DNA of 64,000 bases. Source: Heptranchias perlo (lineage: Eukaryota). The notes below the pieces were generated by a model, which was given only the letters and a program-made list of their open reading frames with translations, had not been told where the DNA came from and made no database searches. The position numbers and the translations under genes are program-made. Of this stretch, positions 1-64,000 are shown piece by piece. The stretch's first letter is position 1. Each line of letters begins with the position of its first letter. Location: positions 1 to 64,000 of the forward strand of contig NW_027139538.1 of assembly GCF_035084215.1 (NCBI RefSeq), read 5' to 3'.

Positions 1-3000
1 TTGACACATCCCACAGTTATATATAATATATAATAATGGACACACAGTCCCACCTCCAGTACTGGCACATCCCACAGTTATATATAATATATAATAATGG
101 ACACACAGTCCCACCTCCTGTACTGACACATCCCACAGTTATATATAATATATAATAATGGGCACACAGTCCCACCTCCTGTACTGACACACCCCACAGT
201 TATATATAATATATAATAATGGACACACAGTCCCACCTCCTGTATTGACACATCCCACAGTTATATATAATATATAATAATGGGCACACAGTCCCACCTC
301 CTGTACTGACACACCCCACAGTTATATATAATATATAATAATGGACACACAGTCCCACCTCCTGTACTGACACATCCCACAGTTATATATAATATATAAT
401 AATGGACACACAGTCCCACCTCCTGTACTGGCACATCCCACAGTTATATATAATATATAATAATGGACACACAGTCCCACCTCCTGTACTGACACATCCC
501 ACAGTTATATATAATATATAATAATGGGCACACAGTCCCACCTCCTGTACTGACACATCCCACAGTTATATATAATATATAATAATGGACACACAGTCCC
601 ACCTCCTGTACTGGCACATCCCACAGTTATATATAATATATAATAATGGGACACACAGTCCCACCTCCTGTACTGACACATCCCACAGTTATATATAATA
701 TATAATAATGGACACACAGTCCCACCTCCTGTACTGGCACATCCCACAGTTATATATAATATATAATAATGGACACACAGTCCCACCTCCTGTACTGACA
801 CATCCCACAGTTATATATAATATATAATAATGGACACACAGTCCCACCCCCTGTACTGACACATCCCACAGTTATATATAATATATAATAATGGACACAC
901 AGTCCCACCTCCTGTACTGACACATCCCACAGTTATATATAATATATAATAATGGACACACAGTCCCACCTCCTGTACTGACACACCCCACAGTTATATA
1001 TAATATATAATAATGGACACACAGTCCCACCCCCTGTACTGACACACCCCACAGTTATATATAATATATAATAATGGACACACAGTCCCACCTCCTGTAC
1101 TGACACATCCCACAGTTATATATAATATATAATAATGGACACACAGTCCCACCTCCTGTACTGACACACCCCACAGTTATATATAATATATAATAATGGA
1201 CACACAGTCCCACCTCCTGTACTGACACATCCCACAGTTATATATAATATATAATAATGGACACACAGTCCCACCTCCTGTACTGACACATCCCACAGTT
1301 ATATATAATATATAATAATGGACACACAGTCCCACCTCCTGTACTGACACACCCCACAGTTATATATAATATATAATAATGGACACACAGTCCCACCCCC
1401 TGTACTGACACACCCCACAGTTATATATAATATATAATAATGGACACACAGTCCCACCTCCTGTACTGACACATCCCACAGTTATATATAATATATAATA
1501 ATGGACACACAGTCCCACCTCCTGTACTGACACACCCCACAGTTATATATAATATATAATAATGGACACACAGTCCCACCCCCTGTACTGACACATCCCA
1601 CAGTTATATATAATATATAATAATGGACACACAGTCCCACCTCCTGTACTGACACACCCCACAGTTATATATAATATATAATAATGGACACACAGTCCCA
1701 CCTCCTGTACTGACACATCCCACAGTTATATATAATATATAATAATGGACACACAGTCCCACCTCCTGTACTGACACATCCCACAGTTATTTATAATATA
1801 TAATAATGGACACACAGTCCCACCCCCTGTACTGACACACCCCACAGTTATATATAATATATAATAATGGACACACAGTCCCACCTCCTGTACTGACACA
1901 CCCCACAGTTATATATAATATATAATAATGGACACACAGTCCCACCCCCTGTACTGACACATCCCACAGTTATATATAATATATAATAATGGACACACAG
2001 TCCCACCTCCTGTACTGACACACCCCACAGTTATATATAATATATAATAATGGACACACAGTCCCACCTCCTGTACTGACACATCCCACAGTTATATATA
2101 ATATATAATAATGGACACACAGTCCCACCTCCTGTACTGACACATCCCACAGTTATATATAATATATAATAATGGACACACAGTCCCACCTCCTGTACTG
2201 ACACATCCCACAGTTATATATAATATATAATAATGGACACACAGTCCCACCTCCTGTACTGACACATCCCACAGTTATATATAATATATAATAATGGACA
2301 CACAGTCCCACCTCCTGTACTGACACATCCCACAGTTATTTATAATATATAATAATGGACACACAGTCCCACCTCCTGTACTGACACATCCCACAGTTAT
2401 ATATAATATATAATAATGGACACACAGTCCCACCTCCTGTACTGACACATCCCACAGTTATTTATAATATATAATAATGGACACACAGTCCCACCTCCTG
2501 TACTGACACATCCCACAGTTATATATAATATATAATAATGGACACACAGTCCCACCTCCTGTACTGACACATCCCACAGTTATATATAATATATAATAAT
2601 GGACACACAGTCCCACCTCCTGTACTGACACATCCCACAGTTATATATAATATATAATAATGGACACACAGTCCCACCTCCTGTACTGACACATCCCACA
2701 GTTATATATAATATATAATAATGGACACACAGTCCCACCTCCTGTACTGACACATCCCACAGTGATATATAATATATAATAATGGACACACAGTCCCACC
2801 CCCTGTACTGACACACCCACAGTTATATATAATATATAATAATGGGCACACAGTCCCACCTCCTGTACTGACACACCCCACAGTTATATATAATATATAA
2901 TAATGGGCACACAGTCCCACCTCCTGTACTGACACATCCCACAGTTATATATAATATATAATAATGGACACACAGTCCCACCTCCTGTACTGACACATCC

Positions 3001-6000
3001 CACAGTTATTTATAATATATAATAATGGACACACAGTCCCACCTCCTGTACTGACACATCCCACAGTGATATATAATATATAATAATGGACACACAGTCC
3101 CACCTCCTGTACTGACACATCCCACAGTTATATATAATATATAATAATGGACACACAGTCCCACCTCCTGTACTGACACACCCCACAGTTATATATAATA
3201 TATAATAATGGACACACAGTCCCACCTCCTGTACTGACACATCCCACAGTTATATATAATATATAATAATGGACACACAGTCCCACCTCCTGTACTGACA
3301 CATCCCACAGTTATATATAATATATAATAATGGACACACAGTCCCACCTCCTGTACTGACACATCCCACAGTTATATATAATATATAATAATGGGCACAC
3401 AGTCCCACCCCCTGTACTGACACATCCCACAGTTATATATAATATATAATAATGGACACACAGTCCCACCCCCTGTACTGACACATCCCACAGTTATATA
3501 TAATATATAATAATGGACACACAGTCCCACCCCCTGTACTGACACATCCCACAGTTATATATAATATATAATAATGGACACACAGTCCCACCTCCTGTAC
3601 TGACACATCCCACAGTTATATATAATATATAATAATGGCACACAGTCCCACCCCCTGTACTGACACATCCCACAGTTATATATAATATATAATAATGGAC
3701 ACACAGTCCCACCCCCTGTACTGACACATCCCACAGTTATATATAATATATAATAATGGACACACAGTCCCACCTCCTGTACTGACACACCCCACAGTTA
3801 TATATAATATATAATAATGGACACACAGTCCCACCCCCTGTACTGACACATCCCACAGTTATATATAATATATAATAATGGACACACAGTCCCACCTCCT
3901 GTACTGGCACATCCCACAGTTATATATAATATATAATAATGGACACACAGTCCCACCTCCTGTACTGACACACCCCACAGTTATATATAATATATAATAA
4001 TGGACACACAGTCCCACCCCCTGTACTGACACATCCCACAGTTATATATAATATATAATAATGGACACACAGTCCCACCCCCTGTACTGACACATCCCAC
4101 AGTTATATATAATATATAATAATGGACACACAGTCCCACCTCCTGTACTGACACATCCCACAGTTATATATAATATATAATAATGGACACACAGTCCCAC
4201 CTCCTGTACTGACACACCCCACAGTTATATATAATATATAATAATGGACACACAGTCCCACCCCCTGTACTGACACATCCCACAGTTATATATAATATAT
4301 AATAATGGACACACAGTCCCACCTCCAGTACTGACACATCCCACAGTTATATATAATATATAATAATGGACACACAGTCCCACCCCCTGTACTGACACAT
4401 CCCACAGTTATATATAATATATAATAATGGGCACACAGTCCCACCTCCTGTACTGACACATCCCACAGTTATATATAATATATAATAATGGACACACAGT
4501 CCCACCTCCTGTACTGACACATCCCACAGTGATATATAATATATAATAATGGGCACACAGTCCCACCTCCTGTACTGACACATCCCACAGTTATATATAA
4601 TATATAATAATGGACACACAGTCCCACCCCCTGTACTGACACATCCCACAGTTATATATAATATATAATAATGGGCACACAGTCCCACCTCCTGTACTGA
4701 CACATCCCACAGTTATATATAATATATAATAATGGACACACAGTCCCACCTCCTGTACTGACACACCCCACAGTTATATATAATATATAATAATGGACAC
4801 ACAGTCCCACCTCCTGTACTGACACATCCCACAGTTATATATAATATATAATAATGGGCACACAGTCCCACCTCCTGTACTGACACATCCCACAGTTATA
4901 TATAATATATAATAATGGACACACAGTCCCACCTCCTGTACTGACACATCCCACAGTTATATATAATATATAATAATGGGCACACAGTCCCACCTCCTGT
5001 ACTGGCACACCCCACAGTTATATATAATATATAATAATGGACACACAGTCCCACCTCCTGTACTGACACACCCCACAGTTATATATAATATATAATAATG
5101 GGCACACAGTCCCACCTCCTGTACTGACACATCCCACAGTTATATATAATATATAATAATGGACACACAGTCCCACCTCCTGTACTGACACATCCCACAG
5201 TTATATATAATATATAATAATGGACACACAGTCCCACCTCCTGTACTGACACATCCCACAGTTATATATAATATATAATAATGGACACACAGTCCCACCC
5301 CCTGTACTGACACATCCCACAGTTATATATAATATATAATAATGGGCACACAGTCCCACCTCCTGTACTGACACATCCCACAGTTATATATAATATATAA
5401 TAATGGACACACAGTCCCACCTCCTGTACTGACACATCCCACAGTTATATATAATATATAATAATGGACACACAGTCACACCTCCTGTACTGACACATCC
5501 CACAGTTATATATAATATATAATAATGGACACACAGTCCCACCTCCTGTACTGACACATCCCACAGTTATATATAATATATAATAATGGACACACAGTCC
5601 CACCCCCTGTACTGGCACATCCCACAGTTATATATAATATATAATAATGGACACACAGTCCCACCCCCTGTACTGACACATCCCACAGTTATATATAATA
5701 TATAATAATGGACACACAGTCCCACCTCCTGTACTGGCACATCCCACAGTTATATATAATATATAATAATGGACACACAGTCCCACCTCCTGTACTGACA
5801 CACCCCACAGTTATATATAATATATAATAATGGACACACAGTCCCACCCCCTGTACTGACACATCCCACAGTTATATATAATATATAATAATGGACACAC
5901 AGTCCCACCTCCTGTACTGACACATCCCACAGTTATATATAATATATAATAATGGACACACAGTCCCACCTCCTGTACTGACACACCCCACAGTTATATA

Positions 6001-9000
6001 TAATATATAATAATGGACACACAGTCCCACCTCCTGTACTGGCACATCCCACAGTTATATATAATATATAATAATGGGCACAGAGTCCCACCTCCTGTAC
6101 TGACACATCCCACAGTTATATATAATATATAATAATGGGCACACAGTCCCACCCCCTGTACTGACACATCCCACAGTTATATATAATATATAATAATGGA
6201 CACACAGTCCCACCTCCTGTACTGACACATCCCACAGTTATATATAATATATAATAATGGACACACAGTCCCACCTCCTGTACTGACACATCCCACAGTT
6301 ATATATAATATATAATAATGGACACACAGTCACACCTCCTGTACTGACACATCCCACAGTTATATATAATATATAATAATGGACACACAGTCCCACCTCC
6401 TGTACTGACACATCCCACAGTTATATATAATATATAATAATGGACACACAGTCCCACCTCCTGTACTGACACATCCCACAGTTATATATAATATATAATA
6501 ATGGACACACAGTCCCACCCCCTGTACTGACACATCCCACAGTTATATATAATATATAATAATGGACACACAGTCCCACCTCCTGTACTGGCACATCCCA
6601 CAGTTATATATAATATATAATAATGGACACACAGTCCCACCTCCTGTACTGACACATCCCACAGTTATATATAATATATAATAATGGACACACAGTCCCA
6701 CCTCCTGTCCTGACACATCCCACAGTTATATATAATATATAATAATGGGCACACAGTCCCACCTCCTGTACTGACACATCCCACAGTTATATATAATATA
6801 TAATAATGGACACACAGTCCCACCTCCTGTACTGACACATCCCACAGTTATATATAATATATAATAATGGGCACACAGTCCCACCCCCTGTACTGACACA
6901 TCCCACAGTGATATATAATATATAATAATGGGCACACAATCCCACCTCCTGTACTGACACATCCCACAGTTATATATAATATATAATAATGGACACACAG
7001 TCCCACCTCCTGTACTGACACACCCCACAGTGATATATAATATATAATAATGGACACACACTCCCACCTCCTGTACTGACACATCCCACAGTTATATATA
7101 ATATATAATAATGGGCACACAATCCCACCTCCAGTACTGACACATCCCACAGTTATATATAATATATAATAATGGGCACACAGTCCCACCTCCTGTACTG
7201 ACACATCCCACAGTTATATATAATATATAATAATGGACACACAGTCCCACCTCCTGTACTGACACATCCCACAGTTATATATAATATATAATAATGGGCA
7301 CACAGTCCCACCCCCTGTACTGACACATCCCACAGTGATATATAATATATAATAATGGGCACACAATCCCACCTCCTGTACTGACACATCCCACAGTTAT
7401 ATATAATATATAATAATGGACACACAGTCCCACCCCCTGTACTGACACATCCCACAGTTATATATAATATATAATAATGGACACACAGTCCCACCTCCTG
7501 TACTGGCACACCCCACAGTTATATATAATATATAATAATGGACACACAGTCCCACCTCCTGTACTGGCACACCCCACAGTTATATATAATATATAATAAT
7601 GGACACACAGTCCCACCCCCTGTACTGACACACCCCACAGTTATATATAATATATAATAATGGACACACAGTCCCACCTCCTGTACTGACACATCCCACA
7701 GTTATATATAATATATAATAATGGACACACAGTCCCACCCCCTGTACTGACACACCCCACAGTTATATATAATATATAATAATGGACACACAGTTCCACC
7801 CCCTGTACTGACACACCCCACAGTTATATATAATATATAATAATGGACACACAGTCCCACCTCCTGTACTGACACATCCCACAGTTATATATAATATATA
7901 ATAATGGACACACAGTCCCACCTCCAGTACTGACACATCCCACAGTTATATATAATATATAATAATGGACACACAGTCCCACCCCCTGTACTGACACATC
8001 CCACAGTTATATATAATATATAATAATGGACACACAGTCCCACCCCCTGTACTGACACATCCCACAGTTATATATAATATATAATAATGGACACACAGTC
8101 CCACCTCCTGTACTGACACACCCCACAGTTATATATAATATATAATAATGGACACACAGTCCCACCCCCTGTACTGACACATCCCACAGTTATATATAAT
8201 ATATAATAATGGACACACAGTCCCACCTCCTGTACTGACACACCCCACAGTTATATATAATATATAATAATGGACACACAGTCCCACCTCCTGTACTGAC
8301 ACATCCCACAGTTATATATAATATATAATAATGGACACACAGTCCCACCCCCTGTACTGACACATCCCACAGTTATATATAATATATAATAATGGACACA
8401 CAGTCCCACCCCCTGTACTGACACATCCCACAGTTATATATAATATATAATAATGGACACACAGTCCCACCTCCTGTACTGACACACCCCACAGTTATAT
8501 ATAATATATAATAATGGACACACAGTCCCACCTCCTGTACTGACACATCCCACAGTTATATATAATATATAATAATGGACACACAGTCCCACCCCCTGTA
8601 CTGACACATCCCACAGTTATATATAATATATAATAATGGACACACAGTCCCACCCCCTGTACTGACACATCCCACAGTTATATATAATATATAATAATGG
8701 ACACACAGTCCCACCTCCTGTCCTGGCACATCCCACAGTTATATATAATATATAATAATGGACACACAGTCCCACCCCCTGTACTGACACATCCCACAGT
8801 TATATATAATATATAATAATGGACACACAGTCCCACCTCCTGTACTGACACATCCCACAGTTATATATAATATATAATAATGGACACACAGTCCCACCTC
8901 CTGTACTGACACATCCCACAGTTATATATAATATATAATAATGGACACACAGTCCCACCCCCTGTACTGACACATCCCACAGTTATATATAATATATAAT

Positions 9001-12000
9001 AATGGACACACAGTCCCACCCCCTGTACTGACACATCCCACAGTTATATATAATATATAATAATGGACACACAGTCCCACCTCCTGTACTGACACATCCC
9101 ACAGTTATATATAATATATAATAATGGACACACAGTCCCACCTCCTGTACTGACACATCCCACAGTTATATATAATATATAATAATGGGCACACAGTCCC
9201 ACCTCCTGTACTGACACATCCCACAGTTATATATAATATATAATAATGGACACACAATCCCACCCCCTGTACTGACACATCCCACAGTTATATATAATAT
9301 ATAATAATGGGCACACAGTCCCACCCCCTGTACTGACACATCCCACAGTTATATATAATATATAATAATGGGCACACAGTCCCACCTCCTGTACTGACAC
9401 ATCCCACAGTTATATATAATATATAATAATGGGCACACAGTCCCACCTCCTGTACTGACACATCCCACAGTTATATATAATATATAATAATGGACACACA
9501 GTCCCACCCCCTGTACTGACACATCCCACAGTTATATATAATATATAATAATGGACACACAGTCCCACCTCCTGTACTGACACATCCCACAGTTATATAT
9601 AATATATAATAATGGGCACACAGTCCCACCTCCTGTACTGACACATCCCACAGTTATATATAATATATAATAATGGGCACACAATCCCACCTCCTGTACT
9701 GACACATCCCACAGTTATATATAATATATAATAATGGACACACAGTCCCACCTCCTGTACTGACACATCCCACAGTTATATATAATATATAATAATGGAC
9801 ACACAGTCCCACCTCCTGTACTGACACATCCCACAGTTATATATAATATATAATAATGGACACACAGTCCCACCCCCTGTACTGACACATCCCACAGTTA
9901 TATATAATATATAATAATGGACACACAGTCCCACCTCCTGTACTGGCACACCCCACAGTTATATATAATATATAATAATGGACACACAGTCCCACCTCCT
10001 GTACTGGCACACCCCACAGTTATATATAATATATAATAATGGACACACAGTCCCACCCCCTGTACTGACACACCCCACAGTTATATATAATATATAATAA
10101 TGGACACACAGTCCCACCTCCTGTACTGACACATCCCACAGTTATATATAATATATAATAATGGACACACAGTCCCACCCCCTGTACTGACACACCCCAC
10201 AGTTATATATAATATATAATAATGGACACACAGTCCCACCTCCTGTACTGACACATCCCACAGTTATATATAATATATAATAATGGACACACAGTCCCAC
10301 CCCCTGTACTGACACACCCCACAGTTATATATAATATATAATAATGGACACACAGTTCCACCCCCTGTACTGACACACCCCACAGTTATATATAATATAT
10401 AATAATGGACACACAGTCCCACCTCCTGTACTGACACATCCCACAGTTATATATAATATATAATAATGGACACACAGTCCCACCCCCTGTACTGACACAT
10501 CCCACAGTTATATATAATATATAATAATGGACACACAGTCCCACCTCCTGTACTGACACATCCCACAGTTATATATAATATATAATAATGGACACACAGT
10601 CCCACCTCCTGTACTGACACATCCCACAGTTATATATAATATATAATAATGGACACACAGTCCCACCTCCAGTACTGACACATCCCACAGTTATATATAA
10701 TATATAATAATGGACACACAGTCCCACCCCCTGTACTGACACATCCCACAGTTATATATAATATATAATAATGGACACACAGTCCCACCTCCTGTACTGA
10801 CACACCCCACAGTTATATATAATATATAATAATGGACACACAGTCCCACCTCCTGTACTGACACATCCCACAGTTATATATAATATATAATAATGGACAC
10901 ACAGTCCCACCCCCTGTACTGACACATCCCACAGTTATATATAATATATAATAATGGACACACAGTCCCACCCCCTGTACTGACACATCCCACAGTTATA
11001 TATAATATATAATAATGGACACACAGTCCCACCCCCTGTACTGACACATCCCACAGTTATATATAATATATAATAATGGACACACAGTCCCACCTCCTGT
11101 ACTGACACATCCCACAGTTATATATAATATATAATAATGGACACACAGTCCCACCTCCTGTACTGACACATCCCACAGTTATATATAATATATAATAATG
11201 GACACACAGTCCCACCCCCTGTACTGACACATCCCACAGTTATATATAATATATAATAATGGACACACAGTCCCACCTCCTGTACTGACACATCCCACAG
11301 TTATATATAATATATAATAATGGACACACAGTCCCACCTCCTGTACTGGCACATCCCACAGTTATATATAATATATAATAATGGACACACAGTCCCACCT
11401 CCTGTACTGGCACATCCCACAGTTATATATAATATATAATAATGGACACACAGTCCCACCCCCTGTACTGACACATCCCACAGTTATATATAATATATAA
11501 TAATGGGCACACAGTCCCACCCCCTGTACTGACACATCCCACAGTTATATATAATATATAATAATGGACACACAGTCCCACCCCCTGTACTGACACATCC
11601 CACAGTTATATATAATATATAATAATGGGCACACAGTCCCACCCCCTGTACTGGCACATCCCACAGTTATATATAATATATAATAATGGACACACAGTCC
11701 CACCTCCTGTACTGACACATCCCACAGTTATATATAATATATAATAATGGACACACAGTCCCACCTCCTGTACTGACACATCCCACAGTTATATATAATA
11801 TATAATAATGGACACACAGTCCCACCTCCTGTACTGGCACATCCCACAGTTATATATAATATATAATAATGGACACACAGTCCCACCTCCTGTACTGACA
11901 CATCCCACAGTTATATATAATATATAATAATGGGCACACAGTCCCACCTCCTGTACTGACACATCCCACAGTTATATATAATATATAATAATGGACACAC

Positions 12001-12561
12001 AGTCCCACCCCCTGTACTGACACATCCCACAGTTATATATAATATATAATAATGGACACACAGTCCCACCTCCTGTACTGACACACCCCACAGTTATATA
12101 TAATATATAATAATGGACACACAGTCCCACCTCCTGTACTGGCACATCCCACAGTTATATATAATATATAATAATGGGCACACAGTCCCACCTCCTGTAC
12201 TGACACATCCCACAGTTATATATAATATATAATAATGGACACACAGTCCCACCTCCTGTACTGACACATCCCACAGTTATATATAACATATAATAATGTA
12301 CACACAGTCCCACCTCCTGTACTGACATATCCCACAGTTATATATAATATATAATAATGGACACACAGTCCCACCTCCTGTACTGGCACATCCCACAGTT
12401 ATTTATAATAGATAATAATGGACACACAGTCCCACCTCCTGTACTGGCACATCCCACAGTTATATATAATATATAATAATGGACACACAGTCCCACCTCC
12501 TGGACTGACACATCCCACAGTTATATATAATATATAATAATGGACACACAGTCCCACCTCC
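1..12561. repeat. 61-bp tandem satellite (~206 copies), runs off the left edge
   Basis: Unit CACAGTTATATATAATATATAATAATGGACACACAGTCCCACCTCCTGTACTGACACATCC repeated head to tail. It shifts 1 nt per 60-nt line, giving a period of 61. A few recurrent variant sites (GGA/GGG, CTC/CCC, TGA/TGG, ATC/ACC, GTT/GTG). Confidence 0.99.
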
Positions 12562-12562
12562 T

Positions 12563-12721
12563 GGAGGGAGAGAGGGTGAGGAACGGGGAGAGGGAGAGAG
12601 GGTGAGGGAGGGAGGGAGAAGGTGAGGGAGGGAGGGGGAGAGGGAGAGAGGGAGAGGGTGAGGGAGGGGGAGAGGGAGAGAGGGAGAGAGGGTGAGGGAG
12701 GGAGGGGGAGAGGGGGAGAGG
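12563..12721 (+). repeat. Polypurine (G/A-rich) low-complexity tract
   Basis: Almost pure G/A with GGG runs (GAGGGAGAGAGGGTGAGGGAGGGAGG...), lying between the satellite and the J RSS. Confidence 0.95.
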
Positions 12722-12738
12722 CTCACGCAGGGGGCAGA

Positions 12739-12777
12739 GGATATTGTACAGCTCCTGCACTGTCAGCTCTCAGTGTG
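12739..12777 (-). promoter_or_regulatory. Recombination signal sequence of the J segment (23-bp spacer)
   Basis: Plus strand reads nonamer GGATATTGT (12739-12747; consensus GGTTTTTGT, 7/9), exactly 23-nt spacer (12748-12770), heptamer CAGTGTG (12771-12777; consensus CACTGTG, 6/7) abutting the J coding sequence. A 23-spacer at J is the kappa-type configuration. Confidence 0.92.
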
Positions 12778-12812
12778 GGTTACGTTCGGTAAAGGAACCA
12801 AGCTCAGACTCA
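12778..12812 (+). CDS. IGKJ: Immunoglobulin light-chain J segment (kappa/NS4-like), germline unrearranged
   Basis: g GTT ACG TTC GGT AAA GGA ACC AAG CTC AGA CTC A encodes VTFGKGTKLRL, with the FGxGT motif. A phase-1 donor GTGAGT follows at 12813. It splices in frame to the C exon (A+CC = Thr, then REKVQPS). Too short for the ORF track. Confidence 0.95.
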
Positions 12813-13396
12813 GTGAGTAAATTTACTAACCATTATTAACCCGTTAAATGCTGAACCTTTCTCACACACCAATGCTGAATACTCGAAGGTGTTGGTGGGG
12901 AGCTGCGGTGAATGAAATGGTTCATTGAAGAGTACTTTGTATGACAGGGTCCCAGGCGGTACTTTCTTTAGTTCCACTCCCCCCTTCGACCAGCAAAGTA
13001 TAAGTAACAAACTTTTACTGAGAGTGTGGAGGAGATCTGGGCGTTTGCAGACTGCAGTCACATTCCTGCACCATTGAGTGGAATAACTCACTGGAATCCT
13101 GGCAGTCTCAGTGCCAACAGACACGGGCAGAGTGTGGGGTGAGCCCTGGGCACTCTGTGCCCTGTAGGACTCTCTCTGATGTAACTGAGCACAGCATCAG
13201 CACAGTGAGACAAGCACAGAGGTCCCACCTCGAAACACACAACTCTCCTCCAGCTTTAACTGGGAGATCTGTCCAGTCCCCCGTTACCTGGTGTCCAAGT
13301 TCTGCTCACAAACGGGTACAGCAGGGCTCTCAATCGATTGGATTCATGTTCAAGGGGTTTGGGGAGACTCTCAGTTGCTTTTTCTTTGGGTCGAGT

Positions 13397-13601
13397 CCAG
13401 GTCGATATTTACCCCAAAAACCAACATCGCTAAAAATGGCCATTTATCTCATTGCTGTTTGTGGGATCTTGCTGTGCACAAATTGGCTGCCACATTTCCC
13501 ACATTACAACAGTGACTACACTTCAGAAAAAGTACTTCATTGGCTGTAAAGCACTTTGGGCGGTCCTGGGATTGTGAAAGGTGCCATAAAAATACAAGTT
13601 C
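13397..13601 (+). mobile_element. 5'-truncated Deu-domain SINE (SacSINE1/AmnSINE1-like), 3' portion
   Basis: CATTGCTGTTTGTGGGATCTTGCTGTGCACAAATTGGCTGCC...ACAACAGTGACTACACTTCA...TTCATTGGCTGTAAAGCACTTTGGG...AAAGGTGCCATAAAAATACAAG. It aligns internally with 14677-14756. Family assignment is from recall of the DeuSINE consensus. Confidence 0.8.
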
Positions 13602-14011
13602 CTCCCATTCTTTTGATGAACTGGGGTCTCAGACAATTCCCCTGTTTAAATCTGAACCGGCAGAAAATCCCCCCAGAAAACTGATTAATATTGGCCTGAT
13701 TTGTCTGCGTGTTTATTAGACGTGACAGACCAGACAGGGAGAGTTTCACCAGCAACAAAGGACGTTCCATTCGTGCCCGTCCCACTTTCCCGATCGACTT
13801 ACGACATTCTTACAGGTAAACAATCTCTGCCCACTGCCATCGACCGGTTCCATATCACCCCTCTAGACTGTAGGCATACCCGTGATCTGCTCCCCTCCTC
13901 TCTCCTGAAGGCACTGCCTCTGGCTGGGGTAAAGCTCCACCTTCCCCAAGTGGGGTCATTCCTCCAAGTCTGAGCCCGGAGGGTGAGCGCGGCAGGCTAT
14001 TCGACCATGAG

Positions 14012-14756
14012 GTGTCAGCCATGGCTCAGTGGGTATCACTCTCACCTCTGGGTCAGAAGGTCGTGGGTTCAAGACCCACTCCAGAGACTTGAGCCCATAA
14101 TCCAGGCTGACACTCCCGGTGCAGTACTGAGGGAGTGCTGCACTGTCGGAGGGCCAGTACTGAGGGAGTGCTGCACTGTCGGAGGGTCAGTACTGAGGGA
14201 GTGCTGCACTGTCGGAGGGCCAGTACTGAGGGAGTTCTGCACTGTCGGAGGGTCAGTACTGAGGGAGTGCTGCACTGTCGGAGGGCCAGTACTGAGGGAG
14301 TTCTGCACTGTCGGAGGGCCAGTACTGAGGGAGTGCTGCACTGTCGGAGGGCCAGTACTGAGGGAGTGCTGCACTGTCGGAGGGTCAGTACTGAGGGAGT
14401 GCTGCACTGTCGGAGGGCCAGTACTGAGGGAGTTCTGCACTGTCGGAGGGCCAGTACTGAGGGAGTGCTGCACTGTCGGAGGGCCAGTACTGAGGGAGTT
14501 CTGCACTGTCGGAGGGCCAGTACTGAGGGAGTGCTGCACTGTCGGAGGTGCCGTCTTTCGGGTGAGACATTAAACCGAGGCCCCGTCTGCCCTCTCAGGT
14601 GGATGTAAAAGATCCCACAGCACGATTTGAAGAAGAGCAGTGGAGTTCACCCCGGTGTTAAAACAGATGATCTGCTCATTGCTGTTTGTGGGATCTTGCT
14701 GTGTGCAAATTGGCTGCTGTGTTTCTCACATAAAAACAGTGACTGCACTTCAAAAG
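14012..14756 (+). mobile_element. tRNA-derived Deu-domain SINE (SacSINE1-like) with internal VNTR; 3' tail missing
   Basis: Pol III box A TGGCTCAGTGG (14022-14032) and box B GGTTCAAGACC (14066-14076). Deu core GTCGGAGGTGCCGTCTTTCGGGTGAGACATTAAACCGAGGCCCCGTCTGCCCTCTCAGGTGGATGTAAAAGATCCC. Confidence 0.85.
14122..14548. repeat. 33-bp minisatellite (13 copies) inside the SINE
   Basis: Unit CAGTACTGAGGGAGTGCTGCACTGTCGGAGGGC/T. It produces the 11-aa periodic ORFs in the track. Confidence 0.97.
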
Positions 14757-14764
14757 TGGGAGAA

Positions 14765-14959
14765 TCCTGATCCTGACCCTGACCCTCCCTGACCTTGACC
14801 CCGATCCTGAACCTGACCCTCCCTGACCCTGATCCTGACCCTGACCCTCCCTGACCTTGACCCCGATCCTGACCCTCCCTGACCCTGATCCTGACCCTGA
14901 CCCTCCCTGACCTTGACCCCGATCCTGACCCTCCCTGACCCCGATCCTGACCCTGACCC
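14765..14959. repeat. Degenerate (CCCTGA)n hexamer repeat
   Basis: CCTGATCCTGACCCTGACCCTCCCTGACCTTGACCCCGAT...; a short echo at ~15008-15030. The reverse strand reads (TCAGGG)n. Confidence 0.93.
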
Positions 14960-15570
14960 ATTGTCCACACTCACCTTCCAGGGGGTCGTGGGATAATTAG
15001 GAGCGGTGACCCTCCCTGACCCTGACCCTGAGGTCAATTGTAGCCTGACCCCAGTGCTGGGAGGCAAGGTTTTCAATGAAATCTGGAACCTTCTCCACCC
15101 AGCCCCACGATGAAGCCTTTCTGAAGTGTGTTGATACAAGTCTGCTCCAGGGTCCAATGTTCTGGGGTAAAGTTCCCCCTGATCTGTGTGTGATCTGAGC
15201 TTTGTTAATGCTGAGCCTGTTTCCTCCAGATAGACTGATCTATAGTTCGAGCTTCCTGCCCGGTTAACAGCGTCTTAAAGGGACACCCAGTCTTTAAGTA
15301 CTCTGACTATTAACCATTTCATCGCTGAATTTGTGGCAACCCTTCATTGCAGATGTTTATCGAACAGTCCAATCTGATTTATCCATCTTAACATCAAACC
15401 ATCCGGTGTATTTATATTTAGATTAAATTTGAGAGGCAAAAAAAAGCAAATTAAGAATTAGCGATGCTCACCTGAAATGGTTAATCGTCCGCCGGGAGTT
15501 CATTGTCCCAGCAATCCGTTATCTGAGGTGAATTTTCCAAACACAGAAACACCCACAGAGACACGCACCC

Positions 15571-16225
15571 AAATATACACAACAGAACACACCAATATAC
15601 ACAACAGAACACACCAATATACACAACAGAACACACCAATATACACAACAGAACACACCAATATACACAACAGAACACACCAATATACACAACAGAACAC
15701 ACCAATATAGACAAAAGAATGCACCAATATACACAACAGAACACACCAATATGCACAACAGAACGCACCAATATACACAACAGAATGTGCACCAATATAC
15801 ACAACAGAATGTGCACCAATATGCACAACAGAATGTGCACAAATATACACAACAGAACACACCAATATACACAAAAGAATGCACCAATATACACAACAGA
15901 ATGTGCACAAATATACACAACAGAACACACCAATATGCACAACAGAATGTGCACAAATATACACAACAGAACACACCAATATGCACAACAGAATGCACCA
16001 ATATACACCACAGAATGTACACAAATATACACAACAGAACACACCAATATACACAACAGAACACACCAATATGCACAACAGAACACACCAATATACACAA
16101 CAGAACACACCAATATACACAACAGAATGCACCAATATACACAACAGAATGTACACAAATATACACAACAGAACACACCAATATACACAACAGAATGTGC
16201 ACAAATATACACAACAGAACACCCA
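15571..16225. repeat. 22/24-bp CA-rich minisatellite (~29 copies)
   Basis: Unit AATATACACAACAGAACACACC with a longer variant AATATACACAACAGAATGTGCACA/C. Confidence 0.96.
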
Positions 16226-16355
16226 AGTACACACACACAGATGTGTCACATTAAGTTGTACGACTGACACTAATACCTTCCCCAGCCTGTCTGCTCAGGA
16301 GCAGGTTTCTGCACCGTGAACATGTGTCTCATTACATATTCATGACACCGGGTTC

Positions 16356-16363
16356 ATTTGCAT
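16356..16363 (+). promoter_or_regulatory. Ig octamer motif ATTTGCAT (candidate intronic enhancer element)
   Basis: Perfect octamer in non-repetitive intron sequence, with E-boxes CATGTG at 16321 and CATGTGG at 16656. Function is inferred only. Confidence 0.4.
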
Positions 16364-16716
16364 TTCTTTTCCCATCACTTGCCTTTCTCTTCAGCCTTTT
16401 AAAGTAAAGTCTGAGCCCATTTCCCCCCAGACTCTGGGCCTTTTCCATTTTGGGATGTTGGTTGTTTTAAGATGGTGTTTCGAGGGGCCATTCCCGAGGG
16501 TCTGTGACACAGGAAGTGCTGTTGTCTGACAGTTATTCCTTGTATTCACCACCCCAGCTCCGTGCAGCTCTCCCGGTCGATCTGCTCTGAATGGAGACAG
16601 GACACTGGCTGCCTGCCGTAGTCACAAGACTGTGACCCGCCCAGCTCCCCAATGGCATGTGGGCACTGAGACACACACACCAGGAGGAGCCCAGCTTCAT
16701 TCCCTGGTCCGTGCCG

Positions 16717-16975
16717 AGGAACAGGAGGAGGCCATTCAGCCCCTCCAGCCTGTTCCTCCATTGAATGAGATCATGACTGGTCTGTCCCTGATCTCCATTT
16801 ACCCTCCTTTGCTCCATATCCTCGATACCCTCCCCCAACAAAAATCGATCCATCTCAGTACTGAAAGCTCCTATTGACCCCCACCATCCACAGCCTTTTG
16901 GGGGAGGGGGTTCCAGATTTCCACTCCCCCTTGAGTGAAAAAGTGCTTCCTGATTTCACCCCTGAATGGCCAGGC
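16717..16975 (-). mobile_element. CR1-type LINE 3' fragment
   Basis: Plus strand begins AGGAACAGGAGGAGGCCATTCAGCCCCTCCAGCCTGTT, the reverse complement of a CR1-like 3' end. The minus-strand translation DRFLLGEGIEDM resembles the CR1 ORF2 C-terminus. It is similar to 18212-18370. Confidence 0.72.
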
Positions 16976-16983
16976 TCGAATTA

Positions 16984-17033
16984 CATAGAATTACATGGAA
17001 TTTACAGCACAGAAACAGGCCATTCGGCCCAAC
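16984..17033 (-). mobile_element. Very short CR1-type 3' end
   Basis: CATAGAATTACATGGAATTTACAGCACAGAAACAGGCCATTCGGCCCA closely matches 17292-17338. Confidence 0.6.
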
Positions 17034-17291
17034 AGTAGTGTTAGGATTGTGTCCCCTTGTTCTGGGGGGGTTGCCGCTGAGGAGCAGCCGTTGGACTTGG
17101 TGCCCCCTCTAAATGAGGGAAAGGGGTTCCTGCTCCTGATTGCCATCCAGCGACACCCCCCTTCTCTCCCCCAACACCCCCCACTGTTGAAGGCAATGGT
17201 TTCAGGAGATGAGGGGAGAATGAACACAGAAACACAGTGAGGGCCAGTCCCTGTGTTATCTTGTCCCACTCTTACCCTGTGTGGGGGGTTT

Positions 17292-17697
17292 CATAGAATC
17301 ACAGAATCATACAGCACAGAAGGAGGCCATTCGGCCCATCCTCCCTCTGCTAGCTCTTTGAAAGAGCTATCCAATTAGTCTCACTCCCCTGCTCTTTCCC
17401 CAGAGCCCTGACATTTTTTCCCTTTTCAAGTATTTATTCGGTTCCCTTTTGAAAGTTACTATTGAATCTTCCTCCCCCCACCCTTTCAGGCCGTGTGTTC
17501 CAGATCACAACAACTCGCTGAGCAAAACAATTTCTCCATCTCTCCTCTCTGGTTCTTTACCAATTACCTCAAACCCGTTACCTCTGGTTACCGACCCTCC
17601 TGCCACTGGAAACAGTTCCTCCCGATTTGCTCCATTAAAACCCTTCATGATTTTGAGCACCTCTATTAAATCTCCCCTTGACCTTCTCTGCTCGAAG
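17292..17697 (-). mobile_element. CR1-type LINE 3' fragment (ORF2 C-terminus plus 3' UTR)
   Basis: Minus-strand peptide RRSRGDLIEVLKIMKGFNGANREELFPVAGGSVTRGNGFEVIG matches the CR1 ORF2 tail motif RRLRGDLIEVYKI...LFP...TRGH. It ends in an (ATTCTRTG)-like terminal microsatellite. Confidence 0.88.
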
Positions 17698-17787
17698 GGT
17701 CGTCTCAATAACACCACACAGTTTTGCTGGCCCGTTTTACTGGCTGTTCATTTTATGCTCTCCCCTCATGGGATCAGACTCTGTCGA

Positions 17788-18424
17788 TCTGCTGCCCGTA
17801 TCCTAACTCGTACCAAGTCCCGTTCACCCATCACCCCAGTGCTCGCTGACCTACATCGGCTCCCGGTCCAGCAAAGTCCTCATCTTTGTTTTCAAATCCC
17901 TCCATGGCCTTGCCCTGCCCAATCTCTGTAACCTCCTCCAGCCCTACAACCCTCCGAGATCTCTGCGCTCCTCCAATTCTGGTCTCTTGTTCATCCCCGA
18001 TTTTCATCGCTCCACCATTGGCGGCCGTGCCTTCAGCTGCCTGGGCCCTAAGCTCTGGAATTCCCGCCCTAAACTTCTTTGCCCCTCCCCCTCTCTCTCC
18101 TCCTTTAAGACGCTCCTTCAAACCTACCTCTTTGACCAAGCTTTGAGTCACCAGTCCTAATATCTCCTCAAGAGTCAATTTCTGTCCGAGAAACTTCCTG
18201 TGAAGCGCCTTAGGGACATGGGAAAAGGAGGAGGCCATTCAGCCCCTCGAGCATGTTCTGTCATTCAATTAGATCATGGCTGATGTGCATCGTAACTCTG
18301 TCCACCGGCCTTCATTTCCTGACCCTTAATAATCTTGTCTAACAAAAACCTATCGGTCTCAGTTTTGAATCCTTGGGATGTTTTACCATGTTAAAGGCAC
18401 CATATAAATGCAAGTTGTTGTTGT
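17788..18424 (+). mobile_element. L2-clade LINE 3' fragment, interrupted near its tail
   Basis: Peptide SAARILTRTKSRSPITPVLADLHRLPVQQ fits the L2-type AAR...HITPVL..LHWLPV motif and is followed by frameshifts. The tail CTGTGAAGCGCCTT // GGGATGTTTTACCATGTTAAAGGCACCATATAAATGCAAG(TTG)n ends at 18424. Confidence 0.82.
18212..18370 (-). mobile_element. CR1-type 3' fragment nested in the L2 tail
   Basis: GGAGGAGGCCATTCAGCCCCTCGAGC...CATTCAATTAGATCATGGCTGAT is homologous to 16724-16785 and splits the L2 tail. Confidence 0.72.
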
Positions 18425-18596
18425 AGTGGAGTGCAGGTCAATAAGAGGTTGTCGTGGGTACGGTGCGGGGCTCCTCAGACTGGCCCTGTGCTGCCAGCCG
18501 AGGCCTTGCCCACCGTCCCACTCTGGCCCTCGCGAGGAGGCCTCGGGGAGAGACTCCAAACTCCCATTAAAAGTCCTTGTCTTTCATCTCTTCCAG

Positions 18597-18925
18597 CCCG
18601 AGAGAAGGTTCAACCATCGCTGACCCTGATGCCCCCCTCCCCGGAGGAGGTCTCGGCCAAGGGCACTGCCACCCTGGTGTGCCTCGTCGATCACTTCTAC
18701 CCCGACGCTGTGGGGGTGGAGTGGAAGAAGGACGGGGCGGCCATTTCGGGCGGGGTTCAGACCAGTGACTACCTGCGAGCTTCGGACAACACCTACAGTG
18801 TCAGTAGCCTGCTGACCCTCTCCGGCTCCGACTGGAAGTCTGACGCCAGCTTCTCCTGCGCCATCACCCACGAGACCCTTCAGTCTCCCCTCAGCAAGAG
18901 CATCAGGAGAACAGAATGTTCATAG
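18597..18925 (+). CDS. IGKC: Immunoglobulin light-chain constant exon, kappa (shark NS4/type III-like)
   Basis: (T)REKVQPSLTLMPPSPEEVSAKGTATLVCLVDHFYPDAVGVEWKKDG...YSVSSLLTLSGSDWKSDASFSCAITHETLQSPLSKSIRRTECS*. This is a C1-set domain with both Cys, the Trp, FYP and a penultimate Cys for the H-L disulfide. AG acceptor at 18595-18596, TAG at 18923-18925. Kappa assignment comes from recalled similarity to nurse shark NS4 and the 23-RSS on J. Confidence 0.96.
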
Positions 18926-19081
18926 AGCGTCAGAGACAGTCCACAGAGGAGACGGAACCTTAAATATAACAGGGGGCGAGTGGGGAGGGCAAAGGTCATT
19001 GTCAGCACTGCATTTCGACTCTCTTCCTTATCGTGATTGGGTCTGAGACGCTTCTCAGGTTGGGGGTTAAGGCACATTATT

Positions 19082-19694
19082 GGGACAGTGTAGAGGGAGC
19101 TTTACTCTGTATCTAACCCGTGCTGTACCTGCCCTGGGAGTGTTTGATGGGACAGTGTAGAGGGAACTTTACTCTGTATCTAACCCGTGCTGTACCTACC
19201 CTGGGAGTGTTTGATGGGACAGTGTAGAGGGAGCTTTACTCTGTATCTAACCCGTGCTGTACCTGCCCTGGGAGTGTTTGATGGGACAGTGTAGAGGGAA
19301 CTTTACTCTGTATCTAACCCGTGCTGTACCTACCCTGGGAGTGTTTGATGGGACAGTGTAGAGGGAGCTTTACTCTGTATCTAACCCGTGCTGTACCTGC
19401 CCTGGGAGTGTTTGATGGGACAGTGTAGAGGGAGCTTTACTCTGTATCTAACCCGTGCTGTACCTACCCTGGGAGTGTTTGATGGGACAGTGTAGAGGGA
19501 GCTTTACTCTGTATCTAACCCGTGCTGTACCTGCCCTGGGAGTGTTTGATGGGACAGTGCAGAGGGAGCTTTACTCTGTATCTAACCCGTGCTGTACCTG
19601 CCCTGGGAGTGTTTGATGGGACAGTGCAGAGGGAGCTTTACTCTGTATCTAACCCGTGCTGTACCTGCCCTGGGAGTGTTTGATGGGACAGTGT
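19082..19694. repeat. 67-bp minisatellite (9 full copies plus a partial) in the putative 3' UTR
   Basis: Unit GGGACAGTGTAGAGGGAGCTTTACTCTGTATCTAACCCGTGCTGTACCTGCCCTGGGAGTGTTTGAT; copies start at 19082, 19149 ... 19685. Confidence 0.98.
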
Positions 19695-19709
19695 CGACTT
19701 GTGATGCCA

Positions 19710-19715
19710 AATAAA
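19710..19715 (+). terminator. Probable polyadenylation signal AATAAA
   Basis: First canonical AATAAA after the C stop codon; further ones at 19982 and ~20227. Confidence 0.6.
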
Positions 19716-20295
19716 ACCTCTCTCAGACCCTGAAGACTGTCAGCTGAGCAAAAATAATGTTAAACACGGAAGTCCCCGCTTCAGTAAGACCAGACCTCCT
19801 TCCTGCTCACCCTGCAGTTATAATTTAAGGTTTTGTCACCGTTTAAAGGGACAGGATTCTCCCATTATTGAGCAAATGCCCACAGCCGTTTTAATCAATC
19901 TTCTCTCTCCCTGTGTATTTCTCCTACTCGTTGGGCTGTTTATTCAATTCTTTTTTCTGTGAATGTAAATGTGTAAAAGGTAATAAATGTTCAGAATATT
20001 CAGTCTCCGTCTCGTGAGTGCTGTGGAAATGTCCCACCTCCCCCTCAGCTGGATTGGCTGCATTTCAGCAAGTGACTCTCCTGGTTGGGCTGTCAATCAA
20101 TGCATCACCAGCTGATGATTTGATTAAAACCCAATTCTCAATCATTTCAACATTTTCAGTTTTCCCTCGAATCCAAAGACTATGTTTTCAGGATAAAGCA
20201 CAAAGTGTACAAGTTATAAAACAGAAAATAAACTCCAAGCTGCTGGGATTAAATCATCAAAGGCCCAGAATTCACTCTTCACTCTGCACACTGGA

Positions 20296-20333
20296 GGTGT
20301 TGGTCCAGTCCAAGCTGGTGGGATCGCACTGTG
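20296..20333 (-). promoter_or_regulatory. Candidate orphan RSS downstream of C (J-type orientation, 22-nt spacer)
   Basis: GGTGTTGGT (20296-20304, 7/9), 22 nt, then CACTGTG (20327-20333, perfect). No FGxG J coding sequence follows. Confidence 0.35.
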
Positions 20334-20513
20334 CTCTGTGCTGACTGTCAGGGTCCAGTGTGAAATGGGCTCGGGGCAAAGTCAGGTCTGAAAGTCACAG
20401 TCAGAACACCTCATTCTCTCTCCTTAATGTGTTGCTCGTGGTAACAGATCAAATCTATACCGAATCAGGTCTCCACTTCTCAGAGAGAGGAGGGGTCAGA
20501 GTATAACTGTGTA

Positions 20514-23500
20514 CATGCCCCTGAGTGTCAGTGTGACTGTTTCCCAGTACTGTCTGTAGGTGGATGTCCCTGACTGTCAGTGTGACTGTTACCCAGTACT
20601 GTCGGTAGGTGCATGTCGCTGACTGTCAGTGTGACTGTTACCCAGTACTGTCTGTAGGTGGATGGCCCTGACTGTCAGTGTGACTGTTTCCCAGTACTGT
20701 CTGTAGGTGCATGTCCCTGACTGTCAGTGTGACTGTTACCCAGTACTGTCTGTAGGTGCATGTCCCTGACTGTCAGTGCGACTGTTACCCAGTACTGTCT
20801 GTTGGTGGATGTGCCTGACTGTCAGTGCGACTGTTACCCAGTACTGTCTGTAGGTGCATGTCCCTGACTGTCGGTGCGACTGTTACCCAGTACTGTCTGT
20901 AGGTGGATGTGCCTGACTGTCAGTGCGACTGTTACCCAGTACTGTCTGTAGGTGCATGTCCCTGACTGTCAGTACGACTGTTTCCCAGTACTGTCTGTAG
21001 GTGGATGTCCCTGACTGTCGGTGCGACTGTTCCCCAGTACTGTCTGTAGGTGCATGTCCCTGACTGTCAGTATGACTGTTACCCAGTACTGTCTGTAGGT
21101 GGATGTCCCTGACTGTCGGTGCGACTGTTACCCAGTACTGTCTGTAGGTGGATGTCCCTGACTGTCGGTGCGACTGTTCCCCAGTACTGTTTGTATGTGC
21201 ATGTCCCTGACTGTCAGTATTACTGTTACCCAGTACTGTCTGTAGGTGCATGGCCCTGACTGTCGGTGCGACTGTTACCCAGTACTGTCTGTAGGTGCAT
21301 GTCCCTGTCAGTGTGACTGTTACCTCGTACTGTCTGAAGGTGCATGTCCCTGTCAGTGTGACTGTTACCCAGTACTGTCTGTTGGTGGATGTCCCTGACT
21401 GTCGGTGCGACTGTTACCCAGTACTGTCTGTTGGTGCATTTCCCTGACTGTCGGTGCGACTGTTTCCCAGTACTGTCTGTAGGTGCATGTCCCTGACTGT
21501 CGGTGCGACTGTTACCCAGTACTGTCTGTAGGTGGATGTCCCTGACTGTCGGTGCGACTGTTACCCAGTACTGTCTGTAGGTGCATGTCCCTGACTGTCG
21601 GTGCGACTGTTACCCAGTACTGTCTGTTGGTGCATGTCCCTGACTGTCAGTACGACTGTTACCCAGTACTGTCTGTTGGTGCATGTCCCTGACTGTCAGT
21701 ACGACTGTTTCCCAGTACTGTCTGCAGGTGCATGTCCCTGACAGTCGGTGCGACTGTTACCCAGTACTGTCTGTAGGTGCATGTCCCTGTCAGTGTGACT
21801 GTTACCTCGTACTGTCTGTAGGTGCATGTCCCTGACTGTTAGTGTGACTGTTACCCAGTACTGTCTGTTGGTGCATGTCCCTGACTGTCAGTACGACTGT
21901 TTCCCAGTACTGTCTGTAGGTGCATGTCGCTGACTGTCGGTGCGACTGTTTCCCAGTACTGTCTGTAGGTGCATGTTCCTGTCAGTGTGACTGTTACCTC
22001 GTACTGTCTGTAGGTGCAGGTCCCTGACTGTCAGTGTGACTGTTACCCAGTACTGTCTGTTGGTGCATGTCCCTGACTGTCAGTACGACTGTTACCCAGT
22101 ACTGTCTGTAGGTGCATGTCCCTGACTGTCAGTACGACTGTTTCCCAGTACTGTCTGTAGGTGCATGGCCCTGACTGTCAGTGCGACTGTTACCCAGTAC
22201 TGTCTGTAGGTGGATGTCCCTGACTGTCGGTGCGACTGTTACCCAGTACTGTCTGTAGGTGCATGGCCCTGACTGTCGGTGCGACTGTTACCCAGTACTG
22301 TCTGTAGGTGCATGGCCCTGACTGTCGGTGCGACTGTTACCCAATCCTGTCTGTAGGTGCATGGCCCTGACTGTCGGTGCGACTGTTACCCAGTACTGTC
22401 TGTAGGTGCATGGCCCTGACTGTCGGTGTGACTGTTACCCAGTACTGTCTGTAGGTGCATGTCCCTGACTGTCAGTGTGACTGTTACCCAGTACTGTCTG
22501 TAGGTGGATGTCCTTGACTATCGGTGTGACTGTTACCCAGTACTGTCTGTAGGTGCATGTCCCTGACTGTCAGTGTGACTGTTACCCAGTACTGTCTGTA
22601 GGTGCATGTCCCTGCCTGTCGGTGTGACTGTTACCCAGTACTGTCTGTAGGTGGATGTCCTTGACTGTCGGTGTGACTGTTACCCAGTACTGTCTGTAGG
22701 TGGATGTCCTTGACTGTCGGTGTGACTGTTACCCAGTACTGTCTGTTGGTGGATGTCCCTGACTGTCAGTGTGACTGTTACCCAGTACTGTCTGTAGGTG
22801 GATGTCCCTGACTGTCAATGTGACTGTTTCCCAGTACTGTCTGTAGGTGCATGTCCCTGACTGTCAGTATGACTGTTACCCAGTACTGTCTGTAGGTGGA
22901 TGTGCCTGACTGTCAGTGCGACTGTTACCCAGTACTGTCTGTAGGTGCATGTCCCTGACTGTCAGTACGACTGTTTCCCAGTACTGTCTGTAGGTGGATG
23001 TCCCTGACTGTCGGTGCGACTGTTCCCCAGTACTGTCTGTAGGTGCATGTCCCTGACTGTCAGTATGACTGTTACCCAGTACTGTCTGTAGGTGGATGTC
23101 CCTGACTGTCGGTGCGACTGTTACCCAGTACTGTCTGTAGGTGGATGTCCCTGACTGTCGGTGCGACTGTTCCCCAGTACTGTCTGTATGTGCATGTCCC
23201 TGACTGTCAGTATTACTGTTACCCAGTACTGTCTGTAGGTGCATGGCCCTGACTGTCGGTGCGACTGTTACCCAGTACTGTCTGTAGGTGCATGTCCCTG
23301 TCAGTGTGACTGTTACCTCGTACTGTCTGAAGGTGCATGTCCCTGTCAGTGTGACTGTTACCCAGTACTGTCTGTTGGTGGATGTCCCTGACTGTCTGTG
23401 CGACTGTTACCCAGTACTGTCTGTTGGTGCATTTCCCTGACTGTCGGTGCGACTGTTTCCCAGTACTGTCTGTAGGTGCATGTCCCTGACTGTCGGTGCG

Positions 23501-26500
23501 ACTGTTACCCAGTACTGTCTGTAGGTGGATGTCCCTGACTGTCGGTGCGACTGTTACCCAGTACTGTCTGTAGGTGCATGTCCCTGACTGTCGGTGCGAC
23601 TGTTACCCAGTACTGTCTGTTGGTGCATGTCCCTGACTGTCAGTACGACTGTTACCCAGTACTGTCTGTTGGTGCATGTCCCTGACTGTCAGTACGACTG
23701 TTTCCCAGTACTGTCTGCAGGTGCATGTCCCTGACAGTCGGTGCGACTGTTACCCAGTACTGTCTGTAGGTGCATGTCCCTGTCAGTGTGACTGTTACCT
23801 CGTACTGTCTGTAGGTGCATGTCCCTGACTGTTAGTGTGACTGTTACCCAGTACTGTCTGTTGGTGCATGTCCCTGACTGTCAGTACGACTGTTTCCCAG
23901 TACTGTCTGTAGGTGCATGTCGCTGACTGTCGGTGCGACTGTTTCCCAGTACTGTCTGTAGGTGCATGTTCCTGTCAGTGTGACTGTTACCTCGTACTGT
24001 CTGTAGGTGCAGGTCCCTGACTGTCAGTGTGACTGTTACCCAGTACTGTCTGTTGGTGCATGTCCCTGACTGTCAGTACGACTGTTACCCAGTACTGTCT
24101 GTAGGTGCATGTCCCTGACTGTCAGTACGACTGTTTCCCAGTACTGTCTGTAGGTGCATGGCCCTGACTGTCAGTGCGACTGTTACCCAGTACTGTCTGT
24201 AGGTGGATGTCCCTGACTGTCGGTGCGACTGTTACCCAGTACTGTCTGTAGGTGCATGGCCCTGACTGTCGGTGCGACTGTTACCCAGTACTGTCTGTAG
24301 GTGCATGGCCCTGACTGTCGGTGCGACTGTTACCCAATCCTGTCTGTAGGTGCATGGCCCTGACTGTCGGTGCGACTGTTACCCAGTACTGTCTGTAGGT
24401 GCATGGCCCTGACTGTCGGTGTGACTGTTACCCAGTACTGTCTGTAGGTGCATGTCCCTGACTGTCAGTGTGACTGTTACCCAGTACTGTCTGTAGGTGG
24501 ATGTCCTTGACTATCGGTGTGACTGTTACCCAGTACTGTCTGTAGGTGCATGTCCCTGACTGTCAGTGTGACTGTTACCCAGTACTGTCTGTAGGTGCAT
24601 GTCCCTGCCTGTCGGTGTGACTGTTACCCAGTACTGTCTGTAGGTGGATGTCCTTGACTGTCGGTGTGACTGTTACCCAGTACTGTCTGTAGGTGGATGT
24701 CCTTGACTGTCGGTGTGACTGTTACCCAGTACTGTCTGTTGGTGGATGTCCCTGACTGTCAGTGTGACTGTTACCCAGTACTGTCTGTAGGTGGATGTCC
24801 CTGACTGTCAATGTGACTGTTTCCCAGTACTGTCTGTAGGTGCATGTCCCTGACTGTCAGTATGACTGTTACCCAGTACTGTCTGTAGGTGGATGTGCCT
24901 GACTGTCAGTGCGACTGTTACCCAGTACTGTCTGTAGGTGCATGTCCCTGACTGTCAGTACGACTGTTTCCCAGTACTGTCTGTAGGTGGATGTCCCTGA
25001 CTGTCGGTGCGACTGTTCCCCAGTACTGTCTGTAGGTGCATGTCCCTGACTGTCAGTATGACTGTTACCCAGTACTGTCTGTAGGTGGATGTCCCTGACT
25101 GTCGGTGCGACTGTTACCCAGTACTGTCTGTAGGTGGATGTCCCTGACTGTCGGTGCGACTGTTCCCCAGTACTGTCTGTATGTGCATGTCCCTGACTGT
25201 CAGTATTACTGTTACCCAGTACTGTCTGTAGGTGCATGGCCCTGACTGTCGGTGCGACTGTTACCCAGTACTGTCTGTAGGTGCATGTCCCTGTCAGTGT
25301 GACTGTTACCTCGTACTGTCTGTAGGTGCATGTCCCTGTCAGTGTGACTGTTACCCAGTACTGTCTGTTGGTGGATGTCCCTGACTGTCGGTGCGACTGT
25401 TACCCAGTACTGTCTGTTGGTGCATGTCCCTGACTGTCGGTGCGACTGTTACCCAGTACTGTCTGTAGGTGCATGTCCCTGACTGTCGGTGCGACTGTTA
25501 CCCAGTACTGTCTGTAGGTGCATGGCCCTGACTGTCGGTGCGACTGTTACCCAGTACTGTCTGTAGGTGCATGTCCCTGACTGTCGGTGCGACTGTTACC
25601 CAGTACTGTCTGTTGGTGCATGTCCCTGACTGTCAGTACGACTGTTACCCAGTACTGTCTGTAGGTGCATGTCCCTGACTGTCGGTGCGACTGTTTCCCA
25701 GTACTGTCTGTAGGTGCATGTTCCTGTCAGTGTGACTGTTACCTCGTACTGTCTGTAGGTGCATGTCCCTGACTGTCAGTGTGACTGTTACCCAGTACTG
25801 TCTGTTGGTGCATGTCCCTGACTGTCAGTACGACTGTTACCCAGCACTGTCTGTAGGTGCATGTCCCTGACTGTCTGTACGACTGTTTCCCAGTACTGTC
25901 TGTAGGTGCATGGCCCTGACTGTCAGTGTGACTGTTACCCAGTACTGTCTGTAGGTGGATGTCCCTGACTGTCGGTGCGACTGTTACCCAGTACTGTCTG
26001 TAGGTGCATGGCCCTGACTGTCGGTGCGACTGTTACCCAGTACTGTCTGTAGGTGCATGGCCCTGACTGTCGGTGTGACTGTTACCCAGTACTGTCTGTA
26101 GGTGCATGTCCCTGACTGTCAGTGTGACTGTTACCCAGTACTGTCTGTAGGTGGATGTCCTTGACTGTCGGTGTGACTGTTACCCAGTACTGTCTGTAGG
26201 TGCATGTCCCTGACTGTCAGTGTGACTGTTACCCAGTACTGTCTGTAGGTGCATGTCCCTGCCTGTCGGTGTGACTGTTACCCAGTACTGTCTGTAGGTG
26301 GATGTCCTTGACTGTCGGTGTGACCGTTACCCAGTACTGTCTGTAGGTGGATGTCCTTGACTGTCGGTGTGACTGTTACCCAGTACTGTCTGTTGGTGGA
26401 TGTCCCTGCCTGTCAGTGTGACTGTTACCCAGTACTGTCTGTAGGTGGATGTCCCTGACTGTCAATGTGACTGTTTCCCAGTACTGTCTGTAGGTGCATG

Positions 26501-29500
26501 TCCCTGACTGTCAGTATGACTGTTACCCAGTACTGTCTGTAGGTGGAGGTCCCTGACTGTCGGTGCGACTGTTACCCAGTACTGTCTGTAGGTGCATGTC
26601 CCTGACTGTCAGTACGACTGTTTCTCAGTACTGTCTGTAGGTGGATGTCCCTGACTGTCGGTGCGACTGTTCCCCAGTACTGTCTGTAGGTGCATGTCCC
26701 TGACTGTCAGTATGACTGTTACCCAGTACTGTCTGTAGGTGCATGGCCCTGACTGTCGGTGCGACTGTTACCCAGTACTGTCTGTAGGTGCATGTCCCTG
26801 TCAGTGTGACTGTTACCCAGTACTGTCTGTTGGTGGATGTCCCTGACTGTCGGTGCGACTGTGACCCAGTACTGTCTGTTGGTGCATGTCCCTGACTGTC
26901 GGTGCGACTGTTTCCCAGTACTGTCTGTAGGTGCATGTCCCTGACTGTCGGTGCGACTGTTACCCAGTACTGTCTGTAGGTGCATGTCCCTGACTGTCGG
27001 TGCGACTGTTACCCAGTACTGTCTGTAGGTGCATGGCCCTGACTGTCGGTGCGACTGTTACCCAGTACTGTCTGTAGGTGGATGTCCCTGACTGTCGGTG
27101 CGACTGTTACCCAGTACTGTCTGTAGGTGCATGTCCCTGACTGTCAGTGCGACTGTTTCCCAGTACTGTCTGTAGGTGCATGTCCCTGACTGTCAGTACG
27201 ACTGTTACCCAGTACTGTCTGTTGGTGCATGTCCCTGACTGTCAGTACGACTGTTTCCCAGTACTGTCTGTAGGTGCATGTCCCTGACTGTCGGTGCGAC
27301 TGTTACCCAGTACTGTCTGTAGGTGCATGTCCCTGACTGTCAGTGTGACTGTTACCCAGTACTGTCTGTTGGTGCATGTCCCTGACTGTCAGTACCACTG
27401 TTACCCAGTACTGTCTGTAGGTGCATGTCCCTGACTGTCAGTACGACTGTTTCCCAGTACTGTCTGTTGGTGCATGTCCCTGACTGTCAGTACGACTGTT
27501 ACCCAGTACTGTCTGTTGGTGCATGTCCCTGACTGTCAGTACCACTGTTTCCCAGTACTGTCTGTAGGTGCATGTCCCTGACTGTCGGTGCGACTGTTAC
27601 CCAGTACTGTCTGTAGGTGCATGTTCCTGTCAGTGTGACTGTTACCTCGTACTGTCTGTAGGTGCATGTCCCTGACTGTTAGTGTGACTGTTACCCAGTA
27701 CTGTCTGTTGGTGCATGTCCCTGACTGTCAGTACGACTGTTTCCCAGTACTGTCTGTAGGTGCATGTCCCTGACTGTCGGTGCGACTGTTTCCCAGTACT
27801 GTCTGCAGGTGCATGTTCCTGTCAGTGTGACTGTTAACTCGTACTGTCTGTAGGTGCATGTCCCTGACTGTCAGTGTGACTGTTACCCAGTACTGTCTGT
27901 TGGTGCATGTCCCTGACTGTCAGTACGACTGTTACCCAGTACTGTCTGTAGGTGCATGTCCCTGACTGTCAGTACGACTGTTTCCCAGTACTGTCTGTAG
28001 GTGCATGGCCCTGACTGTCAGTGTGACTGTTACCCAGTACTGTCTGTAGGTGGATGTCCCTGACTGTCGGTGCGACTGTTACCCAGTACTGTCTGTAGGT
28101 GCATGGCCCTGACTGTCGGTGCGACTGTTACCCAGTACTGTCTGTAGGTGCATGGCCCTGACTGTCGGTGTGACTGTTACCCAGTACTGTCTGTAGGTGC
28201 ATGTCCCTGACTGTCAGTGTGACTGTTACCCAGTACTGTCTGTAGGTGGATGTCCTTGACTGTCGGTGTGACTGTTACCCAGTACTGTCTGTAGGTGCAT
28301 GTCCCTGACTGTCAGTGTGACTGTTACCCAGTACTGTCTGTAGGTGCATGTCCCTGCCTGTCGGTGTGACTGTTACCCAGTACTGTCTGTAGGTGGATGT
28401 CCTTGACTGTCGTTGTGACTGTTACCCAGTACTGTCTGTAGGTGGATGTCCTTGACTGTCGGTGTGACTGTTACCCAGTACTGTCTGTTGGTGGATGTCC
28501 CTGCCTGTCAGTGTGACTGTTACCCAGTACTGTCTGTAGGTGGATGTCCCTGACTGTCAATGTGACTGTTTCCCAGTACTGTCTGTAGGTGCATGTCCCT
28601 GACTGTCAGTATGACTGTTACCCAGTACTGTCTGTAGGTGGAGGTCCCTGACTGTCGGTGCGACTGTTACCCAGTACTGTCTGTAGGTGCATGTCCCTGA
28701 CTGTCAGTACGACTGTTTCTCAGTACTGTCTGTAGGTGGATGTCCCTGACTGTCGGTGCGACTGTTCCCCAGTACTGTCTGTAGGTGCATGTCCCTGACT
28801 GTCAGTATGACTGTTACCCAGTACTGTCTGTAGGTGCATGGCCCTGACTGTCGGTGCGACTGTTACCCAGTACTGTCTGTAGGTGCATGTCCCTGTCAGT
28901 GTGACTGTTACCCAGTACTGTCTGTTGGTGGATGTCCCTGACTGTCGGTGCGACTGTGACCCAGTACTGTCTGTTGGTGCATGTCCCTGACTGTCGGTGC
29001 GACTGTTTCCCAGTACTGTCTGTAGGTGCATGTCCCTGACTGTCGGTGCGACTGTTACCCAGTACTGTCTGTAGGTGCATGTCCCTGACTGTCGGTGCGA
29101 CTGTTACCCAGTACTGTCTGTAGGTGCATGGCCCTGACTGTCGGTGCGACTGTTACCCAGTACTGTCTGTAGGTGGATGTCCCTGACTGTCGGTGCGACT
29201 GTTACCCAGTACTGTCTGTAGGTGCATGTCCCTGACTGTCAGTGCGACTGTTTCCCAGTACTGTCTGTAGGTGCATGTCCCTGACTGTCAGTACGACTGT
29301 TACCCAGTACTGTCTGTTGGTGCATGTCCCTGACTGTCAGTACGACTGTTTCCCAGTACTGTCTGTAGGTGCATGTCCCTGACTGTCGGTGCGACTGTTA
29401 CCCAGTACTGTCTGTAGGTGCATGTCCCTGACTGTCAGTGTGACTGTTACCCAGTACTGTCTGTTGGTGCATGTCCCTGACTGTCAGTACCACTGTTACC

Positions 29501-32500
29501 CAGTACTGTCTGTAGGTGCATGTCCCTGACTGTCAGTACGACTGTTTCCCAGTACTGTCTGTAGGTGCATGGCCCTGACTGTCAGTGCGACTGTTACCCA
29601 GTACTGTCTGTAGGTGGATGTCCCTGACTGTCGGTGCGACTGTTACCCAGTACTGTCTGTAGGTGCATGGCCCTGACTGTCGGTGCGACTGTTACCCAGT
29701 ACTGTCTGTAGGTGCATGGCCCTGACTGTCGGTGCGACTGTTACCCAGTACTGTCTGTAGGTGCATGGCCCTGACTGTCGGTGTGACTGTTACCCAGTAC
29801 TGTCTGTAGGTGCATGTCCCTGACTGTCAGTGTGACTGTTACCTAGTACTGTCTGTAGGTGGATGTCCTTGACTGTCGGTGTGACTGTTACCCAGTACTG
29901 TCTGTAGGTGCATGTCCCTGACTGTCAGTGCAACTGTTACCCAGTACTGTCTGTAGGTGGATGTCCCTGACTGTCAGTGTGACTGTCACCCAGTACTGTC
30001 TGTAGGTGGATGTCCCTGACCGTCAGTGTGACTGTTACCCAGTACTGTCTGTAGGTGCATGTCCCTGACTGTCAGTGTGACTGTTACCCAGTACTGTCTG
30101 TAGGTGCATGTCCCTGACTGTCAGTATGACTGTTACCCAGTACTGTCTGTAGGTGGATGTCCTTGACTGTCGGTGTGACTGTTACCCAGTACTGTCTGTA
30201 GGTGGATGTCCTTGACTGTCGGTGTGACTGTTACCCAGTACTGTCTGTTGGTGGATGTCCCTGACTGTCAGTGTGACTGTTACCCAGTATTGTCTGTGGG
30301 TGCATGTCCCTGACTGTCGGTGCGACTGTTTCCCAGTACTGTCTGTAGGTGCATGTCCCTGACTGTCGGTGCGACTGTTACCCAGTACTGTCTGTAGGTG
30401 GATGGCCCTGACTGTCGGTGCGACTGTCACCCAGTACTGTCTGTAGGTGCATGGCCCTGACTGTCGGTCTGACTGTTACCCAGTACTGTCTGTAGGTGCA
30501 TGTCCCTGACTGTCAGTGTGACTGTTACCCAGTACTGTCTGTAGGTGGATGTCCTTGACTGTCGGTGCGACTGTTACCCAGTACTGTCTGTAGGTGGATG
30601 TCCCTGAGTGTTGGTGCGACTGTTACCCAGCACTGTCTGTAGGTGCATGTCCCTGACTGTCAGTGTGACTGTTACCCAGTACTGTCTGTAGGTGGATGTC
30701 CTTGACTGTCGGTGCGACTGTTACCCAGTACTGTCTGTAGGTGGATGTCCCTGACTGTCAGTGTGACTGTTACCCAGTACTGTCTGTGGGTGCATGTCCC
30801 TGACTTTCGGTGCGACTGTTACCCAGTACTGTCTGTAGGTGGATGTCCATGACTGTCAGTGTGACTGTTACCCAGTACTGTCTGTAGGTGCATGTCCCTG
30901 AGTGTCAGTGTGACTGTTTCCCAGTACTGTCTGTAGGTGCATGTCCCTGACTGTCAGTGTGACTGTTACCCAGTACTGTCTGTTGGTGGATGTCCTTGAC
31001 TGTCAGTGTGACTGTTACCCAGTACTGTCTGTAGGTGGATGTCCTTGACTGTCGGTGTGACTGTTACCCAGTACTGTCTGTAGGTGGATGTCCCTGACTG
31101 TCAGTGCGACTGTTACCCAGTACTGTCTGTAGTTGGATGTCCTTGACTGTCGGTGTGACTGTTATCCAGTACTGTCTGTAGGTGGATGTCCCTGACTGTC
31201 AGTGCGACTGTTACCCAGTACTGTCTGTAGGTGGATGTCCTTGACTGTCGGTGCGACTGTTAACCAGTACTGTCTGTAGGTGCATGTCCCTGACTGTCAG
31301 TGTGACTGTTACCCAGTACTGTCTGTCGGTGGATGTCCCTGACTGTCAGTGCGACTGTTACCCAGTACTGTCTGTAGGTGGATGTCCTTGACTGTCGGTG
31401 TGACTGTTACCGAGTACTGTCTGTAGGTGGATGTCCCTGACTGTCAGTGCGACTGTTACCCAGTACTGTCTGTAGGTGGATGTCCTTGACTGTCGGTGTG
31501 ACTGTTACCCAGTACTGTCTGTAGGTGGATGTCCTTGACTGTCGGTGCGACTGTTACCCAGTACTGTCTGTAGGTGGATGTCCCTGACTGTCAGTGTGAC
31601 TGTTTCCCAGTACTGTCTGTAGGTGCATGTCCCTGGCTGTCAGTGCGACTGTTACCCAGTACTGTCTGTAGGTGGATGTCCTTGACTGTCGGTGCGACTG
31701 TTACCCAGTACTGTCTGTAGGTGCATGTCCCTGACAGTCAGTGTGACTGTTACCCAGTACTGTCTGTAGGTGGATGTCCCTGACTGTCAGTGTGACTGTT
31801 ACTCAGTACTGTCTGTAGGTGGATGTCCCTGCCTGTCAGTGTGACTGTTACCCAGTACTGTCTGTGGGTGCATGTCCTTGACTGTCGGTGCGACTGTTAC
31901 CCAGTACTGTCTGTAGGTGGATGTCCTTGACTGTCGGTGCGACTGTTACCCAGTACTGTCTGTAGGTGCATGTCCCTGACTGTCAGTGTGACTGTTACCC
32001 AGTACTGTCTGTAGGTTGATGTCCCTGTCGCTGTGACTGTTACCCAGTACTGTCTGTAGGTGCATGTCCCTGACTGTCGGTGTGACTGTTACCCAGTACT
32101 GTCTGTAGGTGCATGTCCCTGACTGTCAGTGTGACTGTTACCCATTACTGTCTGTAGGTGGATGTCCCTGACTGTCAGTGTGACTGTTACCCAGTACTGT
32201 CTGTAGGTGCATGTCCCTGACTGTCAGTGTGACTGTTACCCAGTACTGTCTGTAGGTGCATGTCCCTGACTGTCAGTGCGACTGTTACCCAGTACTGTCT
32301 GTAGGTGGATGTCCCTGACTGTCGGTGCGACTGTTACCCAGTACTGTCTGTAGGTGCATGTCCCTGACTGTCAGTGTGACTGTTACCCAGTACTGTCTGT
32401 AGGTGCATGTCCCTGAATGTCAGTGTGACTGTTACCCAGTACTGTCTGTAGGTGCATGTCCCTGACTGTCAGTGTGACTGTTACCCAGTACTGTCTGCAG

Positions 32501-35500
32501 TTGCATGTCCCTGACTGTCAGTGTGACTGTTACCCAGTACTGTCTGTAGGTGCATGTCCCTGACTGTCAGTGTGACTGTTACCCAGTACTGTCTGTCGGT
32601 GCATGTCCCTGACTGTCAGTGTGACTGTTACCCAGTACTGTCTGTAGGTGGATGTCCCTGAATGTCAGTGTGACTGTTACCCAGTACTGTCTGTAGGTGC
32701 ATGTCCCTGACTGTCAGTGTGACTGTTACCCAGTACCGTCTGTAGGTGCATGTCCCTGACTGTCAGTGTGACTGTTACCCAGTACTGTCTGTAGGTGGAT
32801 GTCCCTGCCTGTCAGTGTGACTGTTACCCAGTACTGTCTGTGGGTGCATGTCCTTGACTGTCGGTGCGACTGTTACCCAGTACTGTCTGTAGGTGGATGT
32901 CCTTGACTGTCGGTGCGACTGTTACCCGGTACTGTCTGTAGGTGCATGTCCCTGACTGTCAGTGTGACTGTTACCCAGTACTGTCTGTAGGTGCATGTCC
33001 CTGTCGGTGTGACTGTTACCCAGTACTGTCTGTAGGTGCATGTAACTGACTGTCGGTGTGACTGTTACCCAGTACTGTCTGTAGGTGCATGTCCCTGACT
33101 GTCAGTGTGACTGTTACCCAGTACTGTCTGTAGGTGGATGTCCCTGACTGTCAGTGTGATTGTTACCCAGTACTGTCTGTCGGTGCATGTCCCTGACTGT
33201 CAGTGTGACTGTTACCCAGTACTGTCTGTAGGTGCATGTCCCTGACTGTCAGTGTGACTGTTACCCAGTACTGTCTGTAGGTGGATGTCCCTGACTGTCG
33301 GTGCGACTGTTACCCAGTACTGTCTGTAGGTGCATGTCCCTGACTGTCAGTGTGACTGTTACCCAGTACTGTCTGTAGGTGCATGTCCCTGACTGTCAGT
33401 GTGACTGTTACCCAGTACTGTCTGTAGGTGCATGTCCCTGACTGTCAGTGTGACTGTTACCCAGTACTGTCTGTAGGTGCATGTCCCTGACTGTCAGTGT
33501 GACTGTTTCCCAGTACTGTCTGTAGGTGCATGTCCCTGACTGTCGGTGCGACTGTTACCCAGTACTGTCTGTAGGTGGATGTCCCTGACTGTCAGTGTGA
33601 CTGTTACCCAGTACTGACTGTAGGTGGATGTCCCTGACTGTCAGTGTGACTGTTTCCCAGTACTGTCTGTAGGTGCATGTCCCTGACTGTCGGTGCGACT
33701 GTTACCCAGTACTGTCTGTAGGTGGATGTCCCTGACTGTCAGTGTGACTGTTACCCAGTACTGTCTGTAGGTGCATGTCCCTGACTGTCGGTGCGACTGT
33801 TACCCAGTACTGTCTGTAGGTGCATGTCCCTGACTGTCAGTGTGACTGTTACCCAGTACTGTCTGTAGGTGCATGTCCCTGACTGTCAGTGTGACTGTTT
33901 CCCAGTACTGTCTGTAGGTGCATGTCCCTGACTGTCGGTGCGACTGTTACCCAGTACTGTCTGTAGGTGGATGTCCCTGACTGTCGGTGTGACTGTTACC
34001 CAGTACTGTCTGTAGGTGCATGTCCCTGACTGTCAGTGTGACTGTTACCCATTACTGTCTGTAGGTGGATGTCCCTGACTGTCAGTGTGACTGTTACCCA
34101 GTACTGTCTGTAGGTGCATGTCCCTGACTGTCAGTGTGACTGTTACCCAGTACTGTCTGTAGGTGCATGTCCCTGACTGTCAGTGCGACTGTTACCCAGT
34201 ACTGTCTGTAGGTGGATGTCCCTGACTGTCGGTGCGACTGTTAACCAGTACTGTCTGTAGGTGCATGTCCCTGACTGTCAGTGTGACTGTTACCCAGTAC
34301 TGTCTGTAGGTGCATGTCCCTGAATGTCAGTGTGACTGTTACCCAGTACTGTCTGTAGGTGCATGTCCCTGACTGTCAGTGTGACTGTTACCCAGTACTG
34401 TCTGTAGGTGCATGTCCCTGACTGTCAGTGTGACTGTTACCCAGTACTGTCTGTAGGTGCATGTCCCTGACTGTCAGTGTGACTGTTACCCAGTACTGTC
34501 TCTCGGTGCATGTCCCTGACTGTCAGTGTGACTGTTACCCAGTACTGTCTGTAGGTGGATGTCCCTGACTGTCAGTGTGACTGTTACCCAGTACTGTCTG
34601 TAGGTGCATGTCCCTGACTGTCAGTGTGACTGTTACCCAGTACCGTCTGTAGGTGCATGTCCCTGACTGTCAGTGTGACTGTTACCCAGTACTGTCTGTA
34701 GGTGGATGTCCCTGCCTGTCAGTGTGACTGTTAACCAGTACTGTCTGTGGGTGCATGTCCTTGACTGTCGGTGCGACTGTTACCCAGTACTGTCTGTAGG
34801 TGGATGTCCTTGACTGTCGGTGCGACTGTTACCCAGTACTGTCTGTAGATGCATGTCCCTGACTGTCAGTGTGACTGTTACCCAGTACTGTCTGTAGGTG
34901 CATGTCCCTGTCGGTGTGACTGTTACCCAGTACTGTCTGTAGGTGCATGTCCCTGACTGTCGGTGCGACTGTTACCCAGTACTGTCTGTAGGTGCATGTC
35001 CCTGACTGTCAGTGTGACTGTTACCCAGTACTGTCTGTAGGTGGATGTCCTTGACTGTCGGTGCGACTGTTACCCAGTACTGTCTGTAGGTGGATGTCCC
35101 TGAGTGTTGGTGCGACTGTTACCCAGCACTGTCTGTAGGTGCATGTCCCTGACTGTCAGTGTGACTGTTACCCAGTACTGTCTGTAGGTGGATGTCCTTG
35201 ACTGTCGGTGCGACTGTTACCCAGTACTGTCTGTAGGTGGATGTCCCTGACTGTCAGTGTGACTGTTACCCAGTACTGTCTGTGGGTGCATGTCCCTGAC
35301 TTTCGGTGCGACTGTTACCCAGTACTGTCTGTAGGTGGATGTCCATGACTGTCAGTGTGACTGTTACCCAGTACTGTCTGTAGGTGCATGTCCCTGACTG
35401 TCAGTGTGACTGTTACCCAGTACTGTCTGTGGGTGCATGTCCCTGACTTTCGGTGCGACTGTTACCCAGTACTGTCTGTAGGTGGATGTCCATGACTGTC

Positions 35501-38500
35501 AGTGTGACTGTTACCCAGTACTGTCTGTAGGTGCATGTCCCTGAGTGTCAGTGTGACTGTTTCCCAGTACTGTCTGTAGGTGCATGTCCCTGACTGTCAG
35601 TGTGACTGTTACCCATTACTGTCTGTAGGTGGATGTCCCTGACTGTCAGTGTGACTGTTACCCAGTACTGTCTGTAGGTGCATGTCCCTGACTGTCAGTG
35701 TGACTGTTACCCAGTACTGTCTGTAGGTGCATGTCCCTGACTGTCAGTGTGACTGTTACCCAGTACTGTCTGTAGGTGCATGTCCCTGACTGTCAGTGTG
35801 ACTGTTACCCAGTACTGTCTGTAGGTGCATGTCCCTGACTGTCAGTGTGACTGTTACCCAGTACTGTCTGTAGGTGGATGTCCCTGACTGTCAGTGTGAC
35901 TGTTACCCAGTACTGTCTGTAGGTGCATGTCCCTGACTGTCAGTGTGACTGTTACCCAGTACTGTCTGTAGGTGCATGTCCCTGACTGTCAGTGTGACTG
36001 TTACCCAGTACTGTCTGTAGGTGCATGTCCCTGACTGTTAGTGTGACTGTTTCCCAGTACTGTCTGTAGGTGCATGTCCCTGACTGTCGGTGCGACTGTT
36101 ACCCAGTACTGTCTGTAGGTGGATGTCCCTGACTGTCAGTGTGACTGTTACCCAGTACTGTCTGTAGGTGCATGTCCCTGACTGTCGGTGCGACTGTTAC
36201 CCAGTACTGTCTGTAGGTGCATGTCCCTGACTGTCAGTGTGACTGTTACCCAGTACTGTCTGTAGGTGCATGTCCCTGACTGTCAGTGTGACTGTTACCC
36301 AGTACTGTCTGTAGGTGGATGTCCTTGACTGTCGGTGCGACTGTTACCCAGTACTGTCTGTAGGTGCATGTCCCTGACTGTCGGTGCGACTGTTACCCAG
36401 TACTGTCTGTAGGTGCATGTCCCTGACTGTCAGTGTGACTGTTACCCAGTACTGTCTGTAGGTGGATGTCCCTGACTGTCAGTGCGACTGTTACCCAGTA
36501 CTGTCTGTAGGTGCATGTCCCTGACTGTCAGTGTGACTGTTACCCAGTACTGTCTGTAGGTGCATGTCCCTGACTGTCAGTGTGACTGTTACCCAGTACT
36601 GTCTGTAGGTGGATGTCCTTGACTGTCGGTGCGACTGTTACCCAGTACTGTCTGTAGGTGGATGTCCCTGAGTGTTGGTGCGACTGTTACCCAGCACTGT
36701 CTGTAGGTGCATGTCCCTGACTGTCAGTGTGACTGTTACCCAGTACTGTCTGTAGGTGGATGTCCTTGACTGTCGGTGCGACTGTTACCCAGTACTGTCT
36801 GTAGGTGGATGTCCCTGACTGTCAGTGTGACTGTTACCCAGTACTGTCTGTGGGTGCATGTCCCTGACTTTCGGTGCGACTGTTACCCAGTACTGTCTGT
36901 AGGTGGATGTCCATGACTGTCAGTGTGACTGTTACCCAGTACTGTCTGTAGGTGCATGTCCCTGACTGTCAGTGTGACTGTTACCCAGTACTGTCTGTGG
37001 GTGCATGTCCCTGACTTTCGGTGCGACTGTTACCCAGTACTGTCTGTAGGTGGATGTCCATGACTGTCAGTGTGACTGTTACCCAGTACTGTCTGTAGGT
37101 GCATGTCCCTGAGTGTCAGTGTGACTGTTTCCCAGTACTGTCTGTAGGTGCATGTCCCTGACTGTCAGTGTGACTGTTACCCATTACTGTCTGTAGGTGG
37201 ATGTCCCTGACTGTCAGTGTGACTGTTACCCAGTACTGTCTGTAGGTGCATGTCCCTGACTGTCAGTGTGACTGTTACCCAGTACTGTCTGTAGGTGCAT
37301 GTCCCTGACTGTCAGTGTGACTGTTACCCAGTACTGTCTGTAGGTGCATGTCCCTGACTGTCAGTGTGACTGTTACCCAGTACTGTCTGTAGGTGCATGT
37401 CCCTGACTGTCAGTGTGACTGTTACCCAGTACTGTCTGTAGGTGGATGTCCCTGACTGTCAGTGTGACTGTTACCCAGTACTGTCTGTAGGTGCATGTCC
37501 CTGACTGTCAGTGTGACTGTTACCCAGTACTGTCTGTAGGTGCATGTCCCTGACTGTCAGTGTGACTGTTACCCAGTACTGTCTGTAGGTGCATGTCCCT
37601 GACTGTTAGTGTGACTGTTTCCCAGTACTGTCTGTAGGTGCATGTCCCTGACTGTCGGTGCGACTGTTACCCAGTACTGTCTGTAGGTGGATGTCCCTGA
37701 CTGTCAGTGTGACTGTTACCCAGTACTGTCTGTAGGTGCATGTCCCTGACTGTCGGTGCGACTGTTACCCAGTACTGTCTGTAGGTGCATGTCCCTGACT
37801 GTCAGTGTGACTGTTACCCAGTACTGTCTGTAGGTGCATGTCCCTGACTGTCAGTGTGACTGTTACCCAGTACTGTCTGTAGGTGGATGTCCTTGACTGT
37901 CGGTGCGACTGTTACCCAGTACTGTCTGTAGGTGCATGTCCCTGACTGTCGGTGCGACTGTTACCCAGTACTGTCTGTAGGTGCATGTCCCTGACTGTCA
38001 GTGTGACTGTTACCCAGTACTGTCTGTAGGTGGATGTCCCTGACTGTCAGTGCGACTGTTACCCAGTACTGTCTGTAGGTGCATGTCCCTGACTGTCAGT
38101 GTGACTGTTACCCAGTACTGTCTGTAGGTGCATGTCCCTGACTGTCAGTGTGACTGTTACCCAGTACTGTCTGTCGGTGCATGTCCCTGACTGTCAGTGT
38201 GACTGTTACCCAGTACTGTCTGTAGGTGGATGTCCCTGACTGTCAGTGTGACTGTTACCCAGTACTGTCTGTAGGTGCATGTCCCTGACTGTCAGTGTGA
38301 CTGTTACCCAGTACCGTCTGTAGGTGCATGTCCCTGACTGTCAGTGTGACTGTTACCCAGTACTGTCTGTAGGTGGATGTCCCTGCCTGTCAGTGTGACT
38401 GTTAACCAGTACTGTCTGTGGGTGCATGTCCTTGACTGTCGGTGCGACTGTTACCCAGTACTGTCTGTAGGTGGATGTCCTTGACTGTCGGTGCGACTGT

Positions 38501-41500
38501 TACCCAGTACTGTCTGTTGGTGGATGTCCTTGACTGTCAGTGTGACTGTTACCCAGTACTGTCTGTAGGTGGATGTCCTTGACTGTCGGTGTGACTGTTA
38601 CCCAGTACTGTCTGTAGGTGGATGTCCCTGACTGTCAGTGCGACTGTTACCCAGTACTGTCTGTAGGTGGATGTCCTTGACTGTCGGTGTGACTGTTACC
38701 CAGTACTGTCTGTAGGTGGATGTCCCTGACTGTCAGTGTGACTGTTACCCAGTACTGTCTGTCGGTGCATGTCCCTGACTGTCAGTGTGACTGTTACCCA
38801 GTACTGTCTGTAGGTGGATGTCCCTGACTGTCAGTGTGACTGTTACCCAGTACTGTCTGTGGGTGCATGTCCCTGACTGTCAGTGTGACTGTTACCCAGT
38901 ACTGTCTGTAGGTGCATGTCCCTGACTGTCAGTGTGACTGTTACCCAGTACTGTCTGTCGGTGCATGTCCCTGACTGTCAGTGTGACTGTTACCCAGTAC
39001 TGTCTGTAGGTGGATGTCCCTGACTGTCAGTGTGACTGTTACCCAGTACTGTCTGTAGGTGCATGTCCCTGACTGTCAGTGTGACTGTTACCCAGTACTG
39101 TCTGTAGGTGGATGTCCTTGACTGTCGGTGCGACTGTTAACCAGTACTGTCTGTAGGTGCATGTCCCTGACTGTCAGTGTGACTGTTACCCAGTACTGTC
39201 TGTCGGTGGATGTCCCTGACTGTCAGTGCGACTGTTACCCAGTACTGTCTGTAGGTGGATGTCCTTGACTGTCGGTGTGACTGTTACCGAGTACTGTCTG
39301 TAGGTGGATGTCCCTGACTGTCAGTGCGACTGTTACCCAGTACTGTCTGTAGGTGGATGTCCTTGACTGTCGGTGTGACTGTTACCCAGTACTGTCTGTA
39401 GGTGGATGTCCTTGACTGTCGGTGCGACTGTTACCCAGTACTGTCTGTAGGTGGATGTCCCTGACTGTCAGTGTGACTGTTTCCCAGTACTGTCTGTAGG
39501 TGCATGTCCCTGGCTGTCAGTGCGACTGTTACCCAGTACTGTCTGTAGGTGGATGTCCTTGACTGTCGGTGCGACTGTTACCCAGTACTGTCTGTAGGTG
39601 CATGTCCCTGACAGTCAGTGTGACTGTTACCCAGTACTGTCTGTAGGTGGATGTCCCTGACTGTCAGTGTGACTGTTACTCAGTACTGTCTGTAGGTGGA
39701 TGTCCCTGCCTGTCAGTGTGACTGTTACCCAGTACTGTCTGTGGGTGCATGTCCTTGACTGTCGGTGCGACTGTTACCCAGTACTGTCTGTAGGTGGATG
39801 TCCTTGACTGTCGGTGCGACTGTTACCCAGTACTGTCTGTAGGTGCATGTCCCTGACTGTCAGTGTGACTGTTACCCAGTACTGTCTGTAGGTTGATGTC
39901 CCTGTCGCTGTGACTGTTACTCAGTACTGTCTGTAGGTGCATGTCCCTGACTGTCGGTGTGACTGTTACCCAGTACTGTCTGTAGGTGCATGTCCCTGAC
40001 TGTCAGTGTGACTGTTACCCATTACTGTCTGTAGGTGGATGTCCCTGACTGTCAGTGTGACTGTTACCCAGTACTGTCTGTAGGTGCATGTCCCTGACTG
40101 TCAGTGTGACTGTTACCCAGTACTGTCTGTAGGTGCATGTCCCTGACTGTCAGTGCGACTGTTACCCAGTACTGTCTGTAGGTGGATGTCCCTGACTGTC
40201 GGTGCGACTGTTACCCAGTACTGTCTGTAGGTGCATGTCCCTGACTGTCAGTGTGACTGTTACCCAGTACTGTCTGTAGGTGCATGTCCCTGAATGTCAG
40301 TGTGACTGTTACCCAGTACTGTCTGTAGGTGCATGTCCCTGACTGTCAGTGTGACTGTTACCCAGTACTGTCTGCAGTTGCATGTCCCTGACTGTCAGTG
40401 TGACTGTTACCCAGTACTGTCTGTAGGTGCATGTCCCTGACTGTCAGTGTGACTGTTACCCAGTACTGTCTGTCGGTGCATGTCCCTGACTGTCAGTGTG
40501 ACTGTTACCCAGTACTGTCTGTAGGTGGATGTCCCTGACTGTCAGTGTGACTGTTACCCAGTACTGTCTGTAGGTGCATGTCCCTGACTGTCAGTGTGAC
40601 TGTTACCCTGTACCGTCTGTAGGTGCATGTCCCTGACTGTCAGTGTGACTGTTACCCAGTACTGTCTGTAGGTGGATGTCCCTGCCTGTCAGTGTGACTG
40701 TTACCCAGTACTGTCTGTGGGTGCATGTCCTTGACTGTCGGTGCGACTGTTACCCAGTACTGTCTGTAGGTGGATGTCCTTGACTGTCGGTGCGACTGTT
40801 ACCCGGTACTGTCTGTAGGTGCATGTCCCTGACTGTCAGTGTGACTGTTACCCAGTACTGTCTGTAGGTGCATGTCCCTGTCGGTGTGACTGTTACCCAG
40901 TACTGTCTGTAGGTGCATGTAACTGACTGTCGGTGTGACTGTTACCCAGTACTGTCTGTAGGTGCATGTCCCTGACTGTCAGTGTGACTGTTACCCAGTA
41001 CTGTCTGTAGGTGGATGTCCCTGACTGTCAGTGTGACTGTTACCCAGTACTGTCTGTCGGTGCATGTCCCTGACTGTCAGTGTGACTGTTACCCAGTACT
41101 GTCTGTAGGTGCATGTCCCTGACTGTCAGTGTGACTGTTACCCAGTACTGTCTGTAGGTGGATGTCCCTGACTGTCGGTGCGACTGTTACCCAGTACTGT
41201 CTGTAGGTGCATGTCCCTGACTGTCAGTGTGACTGTTACCCAGTACTGTCTGTAGGTGCATGTCCCTGACTGTCAGTGTGACTGTTACCCAGTACTGTCT
41301 GTAGGTGCATGTCCCTGACTGTCAGTGTGACTGTTACCCAGTACTGTCTGTAGGTGCATGTCCCTGACTGTCAGTGTGACTGTTTCCCAGTACTGTCTGT
41401 AGGTGCATGTCCCTGACTGTCGGTGCGACTGTTACCCAGTACTGTCTGTAGGTGGATGTCCCTGACTGTCAGTGTGACTGTTACCCAGTACTGACTGTAG

Positions 41501-44500
41501 GTGGATGTCCCTGACTGTCAGTGTGACTGTTTCCCAGTACTGTCTGTAGGTGCATGTCCCTGACTGTCGGTGCGACTGTTACCCAGTACTGTCTGTAGGT
41601 GCATGTCCCTGACTGTCAGTGTGACTGTTACCCAGTACTGTCTGTAGGTGCATGTCCCTGAATGTCAGTGTGACTGTTACCCAGTACTGTCTGTAGGTGC
41701 ATGTCCCTGACTGTCAGTGTGACTGTTACCCAGTACTGTCTGCAGTTGCATGTCCCTGACTGTCAGTGTGACTGTTACCCAGTACTGTCTGTAGGTGCAT
41801 GTCCCTGACTGTCAGTGTGACTGTTACCCAGTACTGTCTGTCGGTGCATGTCCCTGACTGTCAGTGTGACTGTTACCCAGTACTGTCTGTAGGTGGATGT
41901 CCCTGACTGTCAGTGTGACTGTTACCCAGTACTGTCTGTGGGTGCATGTCCCTGACTGTCAGTGTGACTGTTACCCAGTACTGTCTGTAGGTGCATGTCC
42001 CTGACTGTCAGTGTGACTGTTACCCAGTACTGTCTGTCGGTGCATGTCCCTGACTGTCAGTGTGACTGTTACCCAGTACTGTCTGTAGGTGGATGTCCCT
42101 GACTGTCAGTGTGACTGTTACCCAGTACTGTCTGTAGGTGCATGTCCCTGACTGTCAGTGTGACTGTTACCCAGTACCGTCTGTAGGTGCATGTCCCTGA
42201 CTGTCAGTGTGACTGTTACCCAGTACTGTCTGTAGGTGGATGTCCCTGCCTGTCAGTGTGACTGTTACCCAGTACTGTCTGTGGGTGCATGTCCTTGACT
42301 GTCGGTGCGACTGTTACCCAGTACTGTCTGTAGGTGGATGTCCTTGACTGTCGGTGCGACTGTTACCCGGTACTGTCTGTAGGTGCATGTCCCTGACTGT
42401 CAGTGTGACTGTTACCCAGTACTGTCTGTAGGTGCATGTCCCTGTCGGTGTGACTGTTACCCAGTACTGTCTGTAGGTGCATGTAACTGACTGTCGGTGT
42501 GACTGTTACCCAGTACTGTCTGTAGGTGCATGTCCCTGACTGTCAGTGTGACTGTTACCCAGTACTGTCTGTAGGTGGATGTCCCTGACTGTCAGTGTGA
42601 TTGTTACCCAGTACTGTCTGTCGGTGCATGTCCCTGACTGTCAGTGTGACTGTTACCCAGTACTGTCTGTAGGTGCATGTCCCTGACTGTCAGTGTGACT
42701 GTTACCCAGTACTGTCTGTAGGTGGATGTCCCTGACTGTCGGTGCGACTGTTACCCAGTACTGTCTGTAGGTGCATGTCCCTGACTGTCAGTGTGACTGT
42801 TACCCAGTACTGTCTGTGGGTGCATGTCCCTGACTGTCAGTGTGACTGTTACCCAGTACTGTCTGTAGGTGCATGTCCCTGACTGTCAGTGTGACTGTTA
42901 CCCAGTACTGTCTGTAGGTGCATGTCCCTGACTGTCAGTGTGACTGTTTCCCAGTACTGTCTGTAGGTGCATGTCCCTGACTGTCGGTGCGACTGTTACC
43001 CAGTACTGTCTGTAGGTGGATGTCCCTGACTGTCAGTGTGACTGTTACCCAGTACTGACTGTAGGTGGATGTCCCTGACTGTCAGTGTGACTGTTTCCCA
43101 GTACTGTCTGTAGGTGCATGTCCCTGACTGTCGGTGCGACTGTTACCCAGTACTGTCTGTAGGTGGATGTCCCTGACTGTCAGTGTGACTGTTACCCAGT
43201 ACTGTCTGTAGGTGCATGTCCCTGACTGTCGGTGCGACTGTTACCCAGTACTGTCTGTAGGTGCATGTCCCTGACTGTCAGTGTGACTGTTACCCAGTAC
43301 TGTCTGTAGGTGGATGTCCTTGACTGTCGGTGCGACTGTTACCCAGTACTGTCTGTAGGTGGATGTCCCTGAGTGTTGGTGCGACTGTTACCCAGCACTG
43401 TCTGTAGGTGCATGTCCCTGACTGTCAGTGTGACTGTTACCCAGTACTGTCTGTAGGTGGATGTCCTTGACTGTCGGTGCGACTGTTACCCAGTACTGTC
43501 TGTAGGTGGATGTCCCTGACTGTCAGTGTGACTGTTACCCAGTACTGTCTGTGGGTGCATGTCCCTGACTTTCGGTGCGACTGTTACCCAGTACTGTCTG
43601 TAGGTGGATGTCCATGACTGTCAGTGTGACTGTTACCCAGTACTGTCTGTAGGTGCATGTCCCTGAGTGTCAGTGTGACTGTTTCCCAGTACTGTCTGTA
43701 GGTGCATGTCCCTGACTGTCAGTGTGACTGTTACCCAGTACTGTCTGTTGGTGGATGTCCTTGACTGTCAGTGTGACTGTTACCCAGTACTGTCTGTAGG
43801 TGGATGTCCTTGACTGTCGGTGTGACTGTTACCCAGTACTGTCTGTAGGTGGATGTCCCTGACTGTCAGTGCGACTGTTACCCAGTACTGTCTGTAGTTG
43901 GATGTCCTTGACTGTCGGTGTGACTGTTATCCAGTACTGTCTGTAGGTGGATGTCCCTGACTGTCAGTGCGACTGTTACCCAGTACTGTCTGTAGGTGGA
44001 TGTCCTTGACTGTCGGTGCGACTGTTAACCAGTACTGTCTGTAGGTGCATGTCCCTGACTGTCAGTGTGACTGTTACCCAGTACTGTCTGTCGGTGGATG
44101 TCCCTGACTGTCAGTGTGACTGTTACCCAGTACTGTCTGTAGGTGCATGTCCCTGACTGTCAGTGTGACTGTTACCCAGTACTGTCTGTAGGTGGATGTC
44201 CTTGACTGTCGGTGCGACTGTTACCCAGTACTGTCTGTAGGTGCATGTCCCTGACAGTCAGTGTGACTGTTACCCAGTACTGTCTGTAGGTGGATGTCCC
44301 TGACTGTCAGTGTGACTGTTACTCAGTACTGTCTGTAGGTGGATGTCCCTGCCTGTCAGTGTGACTGTTACCCAGTACTGTCTGTGGGTGCATGTCCTTG
44401 ACTGTCGGTGCGACTGTTACCCAGTACTGTCTGTAGGTGGATGTCCTTGACTGTCGGTGCGACTGTTACCCAGTACTGTCTGTAGGTGCATGTCCCTGAC

Positions 44501-47500
44501 TGTCAGTGTGACTGTTACCCAGTACTGTCTGTAGGTTGATGTCCCTGTCGCTGTGACTGTTACCCAGTACTGTCTGTAGGTGCATGTCCCTGACTGTCGG
44601 TGTGACTGTTACCCAGTACTGTCTGTAGGTGCATGTCCCTGACTGTCAGTGTGACTGTTACCCATTACTGTCTGTAGGTGGATGTCCCTGACTGTCAGTG
44701 TGACTGTTACCCAGTACTGTCTGTAGGTGCATGTCCCTGACTGTCAGTGTGACTGTTACCCAGTACTGTCTGTAGGTGCATGTCCCTGACTGTCAGTGCG
44801 ACTGTTACCCAGTACTGTCTGTAGGTGGATGTCCCTGACTGTCGGTGCGACTGTTACCCAGTACTGTCTGTAGGTGCATGTCCCTGACTGTCAGTGTGAC
44901 TGTTACCCAGTACTGTCTGTAGGTGCATGTCCCTGAATGTCAGTGTGACTGTTACCCAGTACTGTCTGTAGGTGCATGTCCCTGACTGTCAGTGTGACTG
45001 TTACCCAGTACTGTCTGCAGTTGCATGTCCCTGACTGTCAGTGTGACTGTTACCCAGTACTGTCTGTAGGTGCATGTCCCTGACTGTCAGTGTGACTGTT
45101 ACCCAGTACTGTCTGTCGGTGCATGTCCCTGACTGTCAGTGTGACTGTTACCCAGTACTGTCTGTAGGTGGATGTCCCTGACTGTCAGTGTGACTGTTAC
45201 CCAGTACTGTCTGTAGGTGCATGTCCCTGACTGTCAGTGTGACTGTTACCCAGTACCGTCTGTAGGTGCATGTCCCTGACTGTCAGTGTGACTGTTACCC
45301 AGTACTGTCTGTAGGTGGATGTCCCTGCCTGTCAGTGTGACTGTTACCCAGTACTGTCTGTGGGTGCATGTCCTTGACTGTCGGTGCGACTGTTACCCAG
45401 TACTGTCTGTAGGTGGATGTCCTTGACTGTCGGTGCGACTGTTACCCGGTACTGTCTGTAGGTGCATGTCCCTGACTGTCAGTGTGACTGTTACCCAGTA
45501 CTGTCTGTAGGTGCATGTCCCTGTCGGTGTGACTGTTACCCAGTACTGTCTGTAGGTGCATGTAACTGACTGTCGGTGTGACTGTTACCCAGTACTGTCT
45601 GTAGGTGCATGTCCCTGACTGTCAGTGTGACTGTTACCCAGTACTGTCTGTAGGTGGATGTCCCTGACTGTCAGTGTGATTGTTACCCAGTACTGTCTGT
45701 CGGTGCATGTCCCTGACTGTCAGTGTGACTGTTACCCAGTACTGTCTGTAGGTGCATGTCCCTGACTGTCAGTGTGACTGTTACCCAGTACTGTCTGTAG
45801 GTGGATGTCCCTGACTGTCGGTGCGACTGTTACCCAGTACTGTCTGTAGGTGCATGTCCCTGACTGTCAGTGTGACTGTTACCCAGTACTGTCTGTAGGT
45901 GCATGTCCCTGACTGTCAGTGTGACTGTTACCCAGTACTGTCTGTAGGTGCATGTCCCTGACTGTCAGTGTGACTGTTACCCAGTACTGTCTGTAGGTGC
46001 ATGTCCCTGACTGTCAGTGTGACTGTTTCCCAGTACTGTCTGTAGGTGCATGTCCCTGACTGTCGGTGCGACTGTTACCCAGTACTGTCTGTAGGTGGAT
46101 GTCCCTGACTGTCAGTGTGACTGTTACCCAGTACTGACTGTAGGTGGATGTCCCTGACTGTCAGTGTGACTGTTTCCCAGTACTGTCTGTAGGTGCATGT
46201 CCCTGACTGTCGGTGCGACTGTTACCCAGTACTGTCTGTAGGTGGATGTCCCTGACTGTCAGTGTGACTGTTACCCAGTACTGTCTGTAGGTGCATGTCC
46301 CTGACTGTCGGTGCGACTGTTACCCAGTACTGTCTGTAGGTGCATGTCCCTGACTGTCAGTGTGACTGTTACCCAGTACTGTCTGTAGGTGCATGTCCCT
46401 GACTGTCAGTGTGACTGTTTCCCAGTACTGTCTGTAGGTGCATGTCCCTGACTGTCGGTGCGACTGTTACCCAGTACTGTCTGTAGGTGGATGTCCCTGA
46501 CTGTCGGTGTGACTGTTACCCAGTACTGTCTGTAGATGCATGTCCCTGACTGTCAGTGTGACTGTTACCCATTACTGTCTGTAGGTGGATGTCCCTGACT
46601 GTCAGTGTGACTGTTACCCAGTACTGTCTGTAGGTGCATGTCCCTGACTGTCAGTGTGACTGTTACCCAGTACTGTCTGTAGGTGCATGTCCCTGACTGT
46701 CAGTGCGACTGTTACCCAGTACTGTCTGTAGGTGGATGTCCCTGACTGTCGGTGCGACTGTTAACCAGTACTGTCTGTAGGTGCATGTCCCTGACTGTCA
46801 GTGTGACTGTTACCCAGTACTGTCTGTAGGTGCATGTCCCTGAATGTCAGTGTGACTGTTACCCAGTACTGTCTGTAGGTGCATGTCCCTGACTGTCAGT
46901 GTGACTGTTACCCAGTACTGTCTGTAGGTGCATGTCCCTGACTGTCAGTGTGACTGTTACCCAGTACTGTCTGTAGGTGCATGTCCCTGACTGTCAGTGT
47001 GACTGTTACCCAGTACTGTCTGTCGGTGCATGTCCCTGACTGTCAGTGTGACTGTTACCCAGTACTGTCTGTAGGTGGATGTCCCTGACTGTCAGTGTGA
47101 CTGTTACCCAGTACTGTCTGTAGGTGCATGTCCCTGACTGTCAGTGTGACTGTTACCCAGTACCGTCTGTAGGTGCATGTCCCTGACTGTCAGTGTGACT
47201 GTTACCCAGTACTGTCTGTAGGTGGATGTCCCTGCCTGTCAGTGTGACTGTTAACCAGTACTGTCTGTGGGTGCATGTCCTTGACTGTCGGTGCGACTGT
47301 TACCCAGTACTGTCTGTAGGTGGATGTCCTTGACTGTCGGTGCGACTGTTACCCAGTACTGTCTGTAGATGCATGTCCCTGACTGTCAGTGTGACTGTTA
47401 CCCAGTACTGTCTGTAGGTGCATGTCCCTGTCGGTGTGACTGTTACCCAGTACTGTCTGTAGGTGCATGTAACTGACTGTCGGTGTGACTGTTACCCAGT

Positions 47501-50500
47501 ACTGTCTGTAGGTGCATGTCCCTGACTGTCGGTGCGACTGTTACCCAGTACTGTCTGTAGGTGCATGTCCCTGACTGTCAGTGTGACTGTTACCCAGTAC
47601 TGTCTGTAGGTGCATGGCCCTGACTGTCGGTCTGACTGTTACCCAGTACTGTCTGTAGGTGCATGTCCCTGACTGTCAGTGTGACTGTTACCCAGTACTG
47701 TCTGTAGGTGGATGTCCTTGACTGTCGGTGCGACTGTTACCCAGTACTGTCTGTAGGTGGATGTCCCTGAGTGTTGGTGCGACTGTTACCCAGCACTGTC
47801 TGTAGGTGCATGTCCCTGACTGTCAGTGTGACTGTTACCCAGTACTGTCTGTAGGTGGATGTCCTTGACTGTCGGTGCGACTGTTACCCAGTACTGTCTG
47901 TAGGTGGATGTCCCTGACTGTCAGTGTGACTGTTACCCAGTACTGTCTGTGGGTGCATGTCCCTGACTTTCGGTGCGACTGTTACCCAGTACTGTCTGTA
48001 GGTGGATGTCCATGACTGTCAGTGTGACTGTTACCCAGTACTGTCTGTAGGTGCATGTCCCTGAGTGTCAGTGTGACTGTTTCCCAGTACTGTCTGTAGG
48101 TGCATGTCCCTGACTGTCAGTGTGACTGTTACCCAGTACTGTCTGTTGGTGGATGTCCTTGACTGTCAGTGTGACTGTTACCCAGTACTGTCTGTAGGTG
48201 GATGTCCTTGACTGTCGGTGTGACTGTTACCCAGTACTGTCTGTAGGTGGATGTCCCTGACTGTCAGTGCGACTGTTACCCAGTACTGTCTGTAGTTGGA
48301 TGTCCTTGACTGTCGGTGTGACTGTTATCCAGTACTGTCTGTAGGTGGATGTCCCTGACTGTCAGTGCGACTGTTACCCAGTACTGTCTGTAGGTGGATG
48401 TCCTTGACTGTCGGTGCGACTGTTAACCAGTACTGTCTGTAGGTGCATGTCCCTGACTGTCAGTGTGACTGTTACCCAGTACTGTCTGTCGGTGGATGTC
48501 CCTGACTGTCAGTGCGACTGTTACCCAGTACTGTCTGTAGGTGGATGTCCTTGACTGTCGGTGTGACTGTTACCGAGTACTGTCTGTAGGTGGATGTCCC
48601 TGACTGTCAGTGCGACTGTTACCCAGTACTGTCTGTAGGTGGATGTCCTTGACTGTCGGTGTGACTGTTACCCAGTACTGTCTGTAGGTGGATGTCCTTG
48701 ACTGTCGGTGCGACTGTTACCCAGTACTGTCTGTAGGTGGATGTCCCTGACTGTCAGTGTGACTGTTTCCCAGTACTGTCTGTAGGTGCATGTCCCTGGC
48801 TGTCAGTGCGACTGTTACCCAGTACTGTCTGTAGGTGGATGTCCTTGACTGTCGGTGCGACTGTTACCCAGTACTGTCTGTAGGTGCATGTCCCTGACAG
48901 TCAGTGTGACTGTTACCCAGTACTGTCTGTAGGTGGATGTCCCTGACTGTCAGTGTGACTGTTACTCAGTACTGTCTGTAGGTGGATGTCCCTGCCTGTC
49001 AGTGTGACTGTTACCCAGTACTGTCTGTGGGTGCATGTCCTTGACTGTCGGTGCGACTGTTACCCAGTACTGTCTGTAGGTGGATGTCCTTGACTGTCGG
49101 TGCGACTGTTACCCAGTACTGTCTGTAGGTGCATGTCCCTGACTGTCAGTGTGACTGTTACCCAGTACTGTCTGTAGGTTGATGTCCCTGTCGCTGTGAC
49201 TGTTACCCAGTACTGTCTGTAGGTGCATGTCCCTGACTGTCGGTGTGACTGTTACCCAGTACTGTCTGTAGGTGCATGTCCCTGACTGTCAGTGTGACTG
49301 TTACCCATTACTGTCTGTAGGTGGATGTCCCTGACTGTCAGTGTGACTGTTACCCAGTACTGTCTGTAGGTGCATGTCCCTGACTGTCAGTGTGACTGTT
49401 ACCCAGTACTGTCTGTAGGTGCATGTCCCTGACTGTCAGTGCGACTGTTACCCAGTACTGTCTGTAGGTGGATGTCCCTGACTGTCGGTGCGACTGTTAC
49501 CCAGTACTGTCTGTAGGTGCATGTCCCTGACTGTCAGTGTGACTGTTACCCAGTACTGTCTGTAGGTGCATGTCCCTGAATGTCAGTGTGACTGTTACCC
49601 AGTACTGTCTGTAGGTGCATGTCCCTGACTGTCAGTGTGACTGTTACCCAGTACTGTCTGCAGTTGCATGTCCCTGACTGTCAGTGTGACTGTTACCCAG
49701 TACTGTCTGTAGGTGCATGTCCCTGACTGTCAGTGTGACTGTTACCCAGTACTGTCTGTCGGTGCATGTCCCTGACTGTCAGTGTGACTGTTACCCAGTA
49801 CTGTCTGTAGGTGGATGTCCCTGACTGTCAGTGTGACTGTTACCCAGTACTGTCTGTAGGTGCATGTCCCTGACTGTCAGTGTGACTGTTACCCAGTACC
49901 GTCTGTAGGTGCATGTCCCTGACTGTCAGTGTGACTGTTACCCAGTACTGTCTGTAGGTGGATGTCCCTGCCTGTCAGTGTGACTGTTTCCCAGTACTGT
50001 CTGTGGGTGCATGTCCTTGACTGTCGGTGCGACTGTTACCCAGTACTGTCTGTAGGTGGATGTCCTTGACTGTCGGTGCGACTGTTACCCGGTACTGTCT
50101 GTAGGTGCATGTCCCTGACTGTCAGTGTGACTGTTACCCAGTACTGTCTGTAGGTGCATGTCCCTGTCGGTGTGACTGTTACCCAGTACTGTCTGTAGGT
50201 GCATGTAACTGACTGTCGGTGTGACTGTTACCCAGTACTGTCTGTAGGTGCATGTCCCTGACTGTCAGTGTGACTGTTACCCAGTACTGTCTGTAGGTGG
50301 ATGTCCCTGACTGTCAGTGTGACTGTTACCCAGTACTGTCTGTCGGTGCATGTCCCTGACTGTCAGTGTGACTGTTACCCAGTACTGTCTGTAGGTGCAT
50401 GTCCCTGACTGTCAGTGTGACTGTTACCCAGTACTGTCTGTAGGTGGATGTCCCTGACTGTCGGTGCGACTGTTACCCAGTACTGTCTGTAGGTGCATGT

Positions 50501-53500
50501 CCCTGACTGTCAGTGTGACTGTTACCCAGTACTGTCTGTAGGTGCATGTCCCTGACTGTCAGTGTGACTGTTACCCAGTACTGTCTGTAGGTGCATGTCC
50601 CTGACTGTCAGTGTGACTGTTACCCAGTACTGTCTGTAGGTGCATGTCCCTGACTGTCAGTGTGACTGTTTCCCAGTACTGTCTGTAGGTGCATGTCCCT
50701 GACTGTCGGTGCGACTGTTACCCAGTACTGTCTGTAGGTGGATGTCCCTGACTGTCAGTGTGACTGTTACCCAGTACTGACTGTAGGTGGATGTCCCTGA
50801 CTGTCAGTGTGACTGTTTCCCAGTACTGTCTGTAGGTGCATGTCCCTGACTGTCGGTGCGACTGTTACCCAGTACTGTCTGTAGGTGGATGTCCCTGACT
50901 GTCAGTGTGACTGTTACCCAGTACTGTCTGTAGGTGCATGTCCCTGACTGTCGGTGCGACTGTTACCCAGTACTGTCTGTAGGTGCATGTCCCTGACTGT
51001 CAGTGTGACTGTTACCCAGTACTGTCTGTAGGTGCATGTCCCTGACTGTCAGTGTGACTGTTTCCCAGTACTGTCTGTAGGTGCATGTCCCTGACTGTCG
51101 GTGCGACTGTTACCCAGTACTGTCTGTAGGTGGATGTCCCTGACTGTCGGTGTGACTGTTACCCAGTACTCTCTGTAGGTGCATGTCCCTGACTGTCAGT
51201 GTGACTGTTACCCATTACTGTCTGTAGGTGGATGTCCCTGACTGTCAGTGTGACTGTTACCCAGTACTGTCTGTAGGTGCATGTCCCTGACTGTCAGTGT
51301 GACTGTTACCCAGTACTGTCTGTAGGTGCATGTCCCTGACTGTCAGTGCGACTGTTACCCAGTACTGTCTGTAGGTGGATGTCCCTGACTGTCGGTGCGA
51401 CTGTTACCCAGTACTGTCTGTAGGTGCATGTCCCTGACTGTCAGTGTGACTGTTACCCAGTACTGTCTGTAGGTGCATGTCCCTGAATGTCAGTGTGACT
51501 GTTACCCAGTACTGTCTGTAGGTGCATGTCCCTGACTGTCAGTGTGACTGTTACCCAGTACTGTCTGTAGGTGCATGTCCCTGACTGTCAGTGTGACTGT
51601 TACCCAGTACTGTCTGTAGGTGCATGTCCCTGACTGTCAGTGTGACTGTTACCCAGTACTGTCTGTCGGTGCATGTCCCTGACTGTCAGTGTGACTGTTA
51701 CCCAGTACTGTCTGTAGGTGGATGTCCCTGACTGTCAGTGTGACTGTTACCCAGTACTGTCTGTAGGTGCATGTCCCTGACTGTCAGTGTGACTGTTACC
51801 CAGTACCGTCTGTAGGTGCATGTCCCTGACTGTCAGTGTGACTGTTACCCAGTACTGTCTGTAGGTGGATGTCCCTGCCTGTCAGTGTGACTGTTAACCA
51901 GTACTGTCTGTGGGTGCATGTCCTTGACTGTCGGTGCGACTGTTACCCAGTACTGTCTGTAGGTGGATGTCCTTGACTGTCGGTGCGACTGTTACCCAGT
52001 ACTGTCTGTAGATGCATGTCCCTGACTGTCAGTGTGACTGTTACCCAGTACTGTCTGTAGGTGCATGTCCCTGTCGGTGTGACTGTTACCCAGTACTGTC
52101 TGTAGGTGCATGTAACTGACTGTCGGTGTGACTGTTACCCAGTACTGTCTGTAGGTGCATGTCCCTGACTGTCGGTGCGACTGTTACCCAGTACTGTCTG
52201 TAGGTGCATGTCCCTGACTGTCAGTGTGACTGTTACCCAGTACTGTCTGTAGGTGCATGTCCCTGACTGTCAGTGTGACTGTTACCCAGTACTGTCTGTA
52301 GGTGCATGTCCCTGACTGTCAGTGTGACTGTTACCCAGTACTGTCTGTAGGTGCATGTCCCTGACTGTCAGTGTGACTGTTACCCAGTACTGTCTGTAGG
52401 TGCATGTCCCTGACTGTCAGTGTGACTGTTTCCCAGTACTGTCTGTAGGTGCATGTCCCTGACTGTCGGTGCGACTGTTACCCAGTACTGTCTGTAGGTG
52501 GATGTCCCTGACTGTCAGTGTGACTGTTACCCAGTACTGACTGTAGGTGGATGTCCCTGACTGTCAGTGTGACTGTTTCCCAGTACTGTCTGTAGGTGCA
52601 TGTCCCTGACTGTCGGTGCGACTGTTACCCAGTACTGTCTGTTGGTGGATGTCCTTGACTGTCAGTGCGACTGTTACCCAGTACTGTCTGTAGGTGCATG
52701 TCCTTGACTGTCAGTGTGACTGTTACCCAGTACTGTCTGTAGGTGCATGTCCCTGACTGTCAGTGTGACTGTTACCCAGTACTGTCTGTAGGTGGATGTC
52801 CTTGACTGTCGGTGTGACTGTTACCCAGTACTGTCTGTAGGTGCATGTCCCTGACTGTCAGTGCGACTGTTACCCAGTACTGTCTGTAGGTGGATGTCCC
52901 TGACTGTCAGTGTGACTGTTACCCAGTACTGTCTGTAGGTGGATGTCCCTGACCGTCAGTGTGACTGTTACCCAGTACTGTCTGTAGGTGCATGTCCCTG
53001 ACTGTCAGTGTGACTGTTACCCAGTACTGTCTGTAGGTGCATGTCCCTGACTGTCAGTATGACTGTTACCCAGTACTGTCTGTAGGTGGATGTCCTTGAC
53101 TGTCGGTGTGACTGTTACCCAGTACTGTCTGTAGGTGGATGTCCTTGACTGTCGGTGTGACTGTTACCCAGTACTGTCTGTTGGTGGATGTCCCTGACTG
53201 TCAGTGTGACTGTTACCCAGTATTGTCTGTAGGTGGATGTCCCTGACTGTCGGTGCGACTGTTACCCAGTACTGTCTGTAGGTGGATGGCCCTGACTGTC
53301 GGTGCGACTGTCACCCAGTACTGTCTGTAGGTGCATGGCCCTGACTGTCGGTGTGACTGTTACCCAGTACTGTCTGTAGGTGCAGGTCCATGACTGTCAG
53401 TGTGACTGTTACCCAGTACTGTCTGTAGGTGGATGTCCTTGACTGTCGGTGCGACTGTTACCCAGTACTGTCTGTAGGTGGATGTCCCTGACTGTTGGTG

Positions 53501-56500
53501 CGACTGTTACCCAGTACTGTCTGTCGGTGCATGTCCCTGACTGTCAGTGTGACTGTTACCCAGTATGTCTGTAGGTGGATGTCCTTGACTGTCGGTGCGA
53601 CTGTTACCCAGTACTGTCTGTAGGTGGATGTCCCTGACTGTCAGTGTGACTGTTACCCAGTACTGTCTGTGGGTGCATGTCCCTGACTGTCGGTGCGACT
53701 GTTTCCCAGTACTGTCTGTAGGTGCATGTCCCTGACTGTCGGTGCGACTGTTACCCAGTACTGTCTGTAGGTGGATGGCCCTGACTGTCGGTGCGACTGT
53801 CACCCAGTACTGTCTGTAGGTGCATGGCCCTGACTGTCGGTGTGACTGTTACCCAGTACTGTCTGTAGGTGCATGTCCCTGACTGTCAGTGTGACTGTTA
53901 CCCAGTACTGTCTGTAGGTGGATGTCCTTGACTGTCGGTGCGACTGTTACCCAGTACTGTCTGTAGGTGGATGTCCCTGAGTGTTGGTGCGACTGTTACC
54001 CAGCACTGTCTGTAGGTGCATGTCCCTGACTGTCAGTGTGACTGTTACCCAGTACTGTCTGTAGGTGGATGTCCTTGACTGTCGGTGCGACTGTTACCCA
54101 GTACTGTCTGTAGGTGGATGTCCCTGACTGTCAGTGTGACTGTGACCCAGTACTGTCTGTGGGTGCATGTCCCTGACTTTCGGTGCGACTGTTACCCAGT
54201 ACTGTCTGTAGGTGGATGTTCCTTACTGTCAGTGTGACTGTTACCCAGTCCTGTCTGTAGGTGCATGTCCCTGAGTGTCAGTGTGACTGTTTCCCAGTAC
54301 TGTCTGTAGGTGCATGTCCCTGACTGTCAGTGTGACTGTTACCCAGTACTGTCTGTTGGTGGATGTCCTTGACTGTCAGTGTGACTGTTACCCAGTACTG
54401 TCTGTAGGTGGATGTCCTTGACTGTCGGTGTGACTGTTACCCAGTACTGTCTGTAGGTGGATGTCCCTGACTGTCAGTGCGACTGTTACCCAGTACTGTC
54501 TGTAGTTGGATGTCCTTGACTGTCGGTGTGACTGTTACCCAGTACTGTCTGTAGGTGGATGTCCCTGACTGTCAGTGCGACTGTTACCCAGTACTGTCTG
54601 TAGGTGGATGTCCTTGACTGTCGGTGCGACTGTTACCCAGTACTGTCTGTAGGTGCATGTCCCTGACTGTCAGTGTGACTGTTACCCAGTACTGTCTGTA
54701 GGTGGATGTCCCTGACTGTCAGTGCGACTGTTACCCAGTACTGTCTGTAGGTGGATGTCCTTGACTGTCGGTGTGACTGTTACCGAGTACTGTCTGTAGG
54801 TGGATGTCCCTGACTGTCAGTGCGACTGTTACCCAGTACTGTCTGTAGGTGGATGTCCTTGACTGTCGGTGTGACTGTTACCCAGTACTGTCTGTAGGTG
54901 GATGTCCTTGACTGTCGGTGCGACTGTTACCCAGTACTGTCTGTAGGTGCATGTCCCTGACAGTCAGTGTGACTGTTACCCAGTACTGTCTGTAGGTGGA
55001 TGTCCCTGACTGTCAGTGTGACTGTTACTCAGTACTGTCTGTAGGTGGATGTCCCTGCCTGTCAGTGTGACTGTTACCCAGTACTGTCTGTGGGTGCATG
55101 TGCTTGACTGTCAGTGCGACTGTTACACAGTACTGTCTGTAGGTGGATGTCCTTGACTGTCGGTGCGACTGTTACCCAGTACTGTCTGTAGGTGCATGTC
55201 CCTGACTGTCAGTGTGACTGTTACCCAGTACTGTCTGTAGGTGCATGTCCCTGTCGGTGTGACTGTTACCCAGTACTGTCTGTAGGTGCATGTCCCTGAC
55301 TGTCGGTGTGACTGTTACCCAGTACTGTCTGTAGGTGCATGTCCCTGACTGTCAGTGTGACTGTTACCCATTACTGTCTGTAGTTGGATGTCCCTGACTG
55401 TCAGTGTGACTGTTACCCAGTACTGTCTGTAGGTGCATGTCCCTGACTGTCAGTGTGACTGTTACCCAGTACTGTCTGTAGGTGCATGTCCCTGACTGTC
55501 AGTGCGACTGTTACACAGTACTGTCTGTAGGTGGATGTCCCTGACTGTCGGTGCGACTGTTACCCAGTACTGTCTGTAGGTGCATGTCCCTGACTGTCAG
55601 TGTGACTGTTTCCCAGTACTGTCTGTAGGTGCATGTCCCTGAATGTCAGTGTGACTGTTACCCAGTACTGTCTGTAGGTGCATGTCCCTGACTGTCAGTG
55701 TGACTGTTACCCAGTACTGTCTGTAGGTGCATGTCCCTGACTGTCAGTGTGACTGTTACCCAGTACTGTCTGTAGGTGCATGTCCCTGACTGTCAGTGTG
55801 ACTGTTACCCAGTACTGTCTGTCGGTGCATGTCCCTGACTGTCAGTGTGACTGTTACCCAGTACTGTCTGTAGGTGGATGTCCCTGACTGTCAGTTTGAC
55901 TGTTACCCAGTACTGTCTGTAGGTGCATGTCCCTGACTGTCAGTGTGACTGTTACCCAGTACCGTCTGTAGGTGCATGTCCCTGACTGTCAGTGTGACTG
56001 TTACCCAGTACTGTCTGTAGGTGGATGTCCCTGCCTGTCAGTGTGACTGTTACCCAGTACTGTCTGTGGGTGCATGTCCTTGACTGTCGGTGCGACTGTT
56101 ACCCAGTACTGTCTGTAGGTGGATGTCCTTGACTGTCGGTGCGACTGTTACCCAGTACTGTCTGTAGGTGCATGTCCCTGACTGTCAGTGTGACTGTTAC
56201 CCAGTACTGTCTGTAGGTGCATGTCCCTGTCGGTGTGACTGTTACCCAGTACTGTCTGTAGGTGCATGTAACTGACTGTCGGTGTGACTGTTACCCAGTA
56301 CTGTCTGTAGGTGCATGTCCCTGACTGTCATTGTGACTGTTACCCAGTACTGTCTGTAGGTGGATGTCCCTGACTGTCAGTGTGACTGTTACCCAGTACT
56401 GTCTGTCGGTGCATGTCCCTGACTGTCAGTGTGACTGTTACCCAGTACTGTCTGTAGGTGCATGTCCCTGACTGTCAGTGTGACTGTTACCCAGTACTGT

Positions 56501-59500
56501 CTGTAGGTGGATGTCCCTGACTGTCGGTGCGACTGTTACCCAGTACTGTCTGTAGGTGCATGTCCCTGACTGTCAGTGTGACTGTTACCCAGTACTGTCT
56601 GTAGGTGCATGTCCCTGACTGTCAGTGTGACTGTTACCCAGTACTGTCTGTAGGTGAATGTCCCTGACTGTCAGTGTGACTGTTGCCCAGTACTGTCTGT
56701 AGGTGCATGTCCCTGACTGTCAGTGTGACTGTTACCCAGTACTGTCTGTAGGTGGATGTCCCTGACTGTCAGTGTGACTGTTACCCAGTACTGACTGTAG
56801 GTGGATGTCCCTGACTGTCAGTGTGACTGTTTCCCAGTACTGTCTGTAGGTGCATGTCCCTGACTGTCGGTGCGACTGTTACCCAGTACTGTCTGTAGGT
56901 GGATGTCCCTGACTGTCAGTGTGACTGTTACCCAGTATTGCCTGTAGGTGCATGTCTCTGACTGTCGGTGCTACTGTTACCCAGTACTGTCTGTAGGTGC
57001 ATGTCCCTGACTGTCAGTGTGACTGTTCCCCAGTACTGCCTGTAGGTGGATGTCCTTGACTGTCGGTGCGACTGTTACCCAGTACTGTCTGCAGGTGCAT
57101 GTCCCTGACTGTCGGTGCGACTGTTACCCAGTACTGTCTGTTGGTGGATGTCCTTGACTGTCAGTGCGACTGTTACCCAGTACTGTCTGTAGGTGCATGT
57201 CCTTGACTGTCAGTGTGACTGTTACCCAGTACTGTCTGTAGGTGCATGTCCCTGACTGTCAGTGTGACTGTTACCCAGTACTGTCTGTAGGTGGATGTCC
57301 TTGACTGTCGGTGTGACTGTTACCCAGTACTGTCTGTAGGTGCATGTCCCTGACTGTCAGTGCGATTGTTACCCAGTACTGTCTGTAGGTGGATGTCCCT
57401 GACTGTCAGTGTGACTGTTACCCAGTACTGTCTGTAGGTGGATGTCCCTGACCGTCAGTGTGACTGTTACCCAGTACTGTCTGTAGGTGCATGTCCCTGA
57501 CTGTCAGTGTGACTGTTACCCAGTACTGTCTGTAGGTGCATGTCCCTGACTGTCAGTATGACTGTTACCCAGTACTGTCTGTAGGTGGATGTCCTTGACT
57601 GTCGGTGTGACTTTTACCCAGTACTGTCTGTAGGTGGATGTCCTTGACTGTCGGTGTGACTGTTACCCAGTACTGTCTGTTGGTGGATGTCCCTGACTGT
57701 CAGTGTGACTGTTACCCAGTATTGTCTGTAGGTGGATGTCCCTGACTGTCAATGTGACTGTTTCCCAGTACTGTCTGTAGGTGCATGTCCCTGACTGTCG
57801 GTGCGACTGTTACCCAGTACTGTCTGTAGGTGGATGGCCCTGACTGTCGGTGTGACTGTTTCCCAGTACTGTCTGTAGGTGCATGTCCCTGACTGTCGGT
57901 GCGACTGTTACCCAGTACTGTCTGTAGGTGGATGGCCCTGACTGTCGGTGCGACTGTCACCCAGTACTGTCTGTAGGTGCATGGCCCTGACTGTCGGTGT
58001 GACTGTTACCCAGTACTGTCTGTAGGTGCAGGTCCCTGACTGTCAGTGTGACTGTTACCCAGTACTGTCTGTAGGTGGATGTCCTTGACTGTCGGTGCGA
58101 CTGTTACCCAGTACTGTCTGTAGGTGGATGTCCCTGACTGTTGGTGCGACTGTTACCCAGTACTGTCTGTAGGTGCATGTCCCTGACTGTCAGTGTGACT
58201 GTTACCCAGTATGTCTGTAGGTGGATGTCCTTGACTGTCGGTGCGACTGTTACCCAGTACTGTCTGTAGGTGGATGTCCCTGACTGTCAGTGTGACTGTT
58301 ACCCAGTACTGTCTGTGGGTGCATGTCCCTGACTGTCGGTGCGACTGTTTCCCAGTACTGTCTGTAGGTGCATGTCCCTGACTGTCGGTGCGACTGTTAC
58401 CCAGTACTGTCTGTAGGTGGATGGCCCTGACTGTCGGTGCGACTGTCACCCAGTACTGTCTGTAGGTGCATGGCCCTGACTGTCGGTGTGACTGTTACCC
58501 AGTACTGTCTGTAGGTGCATGTCCCTGACTGTCAGTGTGACTGTTACCCAGTACTGTCTGTAGGTGGATGTCCTTGACTGTCGGTGCGACTGTTACCCAG
58601 TACTGTCTGTAGGTGGATGTCCCTGAGTGTTGGTGCGACTGTTACCCAGCACTGTCTGTAGGTGCATGTCCCTGACTGTCAGTGTGACTGTTACCCAGTA
58701 CTGTCTGTAGGTGGATGTCCTTGACTGTCGGTGCGACTGTTACCCAGTACTGTCTGTAGGTGGATGTCCCTGACTGTCAGTGTGACTGTTACCCAGTACT
58801 GTCTGTGGGTGCATGTCCCTGACTGTCGGTGCGACTGTTACCCAGTACTGTCTGTAGGTGGATGTCCCTGACTGTCAGTGTGACTGTTACCCATTACTGT
58901 CTGTAGGTGCATGTCCCTGAGTGTCAGTGTGACTGTTTCCCAGTACTGTCTGTAGGTGCATGTCCCTGACTGTCAGTGTGACTGTTACCCAGTACTGTCT
59001 GTTGGTGGATGTCCTTGACTGTCAGTGTGACTGATACCCAGTACTGTCTGTAGGTGGATGTCCTTGACTGTCGGTGTGACTGTTACCCAGTACTGTCTGT
59101 AGGTGGATGTCCCTGACTGTCAGTGCGACTGTTACCCAGTACTGTCTGTAGTTGGATGTCCTTGACTGTCGGTGTGACTGTTACCCAGTACTGTCTGTAG
59201 GTGGATGTCCCTGACTGTCAGTGTGACTGTTTCCCAGTACTGTCTGTAGGTGCATGTCCCTGACTGTCAGTGCGACTGTTACCCAGTACTGTCTGTAGGT
59301 GGATGTCCTTGACTGTCGGTGCGACTGTTACCCAGTACTGTCTGTAGGTGCATGTCCCTGACAGTCAGTGTGATTGTTACCCAGTACTGTCTGTAGGTGG
59401 ATGTCCCTGACTGTCAGTGTGACTGTTACTCAGTACTGTCTGTAGGTGGATGTCCCTGCCTGTCAGTGTGACTGTTACCCAGTACTGTCTGTGGGTGCAT

Positions 59501-62500
59501 GTCCTTGACTGTCGGTGCGACTGTTACCCAGTACTGTCTGTAGGTGGATGTCCTTGACTGTCGGTGCGACTGTTACCCAGTACTGTCTGTAGGTGCATGT
59601 CCCTGACTGTCAGTGTGACTGTTACCCAGTACTGTCTGTAGGTGCATGTCCCTGACTGTCAGTGTGACTGTTACCCAGTACTGTCTGTAGGTGCATGTCC
59701 CTGACTGTCAGTGTGACTGTTACCCAGTACTGTCTGTAGGTGCATGTCCCTGACTGTCAGTGTGACTGTTACCCAGTACTGTCTGTAGGTGCATGTCCCT
59801 GACTGTCAGTGTGACTGTTACCCAGTACTGTCTGTAGGTGGATGTCCCTGACTGTCAGTGTGACTGTTACCCAGTACTGTCTGTAGGTGCATGTCCCTGA
59901 CTGTCAGTGTGACTGTTACCCAGTACTGTCTGTAGGTGGATGTCCCTGACTGTCAGTGTGACTGTTACCCAGTACTGTCTGTAGGTGCATGTCCCTGACT
60001 GTCAGTGTGACTGTTACCCAGTACTGTCTGTAGGTGCATGTCCCTGACTGTCAGTGTGACTGTTACCCAGTACTGTCTGTAGGTGGATGCCCCTGCCTGT
60101 CAGTGTGACTGTTACCCAGTACTGTCCGTGGGTGCATGTCCTTGACTGTCGGTGCGACTGTTACCCAGTACTGTCTGTAGGTGGATGTCCTTGACTGTCG
60201 GTGCGACTGTTACCCAGTACTGTCTGTAGGTGCATGTCCCTGACTGTCAGTGTGACTGTTACCCAGTACTGTCTGTAGGTGCATGTCCCTGTCGGTGTGA
60301 CTGTTACCCAGTACTGTCTGTAGGTGCATGTCCCTGACTGTCAGTGTGACTGTTACCCAGTACTGTCTGTCGGTGCATGTCCCTGACTGTCAGTGTGACT
60401 GTTACCCAGTACTGTCTGTAGGTGCATGTCCCTGACTGTCAGTGTGACTGTTACCCAGTACTGTCTGTAGGTGGATGTCCCTGACTGTCGGTGCGACTGT
60501 TACCCAGTACTGTCTGTAGGTGCATGTCCCTGACTGTCAGTGTGACTGTTACCCAGTACTGTCTGTAGGTGCATGTCCCTGACTGTCAGTGTGACTGTTA
60601 CCCAGTACTGTCTGTAGGTGCATGTCCCTGACTGTCAGTGTGACTGTTACCCAGTACTGTCTGTAGGTGCATGTCCCTGACTCTCAGTGTGACTGTTACC
60701 CAGTACTGTCTGTAGGTGCATGTCCCTGACTGTCAGTGTGACTGTTTCCCAGTACTGTCTGTAGGTGCATGTCCCTGACTGTCGGTGCGACTGTTACCCA
60801 GTACTGTCTGTAGGTGGATGTCCCTGACTGTCAGTGTGACTGTTACCCAGTACTGTCTGTAGGTGGATGTCCCTGACTGTCAGTGTGACTGTTTCCCAGT
60901 ACTGTCTGTAGGTGCATGTCCCTGACTGTCGGTGCGACTGTTACCCAGTACTGTCTGTAGGTGGATGTCCCTGACTGTCAGTGTGACTGTTACCCAGTAC
61001 TGTCTGTAGGTGCATGTCCCTGACTGTCGGTGCGACTGTTACCCAGTACTGTCTGTAGGTGCATGTCCCTGACTGTCAGTGTGACTGTTCCCCAGTACTG
61101 TCTGTAGGTGGATGTCCTTGACTGTCGGTGCGACTGTTACCCAGTACTGTCTGTAGGTGCATGTCCCTGACTGTCGGTGCGACTGTTACCCAGTACTGTC
61201 TGTTGGTGGATGTCCTTGACTGTCAGTGCGACTGTTACCCAGTACTGTCTGTAGGTGCATGTCCTTGACTGTCAGTGTGACTGTTACCCAGTACTGTCTG
61301 TAGGTGGATGTCCTTGACTGTCGGTGTGACTGTTACCCAGTACTGTCTGTAGGTGGATGTCCCTGACTGTCAGTGCGACTGTTACCCAGTACTGTCTGTA
61401 GGTGGATGTCATTGACTGTCGGTGCGACTGTTACCCAGTACTGTCTGTGGGTGGATGTCCTTGACTGTCGGTGTGACTGTTACCCAGTACTGTCTGTAGG
61501 TGGATGTCCTTGACTGTCGGTGCGACTGTTACCCAGTACTGTCTGTAGGTGGATGTCCCTGACTGTCAGTGTGACTGTTTCCCAGTACTGTCTGTGGGTG
61601 CATGTCCTTGACTGTCGGTGCGACTGTTACCCAGTACAGTCTGTAGGTGGATGTCCTTGACTGTCGGTGCGACTGTTACCCAGTACTGTCTGTAGGTGCA
61701 TGTCCCTGACTGTCAGTGTGACTGTTACCCAGTACTGTCTGTAGGTGCATGTCCCTGTCGGTGTGACTGTTACCCAGTACTGTCTGTAGGTGCATGTCCC
61801 TGACTGTCGGTGTGACTGTTACCCAGTACTGTCTGTAGGTGCATGTCCCTGACTGTCAGTGTGACTGTTACCCAGTACTGTCTGTAGGTGCATGTCCCTG
61901 ACTGTCAGTGTGACTGTTACCCAGTACTGTCTGTAGGTGCATGTCCCTGACTGTCAGTGTGACTGTTACCCAGTACTGTCTGTAGGTGCATGTCCCTGAC
62001 TGTCAGTGTGACTGTTACCCAGTACTGTCTGTAGGTGGATGTCCCTGACTGTCAGTGTGACTGTTACCCAGTACTGTCTGTAGGTGCATGTCCCTGACTG
62101 TCAGTGTGACTGTTACCCAGTACTGTCTGTAGGTGCATGTCCCTGACTGTCAGTGTGACTGTTACCCAGTACTGTCTGTAGGTGCATGTCCCTGACTGTC
62201 AGTGTGACTGTTTCCCAGTACTGTCTGTAGGTGCATGTCCCTGACTGTCGGTGCGACTGTTACCCAGTACTGTCTGTAGGTGGATGTCCCTGACTGTCAG
62301 TGTGACTGTTACCCAGTACTGTCTGTAGGTGCATGTCCCTGACTGTCGGTGCGACTGTTACCCAGTACTGTCTGTAGGTGCATGTCCCTGACTGTCAGTG
62401 TGACTGTTACCCAGTACTGTCTGTAGGTGCATGTCCCTGACTGTCAGTGTGACTGTTACCCAGTACTGTCTGTAGGTGGATGTCCTTGACTGTCGGTGCG

Positions 62501-64000
62501 ACTGTTACCCAGTACTGTCTGTAGGTGCATGTCCCTGACTGTCGGTGCGACTGTTACCCAGTACTGTCTGTAGGTGCATGTCCCTGACTGTCAGTGTGAC
62601 TGTTACCCAGTACTGTCTGTAGGTGGATGTCCCTGACTGTCAGTGCGACTGTTACCCAGTACTGTCTGTAGGTGCATGTCCCTGACTGTCAGTGTGACTG
62701 TTACCCAGTACTGTCTGTAGGTGCATGTCCCTGACTGTCAGTGTGACTGTTACCCAGTACTGTCTGTAGGTGGATGTCCCTGACTGTCAGTGTGACTGTT
62801 ACCCAGTACTGTCTGTAGGTGCATGTCCCTGACTGTCAGTGTGACTGTTACCCAGTACTGTCTGTAGGTGGATGTCCCTGACTGTCAGTGTGACTGTTAC
62901 CCAGTACTGTCTGTAGGTGCATGTCCCTGACTGTCAGTGTGACTGTTACCCAGTACTGTCTGTAGGTGCATGTCCCTGACTGTCAGTGTGACTGTTACCC
63001 AGTACTGTCTGTAGGTGGATGCCCCTGCCTGTCAGTGTGACTGTTACCCAGTACTGTCCGTGGGTGCATGTCCTTGACTGTCGGTGCGACTGTTACCCAG
63101 TACTGTCTGTAGGTGGATGTCCTTGACTGTCGGTGCGACTGTTACCCAGTACTGTCTGTAGGTGCATGTCCCTGACTGTCAGTGTGACTGTTACCCAGTA
63201 CTGTCTGTAGGTGCATGTCCCTGTCGGTGTGACTGTTACCCAGTACTGTCTGTAGGTGCATGTCCCTGACTGTCAGTGTGACTGTTACCCAGTACTGTCT
63301 GTCGGTGCATGTCCCTGACTGTCAGTGTGACTGTTACCCAGTACTGTCTGTAGGTGCATGTCCCTGACTGTCAGTGTGACTGTTACCCAGTACTGTCTGT
63401 AGGTGGATGTCCCTGACTGTCGGTGCGACTGTTACCCAGTACTGTCTGTAGGTGCATGTCCCTGACTGTCAGTGTGACTGTTACCCAGTACTGTCTGTAG
63501 GTGCATGTCCCTGACTGTCAGTGTGACTGTTACCCAGTACTGTCTGTAGGTGCATGTCCCTGACTGTCAGTGTGACTGTTACCCAGTACTGTCTGTAGGT
63601 GCATGTCCCTGACTCTCAGTGTGACTGTTACCCAGTACTGTCTGTAGGTGCATGTCCCTGACTGTCAGTGTGACTGTTTCCCAGTACTGTCTGTAGGTGC
63701 ATGTCCCTGACTGTCGGTGCGACTGTTACCCAGTACTGTCTGTAGGTGGATGTCCCTGACTGTCAGTGTGACTGTTACCCAGTACTGTCTGTAGGTGGAT
63801 GTCCCTGACTGTCAGTGTGACTGTTTCCCAGTACTGTCTGTAGGTGCATGTCCCTGACTGTCGGTGCGACTGTTACCCAGTACTGTCTGTAGGTGGATGT
63901 CCCTGACTGTCAGTGTGACTGTTACCCAGTACTGTCTGTAGGTGCATGTCCCTGACTGTCGGTGCGACTGTTACCCAGTACTGTCTGTAGGTGCATGTCC
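20514..64000. repeat. 49-bp tandem satellite (~890 copies) with higher-order structure, runs off the right edge
   Basis: Unit GTC(A/G)GTG(T/C)GACTGTTACCCAGTACTGTCTGTAGGTG(C/G)ATGTCC(C/T)TGACT, with occasional 45-bp units lacking GACT. Confidence 0.99.

What the first reader, a model, noticed from the sequence alone, without database searches (positions are those of the whole stretch)
1..12812. Unrearranged kappa J with no V for >12.7 kb: a satellite fills or has replaced the V-J interval
Seen: intact J with RSS, preceded only by a 160-bp purine tract and at least 12.5 kb of 61-bp satellite. Known: cartilaginous-fish light chains occur as V-J-C miniclusters in which V usually lies a short distance (hundreds of bp) from J or is germline-joined. 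Inference: either a VNTR has greatly stretched the V-J interval, making rearrangement efficiency potentially depend on array length, or this is a V-less J-C cluster that is orphaned or borrows V segments from other clusters.
Basis: partly seen in the sequence, partly recalled or inferred. Interest (0 to 1): 0.8.

Follow-up and report, generated by a model that had tools for sequence, protein, structure and literature searches.

The report
Shark kappa J-C behind RSS-derived satellite
A shark antibody kappa light-chain gene has an intact J and C that are expressed, but the DNA where its V segment should sit is at least 12.5 kb of a 61-bp satellite that grew from the short sequence normally lying just after the V's recombination signal, so the V-J gap is stretched rather than the gene orphaned.

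Summary
A 61-bp satellite (about 206 units, 97% alike) fills window 2-12563. A 158-bp purine tract follows. Then come an intact 23-spacer RSS (12739-12777), J (12778-12812), a 5784-bp intron and a kappa/type III C exon (18597-18925). No V-like sequence lies anywhere in the 64 kb, on either strand.

Two new results:
- Every satellite unit carries, in V-to-J orientation, a heptamer-like CACAGTT, an AT-rich stretch, and a block reading HTVPPPVLTHPT. That block directly follows the V 12-RSS in unrearranged kappa gene models of Heterodontus, Cetorhinus and Scyliorhinus (29.6 bits against 15.8±1.9 for shuffles). The array therefore grew out of the V-proximal end of the V-J interval.
- Contigs of three RNA runs from the same sample show the exact J-to-C splice. 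They also show a V-J junction (YCQQYQRYPP|TFGKG) on a J of this sequence.

The "VNTR-stretched interval" reading is favoured and the "dead orphan" reading is disfavoured.

Still open: the V itself lies beyond the window edge. An allele or near-identical paralogue could be the expressed copy. Other unchecked notes of this scan report RSS-derived minisatellites elsewhere in this genome.

The parts
2..12563 (+). 61-bp satellite, about 206 units. Each unit is a heptamer-like CACAGTT (6 units have a perfect CACAGTG), then the 21-nt AT-rich ATATATAATATATAATAATGG, then the 33-nt block ACACACAGTCCCACCTCCTGTACTGACACATCC. The array reaches the window edge.
   Evidence: TRF and unit segmentation. No foreign insert. 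The block reads HTVPPPVLTHPT and matches the post-V-RSS read-through of P0004, P0012, P0016, P0024 and P0025. The match is 29.6 bits against a shuffle maximum of 23.5.
12564..12721 (+). Purine-only (GAGGGAGA)n-like tract between the array and the J RSS. The array ends mid-unit, after ..CCACCTCCTG.
12739..12777 (+). J recombination signal, kappa type: nonamer GGATATTGT, 23-nt spacer, heptamer CAGTGTG.
   Evidence: Sequence and RSS scan. Its translation AEDIVQLLHCQLSVW matches the read-through of the J RSS in Heterodontus P0004 (RAEDIVQPLHWKLSVW) and Cetorhinus P0012, so the signal is orthologously conserved.
12778..12812 (+). J kappa coding segment (V)TFGKGTKLRL, with a GT donor at 12813.
   Evidence: Sequence and tblastn. 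The splice joint 12812>18597 appears in RNA contigs. A V-J junction loose end at 12782 reads TACTGTCAGCAGTATCAGAGATACCCCCCA.
12813..18596 (+). J-C intron, 5784 bp, with GT..AG ends. It is full of interspersed repeats, a 33-bp x13 array (14122-14548), a 22-bp x30 array (15572-16241) and one octamer ATTTGCAT (16356-16363).
18597..18925 (+). Constant exon of a kappa (type III/NS4) light chain, 108 codons plus the stop, ending ..RRTECS*.
   Evidence: Pfam C1-set 2.2e-24. It is 85% identical to Heterodontus francisci kappa-like, 82% to Squalus, and 48-50% to ray lambda-like chains. A DNA contig spans the whole exon at the same depth as neighbouring unique DNA. RNA depth runs into the thousands with no variant letters.
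20514..64000 (+). 49-bp satellite, about 890 units, 93% alike, reaching the window end. It shows no similarity to the cluster or to the 61-bp unit.

Best explanation
This is a working kappa (type III/NS4) light-chain minicluster whose V-J intervening DNA has been blown up from the usual ~0.5 kb to at least 12.7 kb. The cause is tandem amplification of a 61-bp piece of that same interval.

The amplified piece is the V-proximal end of the interval. It holds a degenerate copy of the V's heptamer, spacer and nonamer, followed by a ~33-nt block that sits directly after the V 12-RSS in other sharks. In those sharks the block ends in a second CC-CACAGT motif. One inferred route to a 61-nt period is unequal exchange or slippage between that motif and the true V-end heptamer.

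The V is therefore expected at the far (5') end of the array, in the same orientation as J. RAG would join the V 12-RSS to the J 23-RSS by deletion, excising the whole array. The V promoter would then drive a transcript that splices J to C over the 5.8-kb intron.

Shown here: the intact J RSS, J and C; the origin of the monomer; the J-to-C splice; and a V-J junction on a J of this sequence.

Inferred: the position of the V, excision of the array, and that the transcripts come from this copy.
For: (1) Monomer origin. HTVPPPVLTHPT(VI) is encoded on the + strand in every unit. It matches residues 128-141 of gene models that read through the germline V RSS: 11/12 to Heterodontus P0004, 11/14 to Scyliorhinus P0024, 9/10 to Cetorhinus P0012, and weakly (5/6, in another frame) to Chiloscyllium P0020. 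The match always lies about 23 residues after YYC. The best score is 29.6 bits; 200 shuffles gave 15.8±1.9 with a maximum of 23.5.

(2) The units start with CACAGTT or CACAGTG, as a V heptamer would.

(3) The J RSS is intact, has a 23-nt spacer and is conserved with other sharks. The kappa-type 12/23 arrangement is as in PMC5985310.

(4): the joint 12812>18597 (GT..AG) is present in three RNA-type runs (depths 4252, 12871 and 822) and absent from the DNA run. A loose end before 12782 reads YCQQYQRYPP in frame with TFGKG. No variant letters appear in J or in the first 128 nt of C.

(5) The DNA contigs run unbranched through J. They also run unbranched through the whole C exon, at the depth of neighbouring unique DNA. 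This argues against many identical paralogues.
Against: - The V was not seen, because the array reaches the window edge.
- All runs are Logan contigs from one sample, so there are no raw reads, no strand information and no long-read span.
- The only DNA contig over J (X1 record 1) differs from the window at 5 bases plus a 2-nt deletion in 741 nt but has an identical RSS and J. An allele or a 99% paralogue therefore exists and could be the expressed copy.
- DNA depth is ~5 on the J side and ~15 on the C side. That fits heterozygosity, but it also fits 2-3 copies of the C side.
- The homology was tested at protein level through gene models, not on the other species' DNA.
Confidence: 0.6

Rival explanations
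1. V-less J-C unit. The satellite expansion, or an unequal exchange within it, has deleted the cluster's own V. The J then either receives V segments from other kappa clusters (inter-cluster or inversional joining) or is never rearranged.
For: There is no V in 64 kb on either strand. The unit is isolated between two large satellites. Cluster-external joining is discussed for fish IgL (PMC5192425).
Against: The monomer derives from the sequence that touches the V RSS, which is most simply explained by in-situ growth beside a V. A V-J junction on this J sequence and a strong J-C splice are present. Rearrangement in sharks usually occurs within a cluster (PMC12227049).
Confidence: 0.15
2. The expressed, rearranging gene is another copy (the other haplotype or a ~99% identical paralogue) with a normal short V-J spacer. 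On this reading the copy in the window, with its huge array, is silent or is a haplotype-specific expansion.
For: DNA run X1 holds only a variant version of 12725-13465 (5 substitutions plus a 2-nt deletion) with identical J and RSS. Depth is ~5 on the J side against ~15 on the C side.
Against: The contigs do not branch at J or C. The variant contig also continues 58 nt upstream, into where the purine tract lies. The RNA runs hold unique intron pieces of the window with 0 mismatches, including the unspliced intron-C border 18254-18623.
Confidence: 0.15
3. Assembly artefact: either the satellite-J junction is a false join or the array length is wrong, and the true locus is an ordinary minicluster.
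For: Long homogeneous arrays at window edges are places where assemblies fail. No read data were laid over the junction at 12563/12564.
Against: The window has no N. The array ends mid-unit inside the very block that belongs to the V-J interval, and it lies in the correct orientation relative to J, which a random misjoin would not produce. A short-read contig passes from the J flank upstream beyond 12725.
Confidence: 0.1

Closest known systems
Nurse shark NS4 / horned shark type III (kappa) split V-J-C miniclusters
   Same: Same isotype: the C exon is 74-85% identical. It has a single J with the FGKGTKLRL motif, one C exon, a 23-spacer J RSS and a QQ..P.T-type CDR3 in transcripts. The RSS-flanking non-coding sequence is conserved.
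   Different: NS4 split genes have a 502-524 bp V-J spacer (PMC2193156). Here the spacer is at least 12.7 kb and consists almost wholly of one 61-bp satellite. The V is not in view, and the cluster is followed by more than 43 kb of a second satellite.
Germline-joined shark light-chain genes
   Same: Both are departures from the standard split minicluster in cartilaginous fish.
   Different: They are the opposite kind of change. In germline-joined genes the RSS and spacer are removed. Here the J RSS is intact and the spacer is enlarged.
Translocon-type kappa loci (tetrapods, sterlet IgL2)
   Same: The V-J distance is far more than a kilobase, the 12/23 kappa-type signals are the same, and one C serves them (PMC5985310).
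   Different: Only one J is present, and there is no evidence for several V segments. The long distance is satellite DNA, not a V array.
Cryptic or decoy RSS tracts
   Same: About 200 heptamer-bearing units lie in V orientation next to a J.
   Different: The units are poor signals. The heptamer is CACAGTT in 194 of 200 units. The nonamer scores 3/9 at a 12-nt spacing, and 6/9 only at a 23-nt spacing, which the 12/23 rule bars from pairing with the J 23-RSS. No use of the units by RAG was tested.

Membership tests
Cartilaginous-fish kappa (type III/NS4) light-chain minicluster | C1-set constant exon orthologous to type III/kappa C | tested here: met
   Pfam PF07654, 2.2e-24. It is 85% and 80% identical to Heterodontus kappa entries, 82% to Squalus, and 48-50% to ray lambda-like chains.
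Cartilaginous-fish kappa (type III/NS4) light-chain minicluster | J segment with FGXG motif, splice donor, and a 23-spacer RSS (kappa-type 12/23) | tested here: met
   J 12778-12812, RSS 12739-12777. The RSS is conserved with Heterodontus and Cetorhinus read-through models.
Cartilaginous-fish kappa (type III/NS4) light-chain minicluster | Leader plus V exon with 12-RSS a few hundred bp upstream of J | tested here: not met
   No V-like sequence lies in the 12.7 kb upstream or anywhere else in the window. Only relics of the V-RSS flank are present, amplified as the satellite. What lies beyond the window cannot be seen.
Cartilaginous-fish kappa (type III/NS4) light-chain minicluster | Somatic V-J joining and expression as V-J-C mRNA | tested here: inconclusive
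   The J-to-C splice joint is in 3 RNA-type runs, and an in-frame V-J junction sits on a J of this sequence. These are contigs only, and an allele or paralogue with an identical J is not excluded.
Orphan / pseudogene J-C remnant | Broken RSS, J or C, or no spliced or rearranged transcripts | tested here: not met
   The RSS, J, splice sites and C reading frame are all intact. Spliced and rearranged transcripts are present.
Germline-joined VJ gene | V and J fused in one exon without RSS | tested here: not met
   The RSS is intact and no V sequence precedes J.
Translocon-type locus | Several V and several J segments serving one C | not testable with these tools
   Only one J lies in the window.

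The most novel reading that the evidence does not exclude
Amplification of RSS-flanking DNA into satellites may be a recurrent process at this shark's antigen-receptor loci, perhaps tied to RAG itself. Breaks or nicks at the V signal in the germ line, where shark RAG is known to have acted, could seed tandem duplication. The conserved block just 3' of the kappa V 12-RSS may be a functional cis-element whose ~200-fold copy number alters RAG loading or the accessibility of this cluster.
Probability: 0.12. Interest if true: 0.8.

Novelty: new variant of a known kind. Interest (0 to 1): 0.55.

Why it matters
Shark light-chain genes are the textbook case of compact V-J-C miniclusters with a ~0.5-kb V-J gap. 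This cluster apparently still works with a gap at least 25 times longer, filled with ~200 degenerate copies of the V's own signal flank. That makes it a natural experiment on three questions:
- Does distance matter for within-cluster joining?
- How does RAG ignore tandem near-signals?
- How do satellites arise at recombination signals?

The work also exposes a short non-coding block beside the kappa V RSS that is conserved across at least three shark orders and has no known role. The practical caveat is that the V has not been seen.

Tried and rejected
- The stretch upstream of J translates as AEDIVQLLHCQLS and looks a little like a V FR3 end (EDVADYYCQQS). I considered a truncated germline-joined VJ and rejected it. 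The same string occurs upstream of J in unrearranged Heterodontus and Cetorhinus models, so it is the conserved J RSS read as protein.
- A V hidden inside either satellite or on the minus strand: none found.
- The 49-bp satellite as a derivative of the J RSS or of the 61-bp unit: only 8-11-nt chance matches.
- Higher-order repeat structure in the 61-bp array: none. There are only local duplicated runs of unit variants.
- The satellite units as good 12-RSS decoys: the nonamer is 3/9 at a 12-nt spacing.
- Assigning kappa or lambda from human structures is ambiguous: lambda 90.8 bits against kappa 82.5 bits. The question was settled with shark sequences.
Word searches gave no note of a kappa V.
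- PMC3129705 and PMC7094790 are not held.
The C exon was used alone or inside its own genomic ORF, and J was read in place.
Full report
**Layout of the window**

The window has no N. TRF finds a 61-bp satellite from 2 to 12563 (206 copies, 97% matches). A purine tract follows at 12564-12721. A second satellite of 49 bp (890 copies, 93%) runs from 20514 to the window end.

Only 12564-20513 is non-satellite. K-mer and self-identity scans show no foreign insert of 60 nt or more in either array.

**The J segment and its signal**

Directly after the purine tract lies a J-type recombination signal:
- nonamer GGATATTGT at 12739-12747 (7/9);
- a spacer of exactly 23 nt;
- heptamer CAGTGTG at 12771-12777 (6/7).

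The J coding segment follows at 12778-12812 (VTFGKGTKLRL), with a GT donor at 12813.

**The C exon**

The C exon spans 18597-18925 behind an AG acceptor. It is a C1-set domain (Pfam 2.2e-24) ending in RRTECS and a stop.

**Isotype**

Human structures do not decide the isotype: lambda scores 90.8 bits and kappa 82.5 bits. Shark sequences do decide it:

| Relative | Identity to the C exon |
|---|---|
| Heterodontus francisci, 'kappa light chain-like' | 85% |
| H. francisci, kappa secretory form | 80% |
| Squalus | 82% |
| Cetorhinus, Hemiscyllium, Chiloscyllium, Scyliorhinus, nurse shark | 74-79% |
| Ray 'lambda-1-like' chains | 48-50% |

The 23-spacer on J fits the kappa-type 12/23 arrangement (PMC5985310). 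The runs are coded. The nearest C sequences being squalomorph and Heterodontus is compatible with that name.

**No V in the window**

tblastn with 33 shark and ray light chains finds J and C and nothing V-like on either strand. No consensus V-type RSS is present.

The array runs into position 1, so 12.7 kb is a lower bound set by the window, not by biology.

**What the satellite is made of**

The same tblastn gave an unexpected result. Five automatic gene models of unrearranged kappa clusters read through the germline V signal into the V-J spacer. They are P0004 (Heterodontus), P0012 and P0016 (Cetorhinus), and P0024 and P0025 (Scyliorhinus torazame). They read:

..YYCQQ..YTV IQSL TKT(S/P) IHT(V/A/F)PPP(V/G)L(T/R)HPT..

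- YTV covers the heptamer.
- IQSL is 12 nt of spacer.
- TKT covers the nonamer.
- The next ~12 residues are the first spacer sequence after the V 12-RSS.

Every 61-bp unit of the satellite encodes HTVPPPVLTHPT(VI) on the + strand. The matches are 11/12 to P0004, 11/14 to P0024 and 9/10 to P0012. Chiloscyllium P0020 gives THSTTS against THSPTS in another frame, at the same distance from YYC.

The best score is 29.6 bits. Two hundred shuffles of the unit gave 15.8±1.9 with a maximum of 23.5.

Each unit starts with CACAGTT; 6 of 200 units start with a perfect CACAGTG. Then come 21 AT-rich nucleotides where the spacer and nonamer would be, and then the conserved block.

The monomer is therefore a degenerate copy of the V signal plus the block that follows it, in V-to-J orientation. 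The array ends mid-unit, inside the block, where the purine tract starts.

In Scyliorhinus the block is itself followed by ..HPTV.., a second CC-CACAGT motif. Two such motifs about 60 nt apart would be a ready substrate for unequal exchange with a 61-nt period. This mechanism is my inference and was not tested.

The translation of the J signal region (AEDIVQLLHCQLSVW) also matches the read-through of the J signal in Heterodontus and Cetorhinus models. This validates the J RSS as orthologous. It also disposes of my passing idea that the stretch is a relic of a V FR3.

**Expression**

One search found DNA runs (X1-X4) and probable RNA runs (X5-X7, X9) of a single sample, all kept as contigs. I laid X1, X5, X6 and X7 on 12725-18724 at 97% likeness or better.

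- The joint 12812>18597, with GT..AG ends, is present in all three RNA-type runs (depths 4252, 12871 and 822). It is absent from the DNA run.
- In X6, two contigs carry TACTGTCAGCAGTATCAGAGATACCCCCCA before position 12782. This reads YCQQYQRYPP in frame with TFGKG, a normal kappa V-J junction with 4 nt trimmed from J.
- No variant letters are reported in J or in the first 128 nt of C in any RNA run.
- DNA contigs pass unbranched through J (record 1).
- A DNA contig (record 8, about 18402-19099) also passes unbranched through the whole C exon, at the depth of neighbouring unique DNA (14.5 against 11.9-16.6).
- Unique intron pieces, including the unspliced intron-C border (18254-18623), are present in RNA runs with no mismatches.

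Taken together, this J-C unit is most likely transcribed, spliced and joined to a V.

**Caveats on expression**

- Contigs cannot give strand, ends or phase.
- The only DNA contig over J differs from the window at 5 bases and a 2-nt deletion in 741 nt, yet has the same RSS and J. An allele or a 99% paralogue therefore exists.
- DNA depth on the J side (~5) is about a third of that on the C side (~15). This fits heterozygosity, but also 2-3 copies of the C side.
- The junction between satellite and purine tract was outside the laid stretch. The 6000-letter limit forced a choice between that junction and the C exon.

**Comparison with what is known**

Cartilaginous-fish IgL genes are described as V-J-C miniclusters that usually rearrange within the cluster (PMC12227049; PMC5192425). 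Nurse shark NS4 split genes have a 502-524 bp V-J spacer (PMC2193156).

This locus is the same isotype with the same parts, but it has a spacer at least 25 times longer, made of one satellite seeded from the spacer's own V-proximal end.

A search of the held literature for minisatellites linked to recombination signals found nothing comparable.

Other first-stage notes on this genome report a 36-bp minisatellite of 12-RSS-like signals downstream of an IgV gene, a 15-copy array of a V-RSS nonamer, and a D1-like RSS minisatellite. They are unchecked. If they hold, RSS-flank amplification is a recurrent feature of this genome. That would make this locus less exceptional and the phenomenon more interesting.

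**Are the units RAG decoys?**

As 12-RSS the units are poor: the nonamer TAATAATGG scores 3/9. At a 23-nt spacing the nonamer-like ACACAGTCC scores 6/9, but a 23-signal cannot pair with the J 23-RSS under the 12/23 rule. Decoy use seems unlikely and was not tested.

**Verdict**

A V supplied from elsewhere, expression from another copy, and an assembly error remain possible at about 10-15% each. I rate it as a new variant of a known kind, of moderate interest.

Noticed in passing
window 20296-20333 (+): A J-oriented signal, GGTGTTGGT, 22 nt, CACTGTG (heptamer 7/7, nonamer 7/9), lies 1.4 kb after the C stop codon and just before the 49-bp satellite. No J-like coding follows it. It resembles a kappa-deleting-element-type signal. 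This is the subject of another note (s1-882504).
   Followed up: partly
window 12759-12765: A second heptamer-like CACTGTC sits inside the J RSS spacer, 11 nt after the nonamer, so the J signal could also be read as an 11/12-spaced signal. Heterodontus and Cetorhinus read LHWK here rather than LHCQ, so the motif is not conserved.
   Followed up: partly
window 16356-16363 (+): A single Ig-type octamer ATTTGCAT lies in the J-C intron. It is the only one in 64 kb (0.09 expected; 8 of 100 shuffles have at least one). It could belong to an intronic enhancer or a sterile-transcript promoter, or it could be chance.
   Followed up: no
window 20514-64000: More than 43 kb of a 49-bp satellite lies directly downstream of the cluster. 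Its unit-length variants recur at ~2-kb intervals near the start (dips at 21.2, 23.2 and 25.2 kb), which suggests a higher-order repeat.
   Followed up: partly
window 14020-14548, 15572-16241, 19081-19694: A tRNA-like SINE head is followed by a 33-bp x13 array. There is a 22-bp x30 array in the intron and a 67-bp x9 array in the 3' flank of C. The whole locus is unusually rich in minisatellites.
   Followed up: no
proteins P0001, P0002: Two shark kappa VJ-C fragments are filed in public databases as Aeromonas veronii and Salmonella enterica proteins, on contigs of 507 and 990 nt. They are evidently contaminants of bacterial assemblies.
   Followed up: no
proteins P0004, P0012, P0016, P0024, P0025, P0020: A non-coding block directly 3' of the kappa V 12-RSS (reading IHTxPPPxLTHPT in the gene models) is conserved in Heterodontus, Cetorhinus and Scyliorhinus, and weakly in Chiloscyllium. 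Its function is unknown.
   Followed up: partly

What the first reader, a model, noticed from the sequence alone, without database searches (positions are those of the whole stretch)
13201..20333. Possible kappa-deleting-element (KDE/RS)-like system: lone intronic heptamer plus non-coding RSS 3' of C
Seen: an isolated perfect CACAGTG at 13201-13207 in the J-C intron with no good nonamer at 12 or 23 nt. Also GGTGTTGGT-22nt-CACTGTG at 20296-20333, 1.4 kb past the C stop, with no J after it. The two face each other across C. Known: in mammals the intron RS heptamer or a V-kappa RSS recombines with the 23-RSS of KDE/RS downstream of C-kappa to delete C and inactivate the allele during receptor editing. 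Inference: an analogous off-switch would help sharks keep isotype/allelic exclusion across many clusters, and I do not know of one being described. Caveat: two heptamers in ~8 kb can arise by chance, the spacer is 22, and the nonamer has a mismatch in the A-tract.
Basis: partly seen in the sequence, partly recalled or inferred. Interest (0 to 1): 0.7.

Follow-up and report, generated by a model that had tools for sequence, protein, structure and literature searches.

The report
Chance recombination signal in shark SINE
Two look-alikes of antibody-gene cutting signals face each other across the constant exon of an expressed, likely shark kappa light-chain gene, but the downstream one lies inside a worn copy of a jumping element and the upstream one is about as common as chance, so they are likely a coincidence rather than a mammal-style off-switch, though untested B-cell DNA could still show otherwise.

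Summary
The genome holds one such cluster plus a near-identical second copy, not many. The intron heptamer is not lone (a second lies at 17233), and one is expected by chance with P about 0.39. The 3' signal is rarer than chance (about 1e-3 oriented, 1.6e-2 loosely). But it sits inside an old tRNA-type SINE copy whose B box supplies the 'nonamer' and whose spacing gives the 22-nt spacer, so it is not a J-derived signal and is unlikely to be homologous to mammalian KDE. Its spacer and both nonamer mismatches are atypical of this genome's real signals. About 179 similar sites occur genome-wide. A second species keeps heptamer and nonamer intact, but no better than neutral DNA allows (P about 0.24). 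No deletion junction could be tested properly. Verdict: probably a cryptic RSS in a SINE relic plus a background heptamer (0.72). A convergent, SINE-derived C-deleting element stays open (about 0.22) and one PCR would settle it.

The parts
1..12563 (+). 61-bp minisatellite filling the V-J spacer (at least 206 copies; the contig starts inside it). V lies upstream in the chromosomal copy, beyond 131 copies.
   Evidence: 202 CACAGTT and 6 CACAGTG in the array
12739..12777 (-). Functional J signal: nonamer 12739-12747 (2 mismatches), 23-nt spacer, heptamer 12771-12777 (1 mismatch)
   Evidence: used in vivo, since V-J joined contigs exist
12778..12812 (+). J segment (VTFGKGTKLRL), splice donor at 12813
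   Evidence: spliced to C in run X5
13201..13207 (+). Intron heptamer (candidate IRS). No nonamer. Middle of three GCACAG units (13189, 13200, 13214). Followed by AGACA, as is the V signal of this cluster.
   Evidence: unique sequence; background rate
17233..17239 (+).
18597..18925 (+). C exon, intact, stop at 18923-18925
19982..19987 (+). Likely main poly(A) signal; the candidate signal lies about 300 nt beyond the transcript end
   Evidence: deep RNA-type contigs end near 19970-20007
20278..20468 (+). Decayed copy of a dispersed tRNA-type SINE (A and B boxes in the family majority); the most diverged of 31 copies aligned
   Evidence: (nhmmer E 8.8e-9)
20296..20333 (-). Candidate 3' signal inside the SINE: heptamer 20327-20333 perfect, spacer 22, nonamer 20296-20304 with 2 mismatches, in the SINE's B-box columns
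   Evidence: heptamer and nonamer unchanged in organism B
20514..64000 (.). 49-bp satellite, 890 copies to the window end; it bounds the unique 3' flank to about 1.6 kb

Best explanation
The 3' motif is a cryptic recombination signal that likely arose by drift in an old SINE copy behind the C exon, and the intron heptamer is likely a background match, so the pair likely has no selected role. Shown: the SINE's B box already gives about 6 of 9 nonamer bases, the SINE's own spacing gives the 22-nt spacer, and four substitutions (overlapping a short CTGTGCT duplication) made the heptamer. Inferred: RAG may cut the site now and then, since the heptamer is perfect and 22 lies within 23+/-1, and would then drop the 7,133-bp C-bearing piece as a rare off-target event, not as a programmed editing step. 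Normal use of the locus is V-J joining across the minisatellite and splicing to C (shown in RNA-type contigs).
For: SINE origin: 40 matches scored of 565 candidates; an HMM from 30 other copies hits the window at E 8.8e-9; the signal-bearing part alone is matched by only 0.46% of 20,000 random 44-mers. Both nonamer mismatches fall where this genome's own signals keep A (position 3 in 10 of 10 distinct nonamer types, position 6 in 9 of 10; my tally; those signals were picked by likeness to the consensus). The SINE majority has the position-6 base and this copy lost it. Spacer 22 versus 23 in 8 of 9 long-spacer types (one uncertain 24). 179 sites genome-wide fit a tight pattern that includes this one (control 70); about 23 of the 100 listed belong to a second repeat family and about 19 others share this exact nonamer (counted by eye). 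Intron heptamer: P>=1 0.39, not lone, and 6 of 11 other light-chain clusters also have one (paralogues, about two independent cases). Conservation in organism B is compatible with neutrality: 0 changes in 16 motif bases at 8.4% divergence, P 0.24; 1 in 38, P 0.16.
Against: The 3' signal is rare where it stands: P 8e-4 oriented, 1 site with <=2 total mismatches in 825 kb of control strand-bases. SINE origin explains the nonamer but does not raise the overall chance much: 0 of 30 family copies have <=2 nonamer mismatches and none has fewer than 3 heptamer mismatches. It appears at the one isotype for which such an element is predicted a priori, in the right orientation. Heptamer, nonamer and spacer length are unchanged in both organism-B contigs. 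Six of nine consecutive bases around the heptamer differ from the SINE majority, and the result begins CGA like J-type signals elsewhere in the genome (post hoc). The intron heptamer shares its next five bases with this cluster's V signal (about 2e-3 by the genome-wide count of 2,013; post hoc). The real J signal of this cluster has more mismatches (3) than the candidate (2).
Confidence: 0.72

Rival explanations
1. A convergent C-deleting element: a SINE copy was exapted as a 22/23-type signal, and RAG pairs it with the intron heptamer (after V-J joining, the only route left in a one-V, one-J cluster) or with the V 12-signal (before joining), deleting C and silencing the allele so another light-chain isotype can be used.
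For: Correct geometry; local rarity; motifs intact in organism B; V-like bases after the intron heptamer; mouse IRS1 is also an isolated heptamer without nonamer (PMC2118853, abstract); species with one J can edit only by KDE-type deletion (PMC8873125, passage); real signals here tolerate 3-4 mismatches.
Against: Spacer 22; loss of the position-3 and position-6 A's; conservation not significant; no such element behind 11 other light-chain C exons; intron heptamer at background level.
Confidence: 0.22
2. The element is homologous to mammalian KDE/RS, that is, the deleting element dates back to the first jawed vertebrates.
For: KDE is described as conserved in all mammals studied (PMC6186787, PMC8873125, passages); same isotype and layout; the SINE copy is old (59% identity to the family majority).
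Against: The signal is carved out of a SINE copy; none was found in zebrafish (PMC3014032, passage); distance 1.4 kb against about 25 kb in mammals (recalled). Mammalian KDE sequence could not be obtained, so homology was not tested directly.
Confidence: 0.03
3. A relic J segment from a lost second cluster, with its signal surviving.
For: J-type orientation; a faint GSG-like stretch about 35 nt after the heptamer (sequence).
Against: Signal and downstream bases align collinearly with the SINE family; similarity to the true J region is not significant (8.9% of shuffles as high); organism B differs at several of those bases.
Confidence: 0.03

Closest known systems
Mammalian kappa-deleting element (human Kde, mouse RS) with intron IRS1 heptamer (PMC2188845 and PMC2118853 abstracts; PMC6186787, PMC2711918, PMC8873125 passages)
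   Same: Non-coding J-oriented signal 3' of C; V-oriented isolated CACAGTG in the J-C intron; joining them would delete C; same isotype (likely).
   Different: Spacer 22 not 23; nonamer lacks two A's; SINE-derived; 1.4 kb from C; one-V one-J cluster; conservation not significant; no junction shown.
Cryptic recombination signals (cRSS) of vertebrate genomes (PMC2711918, passages and Table 1)
   Same: RSS-like sequence with no gene segment, perfect heptamer and weak nonamer; frequent in control DNA (1,532 above-threshold 23-type sites in 212 kb of mouse DNA in that paper); 179 tight look-alikes in this genome.
   Different: This one is at the strong end of the range and lies in an Ig locus in deletion geometry.
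tRNA-derived SINEs; recalled resemblance to LF-SINE (family described in PMC2315648, passages)
   Same: A-box and B-box head in the family majority; dispersed, 3 hits in 200 kb of random genome; old, diverged copies.
   Different: The LF-SINE label is recalled and untested; that paper calls LF-SINE specific to lobe-finned fishes. No Rfam match in the window copy.
Shark kappa (NS4 / type III) V-J-C miniloci (PMC5192425, PMC2193156, passages)
   Same: One V with 12-signal, one J with 23-signal, one C; somatically joined and expressed.
   Different: One cluster here against about 60 in nurse shark; V-J spacer swollen to 8 kb or more by a minisatellite.

Membership tests
KDE/RS system | Lies at an Ig kappa locus | tested here: inconclusive
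   Light-chain V and C, V 12-signal and J 23-signal, distinct from three other light-chain groups at 43-50% C identity. The kappa label rests on recalled likeness to nurse shark NS4 and on unchecked scan notes about the 61-bp spacer repeat; no tree was built.
KDE/RS system | Non-coding J-oriented signal 3' of C | tested here: met
   no J after it
KDE/RS system | 23-bp spacer | tested here: not met
   22 nt; KDEs described with 23 (PMC6186787). Within the 23+/-1 tolerance given in PMC12443594.
KDE/RS system | Isolated V-oriented heptamer in the J-C intron | tested here: met
   13201 and 17233, but at background frequency
KDE/RS system | Conserved across species above neutral flanks | tested here: inconclusive
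   3' motifs unchanged in organism B, P 0.24 under neutrality. Intron heptamer lies in the last 15 nt of the only organism-B contig, where differences are not listed.
KDE/RS system | Lymphocyte-specific deletion junctions and excision circles | not testable with these tools
   Only assembled contigs were served, no raw lymphoid reads
KDE/RS system | Sequence homology to mammalian KDE flanks | not testable with these tools
   Papers with the sequences were not held or held as abstracts only
tRNA-derived SINE copy | Dispersed family with many diverged copies | tested here: met
tRNA-derived SINE copy | Pol III A and B boxes in the head | tested here: met
   Seen in the family majority (box patterns recalled); B box degraded and A box not recognisable in the window copy
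tRNA-derived SINE copy | Window signal collinear with the family | tested here: met
LF-SINE | Match to the LF-SINE consensus | not testable with these tools
   No repeat library available; resemblance recalled only
Functional RSS | Cleaved by RAG1/2 with a 12-type partner | not testable with these tools
   Needs an assay; no RIC model on hand

The most novel reading that the evidence does not exclude
Sharks evolved their own kappa off-switch, independently of mammals, by turning the B-box region of an ancient SINE into a RAG target 1.4 kb behind C-kappa; it pairs with a V-like intron heptamer to delete C. This would be the first KDE-type element outside mammals that my searches show, and a retrotransposon exapted as a V(D)J signal.
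Probability: 0.22. Interest if true: 0.8.

Novelty: not a real feature. Interest (0 to 1): 0.3.

Why it matters
How sharks keep light-chain exclusion with four isotypes and one-V, one-J clusters is open; reviews argue KDE cannot account for it in fish (PMC8873125, passage) and none was found in zebrafish (PMC3014032, passage). A real C-deleting element would give cluster-type loci an editing route and would show a SINE recruited as a RAG signal. On the likelier reading the lesson is practical: shark SINEs seed RSS look-alikes (two families seen here), so orphan signals near Ig genes need a repeat check first. A genome with a single kappa cluster makes the PCR test unusually clean.

Tried and rejected
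Paralogue comparison: only one other copy, about 99% identical, both motifs unchanged, no power. Junction search: laying contigs of X1, X5, X9, X11 on 19700-20510 and of X5, X9, X10, X11 on 12725-13420 showed no joint or V/intron-type loose end at either heptamer; contigs drop rare variants, so this is no evidence either way. A loose end at 20334 in DNA run X1, right at the heptamer border, looked like a junction but is a germline SINE copy on C8. The runs are only guessed to be RNA; no RNA holder was listed as such. The two full stretches were laid separately, so a direct 13200-20334 joint could only have shown as a loose end. Metagenome scans for other sharks' kappa loci found nothing. Rfam: no match. 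Relic J: rejected. Satellite-borne signals: the 49-mer has a one-mismatch heptamer 453 times and no perfect one; by eye no nonamer goes with it. Scan notes: no look-alike windows and no note of a KDE-like element at other shark kappa loci among those shown; weak, as notes are unchecked. Three key papers were not held: Das 2009, Siminovitch 1987, Iacoangeli 2017. No supplements were read; those of shark genome papers could bear on novelty.
Full report
Locus. The window is the whole of contig C1371. It holds a J segment (12778-12812) with a 23-spacer signal, a 5.8-kb intron and an intact light-chain C exon (18597-18925), between a 61-bp array and a 49-bp satellite. The only close match in the genome is at C9:83.68 Mb, about 99% identical, where a leader and V with a 12-spacer signal lie upstream of 131 copies of the same array. 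The next C exons are at most 50% identical. A contig of run X5 carries this V joined in frame to J and spliced to C. The host is taken to be a shark and the isotype kappa; both rest on recalled likeness to nurse shark NS4, the 12/23 layout and unchecked scan notes, not on a tree.

Observation. Both motifs exist at the stated places and face each other across C, 7,133 bp end to end. The intron heptamer has no nonamer but is not alone: a second lies at 17233 and a third in the C9 copy. The 3' nonamer reads ACCAACACC, two mismatches, after 22 nt.

Chance. In 20 random 10-kb stretches there were 34 perfect heptamers in 398,400 strand-bases. That predicts 0.49 in this intron, P>=1 0.39. Six of 11 other light-chain clusters examined also have one; these are paralogues, about two independent cases, and only 6 of the 16 or more C28 clusters were examined. 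The 3' signal is different. None of the 34 background heptamers had a nonamer within two mismatches; the computed chance is 8e-4 for the right orientation in 1,588 bp and 1.6e-2 under loose rules. One site with <=2 total mismatches was found in 825 kb of control strand-bases, and none with <=3 in 5 kb behind any of the 11 other C exons. Genome-wide a tight pattern containing this site matches 179 times against 70 for the reversed control; the list includes real J-type signals, satellites and about 23 of 100 listed copies of a second repeat, most of them with the same nonamer (counted by eye).

What the 3' signal is made of. A loose end at 20334 in DNA run X1 traced to a germline site on C8 that belongs to a dispersed family: 40 matches scored of 565 candidates, 3 hits in 200 kb of random DNA. 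An HMM built from 30 other copies hits the window at E 8.8e-9 (20335-20468), and pairwise alignment to the family majority runs from 20278 to 20375, through the whole signal. The majority has A- and B-box motifs, so it is a tRNA-type SINE; a likeness to LF-SINE is recalled and untested. The 'nonamer' occupies the B-box columns, where the majority already matches 6 of 9; the spacer is SINE sequence (15 of 22 identical); the heptamer differs from the majority at 4 of 7 and overlaps a CTGTGCT duplication. The window copy is the most diverged of 31 (0.59 identity), though the others were selected as best hits. This fixes the origin: not a J-derived signal. It does not remove the rarity, since none of 30 copies has a nonamer within two mismatches or a heptamer within two.

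Comparison with real signals. Among signals next to V, D or J segments in this genome, position 3 of the nonamer is A in 10 of 10 distinct types and position 6 in 9 of 10; the candidate has C at both. Long spacers are 23 in 8 of 9 distinct types, one uncertain 24, none 22 (my tally; the C3 sites are presumed J signals, not checked). On the other side, real J signals carry 3-4 mismatches in total, more than the candidate.

Conservation. A second species, organism B, is the only outgroup obtained. Two of its contigs cover the 3' signal. Heptamer, nonamer and spacer length are unchanged; one spacer base differs (three low-support rows were not shown, and at most one X9 difference is unlisted). 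With 23 differences in 273 interior bases, the chance of 16 untouched bases is 0.24 and Fisher's test for the 38-mer gives 0.14. This favours function about fourfold but is not significant. The single intron contig ends at 13215, so the intron heptamer could not be read reliably.

Points that keep the rival alive. The element sits at the isotype where it is predicted. The intron heptamer is followed by the same five bases as this cluster's V signal; the 12-mer occurs 2,013 times genome-wide, about 2e-3 for this intron by my arithmetic, and 0 of 62 background heptamers show it; this test is post hoc, and the site is also one of three GCACAG units. In a one-V, one-J cluster the intron route is the only editing left after V-J joining. 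Against this, scan notes show many shark kappa windows read in other genomes with no such element mentioned (unchecked), so one 1e-3 coincidence among them is not surprising.

Mechanism. Most likely (0.72): a cryptic signal in a SINE relic, cut by RAG at most rarely, with no selected role. Shown: origin, geometry, normal rearrangement. Inferred: lack of function. Rival (0.22): RAG pairs the 22-signal with the intron heptamer or the V signal, excises C on a circle and silences the allele. Homology with mammalian KDE (0.03) and a relic J (0.03) are unlikely. These odds are my judgement, not computed.

Literature. Seen as passages: PMC3014032 (no Kde/RS found in zebrafish), PMC8873125, PMC2193156, PMC2711918, PMC2315648, PMC12443594, bioRxiv 10.64898/2026.04.12.717890, PMC6186787, PMC5192425. 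Abstract only: PMC2188845, PMC2118853. Reference lists only: PMC3308330, PMC6901605. Searches for a shark KDE/RS listed no paper describing one, but Das 2009 and Iacoangeli 2017 were not held and no supplements were read.

Verdict. The motifs are real; the paired system is probably not. Interest 0.3, because a one-in-five chance of a first non-mammalian deleting element can be settled by one PCR.

Noticed in passing
window 1-12563; C9:83674550-83682552: The 61-bp V-J minisatellite carries a V-oriented heptamer-like motif with a weak 23-spaced nonamer in each unit, and differs in length between the two copies (at least 206 against 131 units), yet the V is joined to J in RNA-type contigs.
   Followed up: partly
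G000 C9:83.674-83.690 Mb: This genome shows a single kappa-type cluster, walled in by satellites on both sides, against about 60 in nurse shark; organism B shows several V sequences.
   Followed up: partly
window 16356-16363 and 16511-16517: A perfect octamer and an ETS-type word 155 bp apart in unique intron sequence: candidate intronic enhancer.
   Followed up: no
window 20040-20120: Two CAGCTG E-boxes (20046, 20109) with CCAAT-like words just past the poly(A) site; the 19695-20513 stretch has only 2 differences between the two genomic copies against about 1% in the intron. Possible 3' control element.
   Followed up: no
genome-wide, e.g. C9:11709276, C13:48475749, C21:1203417: A second dispersed repeat family yields perfect heptamer + 23 + ACCAACACC look-alikes, about 23 of 100 listed hits: a systematic source of cryptic 23-signals.
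   Followed up: no
G000 C1:41655-91580 and C26:756259-773869: Tandem repeats whose units read as perfect heptamer + 23 + near-consensus nonamer.
   Followed up: no
L005:4410-4440 (C9 V exon): Framework 3 of the single V reads SGRQESTKF where the usual motif (recalled) is glycine/serine-rich; the gene is still expressed in frame.
   Followed up: no
SINE family of loci L066-L095: An old tRNA-type SINE family, roughly one copy per 70 kb, recalled to resemble LF-SINE, which PMC2315648 calls specific to lobe-finned fishes; its distal part also resembles the 67-bp unit repeated in this gene's 3' UTR (19081-19694).
   Followed up: partly
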